From a virus, in the IMG/VR virus record IMGVR_UViG_2811994897_000004: a stretch of DNA of 36,047 nucleotides; one strand, 5' to 3'. How positions within the stretch are numbered: the first letter of the stretch is position 1; the number at the start of each line of letters is the position of its first letter. The translations under genes and the position numbers were made by a program. Under the pieces are notes generated by a model, which was not told where the DNA came from, ran no database searches, and saw only the letters and a program-made list of their open reading frames with translations. Positions 1-36,047 of the stretch are shown one piece after another.

Positions 1-141
1 ATACCAAATTGCATGTTGATATTCATTCAGTGTCAATCCAGCGCCACCTGCTTGTATTTGCACTAATAGCGCCCTTTTTTTATGATTAACATGTTTGCTA
101 CCATTAATCTCTCCAGCGTCTTTAAACACTGTTTTAAGCGC
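1..141. repeat. Terminal overlap, identical to 35907-36047 (circular contig closure)
   Basis: Base-by-base comparison: ataccaaattgcatgttgat...gttttaagcgc occurs at both window ends (141 nt). Confidence 0.95.
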
Positions 142-978
142 CTCTAACTCACTTTCAGTGTTATAGAATACAATCACACCATCTTGTTCGTACTCTTCTC
201 TAACGCTGTCTAACCACTCTAATTTCGCTTTTGTGTTTTGGTTCTGTCTTTGCCACCAATGACGTTCCATCGGGGTCTCAAACACAATCGCATCATCTTT
301 CTTATAATTAGGTAATGACTTTCTATACTCTGTTGACCGATTAAAGTCAATCGTTCTTTCAATAACGTCTGGTAATTCAGCAATGTCATCTAATTTAACC
401 ACATCAGACGTTACCGAATGCCACCATTCAACTAGTTGCGATTGGTTTTTGCCAACTTCCCAGAAAGGGAACGGACGATATGGCAACGTTTTCTGTACCA
501 TATATTTATCTTTAAACTCTTTGCGCGTTTTAACGTGACCAAACGCCAAGGCATAAGATTCCAAGTTGTCAAGTTTACCATCGATTGGTGTTCCTGTTAG
601 CATAACAAACCCAACTGCTCGTTTGATCAATGCAAGCAGCGCTTTCGTTCGCTGTGACTTAATTCCTTTGTATTTGTGTGCTTCATCAACAATCATAAAG
701 ACATCTTTCATGTCAAGCGGATTAATCTTTTTGACATCATCTGTTCTAATAACTTTAACCAACCGCTGATCAATGCCCATCGTTTCAAACGATTCTTGCC
801 AGCTTCCTGATAATTCAACTGCTTTGGGAGCTATCACTAATACTTTTTTTCCATGAAAGAATTTACGATAATGGCTTACAGCAACAAACGTCTTACCTGT
901 CCCTTGACGCATAACATAAAACCATTTTGGCTGCGCTTTATCTACTTGCTTTTGTTGTGCTGGATATAGCTTAATCAT
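1..978 (-). CDS. SNF2/DEAH-type helicase, N-terminal 326 codons (gene wraps the window edge; 3' part at 35736-35906)
   Basis: Own translation from ATG 978-976: MIKLYPAQQKQVDKAQPKWFYVMRQGTGKTFVAV... It has Walker A GTGKT, a DEAH box (VDEAH) and TGTP. The frame is open to base 1 and in phase with ORF 35736-36035 through the duplicated end. It is missing from the ORF track because it has no in-window stop. ATGA overlap with the VRR-NUC gene. Confidence 0.85.
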   Translation of the reverse strand, partial: MIKLYPAQQKQVDKAQPKWFYVMRQGTGKTFVAVSHYRKFFHGKKVLVIAPKAVELSGSWQESFETMGIDQRLVKVIRTDDVKKINPLDMKDVFMIVDEAHKYKGIKSQRTKALLALIKRAVGFVMLTGTPIDGKLDNLESYALAFGHVKTRKEFKDKYMVQKTLPYRPFPFWEVGKNQSQLVEWWHSVTSDVVKLDDIAELPDVIERTIDFNRSTEYRKSLPNYKKDDAIVFETPMERHWWQRQNQNTKAKLEWLDSVREEYEQDGVIVFYNTESELEALKTVFKDAGEINGSKHVNHKKRALLVQIQAGGAGLTLNEYQHAIWY

Positions 979-1295
979 ATCTCATCACCCTCATAAGTTA
1001 CCTCTAGCAAATCAATCCGCAAGAATTTCTCCCAACTATCAACCATGTACCACCTTCCGTTAAACAATTGAATCTTTTTCGCTTGGTACTTTTGCTCATT
1101 GGTAACACCATAGTTGCCAACGTGGTCAGGGCGCTTTAATTCAATACCGACAAGAACGCCTAAGTCATCAATCGTGATAATATCAGGCGTGCCTTTTGCC
1201 GTTCCTGATACACCGCCTTGTGTTTTGATGTAGAAACGCTTTTGCTCCTTTAAATAACGAGTTATTTTATTTTGCAACGTGCTTTCAAGCGTCAT
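975..1295 (-). CDS. VRR-NUC family nuclease
   Basis: 106 aa. GTPDIITIDD...GIELKRP fits the D...ExK core of VRR-NUC/PD-(D/E)xK. Start and stop overlap both neighbouring genes. Confidence 0.75.
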   Translation of the reverse strand: MTLESTLQNKITRYLKEQKRFYIKTQGGVSGTAKGTPDIITIDDLGVLVGIELKRPDHVGNYGVTNEQKYQAKKIQLFNGRWYMVDSWEKFLRIDLLEVTYEGDEI

Positions 1296-1752
1296 TTTCT
1301 ACAACCTCCGTCAGCTTATTGAGATACCACTGTGCCTTTTTTAAGTCTTCGACGCCATTTTTTGATTGGTATCTACCAACATATTTGATAATGTTAAGCT
1401 TCAAATATCCCCTAAATTCTTCATCAGTTGAATAACCTTGCATCGTGTCAATGACTTCACGACTAAACTGCTTGTAATGATTTGGGTGGTTGACAACGTC
1501 ATCTTGTTGCTTTTCTGTATATACATTAATTGGTTTATTATCCCATCCGATTAACTCAACACCTTCTTTAATTGCATAATCAATTGTGCACCACTGCCAT
1601 CCAAAATAATCATTATCTATGGTTAAACCAATTCCATCTTTATGAAATGATAAAATTGGTTGAATTAGTGAAAAAAGATCTTGCCTATCATTTTCTTTTA
1701 AAACTTCGTCCAATCTGTTACGTGTGTTGATATAATAATATTTCTTATCCAT
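1285..1752 (-). CDS. DUF3310-like phage protein
   Basis: 155 aa. The C-terminal NHPNHYK...IIKYVGRYQSKNGVEDLKKAQWYL matches the DUF3310 pattern as I remember it. SD AAGGAAG upstream. Confidence 0.65.
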   Translation of the reverse strand: MDKKYYYINTRNRLDEVLKENDRQDLFSLIQPILSFHKDGIGLTIDNDYFGWQWCTIDYAIKEGVELIGWDNKPINVYTEKQQDDVVNHPNHYKQFSREVIDTMQGYSTDEEFRGYLKLNIIKYVGRYQSKNGVEDLKKAQWYLNKLTEVVENDA

Positions 1753-1753
1753 T

Positions 1754-2098
1754 TTACTTACTTCCTTTCAAAATAACTGGATATTTATTCTTTTTATTGA
1801 ATATTAATGCAACGTGCTTTAATTCTCTATCTTGTGCAATAATACGTTTTAAACTGCCGACTTTGATAGAGTTTTCTAAATAGTTATAAACATAATCAGC
1901 TTGCTTTCCTACTTCATTTGCTATTTCTTTGTCGGTATAACCTGTATTATACATTTCTCTGATAACATTTTTAGTATCATCTTTTGTATATTTATGCTTT
2001 TCTTTATCAATTTTATTCATTTTTGACTGCATAAATTTGTTCGCGGATTCTTCGCCTTTCGTCTTCTCAATTAATAAAAACTGCGGTACAAAATTCAT
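1754..2098 (-). CDS. Small HTH DNA-binding protein (candidate transcription regulator)
   Basis: 114 aa. Helix-turn-helix-like segment GYTDKEIANEVGKQADYVYNYL. Confidence 0.6.
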   Translation of the reverse strand: MNFVPQFLLIEKTKGEESANKFMQSKMNKIDKEKHKYTKDDTKNVIREMYNTGYTDKEIANEVGKQADYVYNYLENSIKVGSLKRIIAQDRELKHVALIFNKKNKYPVILKGSK

Positions 2099-2274
2099 TT
2101 GAATCTACTCCCTTCAAATATCTTATATTGCCATTTTGGTGCATGTTGCTTTAACTGATTTAACTCCCAATCAGCGTCTATCCGATTGTATAGAACTTTG
2201 TCCATTGAAATCCAAGCGTCATGTGATCGTTTACGATAACCTATAATGAATATTTTTTTATCTGATATTAACAC
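2095..2274 (-). CDS. Hypothetical 59-aa protein
   Basis: Below the ORF-track cutoff. GTG start lies 6 nt after AAGGAG. Translation: MLISDKKIFIIGYRKRSHDAWISMDKVLYNRIDADWELNQLKQHAPKWQYKIFEGSRFK. Its stop overlaps the next ATG (ATGA). Confidence 0.5.
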   Translation of the reverse strand: MLISDKKIFIIGYRKRSHDAWISMDKVLYNRIDADWELNQLKQHAPKWQYKIFEGSRFK

Positions 2275-2275
2275 T

Positions 2276-2407
2276 TTATTCTCCTTTATACTCTGCTACG
2301 ACAATCGCATGTATATCTAGCCTATTTTTGTATTTCATTGCAGCTAGAAAATTTTCAAACGTTGCAATTGTTTTTCCTTTACTTCTGACGTCGTATACTA
2401 CTTTCAT
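2276..2407 (-). CDS. Hypothetical 43-aa protein
   Basis: Below the ORF-track cutoff. Translation: MKVVYDVRSKGKTIATFENFLAAMKYKNRLDIHAIVVAEYKGE. ATGA overlap with the upstream stop. It fills an otherwise empty gap in a tightly packed operon. Confidence 0.45.
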   Translation of the reverse strand: MKVVYDVRSKGKTIATFENFLAAMKYKNRLDIHAIVVAEYKGE

Positions 2408-2643
2408 TGTTGTTCCTCCTTAAATATATAAATAACGTCTACGCCTCTTATTGTCTCTCTGTGGACGTTTCCACGTTCAAACGCATCAATGTGTTCAAGC
2501 GCTTCCGAAATGTCTCTATCAGCCGTTTTGACACTAATAAGATGATTGTGTGCATATTCGTTACGTGATACAATCTTATCTTTTTTTAACGACTGGATTA
2601 ACTCTAATATTCTACCTGTTTTTTTCAACGATGTGTCCCCCAA
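2404..2643 (-). CDS. Hypothetical protein, possible winged-helix
   Basis: 79-aa ORF with no ATG. The more likely start is TTG at 2628, preceded by GGGGGA. ISVKTADRDISEALEHI is HTH-like. Confidence 0.5.
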   Translation of the reverse strand: MGDTSLKKTGRILELIQSLKKDKIVSRNEYAHNHLISVKTADRDISEALEHIDAFERGNVHRETIRGVDVIYIFKEEQQ

Positions 2644-2896
2644 TAATTGAGTAACCTAATTTACGTAACGTCCGCGACAATGTGTGCATATTAATATCTA
2701 ATTGTGCAGACATTAAGCGGACGTTTTTATTTCCTGTTTCTTTTATATGTCGCTTAACTAAATCTTCACGTTCATATACCGCTTGCTTTTGTTTCTTTGT
2801 TCGTTGCTTAAATGATCTGCGGTAACTTTCACTCAATCGTGCATTATTGACAAATTTATCGACTGGGGTGTCAACGTAGTTAAAATCATAATTCAT
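2612..2896 (-). CDS. Small HTH DNA-binding protein
   Basis: 94 aa. Basic N-terminal half, then an HTH-like segment VRLMSAQLDINMHTLSRTLRKLGY. Confidence 0.6.
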   Translation of the reverse strand: MNYDFNYVDTPVDKFVNNARLSESYRRSFKQRTKKQKQAVYEREDLVKRHIKETGNKNVRLMSAQLDINMHTLSRTLRKLGYSIIGGHIVEKNR

Positions 2897-2897
2897 A

Positions 2898-3149
2898 TTA
2901 ATCGATTTCCTTTTCTAAAATTCTAACGCCACATTCATACCAATGTCTACCAAAAGTATTTTTTACATAAATTAAAGCAGAAGAATAGTTATTAGTACAT
3001 GTAACGTATTTAAGATTACCGTTTTTCGGCTTATCTAACCCAACAACAACATATACCGTCGTTACAGCATTTTTGATATAATCAATCGTTTCTAATACTT
3101 CTTTTTGATAGTCTTCTTTACCACCATATTCATCAATATTCATGCTCAA
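2898..3149 (-). CDS. Hypothetical protein
   Basis: 83-aa ORF in the operon context. No recognisable motif. Confidence 0.55.
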   Translation of the reverse strand: MSMNIDEYGGKEDYQKEVLETIDYIKNAVTTVYVVVGLDKPKNGNLKYVTCTNNYSSALIYVKNTFGRHWYECGVRILEKEID

Positions 3150-3195
3150 TCTATCAATTATTTTTTAAAAGTCACTTTTGTTCATTTTAATATCC

Positions 3196-3633
3196 TCACA
3201 TTCCATAAACAATTAACGCGCTAGGGAACGGTGCTGCATCGCTTGCAAAACCGTCGACTTCAAATTTAAGTCTACCGCGTAAAAACTTAACCGTTGCCTT
3301 TCCTTGAATAAATTCATGCCAATACTTTGTATCTGTTCGTGCCGGTATTAGCAATACAATAAATCTGTTTTCGTCTCGTAAACTTTCTTCGTAAGCCTTT
3401 TGAATAAATCTACCGATGCTTCTACCATAAGGGGGATTAACAAACACGTTTCCGTTCCATTGTTGTTCAAGTGCGTTGTCTTTTTCAGTAAAATAATTAT
3501 TTACTTTATGATTATCGTCATCTGCACAAGCATCTAAATCAAACTTAAATTTTTTATTTAAGTTATTAAAAAATGTTTGTGGTGTCTCCCAGTTCATTTT
3601 TTCAGAACTGAATAAAGTTTTGTTAATTGTCAT
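3196..3633 (-). CDS. Phage Dam-type N6-adenine DNA methyltransferase
   Basis: 145 aa with the catalytic NPPY motif (VFVNPPYGR). Size and layout fit small phage N6-adenine methyltransferases. Confidence 0.85.
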   Translation of the reverse strand: MTINKTLFSSEKMNWETPQTFFNNLNKKFKFDLDACADDDNHKVNNYFTEKDNALEQQWNGNVFVNPPYGRSIGRFIQKAYEESLRDENRFIVLLIPARTDTKYWHEFIQGKATVKFLRGRLKFEVDGFASDAAPFPSALIVYGM

Positions 3634-3878
3634 AATAATATCTCCTGCATCGTTTCATCTGCATAAACAACATAGAAATGTTTATTTCCAAATAATCCGT
3701 TCAAAACCATTCTAGCAATTTGTGTAGCGTATTTCGGTTTTAAATATTCTTGATCGTAATTTTTATAATAACTTCTATTTTCGATTGTGAATGACTTATG
3801 CAAAAATGTCATTTCAATATTATCAACCATATACCATGCGTCATTTAAGCGTACTGCGTAACCTGTAATTTTTGTCAT
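3630..3878 (-). CDS. Hypothetical protein
   Basis: ORF 3630-3899. The preferred start is ATG 3878 (MTKITGYAV...), preceded by GAGGAAG and 1 nt after the upstream stop. Confidence 0.6.
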   Translation of the reverse strand: MTKITGYAVRLNDAWYMVDNIEMTFLHKSFTIENRSYYKNYDQEYLKPKYATQIARMVLNGLFGNKHFYVVYADETMQEILL

Positions 3879-3879
3879 G

Positions 3880-3978
3880 TTATTCTTCCTCATCTTCATC
3901 TTCGTAATCCCAAAAGTGTTCTTCTTCTTTTGATCTTGGTTCGTATGGTTCTGGTAATTCTATTGTGTGTTCAAACAT
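3880..3978 (-). CDS. Hypothetical 32-aa acidic peptide (first gene after the early promoter)
   Basis: MFEHTIELPEPYEPRSKEEEHFWDYEDEDEEE. ATG follows SD AAGAGG. Below the ORF-track cutoff. Confidence 0.4.
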   Translation of the reverse strand: MFEHTIELPEPYEPRSKEEEHFWDYEDEDEEE

Positions 3979-4013
3979 TATTGACCTCTTTTCTGTTCGT
4001 TTGCTATGAATAC

Positions 4014-4073
4014 ATCTTACCAACTTGGACATTTTTTGTCCAGAATATAAAACGTTCTTAAGACTTTCTTAAA
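4014..4073 (-). promoter_or_regulatory. Early promoter with TTAAG direct repeat and a palindromic operator
   Basis: Minus strand: TTTAAGAAAGTCTTAAG (4057-4073), -35 TGGACA (4037-4042), 17-nt spacer, -10 TAAGAT (4014-4019). The perfect palindrome TGGACA-AAAAA-TGTCCA (4026-4042) overlaps the -35. Confidence 0.55.
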
Positions 4074-4100
4074 CTTTGTAACACAAACACAAAAAAAATA

Positions 4101-4330
4101 GAGTTCAAATTAGAAAAAATGTGTAGAAATTAGAAGTGAGTGAATTTAACAATTGCCATAATCACTCTCATAAAACTACTATAAACCTTATATATATAAT
4201 AAACACAACAATAATGTTGTTATAGTTATATTGTAGTAATTAGAGAAATTAGAAAAATTAGAGTTTTTGGTAGTTAGTTGTTTTTTTATATATAGTATAG
4301 GGTCGTCTAATTTCTAATTTCATGAATTCT
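4101..4330. repeat. Control region A: AATTAGA iteron cluster, an inverted paralogue of region B
   Basis: Forward AATTAGA at 4108, 4128, 4238, 4247 and 4256 (the last three at 9-bp spacing). Reverse TCTAATT at 4306 and 4313. It aligns with the reverse complement of 28608-28866 through shared blocks AATTAGAnAAATTAGAnAAATTAGAGTTTTT, GGTAGTTA, TCTAATTT, CATGAATT and ATAAACCnTATATATATAA. Confidence 0.85.
4238..4296 (+). promoter_or_regulatory. Plus-strand copy of the putative late promoter (iterons, -35 and -10), facing the end of the late operon
   Basis: Three 9-bp iterons (4238-4262), TTGGTA (4267-4272), 18-nt spacer, TATAGT (4291-4296). Homologous to the minus-strand element 28654-28719. Confidence 0.35.
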
Positions 4331-4341
4331 CTTATTGCAAT

Positions 4342-4371
4342 AAAATAAAAAGGCACCCAATCGGATGCCTT
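4342..4371 (-). terminator. Rho-independent terminator of the late operon (possibly bidirectional)
   Basis: Minus strand: AAGGCAtccgattgggTGCCTT followed by TTTTTATTTTATT, starting 8 nt after the endolysin stop. Confidence 0.8.
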
Positions 4372-4378
4372 AATTATT

Positions 4379-5257
4379 TTATACCAAACCAAACTTTTTG
4401 ATTAATGATTCTGTGTTGCGCTTTGTCATAACTGTAAATGGCACACCTTGCTTTTGCAAGTTACCCATTGTAACAGGACTGTCAACTTTAATCACAGCCG
4501 TTCCTGTTTGCAAGAACACATTTGCAGCATCCCCAAATTCTGTATTGATGTCTGATTTAAATAGTAACATATCGTCTTCTCCTTTGACGCTAACCAGCGC
4601 CTCGTCATTGTTGTCTTCATTTCCTTGTCCACCAATCGCAAGCCATGCGCTGTGGTCTCCGTAAAATACACTGCGATCCCAAGGTACACTATCAAATTGC
4701 CACATAGCTACATTAATGCCGTTGTAAGATTGATTGCTGAAGTAATTCGCGTCAGCCCATGATTGTAACGCTTGTGTGTATGGGCTGCCATCGTTGCTTG
4801 GATAACCAGCCACCCAAAATGGATATTTGCCAGCAACGTCAGACCAATTATAAGCGCCGCTGACGACATCTTGGTGCCCGATGTATAAAATACCGTCCTT
4901 TCCTGTTAACGCACTTATACGGTCTAAGAATACCTTTGGTTCGTCTCCTGTGATAGAAGGATAACCTTGTGGACGTTCAAAATCAAATATAGGTACAATT
5001 CCTGGCGTATCTAGATAAGATTTTGCATTGTTGTAAAAATAATCCGCTTGGGCTGTTGTGTCAATCGTCCCAACAACGAAATGATAAACACCGATGAGCT
5101 TGTTTTTACTCTTGGCATAATCTATTTGTTCGTTGGCTAACGGATTAATATAGCTAACGCCCTCACTGATTTTAACAATTGCAATATCAGCACCGTCTAT
5201 GGCTGTTTGATAATTTGATGCGTTGTTGTCTGAAACATCAACCGCAATTAATGACAT
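4379..5257 (-). CDS. Endolysin, GH25 muramidase with a C-terminal putative wall-binding region
   Basis: 292 aa. The N-terminal 200 aa look like GH25 lysozyme (IAVDVS..., IAIVKISEG, GVYHFV). Last gene of the late operon, directly after the holin genes. SD GGAAGGAG. Confidence 0.8.
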   Translation of the reverse strand: MSLIAVDVSDNNASNYQTAIDGADIAIVKISEGVSYINPLANEQIDYAKSKNKLIGVYHFVVGTIDTTAQADYFYNNAKSYLDTPGIVPIFDFERPQGYPSITGDEPKVFLDRISALTGKDGILYIGHQDVVSGAYNWSDVAGKYPFWVAGYPSNDGSPYTQALQSWADANYFSNQSYNGINVAMWQFDSVPWDRSVFYGDHSAWLAIGGQGNEDNNDEALVSVKGEDDMLLFKSDINTEFGDAANVFLQTGTAVIKVDSPVTMGNLQKQGVPFTVMTKRNTESLIKKFGLV

Positions 5258-5258
5258 A

Positions 5259-5681
5259 TTAAACTCCTTCCGTTTCTCCTTCGATAAGTTGATTAGATGT
5301 TAACTTGTCGTTATTTGCGTCTGGTTTGACGTCTAACGGACTTTGTGGCTTAACTGTATCTAACTTACCATCTGCCTTATTAGAAGCGTAAGCGCTCTTT
5401 ATATAGGCTAGTATTTGATCTTCTGTAAACTTGTCGCCAATGCCTGACTTGTCTAAACGATTTTTTAAGTCAGCTGCTGCGACTTGTTGTTGTTGTAATC
5501 CACCACCAAAAATTTGTTGTGCTGTTAATACAGCTTGACTAGCAAATTCAAGTGCTGACTTGATATGCTCATTTCGTGTGATAGACTTTGCTTTAATCAA
5601 ATATTTTGATAATGCGTAACCACCACCAGAAACGGCAATAACCTCAACAGCAACCTGCGCCCAATTTAGTAATTCATTCAT
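5259..5681 (-). CDS. Holin-like protein (LL-H-type: one N-terminal TM and a long charged tail)
   Basis: Preferred start is ATG 5681 (MNELLNWAQVAVEVIAVSGGGYAL...), overlapping the upstream stop. Immediately upstream of the endolysin. Confidence 0.6.
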   Translation of the reverse strand: MNELLNWAQVAVEVIAVSGGGYALSKYLIKAKSITRNEHIKSALEFASQAVLTAQQIFGGGLQQQQVAAADLKNRLDKSGIGDKFTEDQILAYIKSAYASNKADGKLDTVKPQSPLDVKPDANNDKLTSNQLIEGETEGV

Positions 5682-6141
5682 GTTTATTTCTATCCTTTTC
5701 TGCCGAGTTCGGCTCTTCACTAATGTACTGTATTTTTACATGGAACTCATCTTCTATCCACTTAGCAAAAAACTTAGGGACATACATTCCTGCTAGTTTC
5801 ATGTTTGCTAAAATTGATTTCAATAAATAATTTGCAACCGTTACTGTTATCGCAAAACTAACGAAATCAAATAGCATGGGAGAATATATAACATCCCTAC
5901 CACCAATGTGAGTAGGTGCAATAGACATGACAATCGTGATTACCCATATTAACACTGGCAAGAAAGCTAACGGCAGAGATCGTCTTAGTCCGCCCAAACC
6001 ACCGTCTGAAGTTCTTGCTACACCTTTGTTTTTTCGCCACCTGCTGCCTAAGAATGTGTCATAAAAAATAAGTATAAATAATAGAATGCTTTCCGTCATA
6101 CCATTTAAATTTGCGAACAAATACTTTAAAATATCTTCCAT
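5674..6141 (-). CDS. Multi-TM holin-like membrane protein
   Basis: 155 aa with 3-4 hydrophobic segments (SILLFILIFYDTFLG, LAFLPVLIWVITIVMSIA, FDFVSFAITVTVANYLL). Position in the lysis cassette. TAATG overlap with the upstream gene. Confidence 0.6.
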   Translation of the reverse strand: MEDILKYLFANLNGMTESILLFILIFYDTFLGSRWRKNKGVARTSDGGLGGLRRSLPLAFLPVLIWVITIVMSIAPTHIGGRDVIYSPMLFDFVSFAITVTVANYLLKSILANMKLAGMYVPKFFAKWIEDEFHVKIQYISEEPNSAEKDRNKHE

Positions 6142-6401
6142 TACATTGTTCCATCCACCATATTTTTTTCTAAATCAGATGATGCCACGATTTCTTTTAC
6201 TTTAGCAATTGCTTTTTGTTTTAAGTCATCTGTTTTTGACTGGAAAGTAACGCCATCATCTTTCGCGGTTAACAATACTTGACCGCTGAAGTAGTTTCTG
6301 TCATCGCTTCTGAAATCAACTACAATTGTCACTGAATCAATCTCTAAACCGTTAGCGCCATCAACCATACTTCTGTTTGTAATTTCTGCTGTTGCTATCA
6401 T
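6141..6401 (-). CDS. Hypothetical protein (between fibre and lysis genes)
   Basis: 86-aa ORF with SD TAAGGAG. Confidence 0.6.
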   Translation of the reverse strand: MIATAEITNRSMVDGANGLEIDSVTIVVDFRSDDRNYFSGQVLLTAKDDGVTFQSKTDDLKQKAIAKVKEIVASSDLEKNMVDGTM

Positions 6402-6410
6402 ATTATCTCC

Positions 6411-8081
6411 TTAATCAAATGTAAGCCAAGTCGCATTAACATGTATTTCATTGTTAGATGGCTGAACATATGTTCCGTTGTTACTATATGCCGAAAATTC
6501 AAAGTGTCCATCTGGATAAAACTCCCCAAGATAATTGTAACCATAAGCACCAGCTTGTCTTGTTCCAAACTGATTAGATGGTTTGAATCCTTGTGGAATT
6601 GTAAATGCAGTTGTTATTGCATCCTTGTTCAAAATAGTATTTGGTAACATCCTACCGGTTAATGAAACCATGTTACCGACACGCGTTAATACAAGCGGAA
6701 CACTAGCTGCTGTAAATCCGTTTTGAAAGTTTACAGTAGCCGTTGTCTTTGGTTGAACGATATTGCTACCAAATGTCTTAACACCGTTTATTGTTTCGTT
6801 TCCTGAATTATGAACTACTGATTCATTAACTGCAAATGAGTTCCAAGAACCTAGTGTACCTGAACCAACAGTAGAGATGAACTGTCCCTGCCAATTACTG
6901 TTAAATGGTGTAACTATAATATATCCAGAACCACCATCGCTAATTCCTGATGTTACGACAACAGAATAATAGGAGTTTACAGGGGAGTTTTTTATTGTAG
7001 TATTTCTAACAAACCAAATACCAGCATACTTAATCATATTTTTAGCTACATCAATAAAATCTGTGAACTGTGCTTCTCTAGCGGATAACGAACCATTAAT
7101 CGGTGAAGTGAATGTTTTATTACCGTTGATTGTCTCATTTCCATTGTTGTGAACGACGGTTGCGTCTTTTGCGAATTTTTGCCACGTTTGTTGAACCGTA
7201 ATAATATTTTTATCATCTCGAGATAGAATTGCAAAAAACTTATTTCCTGTTGCATGCTCTGTTAAAACTAATTTAGTCCCAGCCCAGCTATTAGTGGTAT
7301 ATCCTGACAAATCATAAGTCATTAGTCCAAAAGCAAGGGTTACTCCGTTCGGAACATTTTTTAGTGTAGATGTTGTCGCAACGTTTTGTGAAATATAGTT
7401 AAAACCAGGCTCTATAACAGTATATAAATCCGTCCCGCTAGATAATATTTTATTTGAAAATTTACCATTTATTGCTAGTGAGAATGTATTGTTACCAGAC
7501 CAAGTATTATCAGAAATTTTAATATTATTATTTTGAGATTTTAACTGATTGACATTAGTATTTAAATCGTCTACGTTTGTTTGAACGGTATTAGCTTGTG
7601 ATTGTGTATTAGTTAAAGTTGTTTGCGTATCAGCTAATTTGTTATCCATATCTGTTTTGATTTTATCAATCATCACATCAACAACAGAAATATAATTACC
7701 TGCTTCTTCTTCTGTTAAATCAACAGCTTCAAATACTTTGACGCGGAAATTAGCTCCTGACGCAGATTGGTCGTCTTTACTAAATTTAAAGTACGCTTTG
7801 CTAAACTCACCAATATCTTGACCCCAAGCTTTGGTTGGTGTGTAGGTAAATACACCTTGTTGTGTATTGTCTACTTGAACATTTGCATCAACTATTTTAT
7901 GGTTACCAGCAGTAGTACCCATAAAAGCAGTTGTCCATCCAGTTAAGTCAAGTGGTTCGCCGTTACTCGTTACCGTGACCGTCAATGATTGATAATTGCC
8001 GTCACCTTGTCGCAGCTCAACCATTGGGTTTTGAAACTCTGATTTAGTTGTATCAATATTTAAAACTAAACCTTTAGCCAT
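6411..8081 (-). CDS. Receptor-binding tail fibre or baseplate upper protein (BppU-like N-terminus)
   Basis: 556 aa. The N-terminal about 120 aa resemble the BppU/DUF2479 attachment domain. A Q/N/T-rich coiled segment follows. The fibre motif recurs: TWSGNNTFSLAING, VVHNNGNETINGNKTFTSPING, VVHNSGNETINGVKTFGSNIV. Confidence 0.7.
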   Translation of the reverse strand: MAKGLVLNIDTTKSEFQNPMVELRQGDGNYQSLTVTVTSNGEPLDLTGWTTAFMGTTAGNHKIVDANVQVDNTQQGVFTYTPTKAWGQDIGEFSKAYFKFSKDDQSASGANFRVKVFEAVDLTEEEAGNYISVVDVMIDKIKTDMDNKLADTQTTLTNTQSQANTVQTNVDDLNTNVNQLKSQNNNIKISDNTWSGNNTFSLAINGKFSNKILSSGTDLYTVIEPGFNYISQNVATTSTLKNVPNGVTLAFGLMTYDLSGYTTNSWAGTKLVLTEHATGNKFFAILSRDDKNIITVQQTWQKFAKDATVVHNNGNETINGNKTFTSPINGSLSAREAQFTDFIDVAKNMIKYAGIWFVRNTTIKNSPVNSYYSVVVTSGISDGGSGYIIVTPFNSNWQGQFISTVGSGTLGSWNSFAVNESVVHNSGNETINGVKTFGSNIVQPKTTATVNFQNGFTAASVPLVLTRVGNMVSLTGRMLPNTILNKDAITTAFTIPQGFKPSNQFGTRQAGAYGYNYLGEFYPDGHFEFSAYSNNGTYVQPSNNEIHVNATWLTFD

Positions 8082-8206
8082 TATTTACCTTCTTTTTCTT
8101 TTTCACGATATGAATCAATTAATACTTCATACTGTGCAATGACAAGTGTCATATTAGCGTTTTGTTGCAATAACTTTTGAATGACTTTTTCATTATCTGG
8201 TTGCAT
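8081..8206 (-). CDS. Hypothetical 41-aa protein
   Basis: Below the ORF-track cutoff. AGGAG lies 7 nt before the ATG. Translation: MQPDNEKVIQKLLQQNANMTLVIAQYEVLIDSYREKEKEGK. TAATG overlap with the fibre gene start. Confidence 0.45.
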   Translation of the reverse strand: MQPDNEKVIQKLLQQNANMTLVIAQYEVLIDSYREKEKEGK

Positions 8207-8208
8207 AA

Positions 8209-8424
8209 TTATTCTCCTAACTTAGTTGATAACATACTCTTTGAAATTTCATCAGCAATACGATCAAGCTTTTGTTGACCAGTCATATTTAACCAGTCAG
8301 CACGGCTAATAACAACTGTTCCTGTCTCGATTGACGTTCCGGATTCAAAGGTAACACCAAACACCAACTTAACTGTCTGTGTATCAGCATCCGGAATCTC
8401 ATTTTTCATTTGAATATTGTTCAT
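8209..8424 (-). CDS. Hypothetical tail-associated protein
   Basis: 71-aa ORF with ATGA overlap with the Tal stop. Confidence 0.6.
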   Translation of the reverse strand: MNNIQMKNEIPDADTQTVKLVFGVTFESGTSIETGTVVISRADWLNMTGQQKLDRIADEISKSMLSTKLGE

Positions 8425-11400
8425 TTTTCTTTTAACCTTTCAATTTCAAGTTTCTGTTCTAATACCATATTACGCAAGTTACGAATAACCGGTATCAATG
8501 CTGCGCCAATCTTTTCATATTGAATACCATGCAGTTCACCAGTTTTTTCATCTTTAATAACAAAGTCATCAAGATTAGCTTTCACCATATCTTCCGCAAG
8601 CAATCCGTAATATCTACGGTTACTCATGTCTATCTGATGATCTGGTTCAATACCGTTTTCCTTGTAGTTTCTGATTTGTTCATCATCGCCCTTATCTTGC
8701 CAAGTTAAAGGGTCAAGTGTTAATAGTTTCTCTCCAGCATCTCCTTTTGGATCATACTCTAGATTAGTCTTATATTTAACAGATGATGACAATGCTGTAA
8801 CTGCACCATCTAATGCTATCTGTAAACTAGCCCCACCAGAACCATACTTGATGTTACCAAGATACAAATAACCGTTTTGTCTAGCTTGAACCATCCAAAC
8901 ACCTTTGGAAGCCAGGCTGACATTTCCTTGGTTAGAATAAAGGTTTAATGTGTTAGATGAACCAACATAAAACTGTAAATCCTGACCTTGCTGTAATTTA
9001 GCTAAATCGGTTGTTGCGCCGTTTATTTGTTGCCAGCTTCTACCACTGATTAATTTAATCGTGTTAGCATAGACATCACCAGACGTATTAACAGAGAAAC
9101 GCGGGTTATTTTGATTATAACCAATATACATGCCATGACCGGTAAAGAATGAATAGCCACCAGTTTGACTTGGATTATCGGCATCTTCTTGAGATATACG
9201 CAATCCAGTCATGCCGAGTTCTGCATAAGTATTCAGCTTATTTGTTCCAGATTGTATACCAGAATCACGTTGTGTATACCAGGCGTACTGTTTTGTACTA
9301 CCAATGTAAGCATCTGGAGCCGTAACCGTACCGCTAATATTCAATCTCGTACCATCGCTACCCAGGCTATAAGTACCGATTTGATCTATTCTAATCCATG
9401 GATCTTGGTTACCGCTTGATTGATTTTGGTAGTAATATGGGTTATCTGTGAAATCGTATATTGTGCCCAATTGATTAGCATAGAAACGACCGCCGTTAGT
9501 AATCCCAACTTGCACACCAGTCAAATTACCAGTTGTGATGTTGCTGGCGTTGATATTAATAATGTTTGCTAAGTTGCCATCGAGTGTTCCAGCAACGATG
9601 TTTGAGGCGTTTAGGTTTTTGAAATTACCACCTTTAGCATAGAAATCACCAGTAACAGTTGTGTTTCCGTCAAGTGTTATTGCGTTGCCTTTAATGTAAA
9701 CGCCTTGCATATTTCCGCCAAAACCAGAAACAAGTTGACCATCTGAATTGATACCCATTTGATAACTATTTTGCGACAGCGATATTTGTGTTTTTGTATC
9801 TGCTTCAACGGTTGCAATAATAGAATTAGACGTTTGAGTTAATTGCGTCTGTATGCCTGTGTCATAATCAGTTATTTTACTGTTAGTATAGCCGTTTGCT
9901 TGCGTTAATGTGTTTGTATCACCGTTTTTTCTGTCTTGTATTTCAGTGGTAATTTGATCAGCCATTTGTGTTTGTGATGATTCAACGTGCGTCAAGTCAT
10001 CGCTAACACGACTTAATGTGCCTTCAGCAGTCTGCACACGATCGTTTGTTTGCTTAATGTCATCAGAATTTTTAGAAACGGATTCAGTAATTGATTGATT
10101 ATCAATCTTTATTTGACTAACATCGTTTTCTATTTTGAACGCACGATAATTAACTTGATCATCTAAATCTTTAACAGATTGTTTTGTTGCTGTCAAAGTT
10201 AAGGCGTCTGCATTTTGCTTTATCTCTGTCTCTGCTGACTGTACACGATCATCATTAGACTTTTGATAGTTTCCTATTGTTGTCTTAGCTTCATCAGCAG
10301 TTAATTGTGCCTGACCAACAGCAGTTGTTAAGTCACCAGTCTTTTGATCATAATCGGTTTGACTGACCTTAAGCTTCACTTCATCAAGCGCTTGTGTTGC
10401 TGTGCTCTGTGCAGTGCTTATTTTTCCGTCGGCATCAATTTTGTTTTGATTAATTGTGGTAGTAATTGATGATGCTGTGTCGTCTACTTTTTTATTAATA
10501 ACACCATCAGCTGACTGATAAGCAGCTGTTATATCTTGTTCTGCTTGCGATAAATTAGCCTGTGCACTATCATTTGCTGCAGATATTGCATCTTCCCGCG
10601 CTTTATCAGCCATCTTTTGTGCATTGTAATCAAAGTTACCAGCAGCAATCGCATCAGCAGCATTCTTTTTTGAAACTTCATCAATAGTATGATTAACTAA
10701 AACATTGTTATTTTCAATTGATGTGTCAGTGTATTGTTTGCTTTTAACTAAAGCGTCGTCTACCTGATGAGCAATATCTTGAGCAGTTGTCGGCGATATA
10801 ATCTTTTCCCATATAGTGCCATCATATATCCATATTTCCGTTTCTCCGGTTGGATAATATTTGAACCAAACATCGCCTTTTAATGGGTTTTCTGGGGGAT
10901 TAACACCATAAGTTACAGATTCACGACCTGTTTGAGAAATAGTAAACTGCGTCTGATTGCTTGTTGTTGACAACTGTGTTTTGATGTTGTTGATTTGAGA
11001 AGTAATACTACGCTGTGAAAGGTCATCACCAAGAGATATTTGCGTATTCTTTTCATTGATTAAATCATAATCTATTTCAAATACTCGTGTTTTATAACTA
11101 AGATTACGTTCACTGTGCATAATCATTACAGAATCACCAAGTGATAAGCCTTCAACATCTGCCACACTAGCAGAATATTGTACTTGTGGATGATTAACAG
11201 ACATCAACGTTTGATACGCTTGGTTGATTAATACATTTGGATCGTCTATCTGGTCATAAGTCTGTATCAACAAGCGTGCATTGCCACTAATTTGACCCCA
11301 TTCAGCAGTTGCGTATGGATCGTTAAGAATAATATCACCCTTAGCTTTATTTAAAGGGCTGCCTTTTGATTTATCCCAAACAACGTCTGCTATGTCAATT

Positions 11401-12086
11401 CTGCGCCCGTAACCATCAGGCGAACCGTCCTTACCACTGCTAACCAATTCTCCCTTACCGCGTGGCAATATCGCGGTGTAAATTGAGCTAGTATCTTTCT
11501 TTCGCGTTACTGTTAGTAAGTTACTTCCTTGCACAAATACTTTTGATGTATCTTTCCCAATTACAGCCATGTAGTCCATATACTTACCGACAATTTTGTT
11601 ACCTTTAATGTCGATATAAAAGTATATTTCACCACCAAGTAATTCAATAACATTACTAATCGCTTCCAAGTGGGTGATATAATAAAAGTTTGTTTTTGCT
11701 GTTTTGGCAACGTTATAGTTATTTAATACCCAACCGGTTCCATCTAATGCCATCGTCATTAAAGTTTTTGCATCGGATTCCTGTGGGCGCTTGTCTTGAA
11801 TATATCCGTTTGTTGCTAATTCTTGATAGGCATATTCAAATGCCGAATATTCAATATTTTCGTTATTATCAACTCGAGAAGTTAACCGTAAGAATATAAA
11901 TCGTTCTTTATTTAACGGGTGTGGCAACGCGATATACTTTGAATTTTCTAACAAAGCATTTGATGGCGGTAAAGTAAAGGTTAATTCAGCAGCAGAATTT
12001 GTTTTAAATTTTAAATGACCTTCTATTAATTTGCTTGAATCAAAGTTACCAATGATATTTTGTTGTTTATCGAATATGTATATCAT
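8421..12086 (-). CDS. Tail-associated lysin or tail tip protein (Tal) with a C-terminal intramolecular-chaperone (peptidase S74-like) domain
   Basis: 1221 aa directly after Dit. The N-terminal about 380 aa are Tal/endopeptidase-tail-like. A long Q/T/D-rich coiled region follows. The C-terminus ...SSSVKYKTNLEYD...GLLAEDM...YEKIGAALIPVIRNLRNM... fits auto-cleaving chaperone domains. Confidence 0.8.
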   Translation of the reverse strand: MIYIFDKQQNIIGNFDSSKLIEGHLKFKTNSAAELTFTLPPSNALLENSKYIALPHPLNKERFIFLRLTSRVDNNENIEYSAFEYAYQELATNGYIQDKRPQESDAKTLMTMALDGTGWVLNNYNVAKTAKTNFYYITHLEAISNVIELLGGEIYFYIDIKGNKIVGKYMDYMAVIGKDTSKVFVQGSNLLTVTRKKDTSSIYTAILPRGKGELVSSGKDGSPDGYGRRIDIADVVWDKSKGSPLNKAKGDIILNDPYATAEWGQISGNARLLIQTYDQIDDPNVLINQAYQTLMSVNHPQVQYSASVADVEGLSLGDSVMIMHSERNLSYKTRVFEIDYDLINEKNTQISLGDDLSQRSITSQINNIKTQLSTTSNQTQFTISQTGRESVTYGVNPPENPLKGDVWFKYYPTGETEIWIYDGTIWEKIISPTTAQDIAHQVDDALVKSKQYTDTSIENNNVLVNHTIDEVSKKNAADAIAAGNFDYNAQKMADKAREDAISAANDSAQANLSQAEQDITAAYQSADGVINKKVDDTASSITTTINQNKIDADGKISTAQSTATQALDEVKLKVSQTDYDQKTGDLTTAVGQAQLTADEAKTTIGNYQKSNDDRVQSAETEIKQNADALTLTATKQSVKDLDDQVNYRAFKIENDVSQIKIDNQSITESVSKNSDDIKQTNDRVQTAEGTLSRVSDDLTHVESSQTQMADQITTEIQDRKNGDTNTLTQANGYTNSKITDYDTGIQTQLTQTSNSIIATVEADTKTQISLSQNSYQMGINSDGQLVSGFGGNMQGVYIKGNAITLDGNTTVTGDFYAKGGNFKNLNASNIVAGTLDGNLANIININASNITTGNLTGVQVGITNGGRFYANQLGTIYDFTDNPYYYQNQSSGNQDPWIRIDQIGTYSLGSDGTRLNISGTVTAPDAYIGSTKQYAWYTQRDSGIQSGTNKLNTYAELGMTGLRISQEDADNPSQTGGYSFFTGHGMYIGYNQNNPRFSVNTSGDVYANTIKLISGRSWQQINGATTDLAKLQQGQDLQFYVGSSNTLNLYSNQGNVSLASKGVWMVQARQNGYLYLGNIKYGSGGASLQIALDGAVTALSSSVKYKTNLEYDPKGDAGEKLLTLDPLTWQDKGDDEQIRNYKENGIEPDHQIDMSNRRYYGLLAEDMVKANLDDFVIKDEKTGELHGIQYEKIGAALIPVIRNLRNMVLEQKLEIERLKEK

Positions 12087-12874
12087 AGTAACCTCACTCT
12101 ATATTTAACATCTATGTTTGAAGCATTATCACAACTAATAACAGAACCGTTCATTACTTTAGCTTCAAATATATTTGTTTGCATAATGTCAACACCGGAT
12201 AATATACTGTTGTACGCTTGTGTTATTGTCAGACTATTAAAGTCAATCACAATGACAGCACCTTGCGTAAATGAGCCACTAATAACCAGCTTATAGTTAT
12301 CAATCATTAAAGTTAATATATTAGTATCTGCTCCAACAGTTAAAGTTATTGAATCAATTGGTTGTTTATACATCAATTGTGGATCGTTAATTAATACTTT
12401 ATTTGTTCCGCTGATTAACTTAGATTGACCATTTCTGAAAGGATTAGTCATTTTGATCACGATTGAACCAGTCGTTTGAATAACACCAGCATCATCTAAA
12501 GTTAAAGATGTCACTGTACCATAACGGCTAAATTCATTCTCATCTGCAAAGAAAAATGGTTGTTCGTCTCCTTGTAACAAAAACTTTAATCTTGTATATT
12601 TTTTGTTGAAATCGTCAATACTATCTGCATTTAATTGATATTTAATTGTAATTTCGTGGGCGTCTAACTTACTTGATACAAAAAGCTCGCCGTCTGACGT
12701 ACTACTAGCAGTATTCACGGTGCGTGTAAAATTTTCACGTCCTGATACGTTTAGCGTGCGATAGCCTGCGAGCTCCTTATCTAAGTTCACGCCCCCAAAT
12801 GTCAATGCCTCTGGTAACAATCTCTCTAAAGATGATTGCGCCGTCAATGGCTGAAAGTCATATAGGTTTGTCAT
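12083..12874 (-). CDS. Distal tail protein (Dit)
   Basis: 263 aa, located between the tape measure and Tal. ATGA overlap with Tal. Confidence 0.75.
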   Translation of the reverse strand: MTNLYDFQPLTAQSSLERLLPEALTFGGVNLDKELAGYRTLNVSGRENFTRTVNTASSTSDGELFVSSKLDAHEITIKYQLNADSIDDFNKKYTRLKFLLQGDEQPFFFADENEFSRYGTVTSLTLDDAGVIQTTGSIVIKMTNPFRNGQSKLISGTNKVLINDPQLMYKQPIDSITLTVGADTNILTLMIDNYKLVISGSFTQGAVIVIDFNSLTITQAYNSILSGVDIMQTNIFEAKVMNGSVISCDNASNIDVKYRVRLL

Positions 12875-12910
12875 AATTAATTCCTTATAGAATAAGTATA
12901 CACTATTTTG

Positions 12911-15900
12911 TTATAAATATACACTGTTTGTGCGCTTTAATGTAGCCGCCTGTCCTTGTCTGTCTGAAATGTTGTCAACATATGCGTTATAAGTGTCTTG
13001 ACCCATGCTTAAGTTAACATTCATTGGGCGTTGTGTCTTTGCCATATCAACCGATAATGAACCGTTATTAACATCTAATCCGTTTGAAAGCGATGTATTA
13101 ACGTTGAAATCACCAGAGCCATCTAATGCATCTTGGATAAACGGCGCAACACCTTGTACGGTTTGCTTAACATCATTGAAGCTTTCTTGCAAACTTTCAT
13201 TAAATCCACCCATAATCGCCTTACCAGCTGGTATCAATAATCGCCTATCGTAAGAAATTGGTCCTTTGTGGTCACGAATCCAGTTAGCGATACCGCCAAC
13301 GAAACTTGTTATCGGTCCCCACATAGACTTCAATCCGTTTAAGAATCCGCCCATGATAGCACCACCTGCACCAAACAAACTAATGCCGCTGATTCCGTCA
13401 GCTACTGATCTCGCTGCGCCATTTCCAGAATTATTTGCCTTACCATATCCATCCATTATTCCTTGAACAAAAATATTAAGCAAGTTGCTTCCAGAACGCA
13501 TTATTTGTCCAAGTGCGTTACCAACACCGTAAACAAACTTTTCAACAGCCTGTACAGCAACGCCAGCTAACCGCGGAATCGCATTTACAATACCGATGAT
13601 AAACTTAGCAAGCAAGTTAACGCCAGCATCTATTATCTTGCCTAAATTATCGCCAACTGCTCCGATAAACGTGACAATAAAATTAACGACCGTATTGACT
13701 ATTCTAGGAATTGTTTTAGCTATTCCATTAATTAAATTAATCAAAAGATTAACACCAGCAGCGACAATATCAGGTAATTTACCAGCTATTGTATTAATGA
13801 TGGTGACGATGAAATCAATAATAGCCGGAACTACCTGTGGCACAGCTTGTGTTATACCTTGAATAAATGTAACAATTAGGTTAACTCCTGAAGCGATTAA
13901 TTGTGGTAAGTTTTCAGCTATTGTGTCCATGATGACAACAAACATGTTTATAAGCGCCGGCACAATTTGTGGAACAGCTGTAACAATTCCGTTAATGATA
14001 GCAAGTATAAGATTAATCCCTTGCTGTACCAAAGTTGGCAGATTAGCAACAATTGTGCTAACAATCGTAACAATCAAGTTCATTATCACTGGTGCTATTT
14101 GGGGGATAGCCGTGATGATTCCCTGCAAGAAGTTAACTATCAAATTAACGCCAGCTTGAATAAATTGTGGCATTTGAATCGCAATAACTTGGATAATATT
14201 AATTATCATTGTTGTGAATTGTAATATAATCAATGGTGCTTGTTGCATGATAGACATTAAGAATCCAGCTACCATTGCTGCGAACCCGGCGCCGACAGCA
14301 CCCATTGTTGTAATCATATTTGTCGCACTAATATTAACATTGTTCAGTGTTGTGATTAACAAAGCCAAACCAGCAGATGCCAACCCAATACCAACACCAG
14401 CTGCTAATATTGCTGCACCAAAAACACCAATCCCGACAGCACCGGCAGTTAGTAGTGGACTTAATAAAGCGAAAGCCGCTGCTACTGCCGAGATCGTCAA
14501 TCCAAACGTGATCATAGTATCTTGACCTTGTTTACCAGTTTTAGCAAGTGCTGTTAATGCCAATGCTAAACCAGTCAAACCACCAAGCATAACGCCTATC
14601 CCAACAGCCCCAGATGTTAACGCACCACCAAGCAGTGCGAATTCAGCAGTAAGAAGTCCAACGGCAATGCCGAACGCCTTTAATGTGTTTGTACCTTGAT
14701 CTCCTTGAGAAGCCAATGAACTAATGCCAAATGCTAAAGTACCTAATCCAGCAGCAGCTATACCAACACCAGCACCAACTTCTAAGGTTTTCAAAGCCAA
14801 GTTACTAAAAGGCTTTGTTGCTTTTGAAGCTGAAGAAGCAGCCTTTTCTGCCCCGCTTCCAAATGGTATGATATGACCAACTAGAGAACCGAACGTTGAT
14901 GACAATAATTTAGCAGGAGAAAGTATAAGTGACAATATACGTGGTATGCGAGACAAAATCGCGATTGCTCCTAATACCCCAGTTAAAGCAAATGCGCTTT
15001 GTAGTGCGCGTCCTGTATTTGAACCCTGACCGTTGATGCTCCCTAAAATGTCATACAGTTGTTTGAATTTATCAAATAATGTTTTTGTTACATCATATAC
15101 AACATGCAGAGTTGCAACAACAATGTTCCAAACGGTTGCGGCAGCACCACTTTCAACAATTTTAGTTGCTAACACACCAAAAACCAAAACCATTTGAGTA
15201 GCTACCTTTATAACGGATTGTAAAACATTATTTATTTTTGTGAACACCTTTTCCCAATTGACGCTATCAATAGCTTTAGCTAATTTGTTACCAAATGCTT
15301 CGCCAACTTGTTGCATAACGTTCATTACTGTTGATCCGAATTTAGATATTGTGCTCGTTGAAGTTTTAGCACTTTTATTAAATACGTTACTGAAAGCGTT
15401 ACCAATATTTTGTACTGCTTTTCTAAAAGGTTCTGAATACTTATAAGCTAAAGATAAAGCTGACGCAAAAGCTATCATAGCAGTGATTGCTAAACCAAGT
15501 GGCGTGACAAACAAAGAACCCATTGAAACGCCTATTGCTTTTACCGTATCTTTTATTTTTGTAGCGTTAGTCAAGAAACCACCAATAGCTAATGTGGCAG
15601 AACCAATCGCCGGAGATAAACCAATAAACTGACGAATAACTTGTGCAAAGGCGCTGTTGCTATCACCAGCCCATGTTAATGCACCGTTAGTCATATCTAA
15701 GAATGCACCAGTAACGCCAGCGCTTCCAGCCATAGCCTTATTACTCAACGACTCCCAGTTACCGCCGACTTGTTCAATCTTAGAACCAAGGTTTTTCTGC
15801 ATTTCGTTAGCTTGTTCACGCAAGAACTCTGTTGCCGTTTTAGTATCAGCAGTAGCGTTCTGCATTTGATTAGCAAATGCTGACCAGCTTGTTGTCGTGT

Positions 15901-16843
15901 TATCTGTCTTGTCTTTAACAGAATCAAGCAATGGCAATACAGCAGCCATACCAGCTGTACCAAACATTGTCTTCAAAGCCTTAGCTTTTTCAGATGATGT
16001 CATACCAGCCATAGAGTCACCGATTTCATTCAAAATTGTTGGCAACGGCTTCATATTTCCTTGCGCGTCTGTCATACTTAACCCGAGGTCGTGCATTTGT
16101 TCAGCGCCCTTTTTACTTGGTGCTTGCATAAGCAATAGCGCATGGTTTAAATCTTGCGATGCTTGAGCAGAACTGAATCCACGGTTAGTTAATAGTCCTA
16201 ACGCGATTGATACTGTTTGCATATCAACGCCGGCGTTTTGAGCTGTACCGCCAATAGTAGCTAAAGCTTGTTGCATGTCTTCAATAGACGCGTTAGACAA
16301 ATTGGCTGTTTGCGTCAATATAGCAGCTGCTTGTTGTGGGCTTGCTAAAGCCTTACCCCAAATGTTCATAGATTGCTGTACAACTGAAGCGGTAGTTTGT
16401 AAATCAGCACCGGCAGCTGTGGCAGCTTGCGCAATAGCAGGAAACTCTTTCTTAATCGTGCTAATTGAAGCGCCATCACGAGCCATAGCAACCATGGCGT
16501 TAGCCGCGTCTTGCGCACTTAATGGTAATTCAGCACCTAACCGGTTAGCCACATCGGCCAATCCACCGATGTCTTTAGACGTTCCACCGGCGATAACAGC
16601 TGCTTTGTTCAGCGATGATTCAAAGTCTCCAAATCCCACAACAGCTTTAACACCCATTGCTGTTGTGGCTGCACCAACACCAATCATTGTCTTACCAATG
16701 GCACCTGTTGCTGTTGATATAGCGCTAGATAGTGAACTAGAACTATCTTTAACACTTTGCATACTATTGATAGCTTCGCGAGCTCCACTAGTTATGCCTG
16801 ATGTATCGGCTGTAAATATTGCTTTTACTTCTTGTTCAGCCAT
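12911..16843 (-). CDS. Tape measure protein
   Basis: 1310 aa, Ala/Gly-rich with TM-like glycine zippers and 44-aa tandem repeats. It follows the G/GT chaperone genes. Confidence 0.9.
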   Translation of the reverse strand: MAEQEVKAIFTADTSGITSGAREAINSMQSVKDSSSSLSSAISTATGAIGKTMIGVGAATTAMGVKAVVGFGDFESSLNKAAVIAGGTSKDIGGLADVANRLGAELPLSAQDAANAMVAMARDGASISTIKKEFPAIAQAATAAGADLQTTASVVQQSMNIWGKALASPQQAAAILTQTANLSNASIEDMQQALATIGGTAQNAGVDMQTVSIALGLLTNRGFSSAQASQDLNHALLLMQAPSKKGAEQMHDLGLSMTDAQGNMKPLPTILNEIGDSMAGMTSSEKAKALKTMFGTAGMAAVLPLLDSVKDKTDNTTTSWSAFANQMQNATADTKTATEFLREQANEMQKNLGSKIEQVGGNWESLSNKAMAGSAGVTGAFLDMTNGALTWAGDSNSAFAQVIRQFIGLSPAIGSATLAIGGFLTNATKIKDTVKAIGVSMGSLFVTPLGLAITAMIAFASALSLAYKYSEPFRKAVQNIGNAFSNVFNKSAKTSTSTISKFGSTVMNVMQQVGEAFGNKLAKAIDSVNWEKVFTKINNVLQSVIKVATQMVLVFGVLATKIVESGAAATVWNIVVATLHVVYDVTKTLFDKFKQLYDILGSINGQGSNTGRALQSAFALTGVLGAIAILSRIPRILSLILSPAKLLSSTFGSLVGHIIPFGSGAEKAASSASKATKPFSNLALKTLEVGAGVGIAAAGLGTLAFGISSLASQGDQGTNTLKAFGIAVGLLTAEFALLGGALTSGAVGIGVMLGGLTGLALALTALAKTGKQGQDTMITFGLTISAVAAAFALLSPLLTAGAVGIGVFGAAILAAGVGIGLASAGLALLITTLNNVNISATNMITTMGAVGAGFAAMVAGFLMSIMQQAPLIILQFTTMIINIIQVIAIQMPQFIQAGVNLIVNFLQGIITAIPQIAPVIMNLIVTIVSTIVANLPTLVQQGINLILAIINGIVTAVPQIVPALINMFVVIMDTIAENLPQLIASGVNLIVTFIQGITQAVPQVVPAIIDFIVTIINTIAGKLPDIVAAGVNLLINLINGIAKTIPRIVNTVVNFIVTFIGAVGDNLGKIIDAGVNLLAKFIIGIVNAIPRLAGVAVQAVEKFVYGVGNALGQIMRSGSNLLNIFVQGIMDGYGKANNSGNGAARSVADGISGISLFGAGGAIMGGFLNGLKSMWGPITSFVGGIANWIRDHKGPISYDRRLLIPAGKAIMGGFNESLQESFNDVKQTVQGVAPFIQDALDGSGDFNVNTSLSNGLDVNNGSLSVDMAKTQRPMNVNLSMGQDTYNAYVDNISDRQGQAATLKRTNSVYL
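13440..14175 (-). repeat. In-frame tandem repeats (132-bp / 44-aa period, about 5.5 units) inside the tape measure gene
   Basis: Units start MPQFIQAGVNL, LPTLVQQGINL, LPQLIASGVNL, LPDIVAAGVNL, LGKIIDAGVNL and LGQIMRSGSNL. The first two starts map exactly 132 nt apart (14173 and 14041). Confidence 0.8.
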
Positions 16844-17611
16844 CTTTTTGTCCTTTTTTTAGTTTATTCAGAAGTTCAAAATCGCTTTGAGTGAATTGCT
16901 TTGCGCGTTCCAATCTTTCAGCAGTTTCGGCAGCAAACTTCTCCGGAAAGTATCTTTTTTCAATCGAACGTATGTTCTTTTTGTTTGTCTTACCATAAAA
17001 CATTTCAAAATCTTTATAAAAAGGATCGCCGCTTTTTTTGGTTGCTTTTGCTTGTTGGTTAGCAAACGATTGCATATTTATTTCATATCTTCTGTCTTCC
17101 AAAGCCAATTGTGCAGCTTCCATATAAAGGTTGTAAGTCACAATGTCCATACGTTCAATATCTTCAATACTGATTCTATTAAAATAGCGCAGCCCGTCCA
17201 CTATTAATCTGTGATACGTGACTGCGCTATTCTCCAATTCTTTTAGTTCTTGGCTTGCTCCGCTGCTAGAGCTTTCATTTTTCCCGCCGTGGCATTAGAA
17301 TGTGAAAGGACGTCAACAACTTCAGCAATCAAGTCTTCAATTTCTTCAAGTGACAAACCCTCTTCAAGCCAATCGTTCAATTCCTTAACTGAAACCTTTG
17401 GTGATTCAGTCTCGTTGGCAATCTTTAACACTTCTGATAAGACTACCAAATCATTAGCGTTCTTTAGTTGTGCCAACTTGATTGACGAACCAACCGAGAA
17501 TGGAATTCCTTCTTGCTTGATTGATACAAGTTTGTCAAGTTCAGCGACAAATCGCAAACCAAACTTAAAATTGTATGACTTGCCGTTAATTTCTTTTGTA
17601 ATTGCATTCAT
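16836..17611 (-). CDS. Tail assembly chaperone GT, product of a -1 programmed frameshift (G frame to about 17279, then the T frame to 16836)
   Basis: ORF 16836-17237 is in the -1 frame relative to 17243-17611. That frame stays open upstream across the slippery heptamer G GGA AAA. This is the canonical position between the major tail and tape measure genes. Confidence 0.7.
17243..17611 (-). CDS. Tail assembly chaperone G
   Basis: 122-aa acidic protein between the major tail protein and the tape measure. Confidence 0.75.
   Translation of the reverse strand: MNAITKEINGKSYNFKFGLRFVAELDKLVSIKQEGIPFSVGSSIKLAQLKNANDLVVLSEVLKIANETESPKVSVKELNDWLEEGLSLEEIEDLIAEVVDVLSHSNATAGKMKALAAEQAKN
17279..17285 (-). 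other. -1 slippery heptamer GGGAAAA (G GGA AAA in the G frame)
   Basis: Read directly: ...GCG GGA AAA ATG AAA..., lying 36 nt before the G stop. Confidence 0.7.
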
Positions 17612-17687
17612 TGTTTTCGTCCTCCGCGACGTTAATTAATTGGGCTTCACACCCCATTCGAACGACTAACGTTGTTGAACTATATTA

Positions 17688-18203
17688 TTAACCAGCTGGT
17701 GGTGTAGTTACTTTTTCAATACCAGTAAATCCGTATTGTGAATCAGTTGTTGAAGCGTCAAATGTAACCTCACCATCAACTGGGATCCCATCAACCGCAA
17801 CTTCAACAGAAGCTGTTGAGAATGCATCAGCATCAGCATCTTCTTCAAAAGATGTTACTGTACCTTGCATATATGTTGCCTTAACTGTTCCTTCTGCTGA
17901 ACCTGAAACACCTGTAAAGATACGCCAGTATTCCATCTTTTCGCCAGAATTCATTGCTGCTTCTTGCATTTTAATCACGTCACCATCATTGGCAACCATT
18001 TCAACTTTAAGAGTTGTTTCCAACGTTCCTTGTGCGTTGACAGTGCCTGATTTTGTAGCAGTTGCTTTACTGTCACGTGACTTTTTGTAGTTATGTGTTG
18101 TTTCAAACGCAAACTTTAAACCTGCATCCGTACCTTGCTTAGCAAGTGGACGACTGGCGATGATAACCTTACCACCGTAAACTGTTTTTGCTGTTTCAGC
18201 CAT
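17688..18203 (-). CDS. Major tail protein
   Basis: 171 aa with SD AGGAG. Position between the tail terminator-like gene and the chaperones. Confidence 0.75.
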   Translation of the reverse strand: MAETAKTVYGGKVIIASRPLAKQGTDAGLKFAFETTHNYKKSRDSKATATKSGTVNAQGTLETTLKVEMVANDGDVIKMQEAAMNSGEKMEYWRIFTGVSGSAEGTVKATYMQGTVTSFEEDADADAFSTASVEVAVDGIPVDGEVTFDASTTDSQYGFTGIEKVTTPPAG

Positions 18204-18211
18204 GTTGTCTC

Positions 18212-18607
18212 CTAATAGATTTTATAAGTAATATCCAATGTACCATGCCATATTGTTGCGTTGTCGATGTTTTCTTCAGTCACAGTGTTAACTGTCACGA
18301 TTGGATCGACGACAACACGATAACTTTCAGTCTCACTGATTGGCAATAGTAATGAATATAATTGTTGTTGCAGCTCTGAAAGCTGCCATCTTTGTTCAGA
18401 TGCACCAAACGTGTTAAGTGTTATAGAAACAGTTCCCTGCATTGCTGACTTATTAGGTTGCATTTGTAGTGACACATTACCACAATAAACGTAAGGCATC
18501 TCCGTAAATGTTTCTTTGAAGTTGGGTAATGTAGAGAACCATTGAACACCATTGTCAATCAGAACATCAGACACTTTTTCATATAACTCTTGGTCTGGTA
18601 AACTCAT
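18212..18607 (-). CDS. Tail completion or terminator-like protein
   Basis: 131 aa. Call is positional (last connector gene before the major tail protein). ATGA coupling. Confidence 0.55.
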   Translation of the reverse strand: MSLPDQELYEKVSDVLIDNGVQWFSTLPNFKETFTEMPYVYCGNVSLQMQPNKSAMQGTVSITLNTFGASEQRWQLSELQQQLYSLLLPISETESYRVVVDPIVTVNTVTEENIDNATIWHGTLDITYKIY

Positions 18608-18975
18608 CTAAACGCTCCTTTAATGTCTCGTAAGAAACCAGATTGTTGTGCATTAAATGCTGTTTGCATAAAGTGTGCTTGACCGCCGTTGGGATGATGC
18701 AATTTAGCATCAAACTCTTGCCTTGCACCATAGTTATAACCACGATTGTATGCGTTTCCTGTCACAATTCCTGTGATAGATGAACCGCGGTCTTGTATCT
18801 CAATTTGTGTGTTACGTCTTAGATAGCCTGTTTTAACAGGTTCTAGTCGTACCGCTTGTGATTGTGTGGCAGCCGTATAATGTCTCACGACATCTTTAGC
18901 TTTATTTGGAAGTTTGCTAGTCATGTTATTGACTAACTGGATATATTGATCACCGCCTTCAAGTGTTATACTCAT
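18604..18975 (-). CDS. HK97 gp10-like head-tail joining protein
   Basis: 123 aa. The N-terminus and the PVKTGYLRRN segment resemble the HK97 gp10 family. ATGA coupling. Confidence 0.6.
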   Translation of the reverse strand: MSITLEGGDQYIQLVNNMTSKLPNKAKDVVRHYTAATQSQAVRLEPVKTGYLRRNTQIEIQDRGSSITGIVTGNAYNRGYNYGARQEFDAKLHHPNGGQAHFMQTAFNAQQSGFLRDIKGAFR

Positions 18976-19271
18976 GCGTCTACCTCAATCAATGTTAAGT
19001 TACGACGTTGTTCAATTGATTGGCTGGCGTATAACTTGTATTTAATATTATCAACTATAATAAAATCAAATGTTGGTAAATCAGTAATGCTTCTAACTGT
19101 AATCATCTTGGCGTTACTAACACCAAAGTCTCTTATCGTTGTTTGTGTAGAAATAGTTGTTACATTGACAGTCGCTTGCTTGTCATTAATGGTATTACTG
19201 TTTCCGTGATTGCTTGGTCTATCCTGACCCTTGACAATCGTTCTAAATACAACTTGTTTGTTTTGAATCAT
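18972..19271 (-). CDS. Head closure or head-tail adaptor protein
   Basis: Preferred start is ATG 19271 (MIQNKQVVF...), with ATGA overlap with the upstream stop and GGTGG as SD. Confidence 0.55.
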   Translation of the reverse strand: MIQNKQVVFRTIVKGQDRPSNHGNSNTINDKQATVNVTTISTQTTIRDFGVSNAKMITVRSITDLPTFDFIIVDNIKYKLYASQSIEQRRNLTLIEVDA

Positions 19272-19597
19272 ACTAGCCACCATCTACCGTGCGATGGTTT
19301 ATAAAATTGATCGCCGTTCTTATACGAATTAATTTCATTCATATACGGCGCGAAGTCATCTTCGCTAAACGTTTGGCTTAATCCATCTTGCGATGTTGTC
19401 GTTGTGCCTTCAGCACCAATACGTCCGTACCGTGCAGCAACAACGTTGGTTACAATATATGAAAACTTCTGTGGTACTTCATCTGTTCCAAGTAAGACGT
19501 TTAAGCGAGCAGTTGTAATTGTTTCAACAATCGCCAGCTTATCGGCAACCGACGTACCACTGTCAATTAACTTTAAATAATCTTCTGCTGCGCTCAT
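19268..19597 (-). CDS. Head-tail connector (gp6-like)
   Basis: 109 aa with SD AAGGAG. First gene after the capsid block. Confidence 0.55.
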   Translation of the reverse strand: MSAAEDYLKLIDSGTSVADKLAIVETITTARLNVLLGTDEVPQKFSYIVTNVVAARYGRIGAEGTTTTSQDGLSQTFSEDDFAPYMNEINSYKNGDQFYKPSHGRWWLV

Positions 19598-19634
19598 ATA
19601 ATCTCCTTAATAACTGCAATTTCGTATTGCTTAT

Positions 19635-19898
19635 TTAAGCAACAGTTACGGTTACGGTTACTTTAGCTGTTTTACCACCAGCAGTCGCAATTACGTCAGT
19701 TGTACCAGCTTTAACGCCTGTATACTTTCCATTATTATCAACCGTCACAATGGTATTATCTGCTGATGACCATGATACCGTCTTGTCTGTTGCATTAGCT
19801 GGTGATACCGTTGCAACAGCCGTAGCATTCTCTGCAACAGCAATTGAGTTAGTTATCTTATCTAATGTTACACCAGTTACTGTAACAACGGGATCAGG
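19635..19898 (-). CDS. Big_2 (bacterial Ig-like) domain extension, probably fused to the major capsid protein by +1 recoding
   Basis: The +1-frame ORF overlaps the last 59 capsid codons. It has no convincing own start or SD. It encodes VTGVTLDK...ATVSPANATDKTVSWSSADNTIVTVDNNGKYTGVKAGTTDVIATAGGKTAKVTVTV, a textbook Big_2 pattern. Confidence 0.6.
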   Translation of the reverse strand, partial: PDPVVTVTGVTLDKITNSIAVAENATAVATVSPANATDKTVSWSSADNTIVTVDNNGKYTGVKAGTTDVIATAGGKTAKVTVTVTVA

Positions 19899-20736
19899 CT
19901 TTACTCGCAAACAAGATAGCTTTCTTGTTAGCTTCAGGGATGTAAGTACCATCTTTACCAGCGCCCTGCAATGCAACACCGTCGAAACCTTCAGGTGTGA
20001 TTGTACGAGTTGTTGCGATACCAACGAATGTCTTACCAACGCCATCAGGTGCAAAGATTGCTTCCTTACCATTCATGTATACGTCTGGAACTTCAACTAG
20101 GTTGAATCCCTTGAACCACGACAATCCATTTTGGTCAATGTTAACAGTTGAGTTTTTACCAGTTGTGGTAAGTGTTGAATCAACCAAAGCGTTGTACAAG
20201 TCAGATGTCACGTAAGCCTTCGGCTTCTCAATAATCTCCAGCTGTGTGTATGCCTTAGCAGCTGCATTAAACAATGCTACTGGATCGGATGAATCAACAC
20301 CGATGTCTGTTCCTGCGGCAACCAATGCAGCGCCGTCAAGACTGTTCCAGCGAACTAACAATGCTTGTGCTTGTGCAACCAATCGTGAAGCAACAGCAGC
20401 ATCTAAATCAGCGTTAACTGTGTGCTTATCAAGTCCTTCATCAAAAGCCCAATCAGAGTTATAAGGCACATCAGTGTCAACGTACTTAACTTCTTGACGA
20501 GCGCCGAAACGAGATGAGTTAGCTGTTCCTGTACCAAAGGCAACGTTAGCGTCCTTTGAGTATGGGTTAATGATAACCGGCATGTCATTTGTCTTAACAG
20601 TAAATGCTACTGCGTTGTCACGAATACCGTCAATCGCTTGTAATTGTCCAAAGGCGCTTACGAAGTAGGCTTTCTTTTGGAAGATGGTTGGCAAAACAGC
20701 CAACAGTTGCTTAGTAAATACTTGTGTATCAGCCAT
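19894..20736 (-). CDS. Major capsid protein
   Basis: 280 aa, directly after the scaffold gene. SD AAAGGAAAAAA. Confidence 0.8.
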   Translation of the reverse strand: MADTQVFTKQLLAVLPTIFQKKAYFVSAFGQLQAIDGIRDNAVAFTVKTNDMPVIINPYSKDANVAFGTGTANSSRFGARQEVKYVDTDVPYNSDWAFDEGLDKHTVNADLDAAVASRLVAQAQALLVRWNSLDGAALVAAGTDIGVDSSDPVALFNAAAKAYTQLEIIEKPKAYVTSDLYNALVDSTLTTTGKNSTVNIDQNGLSWFKGFNLVEVPDVYMNGKEAIFAPDGVGKTFVGIATTRTITPEGFDGVALQGAGKDGTYIPEANKKAILFASKA

Positions 20737-20752
20737 GTTTTTTCCTTTTTAG

Positions 20753-21286
20753 TTAGAATCCGGCGTTGGCTAATGCAGCCTTAATTGGGTCATTATCACC
20801 AGCTAAGTTACTTGAAGCCCCTGAAGGCTTGCCTGCATTAGCACGCTGCTTAATTTGTTCGTTTGCTTGTTTGTCGATTAAATCTTTAATGCTATCAATT
20901 AATGCGCTTGTCTTTTCAGAATCACCCAACACTGCAAACGATTCAGCAAGTTCAACTGGTAAACCAGCGGTTGACAATTGACCTGTCACATCCGCAGTTA
21001 ACTCACGTTGTGCAATACCTGCTTCACGTTCTTTCAATGCTTTAACTTTTGCGTCATATTCAGCTTGTGCCTTTTGTTCCGCTGTCATTTTAGACTCTTT
21101 TAAAGCTTGTTCTTTCGCCTCTGCGACTGCTTGCGCCATCTTGTCTTCATAATCTTTTTGAATGTCGTTGCGTGCTTTGTCGTATGCGCGATCTTTTTCA
21201 GCTTGTAAGTCCTTAGCAGTGAACGTTTGCTCTTGCTGTTCTGTTTCCGACTGTGTTTCAACTGTGTTGTTTGCTTCTTCAGCCAT
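20753..21286 (-). CDS. Scaffolding protein
   Basis: 177 aa, highly charged, E/K/A/Q-rich and helical. Located upstream of the capsid gene. Confidence 0.75.
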   Translation of the reverse strand: MAEEANNTVETQSETEQQEQTFTAKDLQAEKDRAYDKARNDIQKDYEDKMAQAVAEAKEQALKESKMTAEQKAQAEYDAKVKALKEREAGIAQRELTADVTGQLSTAGLPVELAESFAVLGDSEKTSALIDSIKDLIDKQANEQIKQRANAGKPSGASSNLAGDNDPIKAALANAGF

Positions 21287-21403
21287 AATTGATTCTCCTT
21301 TGCACGTTGCTATGTACGCATTTAACCCACTTCACAACCCGCTATTTATTTTATGCACAACGTTTTGTACGTCAATGACCCGCAAAACCGTTCCACTTGC
21401 ATA

Positions 21404-21432
21404 ATTATAGCATTAATAACGAATATATACAA
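21404..21432 (-). promoter_or_regulatory. Promoter upstream of the scaffold gene
   Basis: -35 TTGTAT (21427-21432), 17-nt spacer, extended -10 TGCTATAAT (21404-21412). Palindrome TGCATA-A-TATGCA at 21440-21452. Confidence 0.5.
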
Positions 21433-21453
21433 TAAGTTGTGCATATTATGCAA

Positions 21454-21473
21454 TAAAAAAAGCCTTAAGGCTT
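21454..21473 (-). terminator. Rho-independent terminator after the MuF-like gene
   Basis: AAGCCttaaGGCTT followed by TTTTTTATT. The hairpin overlaps the stop codon. Confidence 0.6.
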
Positions 21474-22299
21474 AATCTTCTATGTCACTGTCAGTTACTT
21501 CATCTTTCGCAACGGCAGCTATAGAACACCTACATGACGGATGAAAAGGGATTGGCGGTACGTTATTCAATTTGTATATCTTGCCATCCTTGTCTAAGCA
21601 ATGATCACATGCTCCAGCTGATGTTATCCACTCTACCAAGTCATATCCAGCAGCTTTAATATCATGCTTCTGTTGCATTGCTGATATATGCGCGCCTTCA
21701 GTACGTAATATACGTTCAGATTGATAGTTGAATACATGGTATCTATCACGTATATCTGCAACGTGTGACACAGGATTTTCTTTTTCAAGCAATGACTGGC
21801 GCATAATTGTCAGCAAGTCACTTCTTAATGCTGATTGATGACGCCAAACATCATCTGACCAAGTGCGTCCCCAATAGTTCTGATCTATGATGTCGTCTTT
21901 CATCTCATTATTAACCAAATTATACATCTTAGCGCCCATACCAGCCGTGTATGTCTTATCTTTCAATAGTTGCGTACGTGTATAGTCAATAACTTTTGCA
22001 GCAGCTACTGATGTGAATAACAACGCTGCATAATCAATCAGTTCATCATTATTAGCTGGCGTTTTAGTCACAAAGCCATTTTTATCTGCATAACCATTCA
22101 ATTCATTAACTAATTCTTGGTTTGGCAGATTGCCATTACTCGATTGTGTATACTGCGGGTTCTTGTCACGAAACAAAGCCCACCAAGCGATATAAGCAAC
22201 CGATACACCTTTAATTATTGCTGTCAGCTTGGTTGAATGGCGCTTGTCCGCCTTGATTTGTTCCTTGCTGTACTGATACATTTCTTGTCTGTTCGTCAT
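21472..22299 (-). CDS. Head morphogenesis protein (Mu F / SPP1 gp7-like)
   Basis: 275 aa. C-terminal CDHCLDKDGKIYKLNNVPPIPFHPSCRCS matches the Phage_Mu_F signature. Overlaps the portal 3' end. Confidence 0.8.
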   Translation of the reverse strand: MTNRQEMYQYSKEQIKADKRHSTKLTAIIKGVSVAYIAWWALFRDKNPQYTQSSNGNLPNQELVNELNGYADKNGFVTKTPANNDELIDYAALLFTSVAAAKVIDYTRTQLLKDKTYTAGMGAKMYNLVNNEMKDDIIDQNYWGRTWSDDVWRHQSALRSDLLTIMRQSLLEKENPVSHVADIRDRYHVFNYQSERILRTEGAHISAMQQKHDIKAAGYDLVEWITSAGACDHCLDKDGKIYKLNNVPPIPFHPSCRCSIAAVAKDEVTDSDIED

Positions 22300-23791
22300 C
22301 GTTTTCCACCGCCGCGTCTCTCATAGCTAATCGTGTTGTTTCTGTGTCTTGGCTATCACGTTGCTCATCCATCATCTTAACAATCTCATCAGGGTCGTTA
22401 ACTTCAGGCAAGAACTTGTACAAGTATTGTTGTGGTAACGTTGCACCAGCTTGTACAATTTGTAATATAGTCTCAACGTCATCGCTTGGTAAGTTGTCGT
22501 GGAATGCAAATTTAATATCGTTTACATCAATTTTCCACGCGCCAGATACCTGTTGTTCTAATGTCTGAACGATTGTGTATAACTCGTACAATCCTTTTTC
22601 AAACATACGGCGCTTTGTCTTGGCTTGTTGAATAACGCCTAACTGCTTATAACGCATTGCCACACCTGAAGCATTACCAGCGAAACTTTCATCTGATACG
22701 TCTGGTGTTCGTGATAGTGTATGAATATTACGATACAAACGGTTCTTATACGCTTCAACGCCAGCTGTATCGTATTCCTTATGGATATACTGTGCGTCAA
22801 CGTTTGTTTGTCCGTTAACTGCGTTGTTACCTGACTTCAACAACAATAGTCGTGCTTGCTTTAGGTCTAGCAGAATTTGTTTCTTTTGCTCAATCTGTGC
22901 AGCCAACTCTTTATCATAAGTTGGGGATGTTGGATCAAGCGCTAATTCCATGCCGTCAGTCAATGAATCAATGTCGCCTTTGATAACCAACATCGCATCG
23001 TTCAAGTCAGTCATGTAGTTAGCAGTGTCTGATTGGGCTGCATCGTATGCGTCTATTAGACTGATAACGTTCTCATAGTCGCCGATACGTAAGTTGTTGT
23101 TCCAGAACTCAACGACAGGCAATGCAAACAGTTCTTCAATGTTAACCGGCACTAAACTAGGCGCAGATAAGTTAGTTGGTTGATAATTGATATGCTCGGT
23201 AGCACTCCACGTCTCAACGTTATATTCCATATTCACTTGCGTCATTGTCCCATTTGTTGTCACAACTTGCACAGGAACATAGCGCACAGCCATGATCGGC
23301 TTGTAGTCAACGTCTTGGTTGTAAATCATAAACGTGTTAACTGGATCAAGACGAACCAGCCGTTCATAATCATATCCTTCTTCACGATAAGCCAGTGCAA
23401 ATCCACGCCCGAACTTACCAGCGTCTAAGAATATATCAGAGTACAACGTGTCAACGTCGTTTTGTTTATTCACTTCGTCTAACGTTTCGTGGTCTTCGTC
23501 ATCAACATCAATCGTGATTGGATTACCAACACTGAATGACGCTTGGAAATCCGCAATCTCTTGTGCGAATGGATGAACCAATCGTGCATCAGAACCATCA
23601 TCCAAGCGTCTGCTATCCGGCTCAAGCACAGAGACGTTTTTACCTGAATAGTACGATGCCAATTTCTCCAATCGTGGTTGCTGATAATTTTTATGATGCA
23701 ATATAAAATCAAATATCCGTGATAAGTCTAGCTTACTCAGGTCTTCCTGATAAATGATATTTGCTTGCGCGCTATTTGTAATAAAGTCCAT
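22211..23791 (-). CDS. Portal protein (SPP1 gp6-like)
   Basis: ORF 22211-23815. The preferred start is ATG 23791 (MDFITNSAQ...) behind AAGGCGGA. The track start is a TTG without an SD. Size and position are typical. Confidence 0.85.
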   Translation of the reverse strand: MDFITNSAQANIIYQEDLSKLDLSRIFDFILHHKNYQQPRLEKLASYYSGKNVSVLEPDSRRLDDGSDARLVHPFAQEIADFQASFSVGNPITIDVDDEDHETLDEVNKQNDVDTLYSDIFLDAGKFGRGFALAYREEGYDYERLVRLDPVNTFMIYNQDVDYKPIMAVRYVPVQVVTTNGTMTQVNMEYNVETWSATEHINYQPTNLSAPSLVPVNIEELFALPVVEFWNNNLRIGDYENVISLIDAYDAAQSDTANYMTDLNDAMLVIKGDIDSLTDGMELALDPTSPTYDKELAAQIEQKKQILLDLKQARLLLLKSGNNAVNGQTNVDAQYIHKEYDTAGVEAYKNRLYRNIHTLSRTPDVSDESFAGNASGVAMRYKQLGVIQQAKTKRRMFEKGLYELYTIVQTLEQQVSGAWKIDVNDIKFAFHDNLPSDDVETILQIVQAGATLPQQYLYKFLPEVNDPDEIVKMMDEQRDSQDTETTRLAMRDAAVENDDEQTRNVSVQQGTNQGGQAPFNQADSNN

Positions 23792-23822
23792 AATATCCGC
23801 CTTAATGTTATTCAATACAATT

Positions 23823-23831
23823 ATTATATCA
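23823..23831 (-). promoter_or_regulatory. Extended -10 promoter TGATATAAT for the portal transcription unit
   Basis: Immediately follows the terminator T-run on the minus strand: ...GTGTCTTTTATTGTGATATAAT. Confidence 0.5.
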
Positions 23832-23832
23832 C

Positions 23833-23864
23833 AATAAAAGACACCCCGACGGATCGAAGTGTCT
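23833..23864 (-). terminator. Rho-independent terminator closing the terL / intergenic RNA unit
   Basis: AGACAC(ttcgatccgtcggg)GTGTCT followed by TTTTATT. Confidence 0.6.
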
Positions 23865-24148
23865 CAAGCACCGTCCTAAAACAAATGCCGCAATTATGTA
23901 CGCCCACTAATTTCGATGTTATCTTAATCAGCCATAGGGACTTCGTCTCTCAAACAGCTACCCAGAGATAGTGTGGTTTTTATAAACGTTATTTGCTGAT
24001 AGTATGTACGCCGCTATGGTGAGCTACACCAAGTTCGACTTTAGTACCGCAACCTTAATTGGCACCTTTATTTCTACCGGTAAGGAAACACCGTATGTCC
24101 CATGACAAACATACGGCGCGAAAGGAGGAAGTGGCACGATGTCCACTT
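23833..24148 (-). ncRNA. Candidate novel structured RNA (about 315 nt) between terL and portal
   Basis: No credible ORF. It has its own extended -10 and terminator. GC is about 40-50% by hand count, against about 25% in the other intergenic regions. Hairpins lie at 24128-24149 (7 bp) and 24089-24118 (10 bp). The 10-nt direct repeat GGCGTACATA occurs twice. Confidence 0.45.
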
Positions 24149-24152
24149 CATT

Positions 24153-24161
24153 AGTATATCA
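24153..24161 (-). promoter_or_regulatory. Extended -10 element TGATATACT just downstream of the terL stop
   Basis: Minus strand: TAAAGATATAAATGATATACTAATGAAGTGG. The predicted start falls at the base of the first hairpin. Confidence 0.35.
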
Positions 24162-24175
24162 TTTATATCTTTACA

Positions 24176-25453
24176 TTACAACCCAATATCCTTAACCGCT
24201 TGTACACGTTCTTTATATGACATGTATGTTCCTTTCTTATTAGTAAAGATAACCGATTCCAACGCATAGCCAAGTGCCTGAATGATGTGGTCTGATCCGT
24301 CTTCTGGTCTGTTGGTTAGGTTGCCAAACTTATCCTTAGCATACACTTTTGTTTCCATTTCTTCAGCTAGCCAATGCACGCGGGGATGAATGTGATACTT
24401 AAACGACTTCATGAATTCATAACGTTGTACAAAGCTGTCTTTACCTTTTCCTGCTGGTTGGACATTCTTCAATCCACGGCTTCTTAATTCCCCAATCGTT
24501 CTTGGTTCAGCACTATCAGCATAGATTGTTCCCGATATACCGCCATGTCGATAAATAGCACGTGCAATGTTCTCGTTAAGCATCCCCGTCTCATAGAACC
24601 CATCGTACACATAGATGTCGTGGTCACTAACAATTGCCTGCACAAATGCTGTCGGATCGTGAGTGAAACCGAAGTCAATACCCATGACGTGACGACCAAC
24701 GATGGTCTTGTAATCAAAGTCTTCTATGTTGAACAACCCTTCAAACACTTGACCTTCTGATATCCCCCAGTCGCCAAACACAGCTACTCTAGCACGTGCG
24801 GGATTGCGTTCAATCATATTCTCTAGTGATTCAATATACTGTTCATCAAGATGTGAGTTATCTTTGTAAGTTGTCGTGATTGCCTTTGAATGTGGTCGCT
24901 TTGTCATCTCATCAAAGAACTCACCCTTAAGCCAATGCTTCTCACTCCATGGGTTGAATGCCAGTATCGTTTGATAATAACCACCTTTAGGCAACACACC
25001 ACGGATTGATTCTTCGACTGTGTTGAAGTCGTCTATGCGCTTAATCTCGTACGCTTCTTCATAAAAAACACGGCACAAGTTCCCAACGTCAGCTTTGATG
25101 GAAGTAATCTTTAGCGGATCATCTAAGCCACGAAAATATATCTTTTGTCCGGTTGGTTTGTACTTTATTTCTAACGGACTGACAGTGAATTTAAACAACT
25201 GATCTAATCCTAATTGATGAACAGCCCATCGTATATTTGAGAATGTACTATCCTTATGCGTTGTCTGAAACTGTCGCACGACAAGCCAATTAACGTATGG
25301 TTGCTTCATTATCGTCATAACAATACCAAACGCAATTCCGGCAGACTTACCTGAACCACGACCACCTTTGTAAACTAGATAACGTTCATGGCTTGTAAAC
25401 AAATCTTTATATGCGCTGCTCACCAGCTCTTTTTCATTTATCGTAATATTCAT
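24176..25453 (-). CDS. terL: Terminase large subunit (PBSX/Terminase_3-like)
   Basis: Walker A YKGGRGSGKSAG with a nuclease-domain C-terminus. The preferred start is ATG 25453 (MNITINEKELV...). The track start is a TTG at 25519 that would read through a terminator hairpin. Confidence 0.9.
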   Translation of the reverse strand: MNITINEKELVSSAYKDLFTSHERYLVYKGGRGSGKSAGIAFGIVMTIMKQPYVNWLVVRQFQTTHKDSTFSNIRWAVHQLGLDQLFKFTVSPLEIKYKPTGQKIYFRGLDDPLKITSIKADVGNLCRVFYEEAYEIKRIDDFNTVEESIRGVLPKGGYYQTILAFNPWSEKHWLKGEFFDEMTKRPHSKAITTTYKDNSHLDEQYIESLENMIERNPARARVAVFGDWGISEGQVFEGLFNIEDFDYKTIVGRHVMGIDFGFTHDPTAFVQAIVSDHDIYVYDGFYETGMLNENIARAIYRHGGISGTIYADSAEPRTIGELRSRGLKNVQPAGKGKDSFVQRYEFMKSFKYHIHPRVHWLAEEMETKVYAKDKFGNLTNRPEDGSDHIIQALGYALESVIFTNKKGTYMSYKERVQAVKDIGL

Positions 25454-25459
25454 AATTAA

Positions 25460-25468
25460 ATTATAGCA
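25460..25468 (-). promoter_or_regulatory. Extended -10 TGCTATAAT placed 6 nt before the terL ATG (would give a leaderless mRNA)
   Basis: Minus strand: GGCTTTTTATTATGCTATAATTTAATTATG. There is no SD in front of the ATG. Confidence 0.4.
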
Positions 25469-25497
25469 TAATAAAAAGCCATCCGGCAGGGGATGAC
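25468..25497 (-). terminator. Rho-independent terminator immediately upstream of terL
   Basis: GTCATCC(cctgcc)GGATGGC (7 bp including one G-U) followed by TTTTTATTAT. Confidence 0.6.
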
Positions 25498-25624
25498 CTT
25501 CTATTACATAGTTACTCAAAACATGCCTTATTTAATCGGATAGGCTTTGACATAAGCAAGCGTCAACCAATCAGAGTGCCATACACCTTTTCTACTTTGT
25601 GCATCAAGCCCACCGCTTGCCTAT
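25468..25624 (-). ncRNA. Structured about 155-nt leader or short RNA, from the TTAAG-type promoter to the terminator before terL
   Basis: A 10-bp long-range helix, TAGGCAAGCG (25614-25623) with CGCTTGCTTA (25553-25562). Competing ATAGGC/GCCTAT/ATAAGGC pairings. No ORF. Confidence 0.4.
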
Positions 25625-25630
25625 GAATCT

Positions 25631-25680
25631 ATAATATCATTTATGATTGGGGATGTATAGTAGCTTAACTATTTCTTAAC
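25631..25680 (-). promoter_or_regulatory. TTAAG-type promoter cassette
   Basis: GTTAAGAAATAGTTAAG (25664-25680), then 27 nt, then extended -10 TGATATTAT (25631-25639). Confidence 0.5.
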
Positions 25681-25753
25681 AATTGAAATTATCCTAATAA
25701 TCTTTAGGTTAAGAAACAGGTATAAATCGCTATCAATCAAAACCCATTTAACA

Positions 25754-25963
25754 TTAATATGGTTTTTCATTTAATGGTTTTTCATTTAATTCTTTTTCAA
25801 TATAAAACTTAGCACAATCAATCACAATTACTCCAATTGTCATTCCAGTCATCATTCCAATAATAAACCACGTTGACAAACTTGTGTCTTTAAGTATTAA
25901 AGCACATGCAATAATAATAACATCCATAATGATTGTGATAAACGTCATAGTAAAACTTCTCAT
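25754..25963 (-). CDS. Small 2-TM membrane protein inserted between terS and terL
   Basis: Preferred start is ATG 25963 (MRSFTMTFITIIMDVIIIACALIL...) behind GAGGA. The C-terminus carries a 15-bp tandem duplication (LNEKP twice). Confidence 0.6.
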   Translation of the reverse strand: MRSFTMTFITIIMDVIIIACALILKDTSLSTWFIIGMMTGMTIGVIVIDCAKFYIEKELNEKPLNEKPY

Positions 25964-25964
25964 A

Positions 25965-26462
25965 TTAATTATCCTCCCAAGGCTCAATCTTAATCGTCAC
26001 GTTCGTGTCACTGTCGCTCTCTGCTTGTCGCTCTGCTATCTTAGCGTCAGCGATTGCCTTGCGTAACTTCTGCATCTCAATACGGCTGGATGTTGTCTTC
26101 CCTACAATCTTAAGCAAGTCATTTGCAGCCTTGTTACTGTCTGATACGCTGTTGCGAACTTTAGTTACAGTGACATCGCCGTCTTTGCTTGACGTCACAA
26201 CATCTTCTGTCTCTTCACGTCTGAAAACCCGCGTTAAGCCTGCAAGTATCTCTTCTTGTGTAGCTATCTTGTTTTGATCCATCTTAGCCAACCGACGATC
26301 AATGTACAGCGCTACCTGTTCTTTCTTCAATAGCTCGCCGACACTCTTAGCAGAGTACGCTTCACTATATCCAGCAGCAATCGCCGACTTGTATGCGTTC
26401 CGAGTTTTGATATACTCATCGGCAAACTTTAATTGCTTATTTGTTATCCGATTCGTCCGCAT
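25965..26462 (-). CDS. terS: Terminase small subunit
   Basis: 165 aa. The N-terminal LKFADEYIKTRNAYKSAIAAGYSEAYSAKSVGELLKKEQV fits the Terminase_2 HTH region. Confidence 0.8.
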   Translation of the reverse strand: MRTNRITNKQLKFADEYIKTRNAYKSAIAAGYSEAYSAKSVGELLKKEQVALYIDRRLAKMDQNKIATQEEILAGLTRVFRREETEDVVTSSKDGDVTVTKVRNSVSDSNKAANDLLKIVGKTTSSRIEMQKLRKAIADAKIAERQAESDSDTNVTIKIEPWEDN

Positions 26463-26497
26463 CCCTTATCACACCTCGTTTTAACTGTTATTATCCC

Positions 26498-26506
26498 ATT
26501 ATAGCA
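26498..26506 (-). promoter_or_regulatory. Extended -10 promoter TGCTATAAT for terS
   Basis: Follows the terminator T-run: ...GTGCTTTTTTATTTGTGCTATAATGGG. Confidence 0.5.
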
Positions 26507-26510
26507 CAAA

Positions 26511-26535
26511 TAAAAAAGCACGACTAGTGTCATGC
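26511..26535 (-). terminator. Rho-independent terminator after the 105-aa exported-protein gene
   Basis: GCATGAC(acta)GTCGTGC followed by TTTTTTATTT. Confidence 0.65.
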
Positions 26536-26541
26536 CTGTTT

Positions 26542-26859
26542 TCAATAAACATCGACAACATGATTGCCAATTTTATAACTTGCTTTTTCATAACCTTTCA
26601 GTGAACTAATGTAAACTGTCTTACCTTTCTTAACCTTAATATCGTATGACTTTTTATAGTCGCCTTGATCAAGTACCTTTGTTTCTGTGTAAGCAATAAT
26701 TTCAAATTGTTTTGTATTTGACAAATGCAACGTCATATCATGCCCAACGTAAACCCTAGTCGTTTCATTGTCAACACGACTGACATTAATTGGTTTCAAT
26801 GGTGTAGCCTGTGTGGCGAATGCAAAAGAGCCTGCGATAATTCCTGCTGTGATGATCAT
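26542..26859 (-). CDS. Small exported or membrane-anchored protein (moron-like unit)
   Basis: 105 aa. N-terminal hydrophobic signal or anchor MIITAGIIAGSFAFATQA, then a beta-rich body. It has its own promoter (26889-26937) and terminator (26511-26535). Confidence 0.65.
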   Translation of the reverse strand: MIITAGIIAGSFAFATQATPLKPINVSRVDNETTRVYVGHDMTLHLSNTKQFEIIAYTETKVLDQGDYKKSYDIKVKKGKTVYISSLKGYEKASYKIGNHVVDVY

Positions 26860-26888
26860 GGCTGTTTTCCTCTTTTCTTAATGTCTTA

Positions 26889-26937
26889 ATTATAACAAAT
26901 AAAAAAGCGCTAATGTGCGCCTTAATACTTTCTTAAC
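26889..26937 (-). promoter_or_regulatory. TTAAG-type promoter cassette
   Basis: GTTAAGAAAGTATTAAG (26921-26937), then 26 nt, then extended -10 TGTTATAAT (26889-26897). Two further TTAAG pentamers lie in the 5' UTR (26877-26889). Confidence 0.5.
26901..26920 (-). terminator. Weak hairpin plus T6 between the operator and the -10
   Basis: GCGC(acatta)GCGC followed by TTTTTTATTT. The stem is only 4-5 bp. Confidence 0.3.
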
Positions 26938-26939
26938 AT

Positions 26940-27119
26940 TTAACTAAACCATATACCATAAACAATCATGCCCACACCATACCATAACATAATCAGCGTC
27001 ATAATAACTGTTATAAATGCGTCTCTTGTTTTATCTGTACGCACATAATTAAACGATCCGTAAACCAGCGTGAATCCAGACAATATGATAAAGAAAACGC
27101 CATAAAATATTTGATTCAT
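26940..27119 (-). CDS. Small 2-TM membrane protein
   Basis: Preferred start is ATG 27119 (MNQIFYGVFFIILSGFTLVYG...MTLIMLWYGVGMIVYGIWFS) behind GAGGTG. Confidence 0.55.
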   Translation of the reverse strand: MNQIFYGVFFIILSGFTLVYGSFNYVRTDKTRDAFITVIMTLIMLWYGVGMIVYGIWFS

Positions 27120-27127
27120 TTCACACC

Positions 27128-28336
27128 TCACACATAATATTCTGCAATCAATTCCGTTTCTGAAAATTCTAACATGTACAACGTTTTCTTTGACAACGTC
27201 CAACCATTTGATATTTCATACTTGTCGTTTGGTTTTACGGTCCCAAATTGTTGCCAAATCACACCACCTTCGTCAGTTGTCTTTTGCGTATGATAATGAC
27301 CTGTATGGATATAACGTTGTTTAGCACCTGCCCATACCATTCCAAACTCATTGGCGAATAACATTGGAAGCCCTTTTCGTGCAAAATCGCCATGCGCATT
27401 CATGATTCCAATTTGTCCAAGCAAGTAGGCATCACGATACTTAATATTGTTTTTAATTGTCACGTCTGGGTATTTCGCCTTTAAATATTCCATGAACATG
27501 TATTCCATGTTTCCAGAATGATTGCCAGCCATTTGACGAATAATAACATGTTTACTCCCTTGCAACATGCTAAGTAAGACGTCAAAGAACGTTTTCGCAT
27601 CTTCCACAGCCTGAACCATGTTTACTTCATCTAGCATTGTGCCACGCATTGTTTGCGTTGTCCACATCTGACTTGAATGAAACAAATCTCCAAGTTGTTC
27701 AATAACGACCGTGTTATACCCTTTATTGACGATATTAGCAATCTTATGCAAATGAATCTCCATATCGGCAATAGTTGTGATACCAAAATGCAAATCAGCT
27801 AAAGGAATAACCAAGTTACTTTTTTGCCCGTTATCTTTAAAGTCAAAGTGAATGGGTTTAATTTCTTCACGTAATCTACTTAATGCTTTATCAAAATTAC
27901 CAGCCTTTGGCTTAACAGTAATCTTTGATTGATACAAATCTTTTGTGCCGTGTTCTGCACTGCCTTGTTGCCAGAAGTTAGATACCGCATTAGTGATTTC
28001 CCACTCATCAGGATTATAGCCATGAGCGATTAGTAAATATTCTGGATCTTTTTCCTGTCCATCGCGCATTTCAATCACGGTTGTATGTGTCTGGTTGCCG
28101 TTTTTATCAATCACAAGGTTGACATCATTTGATGTTTCCTCTGTCTTGTCGAAGTCATAGCCTTCTTTTTCCAATTGACGTCTCAAGATAACGCCACGTT
28201 CGCCAGTAATGATACGTCGCATATATCTGTATTTCATATCGACACCAAACTTATCATAAACTAATCCAATAATTTGTTTTGTTGTTGCGCCTTGCTTGTG
28301 CTTATCAAGGATAAATATAAGAATCTCTTTTGTCAT
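27128..28336 (-). CDS. HTH domain fused to a calcineurin-like metallophosphoesterase (Mre11/SbcD-type motifs)
   Basis: 402 aa. The N-terminal about 50 aa are HTH-like (GATTKQIIGLVYDKFGV). All metallophosphoesterase motifs are present: LADLHFG, LGDLFHS, AGNHSG, NAHGD, HTGHYH. Confidence 0.75.
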   Translation of the reverse strand: MTKEILIFILDKHKQGATTKQIIGLVYDKFGVDMKYRYMRRIITGERGVILRRQLEKEGYDFDKTEETSNDVNLVIDKNGNQTHTTVIEMRDGQEKDPEYLLIAHGYNPDEWEITNAVSNFWQQGSAEHGTKDLYQSKITVKPKAGNFDKALSRLREEIKPIHFDFKDNGQKSNLVIPLADLHFGITTIADMEIHLHKIANIVNKGYNTVVIEQLGDLFHSSQMWTTQTMRGTMLDEVNMVQAVEDAKTFFDVLLSMLQGSKHVIIRQMAGNHSGNMEYMFMEYLKAKYPDVTIKNNIKYRDAYLLGQIGIMNAHGDFARKGLPMLFANEFGMVWAGAKQRYIHTGHYHTQKTTDEGGVIWQQFGTVKPNDKYEISNGWTLSKKTLYMLEFSETELIAEYYV

Positions 28337-28387
28337 CTTTATAGTCTCTATTTTGCTTTCTGAGCCATTTTAAGACTCGTTAAGGTA

Positions 28388-28396
28388 TTTATACCA
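28388..28396 (-). promoter_or_regulatory. Extended -10-like element TGGTATAAA upstream of the metallophosphoesterase gene
   Basis: Minus strand: ATGTAAAATGGTATAAATACC. Confidence 0.3.
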
Positions 28397-28436
28397 TTTT
28401 ACATTTAAAACTCCTTAAAACGTAAATTAAGTGCGT

Positions 28437-28595
28437 TTAATTTGTTTTTATGCAAACATGTCCGTAGTTATCAAAAAACACACCGATTACATCATATTCA
28501 TTTCCAAAATATCCAATATTGACATCGTTCACAACATGAACTTTTTTGTCTTGATCAAATTTACTCAACTCTTTAATCAATTCTTCAACTGTCAT
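28437..28595 (-). CDS. Hypothetical 52-aa protein (first gene of the late unit)
   Basis: Below the ORF-track cutoff. AAGGAG lies 7 nt before the ATG. Translation: MTVEELIKELSKFDQDKKVHVVNDVNIGYFGNEYDVIGVFFDNYGHVCIKTN. Confidence 0.6.
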   Translation of the reverse strand: MTVEELIKELSKFDQDKKVHVVNDVNIGYFGNEYDVIGVFFDNYGHVCIKTN

Positions 28596-29041
28596 TTTTA
28601 TTCTCCTTAAATTCATGAAATTCGTAAAATGCGTAAAATTAGAAATTCGCGACTTAATACAATAATAAATAAATAACTACCAAGTACGAAAAACTCTAAT
28701 TTCTCTAATTTTTCTAATTGCCCCCAGAAACTAGGCTATAAACTACTTTTATTAAACGCTATATATAATCTAACATAACTATGATTGTTGTTATATATAT
28801 AGGGTTTATGGTTATTAGTGTTAGTGATTGTTTTACCAGAAACGTTGATTTTTGGGGGCAATTAGATATTTTCTAATTCTAGCTAAATATTTCTAATTGC
28901 AACTCGTTATATATTTCATTTGTGTTACATTGATTAAATTAACGTGAGTTTATTTGTTTTTGGCGTTAGTTATTTAATCGATATATCATATAAAATATTA
29001 AATTGTTTATTTAATTGTGTATCCAATTATATTTTCTAATT
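28596..29041. repeat. Control region B: AATTAGA iterons, nested inverted repeats and an AT-rich tract (putative late promoter and/or origin)
   Basis: TCTAATT at 28695, 28704 and 28713 (9-bp spacing), and at 28872, 28892 and 29035. AATTAGA at 28637 and 28860. A perfect 14-bp inverted repeat, TCTAATTGCCCCCA (28713-28726) with TGGGGGCAATTAGA (28853-28866). Inner inverted repeat CTATATATAA/TTATATATAG. No ORF. Confidence 0.85.
28654..28719 (-). promoter_or_regulatory. Putative late promoter with three upstream 9-bp iterons
   Basis: Minus strand: AATTAGAAAAATTAGAGAAATTAGAG-TTTTTCGTAC-TTGGTA (28678-28683), 18 nt, TATTAA (28654-28659), then the 5' UTR and AAGGAG of the 52-aa gene. Confidence 0.4.
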
Positions 29042-29236
29042 TCAACCATCGTCCATATTTTCTTCGTCAAAATATTCAAAACTTAATTCGTGTGTCTGGT
29101 ATTTTCGTCCTTTTAGTACATTCACAATCATAGATGGATTGATGTTTAATTCAACACCTGCTTGTCTGACTGATTCATATACATGACGATTGCCATTTAA
29201 GTCGTACGACACAATCTTTTTCTTTTGTTTTGCCAT
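29042..29236 (-). CDS. Stand-alone homing-endonuclease-type DNA-binding module (NUMOD/IENR-like)
   Basis: 64 aa. IVSYDLNGNRHVYESVRQAGVELNINPSMIVNVLKG resembles the DNA-binding modules that flank GIY-YIG/HNH homing nucleases. SD AAGGAG. Confidence 0.45.
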   Translation of the reverse strand: MAKQKKKIVSYDLNGNRHVYESVRQAGVELNINPSMIVNVLKGRKYQTHELSFEYFDEENMDDG

Positions 29237-29245
29237 GACATCTCC

Positions 29246-31168
29246 TTACAACTTAAATTGTTTGCGCAGCTTTGTTTTGTTTTCTTCACGCAACCCAGAA
29301 TGATCAATCAATTCGTTCATAAAGTCTGTATCGCCTGTTTCTTGCTTAATAACCATCAACGCCCAGTAAGCTTTGCTTTCACGCGTACCGTCAATTGCGT
29401 TTTGAACCGTACGGATAAGTGAACGCTTATTATTGTTACTCATTTCGCTTATTTCTTCCGTTTTAAGTGTGTTGTTGACAACCTGTACATTTGTACCGCC
29501 AACAAAGAATCTGTGTTCTACCGGCAAACCAGAGCGGTCATACGGCTCATCAATCTTTAATGCCAGTCGCTTAACCAATTCAGCGTATTCTTCTAAATCT
29601 CCTCCGACACGATAGAACCAAACACGTGCGTGTATGTCTGCTGGTGTACTACTTGATGTTTCCCATACCACCGCAGACAATCCAGTCAATCGCACCTTTT
29701 CGACCAACTTATCAAATGACGAGGCGTTAGCGCCATCAATATCAATCACAACACCAATAAATCCAGTAACGTTTTCCTTTTTTATTTCATCGTGGAATAT
29801 CGCTGTACTAAATAACGGTTGCTTATCTTTCTCAATCTTGCCAAACTCTAACACATCTTTTGCAAACTCTTCAGGCGTTTCAAAGTTTCGTTCGCCAATT
29901 ACCTTGTGTAAGTCTTCAAACGCTGCAAATGTCAACTTTTCTGACTGATATGGCTGGTCTATAACTCCCGTGGCGTCCTTATAACCATAAATTGTTTCTC
30001 CATGAACAGTGACATTGCCAATCTTCCAACCAGCTTTTTCAGCGGCAGCCTTAACTGTTTTCTTATCAAACGTTGACACTAGTTCCTTATTAGCAACAAC
30101 ACCACGTGCACGGACAAAGTTAATCACGTTATCACGCTCATCTTCAATTACGTCTGACCAATCGTTATGCCAATCAAATAGCTTTGTTTCGTCTGTGTTT
30201 ACATAAGATAAGATTGATTGCGGATCAAGGTTGTGTAAGTGATTGAATTCTGCTTGCGTGAACAACTCTTCAACCGACTTGTCGAGTTTAATAAAGATAA
30301 CACGCTTATTGTTTTGTGGGTTCTTTAGAAACGCTGGTGCAGAGTTTAAAGCCACAACAGATGAACCGTTATACACTTCTGACCAACGTTGCCCACCACC
30401 ACGAGCTAGCTGTTGTGGCATATTGTTAGACATAAAGTTCTTCAAGTAATCTTCATTTAATTGACGGTTAGGGTCATCATCATCAAGCAAGACAACAAAT
30501 CGTTCAATCACATCAGCGTTCCAGTTCGCTGCATCAAATCCATTTTCAGGTCTGTTTTGCTTAAAAGCGGCAGCTGCTTCATACAACTTACCGATTGCTT
30601 CCAAGACGATTGACTTACCAGTTGATGCGGCGACACCAAAAATTAAATGCTTACGAATACCATGCGTTTGGTTGTCAAATGGGTATTTCATAATATCAGA
30701 CCAAACGTTTTCATAAGTCTGTGACTCTAATACTTCAATAAAACGTTCAAGAATAGGGTCGCGCTTTGTTGCAAGCCTATTTTCTTCATCACGATGGAAG
30801 TCGAATATATTTTCAACTGGCGCAACAGCATATTTGACAATGTCTTGTACAAGCTCTGTTGACGCTTCTAAGCGCTTTTGGTTTGTCTCCCCTATGTTCT
30901 TTCTGATAGCTTCTCCAATCTCGTTATAAGAGTAGCTGATGTCTGTTCCTGATATATTAAAGTCAAACACGAATGACTTGTATAAACTAGCCAAACGTTT
31001 AATTTCAATATTTTTTAACAAGTCGAACACATTCATTTCTGCTGGACTTAACGGTACTGAACGATCATTCCATGCCATCGCGATTGCCTTAATCGAACGT
31101 AGTGACATCAAAGGTATTGATTTTTCTCTTTTTAAATCATTTTTTAGGATATAAAGATTGTTAGTCAT
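29246..31168 (-). CDS. Replicative primase-helicase-like protein (central P-loop NTPase, C-terminal primase-polymerase-like domain)
   Basis: 640 aa. Walker A GVAASTGKS and Walker B VVLLDDDD near aa 180-250. C-terminal GVVIDIDG ... WETSSSTPADIHARVWF looks like the DxD and sxH motifs of archaeo-eukaryotic primase folds. Confidence 0.65.
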   Translation of the reverse strand: MTNNLYILKNDLKREKSIPLMSLRSIKAIAMAWNDRSVPLSPAEMNVFDLLKNIEIKRLASLYKSFVFDFNISGTDISYSYNEIGEAIRKNIGETNQKRLEASTELVQDIVKYAVAPVENIFDFHRDEENRLATKRDPILERFIEVLESQTYENVWSDIMKYPFDNQTHGIRKHLIFGVAASTGKSIVLEAIGKLYEAAAAFKQNRPENGFDAANWNADVIERFVVLLDDDDPNRQLNEDYLKNFMSNNMPQQLARGGGQRWSEVYNGSSVVALNSAPAFLKNPQNNKRVIFIKLDKSVEELFTQAEFNHLHNLDPQSILSYVNTDETKLFDWHNDWSDVIEDERDNVINFVRARGVVANKELVSTFDKKTVKAAAEKAGWKIGNVTVHGETIYGYKDATGVIDQPYQSEKLTFAAFEDLHKVIGERNFETPEEFAKDVLEFGKIEKDKQPLFSTAIFHDEIKKENVTGFIGVVIDIDGANASSFDKLVEKVRLTGLSAVVWETSSSTPADIHARVWFYRVGGDLEEYAELVKRLALKIDEPYDRSGLPVEHRFFVGGTNVQVVNNTLKTEEISEMSNNNKRSLIRTVQNAIDGTRESKAYWALMVIKQETGDTDFMNELIDHSGLREENKTKLRKQFKL

Positions 31169-31174
31169 GTTTTT

Positions 31175-31600
31175 TTATTCCATTCCAAAACTTGCTTTAG
31201 CTGCTGCTAGATAACTTCCATCATTTTGTTCGTAAAATGTTACCGTAACATTTCCGCCAGCATTTCCTTTTGCGTGCCAAGTTGCAATAATCGCTTTCAT
31301 TCCAGCAACATCAGACGTTATTGTGTTAATTGGTTCGCCAAACTTTGACTTAGCATCATTTAAATTTTTACCACCTACACCAGTTAGTGAATCTCCAATA
31401 ACAATGCTATCGTAGTCTGATTGTGTCATTTTGTTATCTGTCACGACTGGTTGTGAATTTGATGATTTAACGGTTGATGACTTACTTTCTGTTTGCACGT
31501 GCTTAACCGGTGCCATTTCTTGAAAAAGCAACTTACTGATAACAAACGATGCAATAATGATACCCGCGACAATAACAATAATCCTTTTAAATGTGTTCAT
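31175..31600 (-). CDS. Membrane-anchored secreted protein
   Basis: 141 aa. N-terminal anchor IIVIVAGIIIASFVISKLL, a Ser/Thr-rich linker and a compact C-terminal domain. SD AGGAGG. Confidence 0.65.
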   Translation of the reverse strand: MNTFKRIIVIVAGIIIASFVISKLLFQEMAPVKHVQTESKSSTVKSSNSQPVVTDNKMTQSDYDSIVIGDSLTGVGGKNLNDAKSKFGEPINTITSDVAGMKAIIATWHAKGNAGGNVTVTFYEQNDGSYLAAAKASFGME

Positions 31601-31618
31601 GATAATTCCTCCTTTTTG

Positions 31619-31912
31619 TTAAAATTTTATATCTATTAGTTTTACTTTGTAATCGTTTTTAAATTCAAGATAAGTTTTTCTAGCTGTTTCTATATTTGTT
31701 ATAAAAACGCTTCTATTTCTACCAATTGGATGTCTGTTGTTTTGTTCATTATACGTAAATAAATATCCTATACTTTCATTATTTTCAATTATCAAACCAC
31801 AAGCGTTCATATATCTAGTTTTTATTGTTCCATCTTTTAAATCCTTGAACACGTATCTTCTGTTTTTTTCTTTTATTTTTTCAACTTTCCATATAGTTAA
31901 ATCTGTAATCAT
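31619..31912 (-). CDS. Hypothetical protein, compositionally atypical (very low GC)
   Basis: 97 aa with SD AGGAGG. Hand count gives roughly 17-30% GC per 60 nt. Confidence 0.6.
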   Translation of the reverse strand: MITDLTIWKVEKIKEKNRRYVFKDLKDGTIKTRYMNACGLIIENNESIGYLFTYNEQNNRHPIGRNRSVFITNIETARKTYLEFKNDYKVKLIDIKF

Positions 31913-32059
31913 GAATTATTCCTCCTAACGTTTTAACGTGCGTTACCACGATTATGTACACCGCCTAAGCGGTATGTGTTTAATCATCTTGATCGTTTAG
32001 AAACATGGTAAACATTTCTGAAATCAGTAGTTCGCGTTATTCATCTGATAAATTCATCT

Positions 32060-32665
32060 TTAATAATCCTTTTCAATTTTCCAATCTGGTGTCTGCCACT
32101 TCTTGATTTCTTCTAGTGGTGCTGTGAAAGCATATTCTTTTACAAAAGTCCAATCTGTATCATAACCACTAAAAATCCTAAACCATACTTCATCCCCTCT
32201 TTCATTAATGCGAACCAACCGATACAACTGCTCTTTAACCTTGAACTCAATTGTTTCGTCTCCACCCAGATAACGTAATACGGCATTACCCTCTGGTATT
32301 GAAAAGTCATCAAATAGCTTTTTTGCCTCAATATGTTGATTTAGCAATTCATCTAATGAATATAATTCCTCATATATTGTATTAAGAAAGTCGAGTTGTT
32401 CCTGTGTCACATAATAAGTTTCCATTTTGTTATCCCCTTTCTGTTGTGCCATGAACTCTGAATATGTGATTGGTTCTCGTTTTCCAGATATTGGGATTAG
32501 TATGTCATTGTCTTTATCGAGCAATAACTCCCGATTACCGTCCTTAAAATAATTTTTCATATGTGTTTTATCGCCTGAATACCAAGAATATCCTTGCTCA
32601 AACCAAACATCTAAGACTGACTTCCACTGCTCTAAAGTTGTGACATGTACTACTGTTTCACTCAT
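32060..32665 (-). CDS. Hypothetical protein
   Basis: 201-aa ORF with ATGA overlap with the upstream gene. Confidence 0.65.
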   Translation of the reverse strand: MSETVVHVTTLEQWKSVLDVWFEQGYSWYSGDKTHMKNYFKDGNRELLLDKDNDILIPISGKREPITYSEFMAQQKGDNKMETYYVTQEQLDFLNTIYEELYSLDELLNQHIEAKKLFDDFSIPEGNAVLRYLGGDETIEFKVKEQLYRLVRINERGDEVWFRIFSGYDTDWTFVKEYAFTAPLEEIKKWQTPDWKIEKDY

Positions 32666-32964
32666 AGTCCAGCACCTTTAACAGCCTTTTCACTAAATTC
32701 GTCAGCAGCTTGGAAACCTTGTGCCTTTAAATCTTGAATGTGTAACTTATTGTAGAAACCTGCAAAGATAATCTGAAATACCAGTGGCGCAATGCCGTAT
32801 GTGAACATTCCTAATAACAGTGTAACGCCCAACGTAATGCCAAACCATTTCCAGTCACCTTTGAACAAAGGAACAAACCACCCGAAGAAGAAGAATAACC
32901 ATGAGTAACCCAACTTTTCTTGTTTTGTTTGCATTGTGTTTTCGTTCTTTAAATTAATGTGCAT
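32662..32964 (-). CDS. Small 2-TM membrane protein
   Basis: 100 aa. GYSWLFFFFGWFVPLF and ITLGVTLLLGMFTYGIAPLVFQIIFAGF. SD AAGAGGAAAAA. Confidence 0.6.
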   Translation of the reverse strand: MHINLKNENTMQTKQEKLGYSWLFFFFGWFVPLFKGDWKWFGITLGVTLLLGMFTYGIAPLVFQIIFAGFYNKLHIQDLKAQGFQAADEFSEKAVKGAGL

Positions 32965-32993
32965 TTTATTTTTCCTCTTTCGCTTTTGTGTTA

Positions 32994-33473
32994 TTAGAAT
33001 GGCAGTTTGTCTGTATCGATGCCTGTTTCTGTCGTTGCACCAGCAAACGGATCAACAGTGCCAATTGTCTTGTCAAAGTATTCTTTCGTGATGAACAACG
33101 CTTCGTTATATTGCGGATCATTCTTTTGTGGTCTAACCTGAATAAACGCTTGATAAGGCTTTGATTTCAAGAAACGATCAATGTTATCAAAGTTGTAATC
33201 TGTATCAGGAATTGTGAATCCGGCATCGCTGATTGAGTAAAGCATACGTTCAATGTCAGTGTCAACGGCTGTCTTACCATTCTTAAATACTGTATCGTTA
33301 TCCAAAATGTTTTTGCGGGTTGTTCCGCCTGTCTTGACATCTTTTAATGTGATAACCCACATTTCTTTTCCTGTGCGTGTCGTCTTGCGATCAATGTCAT
33401 CAAACGTTACTTGGTAAACGCCTTCGTCCAAGAAATTTCCGCCCATGTTCACTTCTTCTTTATTAAAACGCAT
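32994..33473 (-). CDS. DUF669-like phage protein (probable ssDNA-binding or annealing accessory)
   Basis: 159 aa. N-terminal GNFLDEGVYQVTFDDIDRKTTRTGKEMWVITLKD resembles DUF669. It sits downstream of the P-loop ATPase, as is usual for this module. Confidence 0.6.
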   Translation of the reverse strand: MRFNKEEVNMGGNFLDEGVYQVTFDDIDRKTTRTGKEMWVITLKDVKTGGTTRKNILDNDTVFKNGKTAVDTDIERMLYSISDAGFTIPDTDYNFDNIDRFLKSKPYQAFIQVRPQKNDPQYNEALFITKEYFDKTIGTVDPFAGATTETGIDTDKLPF

Positions 33474-33517
33474 TTGTATTTCCTTCTTTCTTTTATTAGC
33501 CGTTCGGCTATGGTCTT

Positions 33518-33567
33518 ATGATAACAACTAGGTAAAACAATAACAAGTGTCTTAACATTTTCTTAAC
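33518..33567 (-). promoter_or_regulatory. TTAAG-type promoter cassette
   Basis: GTTAAGAAAATGTTAAG (33551-33567), 4 nt, -35 TTGTTA, 17 nt, extended -10 TGTTATCAT (33518-33526). Confidence 0.55.
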
Positions 33568-33569
33568 AT

Positions 33570-33755
33570 TTACAATAACATTTGAATATCATTCGGTGTA
33601 ATCGTGCTATTGTTCTCAAAACAATTGAGCAATCGACTGTATAAAGCATACGATATGCTAAAATCTCCGCTCCAACTATACACATATACCACCTTATCAT
33701 CTAATGTAAATGTTTCTGTTCCGTCACTGTTTACTTTGTGATTGGTTACTCTCAT
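33570..33755 (-). CDS. Hypothetical 61-aa protein
   Basis: Preferred start is ATG 33755 (MRVTNHKVNSDG...) behind AAGGAGG. Overlaps the ATPase gene's 3' end. Confidence 0.55.
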   Translation of the reverse strand: MRVTNHKVNSDGTETFTLDDKVVYVYSWSGDFSISYALYSRLLNCFENNSTITPNDIQMLL

Positions 33756-34410
33756 TGACAACCTCCTTTTCACGATACTTAACCGCCTTCCAAAATTTCC
33801 CATTCGGTGTCCATTGTTGCTTATTTACACGGTTCTTAGCGACACCGTCTAAGCTAGGCTGCAATGCTACTTTATATTCACCGTCAACATACGTACGACC
33901 AACAACGTTCGCATAACCAGCAACCGAGTTAAACGCATTATCATTCATCGCCGGTTTTTCAAATCCGTTGTCGATTTTACTCCACATTGTAAACAGAACA
34001 TCGCCGTTAAACGTTGTTGCCCAGCGCACAATCTTACGCAAAATCTTTTGTGTTGCGCCATAAGCAGCCATACCGTTTTTGTTGTTTCCAGCCTTGCCAT
34101 CAGTCATATCATCAACGATTGTTTGTTCAAGCGCAGAAATGTTATCAAACACCACTAAATCGTAATTTTTAGCAATCTTTTCAATTTCTGACAAGAACTT
34201 TTCTGTTTCAATCAATTCTTTTGATTCAAAACTGGCAACAACTGTTAAGTTATCATCGCGCTTCAACGTTGAATAACTATCATCAAACGATAAAACCAAA
34301 CGTTTTCCTTCATAACTATTGACAAGTGAAGTCTTACCGGTTCCCACCTGGCCTAGCACAACATAAACACTGGCATCGTTATCTAATTCATTACTTTTCA
34401 AAATCTTCAT
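33724..34410 (-). CDS. P-loop ATPase (phage nucleotide-binding / Sak4-like)
   Basis: 228 aa. Walker A GQVGTGKTS and Walker B LVVFDNIS. Confidence 0.75.
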   Translation of the reverse strand: MKILKSNELDNDASVYVVLGQVGTGKTSLVNSYEGKRLVLSFDDSYSTLKRDDNLTVVASFESKELIETEKFLSEIEKIAKNYDLVVFDNISALEQTIVDDMTDGKAGNNKNGMAAYGATQKILRKIVRWATTFNGDVLFTMWSKIDNGFEKPAMNDNAFNSVAGYANVVGRTYVDGEYKVALQPSLDGVAKNRVNKQQWTPNGKFWKAVKYREKEVVNESNQSQSKQ

Positions 34411-34708
34411 CGTTTAGTTCCTGCTTTCTTAAAATATTAAGTTCATGTAATTTTCCGATACTATCTTGATAAAATGATTCAATATCTTCACGCCTTGTTA
34501 AGTTAAAGTCTTTAACCGCTTTATCAATAATTGTTTTAAACAAAAACGCATTTAAAAGAGTTGCTTGTGATCGTGATATATTTTTTAGCTTGCTTTCACC
34601 GCGATAAATCTTTCCTTCAGTTTCAACATTTTTAAATAAATATCCATCTTCTGAAACATTTGCACCAACCGTTGCTTCAACTTTAATAACCAAATCTTTA
34701 TCTTTCAC
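34391..34708 (-). CDS. Hypothetical protein
   Basis: ORF 34391-34753. The preferred start is GTG 34708 behind GGAGGTGG, with GTGA overlap with the upstream stop. Confidence 0.55.
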   Translation of the reverse strand: MKDKDLVIKVEATVGANVSEDGYLFKNVETEGKIYRGESKLKNISRSQATLLNAFLFKTIIDKAVKDFNLTRREDIESFYQDSIGKLHELNILRKQELNDEDFEK

Positions 34709-34887
34709 AATACCACCTCCTGCTTCACGATATTGTATCCTTTTTCCTTCCAATCCTTGCCATGACGCTTAGCCATTAATGATTCAGCATAGGCAAGATT
34801 AGATGTAATACCAAGATAAGTCGAGCTAACCGTTTCAGCGTTCCACTTAAGCATCACATAAACATCTTTTGTTTCTACCTTATACAT
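34705..34887 (-). CDS. Hypothetical 60-aa protein
   Basis: ORF 34705-35007. The preferred start is ATG 34887 (MYKVETKDVYV...) behind GAGGGG, just after the nuclease stop. Confidence 0.55.
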   Translation of the reverse strand: MYKVETKDVYVMLKWNAETVSSTYLGITSNLAYAESLMAKRHGKDWKEKGYNIVKQEVVL

Positions 34888-34888
34888 T

Positions 34889-35653
34889 TTAATACCCCTC
34901 GACTTCAAATGGTTTGTTCTCATAATACCAATCAGATTTGTCATTAATGATTTCAGGTGTCTTTTTACCTGATTCATATTGCTTAATATCATTGAGCGCA
35001 TTATCAACTAAATCTGTCAATTCAAAGTTACTCAAAACATTCGTCATATCAACCACACGTGTTCGCGGTTTGTCTGATTTGGTTGCTGCAATCACGAAGT
35101 AACGCCAATCATCTGATTCTGTTATTTCTTTAATGGCATACAAGTAAATAAACGCTTGAATATCATAATGTGTTGAGTGAATCCAACTCGTATATGTGCC
35201 GTCTCGATCAGACCAAGCCTTATCGAAGTCCGTTCTTGGTGAAACCGTTTTCCAATCAATGATGATTTTGTTATCATAATCAATGAAATCAAATCTACCG
35301 TTAAATATATCTGTTTCAAATGGTACTTCTGCTTCAAACGTTTCAACCAAACCCAATCCAAAAGATTTATATAAATTATCTAAAGCGTCTAACATCGATT
35401 GTTTAACTAGTTCAATATTTGTAAACGCCGCCTTTAATCCACGTTCCTCATCGCCGTACTTATAAGCAATCTTTTTTTCATCATCAGATAATTCAGTGTC
35501 GATTCCTGCCATTTGATTATGCAAGATGCGTCCATAAACCAACGCTTCTTGGTTGTCGATTGGATAGGCTGTATCGTCATGATTTACGTAATGCGCATAA
35601 GCTCTAGCGGGATTTTCAATATAACGGCTTAGTTTCGTGTAACTGACTGCCAT
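34889..35653 (-). CDS. PD-(D/E)XK (RecB/Cas4-like) exonuclease
   Basis: 254 aa. GRFDFIDYDNKIIIDWKT provides the D...D/ExK core, followed by a QxxxY-like motif (DIQAFIYLY). No C-terminal Cys cluster. Confidence 0.7.
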   Translation of the reverse strand: MAVSYTKLSRYIENPARAYAHYVNHDDTAYPIDNQEALVYGRILHNQMAGIDTELSDDEKKIAYKYGDEERGLKAAFTNIELVKQSMLDALDNLYKSFGLGLVETFEAEVPFETDIFNGRFDFIDYDNKIIIDWKTVSPRTDFDKAWSDRDGTYTSWIHSTHYDIQAFIYLYAIKEITESDDWRYFVIAATKSDKPRTRVVDMTNVLSNFELTDLVDNALNDIKQYESGKKTPEIINDKSDWYYENKPFEVEGY

Positions 35654-35683
35654 GTTTGTTTCCTCTTTTCTTTTGATGAACTA

Positions 35684-35733
35684 ATCATAATGCAAAGTAA
35701 AACAATAAACAATGTGCTTAATACTTTCTTAAC
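35684..35733 (-). promoter_or_regulatory. TTAAG-type promoter cassette
   Basis: GTTAAGAAAGTATTAAG (35717-35733), 4 nt, -35 TTGTTT, 17 nt, -10 TATGAT (35684-35689). Confidence 0.55.
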
Positions 35734-35735
35734 AT

Positions 35736-36047
35736 TTAAGAATTTAACTTTGCATTAAAGTTTATTTTGTGATTCAAAGCATCAATAATTTTATCATCAA
35801 TCGTACCGTTGACAATTAAGTAATCACGTGTCACTTTTTTCGTTTGATTGATACGATAGTTGCGATATTTTGATTGATCGAAGTCAGTGTATGAATAAGG
35901 CAAACTATACCAAATTGCATGTTGATATTCATTCAGTGTCAATCCAGCGCCACCTGCTTGTATTTGCACTAATAGCGCCCTTTTTTTATGATTAACATGT
36001 TTGCTACCATTAATCTCTCCAGCGTCTTTAAACACTGTTTTAAGCGC
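35736..36047 (-). CDS. SNF2/DEAH-type helicase, C-terminal part (continuous with 1-978 on the circle; whole gene 382 aa)
   Basis: ...ALLVQIQAGGAGLTLNEYQHAIWYSLPYSYTDFDQSKYRNYRINQTKKV... is a helicase-C motif V/VI region. The frame stays open to the window end and in phase with 1-978. Confidence 0.85.
   Translation of the reverse strand, partial: ALKTVFKDAGEINGSKHVNHKKRALLVQIQAGGAGLTLNEYQHAIWYSLPYSYTDFDQSKYRNYRINQTKKVTRDYLIVNGTIDDKIIDALNHKINFNAKLNS
35907..36047. repeat. Terminal overlap, identical to 1-141
   Basis: Direct comparison of both ends. Confidence 0.95.

What the first reader, a model, noticed from the sequence alone, without database searches (positions are those of the whole stretch)
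4090..4378. Control region A is an inverted paralogue of region B, so a late-promoter copy points against the end of the late operon
About 230 bp of region A align with the reverse complement of region B. Shared blocks are CAATCACT, ATAAACCnTATATATATAA, CAACAAT, the triple iteron AATTAGAnAAATTAGAnAAATTAGAGTTTTT, GGTAGTTA, TCTAATTT and CATGAATT. The homology therefore covers iterons, -35, -10 and the start of the 5' UTR.

All genes are on one strand, so the copy in A faces the opposite way. On the plus strand it reads TTGGTA, 18 nt, TATAGT (4267-4296). It would transcribe about 75 nt into the endolysin terminator hairpin (4350-4371), convergent with the late operon.

Possible roles:
- A co-regulated antisense or insulator RNA that stops late read-through into the early promoter on the circular or concatemeric template.
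- A second, inverted origin.
- A recombination scar marking a module boundary.

The two copies bracket the entire 24-kb late module.
Basis: partly seen in the sequence, partly recalled or inferred. Interest (0 to 1): 0.68.

Follow-up and report, generated by a model that had tools for sequence, protein, structure and literature searches.

The report
Duplicated, inverted phage replication-origin module
Two gene-free stretches of this uncultured lactic-acid-bacteria phage are mirror-image copies of one repeat-studded, easily melted DNA module, most likely a replication origin present twice, as already known from phages SPP1 and P4, and not a backwards late promoter.

Summary
Region A (4033-4378, after the endolysin gene) aligns with the reverse complement of region B (28617-29041, after the primase-helicase gene). 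The local score is 89, against 25 +/- 3 (maximum 44) for shuffles. Fifteen of the 20 AATTAGA heptamers in the window lie in these 0.77 kb.

Six related genomes show the same inverted A/B pair. They use three different heptamers (AATTAGA, ATATGAA/AATAGRA, AACTCGT), and A and B of one genome always share the type.

Every copy has the same layout:
- 2-3 left iterons
- a (TA)4-5 block
- three direct iterons at an 8-9 nt period
- a 46-58 nt AT-rich spacer
- two inverted iterons

A and B hold the least stable DNA of each genome. B abuts an SF3-type primase-helicase gene. The protein's predicted winged helix is its most variable domain and changes with iteron type.

This fits a SaPI/P4-type iteron origin present twice, as with SPP1 oriL/oriR. 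The true early promoter (4014-4072, minus strand) lies outside the module.

No transcript or replication data could be obtained. This is a new member of a known kind, of moderate interest.

The parts
4078..4328 (+). Module copy A. It reads on the plus strand, which is inverted relative to the genes.
   Evidence: Aligns with rc(B). The same layout is seen in 16 copies from 9 lineages.
4108..4134 (+). Left-arm iterons of A: AATTAGA at 4108 and 4128.
   Evidence: In the close variants L031 and L033 the spacer between the two heptamers changes while the heptamers are kept.
4181..4204 (.). Central (TA)5 block of A (ATAAACCTTATATATATAATAAAC). It is a candidate DNA-unwinding element.
   Evidence: TATATATA is the best-conserved block across all 16 copies. 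4168-4267 is the least stable 100-nt window of the genome.
4218..4226 (+). TGTTATAGT, an extended -10-like element pointing at the iteron core.
   Evidence: Found at the same alignment column in 8 of 16 copies. Function untested.
4238..4262 (+). Three direct AATTAGA iterons at a 9-nt period.
4263..4305 (.). AT-rich spacer between the direct and inverted iterons.
   Evidence: The spacer is 46-58 nt in all copies. No conserved -35/-10 pair was found there.
4306..4319 (-). Two inverted iterons (TCTAATT TCTAATT on the plus strand).
4350..4371 (-). Intrinsic terminator of the endolysin gene.
   Evidence: 9 pairs followed by a T-run, on the minus strand only.
4014..4072 (-). Early promoter: TTAAGAAAGTCTTAAG, then TGGACA-17-TGgTAAGAT. 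It lies outside the inverted module.
   Evidence: It is one of five such units, all on the gene strand. Homologous units sit before the first early gene in L044, L046 and L048.
28628..28928 (-). Module copy B. It reads on the gene strand.
28695..28719 (-). Three direct AATTAGA iterons of B.
28637..28643 (+). Inverted iteron of B, about 20 nt before the ribosome-binding site of the 59-aa ORF.
28791..28809 (.). Central (TA)n block of B.
   Evidence: 28736-28835 is among the three least stable 100-nt windows of the genome.
28860..28898 (.). Left-arm iterons of B: 28892 and 28872 on the minus strand, 28860 on the plus strand.
29246..31168 (-). 640-aa primase-helicase, the candidate initiator.
   Evidence: PHROG 17236 'DNA primase', E 6e-98. 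DUF5906 matches at aa 178-279 but scores below Pfam's cut-off.
29978..30139 (-). Codons 344-397 of the primase-helicase: predicted winged helix, the candidate iteron reader.
   Evidence: AlphaFold2 gives the topology H-E-H-H-E-E with pLDDT 61-84. It is the most divergent domain and varies with iteron type.
27128..28336 (-). 402-aa protein: an N-terminal HTH joined to an Mre11/SbcD-like phosphoesterase. It is the alternative candidate iteron reader.
   Evidence: PHROG 704, E 4.9e-80. It is the first conserved gene after B in every genome. Its N-terminal approximately 50 aa are hypervariable and type-specific.

Best explanation
**What it is.** A and B are two copies of one roughly 250-300 bp iteron module that serves phage DNA replication.

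**Proposed working (inferred).**
- A phage-encoded sequence-specific protein binds the short heptamer iterons. These flank two very AT-rich segments.
- The favoured candidate is the winged helix that follows the SF3-type ATPase core of the 640-aa primase-helicase encoded next to B.
- Binding melts the AT-rich DNA and the helicase loads itself. Staphylococcal pathogenicity-island (SaPI) Rep proteins do this at origins directly 3' of their genes, and phage P4 alpha protein does it at ori.
- B is the origin attached to its initiator gene.
- A, about 11 kb away on the circle, is a second copy of the whole module. It would act as a second origin, as an initiator-bound partner or enhancer (like P4 crr), or as a fork barrier that triggers the switch to concatemer synthesis (as proposed for SPP1 oriR).
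- An extended -10-like element inside the module points at the iteron core. It may activate the origin by transcription. In B it may also feed the downstream genes.

**Shown here.**
- The inverted paralogy.
- Its conservation in 7 genomes.
- Three heptamer types, always matched between A and B of one genome.
- The common layout of all copies.
- Minimal duplex stability in A and B.
- Adjacency of B to the primase-helicase gene.
- The variable predicted winged helix.

**Inferred only.** Protein binding, the identity of the binding protein, origin firing, and the role of the second copy.

**Orientation.** The inverted orientation is probably not essential. The distant relative phiJL-1 carries an analogous pair in direct orientation.
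For: 1. A against rc(B) scores far above shuffles in the window and in six related genomes: 60-160 against shuffle maxima of 35-46, z = 9-46. Forward alignments are near chance.
2. The heptamer differs between lineages but is always the same in A and B of one genome:
   - AATTAGA in the window and L005-L007
   - ATATGAA/AATAGRA in L004, L044 and L046
   - AACTCGT in L048 and L170-L172
3. In the AACTCGT group A and B are only 44-56% alike overall, yet they share the heptamer. This argues for selection by a trans-acting reader and not for simple gene conversion.
4. In the close variants L031 and L033 the spacers change while the heptamers do not.
5. All 16 copies share one layout: left iterons, a (TA)4-5 block, three direct iterons at an 8-9 nt period, a 46-58 nt AT-rich spacer, and inverted iterons.
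6. A and B contain the least stable 100-nt DNA windows in the window and rank at or near the top in every relative.
7. B lies directly after the stop codon of the primase-helicase gene in L007, L044, L046, L048 and L170-L172. In the window a 64-aa NUMOD-like ORF intervenes.
8. The primase-helicase has an invariant Walker A motif and a DUF5906 match. A winged-helix topology is predicted at aa 344-397 with pLDDT 61-84.
9. That domain is 28% identical between the window and the ATATGAA-group proteins, although the adjacent ATPase core is 80% identical. It is 45% identical to L007, which shares the window's heptamer.
10. The putative recognition helix reads KxxVKxA in the lineages with TTAGAA-type heptamers, including phiJL-1. 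It reads KxM(Q/R)DY in the other two groups.
11. L044 and L046 have the same heptamer type in A and B and 93-100% identical winged helices. Their HTH-phosphoesterase N-termini are only 32% identical.
12. Published precedents:
   - SaPI origins lie immediately downstream of rep, with 6-12 short iterons on both sides of an AT-rich centre pointing in opposite directions. They are read by a winged helix of a self-loading SF3 helicase (PMC9371898).
   - SPP1 has two similarly organised origins 12-13 kb apart on the circle, bound by one protein (PMC6316719, PMC3485210).
Against: - There is no direct evidence of replication, protein binding or transcription.
- The full primase-helicase model is poor (mean pLDDT 45). 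The Foldseek search with the winged-helix model gave only non-significant hits (best E 0.14), although the top hits are winged-helix regulators. The DUF5906 match is below Pfam's cut-off.
- The link between winged helix and heptamer rests on only three or four lineage groups. The domain evolves fast in general.
- The primase-helicase gene and B are physically linked, so part of the correlation is inheritance.
- The N-terminal HTH of the phosphoesterase gene next to B also shows type-specific recognition-helix motifs. Window and L007 match at 9 of 14 positions, and phiJL-1 is similar. The reader protein is therefore not settled.
- Promoter-like elements occur inside the module, and B directly precedes a ribosome-binding site. 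A transcriptional role is possible as well or instead.
- Skew at four-fold degenerate sites gives no clear origin signal.
Confidence: 0.58

Rival explanations
1. Operator-promoter cassette. The heptamers would be binding sites of a phage transcription factor. In B the three direct repeats would sit upstream of an activator-dependent promoter for the downstream (middle or late) genes, as the direct repeats do at the Alt-dependent late promoter of lactococcal phage TP901-1 (own knowledge). The inverted copy in A would then give a co-regulated antisense or insulator RNA ending at the endolysin terminator.
For: - A plus-strand TTGGTA-18-TATAGT exists in A.
- An extended -10-like TGtTATAGT is conserved in 8 of 16 copies and points the same way.
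- B ends about 20-45 nt before a ribosome-binding site and start codon.
- No terminator is predicted after the primase-helicase gene, and no TTAAG-type promoter occurs between B and 26936.
- Two HTH proteins specific to the window's early region are candidate regulators: 79 aa at 2404-2643 and 114 aa at 1754-2098.
- The plus-strand RNA 4228-4385 would fold well (z = -3.5).
Against: - The -35/-10 pair is not conserved across copies or heptamer types. B of this very window has no scanner-positive promoter there.
- The module-to-terminator distance varies from about 50 to about 300 nt.
- The heptamers occur only in A and B and at none of the five recognisable promoters.
- The good fold of the antisense RNA follows trivially from the inverted iterons.
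Confidence: 0.22
2. Target sites of the HTH-Mre11/SbcD-like nuclease. The protein encoded just after B would read the heptamers with its N-terminal HTH. It would then cut or process the DNA there, possibly at the hairpin or cruciform that the direct and inverted iterons can form. This would create ends for recombination-dependent replication or concatemer formation.
For: - The gene is the first conserved gene after B in all genomes.
- Its N-terminal domain has been swapped independently of the nuclease body. L046 against the AACTCGT group is 26-34% identical in the N-terminus and 77% in the body.
- The recognition-helix motif YR(Y/Q)MRR is shared by the window and L007, and a similar HYRQRH occurs in phiJL-1, which has GTTAGAA iterons.
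- In phiJL-1 one module copy lies directly after the homologous gene.
- The iteron arms can pair.
- The phage carries a full recombination set: a PD-(D/E)XK nuclease, an AAA_24 protein, a DUF669 protein and a VRR-NUC-like endonuclease.
Against: - L044 and L046 share the heptamer type, but their HTH domains are only 32% identical.
- There is no Pfam hit and no solved relative for the HTH part.
- The periods of the direct (8-9 nt) and inverted (7-8 nt) repeats do not match, so the hairpin would be imperfect.
Confidence: 0.12
3. Non-functional recombination scar or module-boundary homology that is merely inherited.
For: - A and B sit at module boundaries (lysis/early and replication/packaging).
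- Relatives are mosaic around them.
Against: - The pair is kept in 7 genomes whose shared proteins are only about 40-80% identical.
- The heptamer type is matched between copies even where the rest of the module has diverged to about 50%.
- Heptamers are preserved while spacers vary.
Confidence: 0.03

Closest known systems
SaPI / PICI pri-rep-ori replicons (self-loading SF3 helicase Rep or PriRep with a winged-helix domain; PMC9371898)
   Same: - The origin lies directly 3' of the initiator-helicase gene.
- Short iterons (here 7 nt, in SaPIs 5-6 nt) lie on both sides of an AT-rich region, with at least two on each side in opposite orientation.
- Primase and helicase are fused, as in PriRep5.
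- A winged helix follows the ATPase core.
- Iteron sequence differs between lineages.
   Different: - No detectable sequence similarity to solved Rep proteins.
- The winged helix lies mid-protein, with about 240 further residues after it.
- The module is larger and asymmetric, with an extra left arm and a (TA)n block.
- It is present twice in the genome.
- The element is a virulent siphophage, not a satellite.
Bacillus phage SPP1 oriL / oriR (PMC6316719, PMC3485210)
   Same: - A siphophage with genes on one strand and headful-type packaging genes.
- Two origin-like sequences of similar organisation (repeats plus an AT-rich unwinding element) about 12-13 kb apart on the circle, here about 11 kb.
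- One copy lies in or next to the initiator gene and the other in or at the end of the late region.
- The phage also has a recombination gene set.
   Different: - SPP1 uses gp38 plus a loader and a DnaB-type helicase. This phage has an SF3-type primase-helicase.
- oriL lies inside gene 38.
- I could not establish the relative orientation of the two SPP1 origins from the papers read.
- Here the whole ~280-bp module is duplicated.
Satellite phage P4 ori and crr, bound by alpha protein (own knowledge; not found in the paper library)
   Same: - A primase-helicase of the same broad class reads short iterons with a winged helix.
- The iterons occur at two separate places, both needed in cis in P4.
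   Different: - In P4 alpha the winged helix is C-terminal.
- crr is not a full copy of ori.
- No sequence similarity was shown here.
Non-coding origin elements downstream of the primase gene in Streptococcus thermophilus phages such as Sfi21 (own knowledge: Foley et al. 1998; not retrieved)
   Same: - A lactic-acid-bacteria siphophage.
- A similar replication gene order: helicase, AAA_24 protein, DUF669 protein, primase.
- A repeat-rich non-coding stretch right after the primase gene.
   Different: - Only a single copy is described, as far as I know.
- The sequences were not compared here.

Membership tests
SaPI/PICI-type Rep-ori replicon | The initiator is a superfamily-3 (D5/P4-like) self-loading helicase. 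| tested here: inconclusive
   DUF5906 matches aa 178-279 with E 4.6e-5 and 24.5 bits, below the cut-off of 27.6. The Walker A residues are invariant in 14 homologues. PHROG 'DNA primase' matches with E 6e-98. There is no sequence hit in the PDB, and the full model is poor.
SaPI/PICI-type Rep-ori replicon | A winged-helix DNA-binding domain lies after the ATPase core. | tested here: inconclusive
   AlphaFold2 gives H-E-H-H-E-E at aa 344-397 with pLDDT 61-84 in two runs. The top Foldseek hits are winged-helix regulators, but the best E-value is 0.14.
SaPI/PICI-type Rep-ori replicon | The origin lies immediately downstream of the initiator gene. | tested here: met
   B starts at the stop codon of the primase-helicase gene in L007, L044, L046, L048 and L170-L172. 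In the window it lies 204 nt further on, after a 64-aa NUMOD-like ORF.
SaPI/PICI-type Rep-ori replicon | Several short iterons lie on both sides of an AT-rich region, with at least two on each side in opposite orientation. | tested here: met
   Three direct and two inverted heptamers flank a 46-58 nt AT-rich spacer, with 2-3 more beyond a (TA)n block. This holds in all 16 copies. B of this window has only one exact inverted heptamer.
SaPI/PICI-type Rep-ori replicon | Initiator and iterons are cognate, so specificity changes together. | tested here: inconclusive
   The winged helix is the most divergent domain, and the putative recognition helix groups with heptamer type. But there are few independent lineages, the gene and B are linked, and a second candidate reader exists.
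SaPI/PICI-type Rep-ori replicon | The element supports initiator-dependent replication. | not testable with these tools
Two-origin phages (SPP1 oriL/oriR type) | Two separate sequences of like organisation (repeats plus an AT-rich element) occur in one genome. | tested here: met
Two-origin phages (SPP1 oriL/oriR type) | Both copies are bound by the same origin-binding protein. | not testable with these tools
   Only inferred, from the shared heptamer type.
Two-origin phages (SPP1 oriL/oriR type) | A gp38-type replisome organiser with a DnaB-type helicase and loader. | not tested
   None of the 20 proteins scanned was annotated in this way, but no dedicated search was made. The replication set here is of a different type.
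   No promoter call at that position in B. No recurrent -35/-10 at that column in the 16 copies. The conserved box there is TTG-N4-5-GG(G).

The most novel reading that the evidence does not exclude
The two mirror-image modules could be a two-part replication switch and not merely redundant origins. One initiator, whose specificity has been re-set at least three times in this clade, would fire one copy. Bound at the oppositely oriented copy, it would act as a polar fork trap. The HTH-Mre11-like nuclease encoded next to B would then convert the stalled fork into the double-strand end that starts concatemer synthesis. That would give a sequence-defined, portable theta-to-sigma switch in an SF3-helicase phage.
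Probability: 0.08. Interest if true: 0.75.

Novelty: new member of a known kind. Interest (0 to 1): 0.45.

Why it matters
- **Origin prediction.** This gives a concrete, testable origin prediction for an uncultured clade of siphophages of lactic acid bacteria from fermented plant material. The terminase large subunit is only about 61% identical to Weissella phages and the primase-helicase about 31% to Coetzeevirus.
- **Annotation of a cultured phage.** The cultured phage phiJL-1 has an unannotated pair of the same kind.
- **Recognition-helix-to-iteron relationship.** Three heptamer specificities sit on one conserved scaffold, with a small variable winged helix. This makes a natural series for working out the relationship.
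- **Phage-resistance tools.** Cloned origins of dairy and fermentation phages have been used as phage-resistance devices by origin titration (own knowledge). The modules are therefore candidate tools for starter-culture protection.
- **A caution.** Promoter-like hexamers in AT-rich origin spacers are easily over-read.

Tried and rejected
- **BLASTN against phage records.** 3900-4600 gave no match.
- **Triple-iteron pattern scan of viral contigs.** Only two unrelated hits.
- **Shorter iteron pattern scan of metagenome contigs.** 120 loci were returned, none related to the window by blastn or tblastn. That scan was wasted.
- **Rfam on the whole window.** Nothing at gathering score.
- **Full-length primase-helicase model.** Mean pLDDT 45, usable only for aa 344-400.
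- **Foldseek with the winged-helix model.** No significant hit.
- **PDB sequence searches with the primase-helicase and the phosphoesterase.** Nothing useful.
- **Profile-based search of viral contigs for more primase-helicase relatives.** The same 16 loci came back.
- **Search for a protein present only in phages with one heptamer type.** No whole protein fits. Only sub-domains do.
- **Skew at four-fold degenerate sites.** All positive on the gene strand. It steps from 0.055 to 0.27 across A, but this is about 2 standard errors and is confounded by module origin. Inconclusive.
- **Packaging (pac/cos) site.** Rejected. The small terminase gene lies 2 kb away, and two inverted pac sites make no sense.
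- **Invertible segment.** Rejected. There is no recombinase, all assemblies are colinear, and the near-identical stretch is only about 31 nt.
- **Small ORFs in A and B.** None credible.
Full report
**Setting**

The window is a complete circular phage contig. Bases 1-141 repeat at 35907-36047, so the unit length is 35,906 bp. All plausible genes lie on the minus strand.

Read along the gene strand, the order is:
- region A (4378 to 4033)
- small early genes, a Dam methylase and a DUF3310 protein
- a VRR-NUC-like nuclease and an SNF2 helicase
- a PD-(D/E)XK nuclease, an AAA_24 protein and a DUF669 protein
- a 640-aa primase-helicase
- a 64-aa NUMOD-like ORF
- region B (29041 to 28617)
- a 59-aa ORF and a 402-aa HTH-Mre11/SbcD-like phosphoesterase
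- terS, terL, portal, head and tail genes
- holin and a GH25 endolysin, then back to A

These assignments rest.

The nearest cultured phages are distant. TerL is about 61% identical to Weissella phages WC29P3 and WCP30. The primase-helicase is about 31% identical to Coetzeevirus phiJL-1 and its relatives. Near-identical contigs occur in several fermentation-type metagenomes.

- The two longest inverted repeats in the window both link A and B and are colinear.
- A against rc(B) gives a strict local alignment of 94 columns at 79.8% identity (4238-4328 with 28628-28719), score 89. Dinucleotide shuffles give 25.3 +/- 3.3, maximum 44. The forward alignment scores 43.
- A permissive alignment carries the homology over 4047-4328.
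- AATTAGA occurs 20 times in the window, 15 of them in A and B.

**Comparative test**

I used homologues of the SNF2 helicase, which lies between A and B. This fetched six related genomes that span both regions: L044, L046, L048, L170, L171 and L172. Their shared proteins are about 40-80% identical to the window's.

- In every one, the region after the endolysin aligns with the reverse complement of the region after the primase-helicase gene. Scores are 60-160 against shuffle maxima of 35-46 (z = 9-46). Forward alignments are near chance.
- The repeated heptamer is not the same everywhere:
  - AATTAGA in the window and the L005-L007 lineage
  - ATATGAA/AATAGRA in L004, L044 and L046
  - AACTCGT in L048 and L170-L172
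- A and B of one genome always carry the same heptamer.
- In the AACTCGT group A and B are otherwise only 44-56% alike, no closer than to other phages' modules. The shared heptamer is therefore not just a by-product of copy homogenisation.
- In two close variants of the window's own A (L031, L033), seven substitutions fall between the two left-arm heptamers and none inside them.

Both are clearly failed, so the feature is real and conserved.

**Anatomy**

I oriented all copies as B lies on the gene strand. All 16 copies from 9 lineages then share one layout:
1. A TTTGTAACA..AATGAAATA box.
2. Two or three heptamers 65-110 nt left of a (TA)4-5 block.
3. The (TA)4-5 block itself (TATATATATAATAAA), the best-conserved element.
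4. In 8 of 16 copies a TGtTATAGT extended -10-like element.
5. A G-rich box followed by three direct heptamers at an 8-9 nt period.
6. A 46-58 nt T/A-rich spacer ending in TTG-N4-5-GG(G).
7. Two inverted heptamers.

In B the ribosome-binding site of the next gene follows. In A the same end faces the endolysin terminator.

A and B contain the three least stable 100-nt windows of the whole genome. They rank at or near the top in every relative as well.

- The plus-strand TTGGTA-18-TATAGT (4267-4296) is real as a string, but it sits in the AT-rich spacer (element 6).
- Its counterpart in B does not pass the same scan.
- No -35/-10 pair recurs at that column among the 16 copies.
- The distance from the module to the endolysin terminator is about 50 nt here and roughly 150-300 nt in relatives.
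- The hairpin at 4350-4371 is called a terminator only on the minus strand.
- The phage's recognisable promoters are five TTAAG-N6-TTAAG units, each followed 27-37 nt later by TGnTAnnAT and a TCATAG-like start region.
- One of these units (4072-4014) is the early promoter of A. It lies outside the inverted module. Homologous units precede the first early gene in the relatives.
- The 50-aa ORF at 3880-4032 starts inside that promoter and is probably not a gene.

**Who reads the heptamers?**

B abuts the primase-helicase gene in all relatives. The protein has an invariant Walker A motif and a sub-threshold DUF5906 (D5-like SF3 NTPase) match at aa 178-279.

The full AlphaFold2 model is poor (mean pLDDT 45). 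Residues 344-397, however, fold with pLDDT 61-84 into the helix-strand-helix-helix-strand-strand order of a winged helix, in two independent runs. Foldseek finds only non-significant matches. The top ones are winged-helix regulators.

Identity of the window's protein, by domain:

| Domain | vs ATATGAA group | vs L007 (same heptamer as window) |
|---|---|---|
| N-terminal | 73% | 54% |
| ATPase core | 80% | 62% |
| Winged helix | 28% | 45% |

The putative recognition helix reads K-x-x-V-K-x-A in the window, in L007 and in the distant phiJL-1 group. The phiJL-1 heptamer GTTAGAA differs from ATTAGAA by one base. The helix reads K-x-M-(Q/R)-D-Y, with one residue deleted, in the other two groups.

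- It is hypervariable and has been swapped independently of the nuclease body.
- It shows type-specific motifs.
- L044 and L046 share heptamer type and winged helix (93-100% identical) but have only 32% identical HTH domains. This mildly favours the primase-helicase.

No whole protein is specific to one heptamer type.

**Interpretation**

The combination matches the published description of SaPI origins and their Rep/PriRep proteins (PMC9371898):
- short iterons on both sides of AT-rich, easily melted DNA, in opposite orientation
- a position directly 3' of a fused primase/SF3-type helicase gene
- a winged helix after the ATPase core

From my own knowledge it also resembles P4 alpha with ori and crr.

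A second copy elsewhere in the genome is the SPP1 situation. There oriL and oriR have like organisation and lie 12-13 kb apart on the circle. Both are bound by gp38, and oriR is proposed to stall forks and trigger the theta-to-sigma switch (PMC6316719, PMC3485210).

I therefore read B as the origin attached to its initiator gene. I read A as a second origin, or as an initiator-bound partner.

The inverted orientation is probably not essential. phiJL-1 carries two paralogous GTTAGAA modules (about 5930-6185 and 29995-30245) in direct orientation. Their forward alignment scores 78, against shuffles of 24.8 +/- 3.2 (maximum 39) and a reverse score of 33. Weissella phage WC29P3 shows only direct intergenic repeats.

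Earlier notes of this scan report similar duplicated iteron origins beside primase-helicase genes in other phages. They agree with this reading but are not independent evidence.

**Limits**

- Nothing here shows binding, melting, initiation or transcription.
- A transcriptional role, and an antisense RNA from A, remain possible (confidence about 0.2). So does a role as target of the HTH-nuclease (about 0.1).
- Skew analysis was inconclusive.

Noticed in passing
window 1-141 and 35907-36047: A perfect 141-nt terminal overlap. The contig is a closed circle of 35,906 bp, and the SNF2 helicase gene runs across the junction.
   Followed up: yes
window 35716-35732, 33550-33566, 26920-26936, 25663-25679, 4056-4072 (minus strand): Five TTAAG-N6-TTAAG units, each followed 27-37 nt later by an extended -10 (TGnTAnnAT) and a TCATAG-like start region. 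All five are on the gene strand. They are probably the phage's standard promoters with an upstream element or activator site.
   Followed up: partly
window 3880-4032 (minus strand): The start codon of this 50-aa ORF lies between the -35 and -10 of the early promoter. Gene callers on near-identical contigs instead-aa and 82-aa ORFs. It is probably not a gene.
   Followed up: partly
window 29042-29236; L048 12338-12802; L170 11454-11918; L171 17596-18135; L172 12671-13460: NUMOD/HNH homing-endonuclease genes or remnants are repeatedly inserted right beside region B. In the window the remnant is a 64-aa NUMOD-like ORF between the primase-helicase gene and B. The origin flank looks like a preferred landing site.
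   Followed up: no
L036 (phiJL-1, NC_006936) 5930-6185 and 29995-30245: The cultured Lactiplantibacillus plantarum phage phiJL-1 has two unannotated paralogous GTTAGAA iteron plus (TA)n modules in direct orientation. One lies between the phosphoesterase gene and terS. The other lies before the helicase and primase genes. GTTAGAA clusters also lie upstream of the primase gene in related viral contigs L008, L009, L013 and L014.
   Followed up: partly
window 27128-28336 and homologues: The N-terminal HTH (about 50 aa) of the Mre11/SbcD-like phosphoesterase has been exchanged independently of the nuclease body. L046 against the AACTCGT group is 26-34% identical in the N-terminus but 77% in the body. 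The window against L044 is 28% and 65%.
   Followed up: partly
window 29246-31168: The primase-helicase is mosaic. The N-terminal and ATPase parts are closest to the L004/L044/L046 lineage. Residues about 341-480 are closest to the L007 lineage.
   Followed up: yes
L003 3341-3640 (IMGVR_UViG_3300043413_000021, 56 kb): An unrelated viral contig carries more than 20 AATTAGA units at the same 9-nt period, in a higher-order 36-nt repeat. Nearby are an HTH protein and a protein with a DnaA domain-IV-like signature (DHTTIINSIKRA). It is probably that phage's own origin. The shared heptamer looks coincidental.
   Followed up: no
L044 6543-6600 and 17222-17279: A promoter-like unit (GACGTTTTAAA..TTG.GTATAAATACAT) occurs in direct orientation both upstream of module A and downstream of the first gene after B. 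In some relatives, gene-strand transcription therefore enters module A from the endolysin side.
   Followed up: no
window 4379-10000 versus 1-4032: G-C skew at four-fold degenerate sites on the gene strand falls along the late region from 0.20 to 0.055, then jumps to 0.27 just past region A. This is about 2 standard errors and may reflect module origin and not replication.
   Followed up: partly

Follow-up and report, generated by a model that had tools for sequence, protein, structure and literature searches.

Few structured RNAs encoded by phages have been described, and several of the recent ones are anti-defence tools or unexpected assemblies. Among small RNAs that act on translation, the streptococcal csRNAs and other C-rich Firmicute sRNAs block initiation by pairing with Shine-Dalgarno regions. 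The cia-dependent csRNAs, whose family we take to be Rfam RF02379, are stand-alone sRNAs of a 90-150-nt class in which hairpins flank an exposed anti-Shine-Dalgarno stretch. Phages are also known to carry mimics of type III antitoxin RNAs; the antitoxins ToxI, antiQ and CptI have a pseudoknot flanked by A-rich single strands, and type III antitoxins come as tandem 34-45-nt repeats with an adjacent toxin gene. Other phage RNAs mimic guide RNAs, as does the sgRNA mimic rAcrIIA1 of Streptococcus phage Javan584 (bioRxiv 10.64898/2026.06.03.729762). Such RNA anti-CRISPRs are small, structured, intergenic and driven by their own promoter, with more stem-loops after an initial long hairpin. The large ornate RNAs ROOL and GOLLD, carried by Lactobacillales phages (PMC12286853), associate with themselves through loops. 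The phi29 pRNA is a phage-encoded structured RNA with a strong promoter, and riboswitch or attenuator leaders and the HK022 put RNA share the order promoter, conserved pseudoknotted core, intrinsic terminator and downstream operon.

We examined a viral DNA of 36,047 nt (IMG/VR record IMGVR_UViG_2811994897_000004; hereafter the window), in which all genes lie on the minus strand and terL is parted from the portal gene by a non-coding gap. Sequence comparison indicates that the gap holds a putative small RNA gene that is structured and stand-alone, belongs to a new family and sits between terL and portal as a moron-like cassette. A phage-borne sRNA moron is a known kind of element; the family and the fold are new. 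The predicted RNA resembles the csRNAs in standing alone and in exposing an anti-Shine-Dalgarno stretch, CCUCCUUUC, between hairpins. Unlike them it is phage-encoded, has no Rfam match, a sigma-70-type promoter and a much larger conserved body with a pseudoknot, and its motif equals the full 16S tail with no anti-AUG beside it. The pseudoknot with A-rich single-stranded flanks is shared with ToxI, antiQ and CptI, whereas tandem repeats and an adjacent toxin gene are both absent. The order of a long hairpin (P2) and further stem-loops recalls the RNA anti-CRISPRs, but P2 varies freely, without a repeat-like GUUUUAG or bulge, and no acr or aca genes are adjacent. A short stretch, AAYAAGGC...AAAGUCG, bears what we take to be a resemblance to the tracrRNA nexus. 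Like phi29 pRNA, this is a phage-encoded structured RNA with a putative strong promoter, and its gene lies between the two packaging-motor genes; unlike pRNA, the RNA has no Rfam match, the phage has TerS/TerL and an SPP1-type portal, and there are relatives without the RNA. ROOL and GOLLD, likewise phage-borne in lactic acid bacteria, are 4-5 times larger and neither is matched by Rfam here; oligomerisation is for this RNA a conjecture from palindromic loops alone. The order of elements is that of the riboswitch and attenuator leaders, yet every homolog has a conserved TGnTATAMT after the terminator and ahead of portal, and variable insertions separate core and terminator.

The terL-portal gap and its signals

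The original prediction had placed an autonomous, hairpin-dense RNA locus of about 315 nt in the gap, which it held to be free of credible ORFs. The ORFs in the window's gap are indeed short and stop-ridden, and comparison with the homologous segments of relatives (see below) revealed no conserved ORF on either strand. The 25-codon ATG ORF (24074..24151) retains only 3 codons in L014, with a stop at codon 4; together with indels of 1-6 nt this stop disrupts all frames across the homologs. A small ORF behind a perfect Shine-Dalgarno sequence on the opposite strand (GAAAGGAGG, containing GGAGG) was considered and rejected: it has 18 codons in the window, its start codon occurs in the window only, and no ORF following the GGAGG is conserved in L001, L014, L015 or L041. 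The locus proved to be a structured unit as predicted, but only about 150 nt of it (24000-24149) are conserved. Its features, in the direction of transcription, are as follows.

24176..25519, minus: terL ORF, Pfam Terminase_3 (6e-53) and Terminase_3C; likely true ATG at 25453
23792-24175: non-coding gap between terL and portal, 384 nt
24153..24181, minus: predicted RNA promoter; -35 TTGTAA at 24176-24181, 17-nt spacer, extended -10 TGATATACT at 24153-24161
24128..24149, minus: P1, 5'-terminal hairpin GAAGUGG/CCACUUC; the minimum free energy fold has a hairpin here in every homolog
24120..24128, minus: single-stranded CCUCCUUUC, anti-Shine-Dalgarno-like, abutting P1; invariant in 10 of 10 sequences
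24088..24119, minus: P2, 13-bp hairpin with hexaloop GUCAUG; 12-13 bp across types, loop GUCAUG in most
24043..24085, minus: probable H-type pseudoknot; S1 is CCUUA 24081-24085 with UAAGG 24053-24057
24061-24066 with 24043-24048, minus: pseudoknot stem S2, GGUGCC/GGUACU; 5-7 bp among types
24010..24042, minus: AAAGUCG and P3/P4 block
24036-24042, minus: AAAGUCG, invariant
24036-24039 with 24010-24013, minus: P3, GUCG/CGGC, enclosing P4; invariant
24017-24031, minus: P4 hairpin, UGGUG 24027-24031, loop UAGCU, CACCA 24017-24021
24003..24012, minus: GGCGUACAUA, 3' end of the core, with invariant UACAU at 24004-24008
23895..24002, minus: 108-nt insertion directly after the GGCGUACAUA of the core, ending in a second copy of it (23895-23904)
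23833..23894, minus: 3' tail and intrinsic terminator; stem 23838-23865, then UUUUAUU
23789..23831, minus: downstream portal unit, outside the RNA; extended -10 TGATATAAT at 23823-23831, Shine-Dalgarno AAGGCGGA at 23796-23803
22211..23791, minus: portal ORF, ATG 23789-23791, Pfam SPP1_portal, SPP1-type (1e-82)

The extended -10 predicted directly behind the terL stop was found, and it is accompanied by a -35 that overlaps the terL stop codon. The promoter is of the sigma-70 type, and its extended -10, in the form TGnTATAYT, is kept in all relatives; L002, L001, L014 and L017 combine a perfect TTGACA -35 with an 18-nt spacer and TGnTATACT. Transcription is predicted to start at about 24145-24149, and the P1 hairpin begins about 6-8 nt past the -10 element. 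At the other end, the predicted hairpin and T-run terminator adjoining the portal promoter was equally borne out, with 12 pairs followed by a T-run at 23833-23865. Tail and terminator are almost the same in L014, and a GC hairpin with a U-run closes every homolog, 10-130 lineage-variable nt past the core. The extended -10 of the portal reads TGnTATAMT in all relatives, with variation at n and M only. As read from the sequence, the RNA unit begins with a sigma-70-type promoter and continues through the roughly 150-nt core and a variable 3' extension to its intrinsic terminator, beyond which lies a separate putative portal promoter. The gap had also been described as GC-richer than other intergenic DNA; GC content is higher along the gap (0.37-0.48) than around 25650-25950 (0.24-0.31), a contrast that is only partly valid because the comparison region is partly a small ORF.

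From 5' to 3' the core comprises P1, CCUCCUUUC, P2, the probable pseudoknot (S1/S2), AAAGUCG, P3/P4 and GGCG-UACAU. S2 is directly preceded by AAAnYAAG, an A-rich loop that is conserved, and S1 has the general form CCYN/NRGG. Across homologs the core ends in GGCG, 0-3 nt and UACAU, and the P4 loop palindromes differ (AGCU or GAUC).

Relatives of the segment and covariation of its helices

Relatives were gathered by TerL and portal searches and fell into three kinds. Those with portal proteins at least 65% identical are metagenomic contigs (L001, L002, L014, L015, L017, L024, L029, L031 and L041, the L015 type being represented also by L016, L021, L022, L027 and L028), and all of them have a segment homologous to the window gap directly upstream of portal. 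In relatives with portals 54-57% identical, including the cultured Weissella phages WC29P3 and WCP_01, the RNA segment is absent, and either a short gap or protein genes (a BppU_N-like gene, a 99-aa ORF) lie between terL and portal. In Fructobacillus prophages (TerL 62%) the terL-portal spacing is about 50 nt. The junction is an insertion hot spot, occupied in relatives by DUF1642, BppU_N-like and other ORFs, and in this group of lactic acid bacteria phages RNA and protein morons are swapped there. The RNA segment is an accessory cassette and not a decayed neighbouring ORF.

In four lineages (L002, L001, L014 and L017) a DUF1642-like ORF of 136-144 aa lies between terL and the RNA segment, and the segment promoter overlaps its last codons or stop; in the window and L015 this ORF is missing and the segment directly follows terL. 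The alternative reading of the segment as a long regulatory 3' UTR of terL is not supported by this arrangement, in which the DUF1642-like ORF parts terL from the RNA. An intact ORF at this position in relatives had been named as a finding that would make the segment a decayed gene. Such an ORF is present, but it lies upstream of the RNA segment, and it bears on the locus in form only, since the window segment aligns to the relatives' non-coding stretch downstream of the DUF1642-like ORF (L002, L001); we therefore rejected a decayed gene or homing-endonuclease remnant.

A covariance model built from the MAFFT alignment found exactly one copy per phage (100-121 bits; 24000-24127 in the window, 115.6 bits) and no further match in the window or among some 75 additional loci. 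Beyond the known members, DNA-pattern scans yielded one new type (L024, from IMG/VR) and one variant (L031, from JGI metagenomes), all other pattern matches being rejected by the covariance model, and blastn of the core against 50,697 phage records and 72,556 plasmids gave no match. The family is narrowly distributed, in metagenomic relatives of Weissella and Fructobacillus-type phages only, and its immediate reach is limited because it comprises a handful of metagenomic contigs.

Folding the full 360 nt gave a z-score of -1.46; the value was -2.14 when only the core (first 150 nt) was folded and +0.19 on the opposite strand. Such energies are weak evidence by themselves, so the case rests on the comparative evidence asked for in the original prediction, covariation among relatives. 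Core identity among the six sequence types is 50-75% (10 sequences, about 6 of them independent). Covariation in P2, S2 and P3 was counted on a plain MAFFT alignment fitted to no structure. In these helices 94.2% of cells are paired, compared with 32-50% when the 3' partners are slid by 1-3 columns; both partners have changed in 16 of the 23 pairs, and the covariation score is 0.77 against 0.04-0.14 in the slid controls, the observed values being reached in 0 of 500 shuffles. RNAalifold, run on the same alignment, found P2, S2 and P3 independently, and 14 of the 21 pairs it predicted are changed on both sides, yet still paired, in one or more sequences. These statistics are inflated because the roughly six independent lineages share ancestry; the slid controls retain that shared ancestry and still fall far below the observed pairing.

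The individual helices differ in how much they contribute. P2, originally described as a 10-bp helix CGCCGTATGT/ACATACGGTG, is real and covaries in relatives (both-side changes in 11 of 13 pairs, 93% of cells paired), and its length is 13 bp. Compensatory changes occur in 5 of the 6 S2 pairs, and P3 is uninformative because it never varies. A manual parse that takes the helix bases as anchors shows P1, the predicted GAAGTGG/CCACTTC helix, to be compensatory at 7 of 7 stem positions with 63 of 63 cells canonical; P4, present in six sequences, is compensatory there at 5 of 5 positions. Because MAFFT did not hold the register of S1, this stem was parsed by hand and is weaker: with the register anchored on an invariant CC and GG, 12 of 12 inner cells are canonical, which 81 of 20000 column shuffles match, and the L015 type requires a shifted register.

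Of 207 helix cells, 59 are G-U, and the opposite strand would pair only 66.7%, which assigns the fold to the gene-strand transcript; this is also the strand that bears promoter and terminator. With conservation, covariation and strand-specific G-U pairs in six types, the picture of an autonomous, structured phage ncRNA with its own promoter and terminator has held up, and we consider it very probable that the minus strand carries a real structured RNA gene.

The earlier reading could place the segment in no RNA family, and Rfam 15 gave nothing consistent for window or relatives. At the gathering threshold there were 0 matches in the whole window, and the seven relatives searched gave only tRNA-Trp in WCP_01; ARAGORN found no tRNA or tmRNA, and literature searches returned no description of this RNA. 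At E<=10 the locus matched ToxI only (17 bits against a gathering score of 50, E = 2.3), L024 and L015 gave unrelated chance matches without ToxI, and no tracrRNA or CRISPR-repeat model matched these three consistently. Identity with the type III antitoxin ToxI (RF02519) was rejected: the 17 of 50 bits are not reproduced in the family, there are no tandem repeats and there is no adjacent toxin gene. TRF at a score of at least 30 found no array of about 34-36-nt repeats, the sole direct repeat being a 10-mer 108 nt apart, and the RNA is flanked by portal downstream and by terL or a DUF1642-like ORF upstream, not by a ToxN/AbiQ-type toxin.

Possible roles of the RNA

The element that suggests a function is CCUCCUUUC, whose nine letters we take to be the 3' tail of Firmicute 16S rRNA, a match that in L015 reaches as far as CACCUCCUUUC. 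The motif occurs once in the window, where its predicted unpaired probability of 0.90 is the 2nd highest of 301 8-mers. In three types the values are 0.90, 0.92 and 0.62 (rank 1st-3rd of 8-mers), whereas the motif is poorly accessible in L015 (0.008) and moderately accessible in L017 and L041, all values depending on the assumed transcription start. By analogy with the csRNAs we tentatively propose a trans-acting RNA that may occlude Shine-Dalgarno sites, a possibility we put forward with reserve. Here the 5' hairpin and structured body would lend stability, and perhaps a protein handle, while presenting an accessible 9-nt copy of the 16S anti-Shine-Dalgarno tail; CCUCCUUUC would then pair with Shine-Dalgarno regions in mRNAs of the host or of early phage genes, which would block loading of the 30S subunit. 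A specific phage mRNA target was sought and rejected: the phage has no exact GAAAGGAGG site for pairing and offers generic Shine-Dalgarno matches only, the best in front of the gene starting at 31600 (dG -12.2). Against this mechanism, a generic seed gives no target specificity and would pair with the phage's own ordinary Shine-Dalgarno sequences too. Base-pairing sRNAs rarely need so much conserved structure, and the pseudoknot and about 25 invariant junction nucleotides suggest a protein, ligand or catalytic role instead.

Such a role could be that of a protein-binding decoy or anti-defence RNA, in which the pseudoknot and its single-stranded flanks (CCUCCUUUC, AAAnYAAG, AAAGUCG and UACAU) would neutralise a host factor; we regard this as rather unlikely, if a serious candidate. 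The factor might be a MazF/ToxN-type endoribonuclease, bound as by type III antitoxin pseudoknots, or alternatively a Cas effector, in the manner of RNA anti-CRISPRs. Points in its favour are a body rich in structure, whose junction nucleotides are invariant, and a strong constitutive-type promoter within a moron-like cassette. The invariant UACAU is presumably the MazF cleavage pentad of Bacillus and Staphylococcus, and UCCUU inside the anti-Shine-Dalgarno motif is, we assume, the MazF-mt3 site. GCRUACAUA also ends an unrelated Weissella-phage non-coding unit and recurs in the 5' UTR of the window's scaffold gene. For the Cas variant, phage RNAs that mimic guide RNAs do exist (bioRxiv 10.64898/2026.06.03.729762), but P2 varies freely, unlike a type II-A repeat, and there is no tracrRNA match. 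The nuclease variant has against it the lack of tandem repeats and a weak ToxI match that other family members do not reproduce; nor is there a match in LAB plasmids. MazF avoidance was also rejected: TACAT occurs 69 times against 127 in dinucleotide shuffles, but under a maximal-order Markov model (z = +0.18) it is not depleted in the genome, which counts against the decoy. A cis-acting leader of the portal/head operon is improbable. In this role the core would detect a ligand or protein, or alter RNA polymerase in the manner of put RNA, and so control terminator read-through into portal. What speaks for it is that the element directly precedes portal in all cases, shares its strand, ends in a terminator and has an aptamer-like pseudoknot core, and that five 'hairpin, T-run, TGnTATAAT' modules occur in the late region, so that terminator control could matter. 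What weighs against a leader is the conserved extended -10 promoter between terminator and portal in every homolog, together with the unrelated 0-125-nt insertions, one of them tRNA-like, that part core from terminator; a conserved antiterminator pairing was not seen, and close relatives have terL and portal coupled or a protein gene between them.

Self-association through kissing dimers or oligomers, as in ROOL, GOLLD and OLE, or a packaging function like that of phi29 pRNA, is in our view very unlikely. The P2 loop has CAUG in all types but L015, and the P4 loop is UAGCU(A) in one lineage and UGAUCA in another, both self-complementary; L015 and L041, however, lack a P4 palindrome, and pRNA-type loop complementarity between P2 and P4 occurs in L015 only (5 bp) and is not conserved. 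ROOL and GOLLD often adjoin tRNA genes, as L031 and the Weissella units adjoin tRNA-like genes. That the gene sits exactly between terL and portal would suit packaging, but position alone says little because the junction is a general insertion hot spot; the TerS/TerL/SPP1-portal set is complete, close relatives package without the RNA, and Rfam gave no match to pRNA, ROOL or GOLLD. Least probable, to the point of being nearly dismissible, is a non-functional remnant or DNA-level element (decayed gene, recombination scar, pac, ori or ssDNA hairpin site). ORFs at the junction in relatives and the 10-bp direct repeat flanking the window insertion might hint at one, yet the segment aligns to the relatives' non-coding part and not to their ORFs, the helices persist through compensatory changes in sequences 50-75% identical, the fold is tied to one strand by its G-U pairs, and promoter and terminator are conserved.

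The proposed occlusion of Shine-Dalgarno sites and the decoy meet in a bolder reading, which we hold to be doubtful: the RNA may mimic the 16S 3' end, a hairpin followed by CCUCCUUUC on a pseudoknotted scaffold, as a nuclease decoy or a Shine-Dalgarno sponge. It would, no more probably, be a decoy for a defence nuclease attacking the anti-Shine-Dalgarno tail or UACAU, or a sponge that reprograms translation, and it may act as a kissing-loop dimer. If true, this would make it a new class of phage counter-defence or take-over RNA without a described relative. With a covariation-supported fold, a defined promoter and terminator and a short motif, the RNA is ready for experimental testing.

Lineage-specific inserts after the core

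The 10-nt direct repeat noted originally, GGCGTACATA, is exact at 24003-24012 and 23895-23904 and flanks the 108-nt insertion. This insertion is found in the window and L002 only (93% identity) and is absent at this site in L014, L015, L017, L024 and L041. The predicted long-range CCATAG/CTATGG pair is present, but it uses this window- and L002-specific insert and is not conserved. At the site of the insertion L031 has about 125 nt of unrelated sequence, whose D and T arms resemble those of tRNA-Leu and which is closed by an acceptor-like stem. Unrelated inserts at one position indicate that the site after UACAUA accepts cargo, which fits a core RNA with a variable 3' appendix.

Late-region modules and a second non-coding unit

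A module consisting of a GC hairpin, a T-run and TGnTATAAT was found five times on the minus strand of the window, each time preceding a late gene. The late region looks like a series of short units in each of which termination is followed by a new promoter. A second non-coding unit extending from promoter to terminator (25467-25640, minus) separates terL from a small membrane-like ORF (25756-25963). It is structured over ~120 nt (MFE z = -2.45), had no Rfam match and was conserved only in L002, the closest relative. A further ~900 bp of the window, devoid of ORFs of at least 70 aa, could serve as an origin or in regulation.

Non-coding features of the window
26889-26923, minus: hairpin/T-run/TGnTATAAT module before the ORF at 26859
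26498-26537, minus: the same module before terS
25460-25508, minus: the same module before terL
23823-23865, minus: the same module before portal
21404-21473, minus: the same module before the scaffold-like gene
25632-25640, minus: promoter element TGATATTAT of the second non-coding unit
25467-25508, minus: terminator of the second non-coding unit
28337-29245: ORF-poor stretch between a 402-aa ORF and the DUF5906 primase/helicase-like gene

The window terL itself appears to be leaderless, with TATAAT (25460-25465) followed after 6 nt by the ATG at 25453 and no Shine-Dalgarno sequence ahead of this ATG (25453-25468). The same layout was seen at the terL start of the metagenomic relative L017, whereas that of L002 is led by GGAGG.

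Recurrence of GCRUACAUA

GCGTACATA has a third exact copy in the window at 21311-21319, where it forms part of the scaffold-like gene's 5' UTR. A conserved non-coding unit of ~165 nt, different from the window's RNA, is common to the cultured Weissella phages WC29P3 and WCP_01; it is located 3' of the MuF gene and ends in ...GUGGGCAUACAUA (L049, WC29P3, 5914-5924; L050, WCP_01, 6560-6570). The next element after this unit is tRNA-like in WC29P3 and tRNA-Trp in WCP_01. Possible roles of GCRUACAUA are as a processing site or as a signal at module junctions.

Insertions in and beside terL

The terL-portal junction is an insertion hot spot. Its contents vary among relatives and include DUF1642-like ORFs, a 245-aa ORF, a 99-aa ORF and a BppU_N-domain gene (L014 1519-2739; L017 2260-2694; L043 2209-2508; L045 1193-2494; L049 1627-3445). 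Within terL, L002 carries an insertion of ~727 bp (1897-2623) containing a 163-aa ORF that begins with GIY...YVG; the insertion is probably a group I intron encoding a GIY-YIG homing endonuclease, and Rfam returned no intron match at the gathering threshold. The end of contig IMGVR_UViG_3300023205_000134 (L001 4953-5029), a perfect fold-back of the preceding ~58 nt of RNA core, was left out of the analysis because it is almost certainly an assembly artefact. Directly 3' of the core UACAUA, the metagenomic relative L031 bears an inserted tRNA-Leu-like element (1890-2015) with D arm GUGGCGGAAUAGGUAGACGC, T arm GGUGCAAAUCC and a 9-bp closing stem, called by ARAGORN as tRNA-Leu with an intron at a relaxed threshold only. 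A 22-nt stretch of this element is identical in WC29P3 (L049 5930-5951).

Follow-up and report, generated by a model that had tools for sequence, protein, structure and literature searches.

A Predicted Leaderless Start for terL and a Proposed Small-RNA Slot between the Terminase Genes of an Uncultured Phage

Introduction

The cI mRNA that phage lambda transcribes from PRM is leaderless. The PR' unit of the same phage, with its 6S RNA and the terminator tR', combines a short terminated RNA with antitermination by Q. Lambdoid phages also carry morons, which are promoter-gene-terminator units inserted between late genes. Leaderless promoters have been predicted in the Cluster O mycobacteriophages as well, one of them inside the structural operon (PMC4351075). 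The in silico signature of leaderless genes in bacteria is a TANNNT element approximately 12 bp upstream of the start codon (PMC3160421). In Lactococcus lactis, approximately 13% of the mRNAs are leaderless and carry an AUGaaaa motif, and the promoter consensus is tgnTAtAAT (PMC4829306). Our literature searches returned no report of a leaderless mRNA for terL, the gene of the large terminase subunit.

Here we describe a terminase locus that may be expressed in this way. It lies on the minus strand of a 36,047-nucleotide stretch of viral DNA (IMG/VR record IMGVR_UViG_2811994897_000004), the whole of which we call the window. The nearest relatives infect the Leuconostoc-Weissella group of Lactobacillaceae, and we take the phage to be an uncultured phage of lactic acid bacteria. 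We propose that the gap between terS and terL holds two separate transcription units: a small-RNA cassette with a promoter of its own (P1), and terL, transcribed as a leaderless mRNA from a second promoter (P2). We put the probability of this reading at roughly 0.7.

Results

The Gap between terS and terL

All features named in an earlier, sequence-only reading of this DNA are present on the minus strand where that reading had placed them (Table 1). It had described terS and terL as uncoupled, with 511 bp between them, and this is what we find: terS ends at 25965, the terL ATG occupies 25453-25451, and the gap measures 511 bp. Upstream of terS there is a Shine-Dalgarno (SD) site and a leader, together with a terminator and a TGCTATAAT cassette of its own. 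The small hydrophobic ORF after terS has no match in PHROG and Pfam searches; it is missing from one relative, L001, and different 60-aa ORFs take its position in other relatives. Among 50,697 phage records, megablast and blastn found nothing that resembled the region in a meaningful way.

Table 1. Features of the terS-terL region, in the order of minus-strand transcription
Feature	Position	Strand	Description
terS, small terminase	25965..26462	-	165 aa; phrog_51 E = 2e-28; Pfam Terminase_2 E = 5.5e-22
Hydrophobic ORF (small TM gene)	25754..25963	-	69 aa; directly after terS; GGAGG SD
TTAAGAAATAGTTAAG	25664..25679	-	Phased direct repeat TTAAG-N6-TTAAG upstream of P1
P1	25631..25659	-	Promoter scan: -35 TATACA 25659-25654, 17-nt spacer, TGaTATTAT 25639-25631
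Predicted small RNA	25470..25624	-	~155 nt; 5' stem enclosing a hairpin; second hairpin region 25550-25516; terminator
Intrinsic terminator	25469..25498	-	8-bp G+C-rich stem, 6-nt loop, T-run; flanking A/U pairs extend to 25508
P2, TGCTATAAT	25460..25468	-	Putative promoter: extended -10, TATG '-16' motif, no -35; fused to terminator T-run
6-nt spacer TTAATT (25459-25454) + terL ATG	25451..25459	-	ATG's A at predicted P2 +1
terL, PBSX-type large terminase	24176..25453	-	425 aa; Pfam Terminase_3 + Terminase_3C; PHROG terL

The Start Codon of terL

Where does terL begin? Automatic gene callers read the frame from a TTG at 25519, through the terminator hairpin, to give a 447-aa TerL whose N-terminal peptides would come from MSNYVIEGHPLPDGFLLCYNLI, and the sequence-only reading had kept this start as an alternative. 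The upstream frame does stay open over 26 codons, with a weak AAGG 6 nt ahead of the TTG, and the 447-aa form is the one called in a public protein collection (P0001). The relatives speak against it. The TerL proteins of all of them are 425-428 aa long and the homologues align from residues 1-3; in the extended form, PHROG and Pfam similarity sets in after residue 23. The TGA of TGATATAAT, inside the -10 element, ends the upstream frame after 4 codons in L009, L013, L021 and L024, and L008 has no in-frame start codon there at all. The extension is, moreover, encoded by terminator and promoter sequence. We regard the TTG start as highly improbable; the comparison of homologous sequences establishes the ATG at 25453 as the start codon.

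This ATG has no SD, as had been claimed. Its best duplex with the 3' tail of 16S rRNA has a free energy of +1.5 kcal/mol, compared with -6 to -12 for most genes, which is the weakest pairing of all starts tested and makes terL the only well-supported gene of the phage without SD pairing. When the folding energies of 5' ends were compared across gene starts, terL was not singled out.

A Conserved Promoter-Like Element Six Nucleotides before the ATG

The T-run of the terminator merges into TGCTATAAT (25468-25460), whose last base is separated from the terL ATG by the spacer at 25459-25454, in agreement with the sequence-only reading. In its full consensus extended -10 form the element corresponds to TATGCTATAAT. 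The first T of the hexamer TATAAT (25465-25460) is located 12 nt before the ATG at 25453, which is the arrangement of TA-led leaderless genes. Within the window, TATAAT-N6-ATG is found twice against 0.8 expected, which is not statistically unusual. Its significance comes instead from its conservation in relatives.

TGnTATAAT-N6-ATG is invariant in approximately nine lineages (this phage with L004 and L005; L001; L006; L007; L008/9; L010/13/24; L021; the L014 group; L016), whose TerL proteins are 69-81% identical. The spacer is always exactly 6 nt long, although six different sequences occupy it (TTAATT, TTAGTC, AACGTT, AACTTT, TTACTT, TTCAAT). An invariant -10 element and spacing alongside six spacers and five hairpin types amount to conservation beyond plain sequence identity. 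In eight of the nine lineages terL begins with AUGAA. Relatives with TerL identities of 64% or less, including all cultured ones (the outgroup: a Eupransor prophage, Weissella phages WC29P3 and WCP30, phiJL-1 and cIP1), have overlapping terS and terL genes and no promoter element. L001 keeps the module but has added a GGAGG and, 13 nt downstream, a second ATG from which its terL starts; the leaderless design can thus be dispensed with.

Similar elements recur elsewhere in the phage. TGNTATAAT occurs eight times in the window against 3.2 +/- 1.9 expected, and all five of its minus-strand copies sit between called ORFs. A cassette of a terminator followed by TRTGnTATAAT also precedes a 105-aa gene, terS and the portal gene, each of which has a normal leader and an SD. 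This recurrence suggests that P2-type elements are the regular promoters of the phage. From consensus matches and conservation we infer that P2 is active, that it initiates at the A of the ATG, and that transcription terminates just upstream. The earlier claim of a short terminated upstream RNA followed by a leaderless terL gains support from the invariant TGnTATAAT-N6-ATG in approximately nine lineages and from the SD-less terL.

The Terminator

A good intrinsic terminator had been reported at 25468-25497, and the hairpin at 25498-25477 with its T-run bears this out: GGTCATCC (25498-25491) pairs with GGATGGCT (25484-25477), followed by TTTTTATTA, with a folding energy of -20.4 kcal/mol for the extended hairpin. 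The window contains 11 terminator-like sites, compared with 4.0 +/- 2.2 expected. In relatives this position is taken by five hairpins of unrelated sequence, all with a T-run after them; L006 and L016 have no strong hairpin directly before P2. In genome contigs, the only hit of a 23-mer from the terminator was a terminator of Chitinophagaceae, unrelated but built on the same hairpin; we attribute this to chance.

Could terL be translated from a longer transcript instead? A read-through or processed RNA, starting at P1 or further upstream, might present the terL AUG as an internal, SD-independent start in an A/U-rich, unstructured context, with TGCTATAAT firing weakly or being conserved for another reason. 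The surroundings of the ATG are in fact A/U-rich (UAUAAUUUAAUUAUG), and in L006, where no terminator intervenes, a transcript from an upstream TGCTATAAT would enter terL. However, TG plus TATAAT and the 6-nt spacing are fixed while neighbouring bases vary, which is better explained by a constraint between promoter and start codon. Most other genes of the phage have a clear SD, most lineages have a hairpin and T-run directly upstream, and internal starts in low-G+C Gram-positive bacteria are strongly SD-dependent. We consider translation from such a longer transcript unlikely, though it keeps some plausibility.

P1 and the TTAAG Repeat

The sequence-only reading had also recognized a TTAAG-type promoter after the small TM gene, with its -10 at 25631-25636; this is the hexamer of P1 (25636-25631). 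The repeat upstream of P1, TTAAGAAATAGTTAAG, has five exact minus-strand matches in the phage, four of which are located 26-27 nt upstream of a -10 hexamer. It is kept in L001, L006-L010, L013, L021 and L024, and the P1 elements TATACA and TGnTAT(A/T)(A/T)T hold the same position in relatives. The A at 25624 is the predicted transcription start. Promoters of the TTAAG type also lie upstream of replication genes and are thus not specific to late genes. A metagenome scan with the P1 motif retrieved one true relative (L021) and two unrelated matches.

The RNA between P1 and the Terminator

P1 had been said to be followed by about 155 nt of structured RNA. The predicted transcript, from 25624 to approximately 25470, folds with z = -2.9, and one of 200 shuffled sequences folds as well. 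Its 5'-terminal stem of 11-12 bp pairs ATAGGCAAGCG (25624-25614) with CGCTTGCTTAT (25562-25552) and contains the 10-bp helix noted before (25614-25623 with 25553-25562). The RNA is 100% identical in L004 and 96% identical in L001, its closest homologue, where two pairs of the 5' stem are broken without compensation.

A search of the whole window at the gathering threshold gave no Rfam family for the RNA; between 25300 and 26000, with the cut-off relaxed to E <= 10, the only hit is a sub-threshold Phe_leader (E = 2.8) that covers just the terminator. ARAGORN finds no tRNA in the window. An antisense search of the RNA against the phage's own mRNAs gave nothing above 10-nt chance matches, and a metagenome scan with a 21-mer internal to the RNA found nothing. 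Some relatives carry a stem-loop motif (type B; alignment A3, covariance model R1) with a 12-bp closing stem around an invariant GUCGUUAAAUAUAAGCUGUACUUAUAGAUUAGUU core. With filters off, R1 has no match at 25550-25626 and its best hit elsewhere in the window has E = 0.26; we dropped the idea that the RNA is a member of this motif family. A likeness of GAUUAAAUAAGGC and GUUUUGAG to type II tracrRNA or CRISPR repeats was likewise dropped, there being no Rfam tracrRNA or CRISPR-DR match at E <= 10.

What does this slot hold in the relatives? Between P1 and the terminator they have a 38-aa ORF, a structured RNA of a different motif, or tRNAs; relatives of the L014 type keep the terminator, P2 and the ATG but lack any RNA unit upstream. 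As in a moron, promoter and terminator belong to the cassette and are conserved, and the cargo is variable or absent. Because the cargo varies between a conserved P1 and a conserved terminator, we read the P1 RNA as an independent, swappable small-RNA cassette and not as an attenuator or riboswitch of terL. At a guess, it is a trans-acting or processed small RNA.

The opposite view, that the P1 RNA is a regulatory leader of terL, had been suggested in the form of an attenuator, riboswitch-like or lambda PR'/6S-tR'-like control of packaging. It would work through Q-like antitermination from P1 or through alternative pairings of ATAGGC, GCCTAT and ATAAGGC. The geometry does fit, with promoter, short structured RNA and strong terminator lined up before a packaging gene, and the conserved, phased TTAAG repeat suggests a regulator at P1. 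The three complementary strings are also present (25624-19, 25545-40 and 25531-25), but the switch that was proposed for them has no compensatory support. Unrelated sequences replace the RNA in relatives, the L014 type lacks any P1 unit, and the best Rfam leader or riboswitch hit is the one confined to the terminator. Read-through RNA would, besides, offer terL only an SD-less internal AUG; TTAAG-type promoters serve replication genes too; and each of the other cassettes checked (105-aa gene, terS, portal gene) also has the gene's own promoter after it. No Q-like gene was recognized among the annotated ORFs, an annotation that is incomplete. Control of terL through a regulatory leader appears quite improbable to us.

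The module of approximately 230 bp (25684-25451) might also be conserved as DNA, serving in packaging (pac/cos) or in recombination. Its place between terS and terL would fit this, and it is 96% identical to that of L001, where the flanking genes are 80-91% identical. Such similarity to a single relative would also be expected from a recent exchange of the module. Relatives with close TerL proteins lack the module or carry other cargo, which argues that packaging does not require it; L005 has an identical TerL and a different cargo. The parts match promoter and terminator consensus sequences, and their equivalents recur at other genes. A DNA-level site has, in our judgment, only the slightest chance of being the explanation.

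Discussion

Our preferred model for the locus, two transcription units with a leaderless terL, would work as follows. In the first unit, transcription from P1 would start at about A25624 and yield a non-coding RNA of approximately 155 nt, with its first nucleotides in the long stem and its end at the intrinsic terminator (25498-25469); the locus would act as a moron-like cargo slot. In the second, host sigma-A RNA polymerase at P2 would initiate at the A of the terL ATG, because the P2 hexamer ends 6 nt before it. The terL mRNA would then have no 5' untranslated region and no SD, and its translation would be leaderless, with a 70S ribosome binding to the 5'-terminal AUG. The terminator would shield terL against upstream transcription. 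As an SD-less internal AUG on read-through RNA would be a poor start, P2 would mainly set the output of terL. Leaderless translation, the exact transcription start, promoter activity and the efficiency of the terminator are all predictions from the sequence. Points against the leaderless model include the lack of a -35 element in P2 and a sigma-A promoter that looks constitutive before a late gene, the timing of which the model does not explain.

It is tempting to see the hairpin, T-run and TRTGnTATAAT as a device for terminating and restarting, although we think this improbable. The upstream RNA would be set free 8-12 nt ahead of the -10, while RNA polymerase itself kept to the DNA and re-initiated immediately at P2, so that terL would be coupled transcriptionally to the P1 unit without RNA continuity; re-initiation would create the 5'-terminal AUG that leaderless translation requires. 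Post-termination recycling of E. coli RNA polymerase has been demonstrated in vitro (PMC6978380). A more remote idea concerns a small RNA between terL and the portal gene that carries CCUCCUUU and is found throughout the clade and absent from the outgroup. Its role might be to cover Shine-Dalgarno sites, in which case terL, having none, would be spared.

The locus has practical implications. In automatic annotation TerL acquires 22 spurious N-terminal residues, encoded by terminator and promoter sequence, and this error has already entered public protein collections (P0001, 447 aa). The clade of uncultured phages appears to have swapped the usual terS-terL translational coupling for a terminator, an extended -10 and a leaderless start, and the gap so opened seems now to be a place where small RNAs and tRNAs are exchanged. 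If confirmed, the locus would provide a compact natural model of how an essential late gene is expressed without a leader in lactic acid bacteria, and also of terminator-promoter fusion cassettes. The 30-bp unit of terminator, promoter and ATG is a possible genetic part for lactic acid bacterial hosts.

How does the locus compare with known systems? Like the TA-led leaderless genes of bacteria, terL has the first T of its -10 at -12, no SD, an AUG start and an A-rich sequence after it (AUGAA), and P2 shares the tgnTATAAT-type -10 of L. lactis. Unlike these genes, it encodes the large terminase of a phage, a protein whose gene is as a rule translationally coupled to terS, and all cultured relatives follow that rule; its promoter abuts an intrinsic terminator, and its start site is a predicted one. 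With lambda cI and the Cluster O promoters it would have in common a phage promoter whose +1 falls on the first base of the start codon. Those cases, however, are repressor genes, early genes or genes of Actinobacteria, a group rich in leaderless mRNAs, whereas here the gene is terL and the nearest relatives infect the Leuconostoc-Weissella group.

The P1 cassette resembles the lambdoid morons in having an autonomous promoter and terminator, in lying between two late genes, and in varying among close relatives. It differs in that its cargo is a non-coding RNA (in relatives, tRNAs and other RNAs) rather than a protein gene, and in that the downstream gene has acquired its own promoter. Like lambda PR'/6S/tR', it is a promoter just upstream of packaging and late genes that yields a short terminated RNA. 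In contrast to the lambda unit, the cargo is not conserved, no equivalent of Q or qut was identified, a promoter and not read-through follows the terminator, and several genes have similar cassettes in front of them. In Lactobacillales leaderless mRNAs are a common sight, and a specialist would find the arrangement neat rather than startling.

Genome and Layout of the terS-terL Gap

The window is an essentially complete, circularly permuted phage genome of ~36 kb, since a single helicase gene (phrog_62) is divided between its two ends (1-978 and 35736-36047). The minus strand carries all the genes, which include replication genes, a PBSX-type terminase, an SPP1-type portal, tail genes and lysis genes. 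By TerL, the large terminase, the closest cultured relatives are Weissella phages (~62% identity); among named prophages, those of Eupransor, Fructobacillus and Convivina come closest.

Between terS and terL, the small and large terminase genes, all the elements listed by a sequence-only reading were found where it had placed them. P1, a predicted TTAAG-type promoter, precedes a predicted RNA of about 155-158 nt that folds better than its own shuffles (z = -2.9). The extended terminator hairpin (-20.4 kcal/mol) lies upstream of P2, a predicted extended -10 promoter just before terL.

Features of the terS-terL gap and sites of the phased TTAAG repeat
Feature	Position	Strand	Remark
terS	3' end at 25965	minus	
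69-aa hydrophobic ORF	25963-25754	minus	
TTAAGAAATAGTTAAG	25679-25664	minus	phased TTAAG direct repeat upstream of P1
TATACA	25659-25654	minus	-35 of P1
TGaTATTAT	25639-25631	minus	extended -10 of P1, after a 17-nt spacer
ATAGGCAAGCG	25624-25614	minus	helix strand; first base is the predicted +1
CGCTTGCTTAT	25562-25552	minus	helix strand
GGTCATCC / GGATGGCT	25498-25491 / 25484-25477	minus	terminator stem, then TTTTTATTA
TGCTATAAT	25468-25460	minus	P2
6-nt spacer	25459-25454	minus	between P2 and terL
terL ATG	25453	minus	
TTAAGAAA-N3-TTAAG	35717-35732, 33551-33566, 26921-26936, 25664-25679, 4057-4072	minus	phased direct repeat upstream of five promoters

The Start Codon of terL

The absence of a Shine-Dalgarno (SD) sequence before the terL ATG was borne out: complementarity to the anti-SD is nil (+1.5 kcal/mol), against -6 to -12 for most phage genes. 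As an alternative, it had been proposed that terL may start at TTG 25519, with a 22-aa extension read through the hairpin. PHROG and Pfam matches begin only past residue 23 of the TTG-extended ORF, and in tblastn the alignments with the ATG form start at residues 1-3. Among 120 listed homologues the close relatives are all 425-428 aa, the sole 447-aa TerL being the window's automatic call (P0001). Four relatives (L009, L013, L021, L024) carry the TGA of TGATATAAT in frame, shutting the upstream frame after four codons, and L008 offers no start codon in that frame upstream of its terL ATG. The Walker A motif of TerL precedes the next Met. From the profile matches, the homologue lengths and the closed or startless upstream frames we reject the TTG start and conclude that the true start is ATG 25453.

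A Conserved Junction between P2 and the ATG

We obtained the terS-terL regions of relatives by exact-protein look-ups and pattern scans. In every fetched relative with a TerL at least 69% identical, TG-N-TATAAT is followed by exactly six bases and an ATG. This holds for nine lineages: the window with L004 and L005; L001; L006; L007; L008/L009; L010/L013/L024; L021; the L014 group (L014, L015, L046, L061, L063, L071, L072); and L016. The spacer varies by lineage (TTAATT, TTAGTC, AACGTT, AACTTT, TTACTT, TTCAAT), and the hairpin before P2 takes five unrelated sequences, each with a T-run entering the TRTG motif. A constraint linking promoter to start site would predict such turnover of all but the -10 and the spacing that separates it from the AUG. 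L001 departs from the predicted leaderless design: it keeps the module up to the ATG and then gains a GGAGG together with another ATG, 13 nt downstream, that serves as its terL start.

The first T of the hexamer lies 12 nt from the terL start codon, which is the spacing published as characteristic of leaderless genes in bacteria (PMC3160421). P2 equals the tgnTAtAAT consensus of L. lactis, a species in which 13% of mRNAs are leaderless and start AUGaaaa (PMC4829306). In eight of the nine lineages terL opens with AUGAA. Where TerL is at most 64% identical (Eupransor prophage L017, L019, Weissella phages WC29P3 and WCP30, phiJL-1, cIP1), terS overlaps terL in the classical coupled arrangement and the TG-N-TATAAT-N6-ATG element is absent, which marks the predicted leaderless design as derived within a single uncultured clade.

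In unrelated phage contigs too (L033-L070, various viral contigs), long ORFs of 300-811 aa come after a T-rich stretch with TGnTATAAT, N6 and ATGAA, so predicted leaderless genes are not rare in A+T-rich phages.

Related Cassettes in the Same Genome

The sequence TGNTATAAT has five coding-strand sites, all between called ORFs. Four come 8-11 nt after a hairpin and T-run, upstream of a 105-aa gene, terS, terL and the portal gene; the terL copy is the sole cassette lacking a leader and SD. The TTAAG repeat, in four of its five promoters 26-27 nt upstream of the -10, probably serves regulator binding or acts as a UP-like element. Since replication genes' promoters are among the five, it is a general promoter element of the phage and not late-specific.

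The Predicted RNA between P1 and the Terminator

P1 (TTAAG-N6-TTAAG, TATACA, 17 nt, TG-extended -10) is kept in most relatives, as is the terminator before P2, but the sequence between them, the cargo, is not. The ~155-nt RNA is present in the window, L004 and L001 (96% identical in L001); comparison of its 5' stem with L001 gives no compensatory support (two pairs broken, one G-U to G-C). Another stem-loop (type B) occupies the slot in L006 and L007; its 12-bp closing stem has four compensatory pairs, and the motif also occurs in eight prophage contigs (L025-L032), adjoining tRNA-like genes. Its covariance model does not match the window RNA. L007 and L010 hold Rfam-scored tRNAs, that of L007 with a CUA (amber-reading) anticodon. 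In L008 and L009 the slot holds two or three mini-units in tandem, and the L014 group has no cargo, its 40 bp holding only terminator, P2 and ATG. L005, whose TerL is 100% identical to the window's, nonetheless has as cargo a 38-aa ORF preceded by a strong SD, evidence, as we read it, of recent cargo exchange inside one phage population.

The structured RNA had been put forward as a leader, possibly an attenuator or riboswitch-like control of terL. Because the cargo is swapped or missing in relatives, and in the window matches no Rfam family, we read it not as a conserved leader, attenuator or riboswitch of terL but as an autonomous small-RNA cassette open to exchange, comparable to a moron whose cargo is a predicted RNA.

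The type-B motif, an undescribed one, spans ~70 nt (L006:1935-2000; L007:2218-2290; L025-L032), with an invariant core GUCGUUAAAUAUAAGCUGUACUUAUAGAUUAGUU inside the closing stem and often a hairpin GACCGUUACACCGAACGGUC after it; searching L006 and L007 against Rfam (E <= 0.1) gave no family for it. The tRNA or tRNA-like genes in the slot lie at L007:2307-2377, L010:2291-2394 (with a 50-nt insertion in the anticodon region) and L021 about 365-440; ARAGORN calls neither of the latter two. Upstream in L005 (1-296) are a tRNA-like 3' end, a GCCTATCCGATTAAATAAGGC hairpin and the 38-aa ORF, and window sequence resumes at 25524. A search within the phage gave no convincing antisense target of the small RNA. 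A 15-nt same-strand identity joins 25524-25510 with the exonuclease gene (35040-35026; E = 0.004), with a further 14-mer match at 12028-12015; both are possibly chance.

Other Observations near terL

Wherever there are data for a clade member (window 24120-24128; L001, L004, L005, L007-L010, L013-L015), the gap from terL to the portal gene contains one copy of the 16S 3'-tail sequence CCTCCTTT; the outgroup loci L017, L019 and L020 have none. The window's copy comes shortly after a TTGTAA-17-TATACT promoter overlapping the terL stop codon. A link to the SD-less terL is speculation. The L001 terL is broken, between window positions 25134 and 25125, by an insert of ~800 bp (L001:1899-2738) encoding a 163-aa GIY-YIG (+HTH) ORF, probably a homing-endonuclease intron or a split gene.

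Proposed Mechanism and Known Systems

We consider it fairly likely, with a probability of roughly 70%, that terL is read from a leaderless mRNA. P1 would transcribe a short RNA ending at the terminator, which would shield terL from upstream transcription; P2, fused to the terminator T-run, would initiate at the A of the AUG. An SD-less internal AUG is expected to be a poor start on read-through RNA, so that P2 would set TerL output, and leaderless translation may hold TerL low relative to TerS. Because the upstream RNA would be released 8-12 nt before the -10, the polymerase could possibly be recycled and restart at once at P2, a behaviour that E. coli RNA polymerase shows in vitro (PMC6978380).

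Our literature searches turned up no earlier account of a leaderless large-terminase gene. Leaderless genes, intrinsic terminators, extended -10 promoters and morons are all of kinds already known; the conserved fusion of terminator, promoter and AUG is a tidy new example, with a practical bearing on annotation.

Follow-up and report, generated by a model that had tools for sequence, protein, structure and literature searches.

The promoter region at this end of the virus genome carries a direct repeat that recurs at four other promoters, and we consider it about 80% probable, judging from sequence, that the repeat is a selected, regulator-binding upstream promoter element. Its consensus is (G/T)TTAAG-AAA-N2-NTTAAG, in which two TTAAG pentamers are arranged head to tail with their starts 11 bp apart. 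The best candidate for the reader, at somewhat less than even odds, is a CiaR-like response regulator of the host. Here we infer protein binding, the identity of the reader, and activation rather than repression, the last from layout only.

The window, which is the whole stretch of 36,047 nucleotides analyzed here (IMG/VR record IMGVR_UViG_2811994897_000004), has all of its genes on the minus strand. Bases 42 to 119 recur at 35948 to 36025, at an offset of 35,906, and from this comparison of a ~78-nt stretch we infer that bases 1 to 141 are a repeat of 35907 to 36047. Given a terminal repeat at that offset, the window can be read as a complete circular assembly of ~35,906 bp, with the phrog_62 helicase gene divided between its two ends. 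No integrase or repressor is seen in the gene content of the window, and Rfam and tRNA scans of it returned no RNA gene. Structural proteins share 45% to 60% identity with those of Weissella phages WC29P3, WCP_01, and WCP30, and replication proteins share 31% to 54% with those of L. plantarum phages phiJL-1 and ATCC8014, while TerL is 62% identical to that of Fructobacillus prophages. On the basis of these identities, the host probably belongs to the Leuconostoc/Weissella/Fructobacillus part of the Lactobacillaceae.

Five copies of the repeat had been reported in a first-pass annotation, at 35717, 33551, 26921, 25664, and 4057, always between genes. All five are found at these coordinates on the minus (gene) strand, and all fall within the ~2.5 kb (7%) of the window that is non-coding. 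The copies and the promoter elements that accompany them are as follows.

35717..35733, minus strand: motif copy GTTAAGAAAGTATTAAG, 2 nt past the helicase stop codon and upstream of the exonuclease/Sak4 unit
35684..35689, minus strand: -10 hexamer TATGAT, with no TG, 27 nt after motif 35717
33551..33567, minus strand: motif copy GTTAAGAAAATGTTAAG, after the stop codon of a 77-aa ORF and upstream of the SSB-to-primase unit
33518..33526, minus strand: extended -10 TGTTATCAT, hexamer TATCAT, the hexamer starting 27 nt past motif 33551
26921..26937, minus strand: motif copy GTTAAGAAAGTATTAAG, after the stop of a small ORF at 26940 and upstream of the gene for a 105-aa membrane protein
26904..26923, minus strand: small terminator hairpin between motif 26921 and its -10, with a stem that includes the motif's final AAG
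26889..26897, minus strand: extended -10 TGTTATAAT, hexamer TATAAT, the hexamer starting 26 nt past motif 26921
25664..25680, minus strand: motif copy GTTAAGAAATAGTTAAG, ahead of the structured leader in front of terL
25631..25639, minus strand: extended -10 TGATATTAT, hexamer TATTAT, the hexamer starting 27 nt past motif 25664
4057..4073, minus strand: motif copy TTTAAGAAAGTCTTAAG at the presumed early promoter, past the lysis terminator and origin-like repeats
4026..4042, minus strand: palindrome TGGACAAAAAATGTCCA, read from the sequence, between motif 4057 and the distal -10
4014..4022, minus strand: extended -10 TGGTAAGAT, TGgTAAGAT, 37 nt after motif 4057

The core TTAAG-N6-TTAAG is exact in all five copies. 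The exact 17-mer pattern has four matches against 0.00 expected, and with up to two mismatches just the five listed sites are recovered against 0.62 expected, a number reached in no shuffle. When spacers from N0 to N20 were scanned, N6 gave five matches and every other spacing zero or one, while N6 on the opposite strand gave none; among all 5-mers, TTAAG ranks first for direct repeats phased at 11 nt in the phage genome. A weight matrix returns only the five sites at a threshold of at least 11 bits, with scores of 22.6 to 25.9 bits and no match in coding DNA, and the repeat is enriched over shuffled sequence, where none is expected. Its density, 5 per 35.9 kb, compares with 2 to 4 per 1.3 to 1.5 Mb in Fructobacillus chromosomes, a difference of ~70-fold. 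Two extra pentamer pairs that had been pointed out, at 26877 to 26889 and 28370 to 28384, do exist, but with start-to-start distances of 8 and 10 nt rather than 11.

The spacing to the -10 had been put at 26 to 27 nt for four copies and one helical turn more for the early copy, and measurement bears this out: 27 nt at 35717, 27 nt at 33551, 26 nt at 26921, 27 nt at 25664, and 37 nt at 4057. The weak -35 sequences said to lie 4 nt past the motif are likewise present, namely TTGTTT (35717) and TTGTTA (33551), with CACATT (26921) and TATACA (25664) at the same position. An extended -10 (TGnTAnnAT) is found in three of the four copies at 26 to 27 nt, and the -35 is weak or absent. The early promoter has an alternative -10, TATATT, 7 nt after the motif, for which the first TTAAGA could serve as a -35 at a spacing of 17 nt; this use of the first pentamer as a -35 (TTAAGA-N17-TATATT) was rejected, as it fits the early promoter only and fails at the other copies. 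For the palindrome TGGACAAAAAATGTCCA, roles as an additional operator or as a 5' hairpin are conceivable.

In transcription order, motif 4057 is followed by small early ORFs, a methyltransferase fragment, proteins with weak helix-turn-helix (HTH) signals, a nucleotide kinase, and the helicase; motif 35717 by the exonuclease and Sak4; motif 33551 by SSB, primase, HNH, and a 402-aa Mre11-like phosphoesterase; motif 26921 by the 105-aa membrane protein and terS; and motif 25664 by the leader, terL, portal, head, tail, holin, and endolysin genes. Other promoters in the genome consist of a terminator and then a perfect TGnTATAAT within its T-run (hexamers at 26503, 25465, 23828, and 21409), and the promoters of terS, terL, portal, and scaffold have no motif. 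As such motif-less promoters exist, the motif marks a subset (early, replication, and pre-packaging units) and not every promoter. The earlier suggestion of a phage regulon is supported: the motif would define a co-regulated set of promoters, and it looks like the binding site of a dedicated regulator.

At 35736, 33570, and 26940, the upstream ORF takes its stop codon from the block TAAAT-GTTAAG, as had been described, and the similarity noted between cassettes extends to three of them, since the 35717, 33551, and 26921 cassettes align over their full length with a mean column identity of 75%. Judged by this alignment, the three are paralogues from stop codon through start codon.

Neither a megablast search of GenBank phages with the motif region, which gave no match, nor a sensitive blastn search with two cassettes, which gave noise only, identified the element in that collection. 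A scan of IMG/VR for the motif plus an extended -10 yielded 106 matches, mostly single and at chance level; two copies were found in L006 and L007 only, and one further contig has the motif solely inside inverted terminal repeats. L006 and L007 are two IMG/VR fragments from one metagenome, with TerL 77% and 92% identical, respectively, and two copies each. All four copies are followed at 26 to 27 nt by TGnTATAAT or TGATATTAT. One copy lies after terL, where the window has no counterpart, and the cassette therefore moves as a module. In the hairpin-bearing cassette, base pairing of the stem survives in L006 and L007 through compensatory changes (gcgc/gcgc versus aacg/cgtt).

The repeat also occurs in two further settings. 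Weissella phages WC29P3 and WCP_01 carry the 16-mer TTAAGAAAATGTTAAG, identical to copy 33551, directly after a stop codon; a terminator hairpin and a consensus TTGACA-17-TATAGT promoter follow, placing the motif end 47 to 48 nt from the -10. Other Weissella-phage cassettes retain the second TTAAG only, paired into the terminator stem. The second setting is a Leuconostoc-type satellite, a D5-primase/integrase island present in three copies in the Lactobacillaceae genome G130 and also within the GenBank record of Leuconostoc phage LLC-1. The satellite site, TTAAGAAAG-NN-TTAAG, is located past the last small ORF, 26 nt before TGaAATAAT and upstream of the integrase gene.

Ten phage-type copies were aligned, five from the window, four from L006 and L007, and one from the satellite. 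The invariant part is TTAAGAAA-N3-TTAAG only, and the spacer sequence is free. The -10 hexamer lies 26 or 27 nt downstream in 9 of the 10 copies, with TGn in 8 of those 9. Taken with the Weissella phages, the motif-to--10 distances of 26 to 27, 37 (early), and 47 to 48 nt form steps of about one helical turn.

Some features of the alignment would suit a repeat with no transcriptional role, which would be either the 5' edge of a mobile promoter/terminator cassette (a recombination joint after stop codons) or a 3'-end signal of the upstream transcript (terminator or RNA processing). Five of the 10 copies start exactly 2 nt past a TAA stop codon, three window cassettes are paralogous over their full length, and the final AAG pairs into a terminator stem in the Weissella phages, at copy 26921, and in L006 and L007. 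A purely structural or RNA role is nevertheless the least likely of the readings we weighed, because three window copies (35717, 33551, and 25664) have no hairpin after the motif and the -10 distance is fixed at 26 to 27 nt despite unrelated spacers. In addition, the pentamers and the AAA are constant while N3 and the flanks vary, the three satellite copies included, and the strict 11-nt phasing points to recognition at the DNA level.

Recognition at that level could also fall to RNA polymerase itself, if the repeat were UP-element-like and read directly by the polymerase's two alpha C-terminal domains near -42 and -53, with no separate regulator. The proximal and distal subsites of UP elements lie near -42 and -53, the pentamers are centered near the same positions, and promoters without a -35 would profit from upstream contacts. 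Although the position fits, the sequence and its usage do not: UP elements are A/T-rich, have no fixed G or C, and are common at strong host promoters. A/T tracts without an invariant G would be expected, but both Gs are invariant in the 10 copies. Across 301 Lactobacillaceae genomes, TTAAGAAA-N3-TTAAG has a match in 118, at zero to six copies each, and, as judged by eye, is not visibly commoner than its reversed control; the core is present in ~14 copies in host genomes, again near the reversed control. The strongest-looking phage promoters (26503, 25465, 23828, and 21409) have no motif. With both Gs invariant and the word not widely used by hosts, a generic UP element is very unlikely.

A LytTR/AgrA-type site was also considered and rejected. 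Repeats of that type lie 21 bp apart, so that the GTTAAG core is shared but the spacing differs.

The reading that we prefer, a regulator-binding upstream promoter element, would work as follows. The repeat would cover roughly positions -56 to -40 in five promoters of the sigma-A type, which depend on an extended -10 and whose -35 is weak or missing. Head-to-tail TTAAG half-sites at 11 bp are the hallmark of winged-helix regulators of the OmpR/PhoB type that bind in tandem, and such a regulator, bound beside the -35 position, may recruit or stabilize host RNA polymerase, possibly through the polymerase's alpha C-terminal domain or through sigma region 4. On the early promoter, where the site lies one more turn of the helix away, the regulator would work from that greater distance. 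We read the element as a variant of the OmpR-family type of direct-repeat site, set apart by its distal spacing and the invariant AAA.

Whether the regulator would come from the phage or the host is the main point at issue. In the main rival to a host reader, an early regulator encoded by the phage and made from the 4057 promoter would use the motif as its operator and would switch the middle promoters (35717, 33551, 26921, and 25664) on or later off; in the satellite, the integrase promoter would respond to this same protein of the helper phage. The marked promoters fit an early-to-middle cascade, with later structural units using motif-less terminator-TGnTATAAT promoters, and both the invariant AAA and the non-canonical spacing separate the phage sites from host CiaR-type promoters. 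Satellites that copy activator sites of a helper phage are a known theme, as with P4 and P2. There is a weak HTH signal in a 114-aa early protein, and activators of the Ltr family bind direct repeats right after a stop codon (PMC3753634).

The candidate readers encoded by the phage fare less well. The first-pass annotation had proposed the operator of a dedicated regulator, and of that proposal the promoter-linked, phased direct repeat just upstream of weak -35s stands, while the phage HTH readers it named are unsupported. The small HTH proteins at 1754 to 2896 give HTH matches that are weak and unspecific only; the best phage candidate among them is the 114-aa early protein (1754 to 2098). 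The HTH of the 402-aa protein was the other suggestion, but this N-terminal domain is not conserved in the Weissella phages that have the same 16-mer. Searches with PHROGs and Pfam of the scanned small ORFs and of the genes before terS gave no match to Alt, RinA, LtrC, ArpU, winged-helix, or Trans_reg_C families.

Nor does gene sharing favor a phage reader. No small protein is common to the phage and either the Weissella phages or the satellite, and no candidate regulator gene is shared. The sole shared non-structural candidate is the 402-aa HTH-phosphoesterase, which was rejected as a shared reader, its N-terminal HTH-like domains being lineage specific and unrelated between lineages; its homologue in phiJL-1 occurs without the motif. 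The LLC-1 record, which holds the satellite, has no motif copy beyond the satellite one. Finally, the first promoter carries the motif, and this promoter has to be active at a time when no phage protein exists yet. On balance, a phage-encoded reader appears rather unlikely.

A host reader is suggested by the resemblance of the repeat to the CiaR box. In streptococci, this box is NTTAAG-N5-TTTAAG, located 10 nt before the -10, and its G is essential (PMC3091779). The sequence TTAAG-N6-TTAAG is found in the five window copies and in five further phage-type copies. The second hexamer opens with A, G, or C in the phage copies and never with T; this position is a variable one in the published CiaR logo (PMC3091779). 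As the core is that of a CiaR-type box, a host factor is at least as likely as a phage factor. The spacing is different: nine copies have 26 to 27 nt and the early one has 37 nt, no conserved -10 is present at 9 to 11 nt, and because the defining 10-nt spacing is absent, the phage promoters are not of the canonical CiaR class. The phage box is 16 to 17 bp further upstream than the canonical one, or ~1.6 turns, and so on the other face of the helix.

Each of five related Lactobacillaceae genomes, which may not include the phage's host, encodes one response regulator 52% to 55% identical to a presumed CiaR sequence used as the probe, and their other response regulators are at most 40% identical to that probe. 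A histidine kinase gene follows the CiaR-like regulator where the downstream frame was read (G243 and G258). NCBIfam contains no CiaR model, and none of its models passed the cut-off. CiaH/CiaR has been reported from L. carnosum (PMC7829361). Three of the five genomes have the recognition helix VVEVYMSNLRKKI, where CiaR has VVEVYVSKVRKKL. The same three have TTTAAG-TCTAG-TTTAAG, followed after 10 nt by TAATCT, before the operon of the CiaR-like regulator itself, and this is by its sequence a textbook CiaR-type autoregulated promoter. In the two genomes whose helix is VVNIYLNNLRRKL, the corresponding operon position holds TTTAAC-N5-TTTAAC and TTTAAT-N5-CTTAAT, and further boxes in G130 mix G and C.

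Additional canonical boxes are found upstream of a surface-protein gene and an ABC-transporter ATPase gene, and the host promoters examined keep the box 9 to 11 nt before the -10. These canonical host boxes lack the AAA that invariably follows the first pentamer in the phage-type copies. The three genomes with TTTAAG boxes also share a distal site of the phage subtype, TTAAGAAAT(A/T)TTTAAG, upstream of another surface-protein gene; it is located 36 nt before TAGAAT and 47 nt before TGtTAAATT, and its spacer has diverged. No response-regulator genes were found beside 30 host motif sites.

Several points speak for the host reader: the core, phase, and orientation are identical to those of the host box; no phage regulator is shared among the three unrelated motif-bearing elements; the first (early) promoter carries the motif; there is a distal host site of the phage subtype; and PhoP offers a precedent for activation by an OmpR-family regulator from several distances (PMC3335776). 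Against it stand the spacing of 26 to 27 nt instead of 10, the invariant AAA, and a second hexamer that never begins with T. No motif excess is visible in the 301 family genomes (by eye), and S. thermophilus phage 2972, the only streptococcal phage checked, has no TTAAG repeat. The available fragments of Fructobacillus prophage relatives also have no such repeat, and they contain no motifs that track the host box variant TTAAT. The Weissella promoters, with a perfect -35 and -10, need no activator; their second TTAAG is part of the terminator stem, so this copy may be kept for another reason.

In its widest form, which we put forward tentatively and with more doubt than the host reader as such, three unrelated kinds of element (a virulent Leuconostoc/Weissella-group phage, an integrase-primase satellite, and the Weissella phages) would all plug their promoters into one host two-component system, the CiaRH-like envelope-stress system, through a distal box (26 to 27, 37, or 47 nt). 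The kinase pathway would then be the phage's main early/middle transcription factor and the satellite's excision alarm.

If the repeat is indeed a regulator-binding element, a single short DNA word and a single regulator would govern the bulk of early and middle transcription in a lytic phage of dairy or vegetable fermentations. Were the reader a CiaR-like regulator of the host, the phage would be one of the few lytic phages documented to employ the response regulator of a host two-component system as an activator; the known precedent, phi29 and Spo0A, is repressive. A reader of this kind would also explain in concrete terms how a satellite island detects infection or envelope stress, extend the concept of a CiaR regulon beyond streptococci to the Leuconostoc-Weissella group, and add a second, distal promoter architecture for a CiaR-like regulator. 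Were the reader instead a phage protein, the motif would define a new activator family.

Comparison with known systems places the element nearest the streptococcal CiaR promoters (PMC3091779), with which it shares the head-to-tail TTAAG core, starts 11 bp apart, the invariant G, the orientation to transcription, and the lack of a normal -35; the regulator and a canonical autoregulated box are present in genomes related to the probable host. It differs in that the phage box is 26 to 27 (37, 47) nt from the -10, versus 10 nt for CiaR, and in the invariant AAA and the second hexamer that is never T-initial. Moreover, the CiaR promoters form a chromosomal stress regulon, whereas the phage-type element is found in a phage and a satellite, and binding here is putative.

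Variable spacing has a parallel in Salmonella PhoP, a member of the OmpR family that works from 12, 21 to 23, and 30 to 58 nt upstream of the -10 and whose horizontally acquired target genes have promoter architectures distinct from the ancestral ones (PMC3335776). PhoP architectures III to V resemble the phage promoters in having an OmpR-family direct-repeat box at several discrete distances from the -10, but the regulator, the box sequence, and the phylum are different, and the boxes of architecture V are reversed, whereas those of the phage are direct.

The comparison with TP901-1 Alt made in the first-pass annotation is apt for layout and not for family; no Alt homologue was found. Alt and the Ltr family (RinA, LtrC, and ArpU; PMC3753634) likewise involve direct repeats before a weak promoter in Gram-positive phages, often right after a stop codon. 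In those systems, a single late promoter in front of terS is served and the activator gene lies immediately upstream, while the phage here has five marked promoters, mostly early or middle and including the early and replication units, and no homologous activator gene was found in it.

The Spo0A boxes of phages phi29 and Nf similarly place sites for a host response regulator in a lytic phage, where host physiology steers phage transcription. Spo0A is not of the OmpR type, its boxes are single 7-mers, and it acts by repression, whereas the layout of the present phage suggests activation. Binding sites for this host regulator have been described in Bacillus phage phi29 (PMC2731898). Lastly, the SaeR site of Staphylococcus aureus is GTTAA-N6-GTTAA (PMC5083920), and copies 33551 and 25664 match it perfectly, with the same 11-bp phase and OmpR-family logic. 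In SaeR sites, however, the G before TTAA is dispensable and no G is needed after it, whereas the phage copies always have the trailing G and differ in the leading base, and Staphylococcus differs from the clade of the phage's host.

Four promoter regions in the window lack the TTAAG-N6-TTAAG direct repeat, and each of them places a perfect extended -10 (TGCTATAAT or TGATATAAT) inside the T-run of the preceding intrinsic terminator. The genes that these predicted promoters serve are listed here with the other features of the window discussed below.

26463-26541, minus strand, motif-less promoter, terS
25450-25520, minus strand, motif-less promoter, terL
23816-23875, minus strand, motif-less promoter, portal gene
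21400-21471, minus strand, motif-less promoter, scaffold/capsid genes
28390-28436, minus strand, further extended -10 (TGGTATAAA), preceding the gene for the 402-aa Mre11-like phosphoesterase
28617-29041, gene-free, repeat-rich stretch
4074-4378, gene-free, repeat-rich stretch

The sequence upstream of TGGTATAAA has no more than a TTAAT/TTAAG pair that is degenerate and out of phase: its pentamers start 12 nt apart, and it lies 20 nt from the -10. The terL gene is separated from the TTAAG promoter at 25664 by a leader of ~165 nt with an 18-pair hairpin (25467-25630). As a second promoter lies inside this leader (TGCTATAAT, hexamer at 25465), the annotation of TTG at 25519 as the start codon of terL is doubtful. 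In the region 33485-33510, the cassette at 33551 carries an insertion of 14 nt that its two paralogues lack and that folds into a small hairpin (AGCCGAACGGCT) of the 5' untranslated region.

Both gene-free stretches contain many AATTAGAAA/TTTCTAATT repeats together with ATATATA runs and look like origins; one of the two is immediately upstream of the early TTAAG promoter. Sequence comparison within the window shows that positions 42-119 recur at 35948-36025, an offset of 35,906; the two ends of the window thus seem to share an overlap of ~141 bp (1-141 and 35907-36047). Together with a helicase gene that spans the junction of the ends, this overlap suggests that the window is a complete circular assembly of ~35,906 bp.

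The TTAAG motif is also found upstream of the integrase gene of a satellite-like island, where it is followed after 26 nt by TGaAATAAT and where the predicted start site is located in the stem of the upstream terminator, within its 5' arm. Besides the integrase, the island encodes a D5-type primase and small ORFs. Three copies are present in one Lactobacillaceae genome, G130 (L163, G130:C56:1-4000; L164; L162), and another lies within the "unverified" Leuconostoc phage LLC-1 record (L208, KJ608189.1, 38389-42555).

Among related hosts, the TTAAGAAAAA(A/G)TTAAG sequence is kept in several small Lactobacillaceae genomes (L199, L197, L185, L132, and L134), where it lies downstream of a TATAAT promoter and ahead of the ribosome-binding site for a membrane-protein gene. 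The regulator of the CiaR-like operon, which encodes a response regulator resembling streptococcal CiaR and a histidine kinase, may act there as a repressor or roadblock. In the box preceding that operon, the last letter varies with the recognition helix across five genomes (L166-L170; G130, G007, G181, G243, and G258): TTTAAG accompanies helix VVEVYMSNLRKKI, while TTTAAC or TTTAAT accompanies VVNIYLNNLRRKL, a covariation that points to a possible natural specificity switch.
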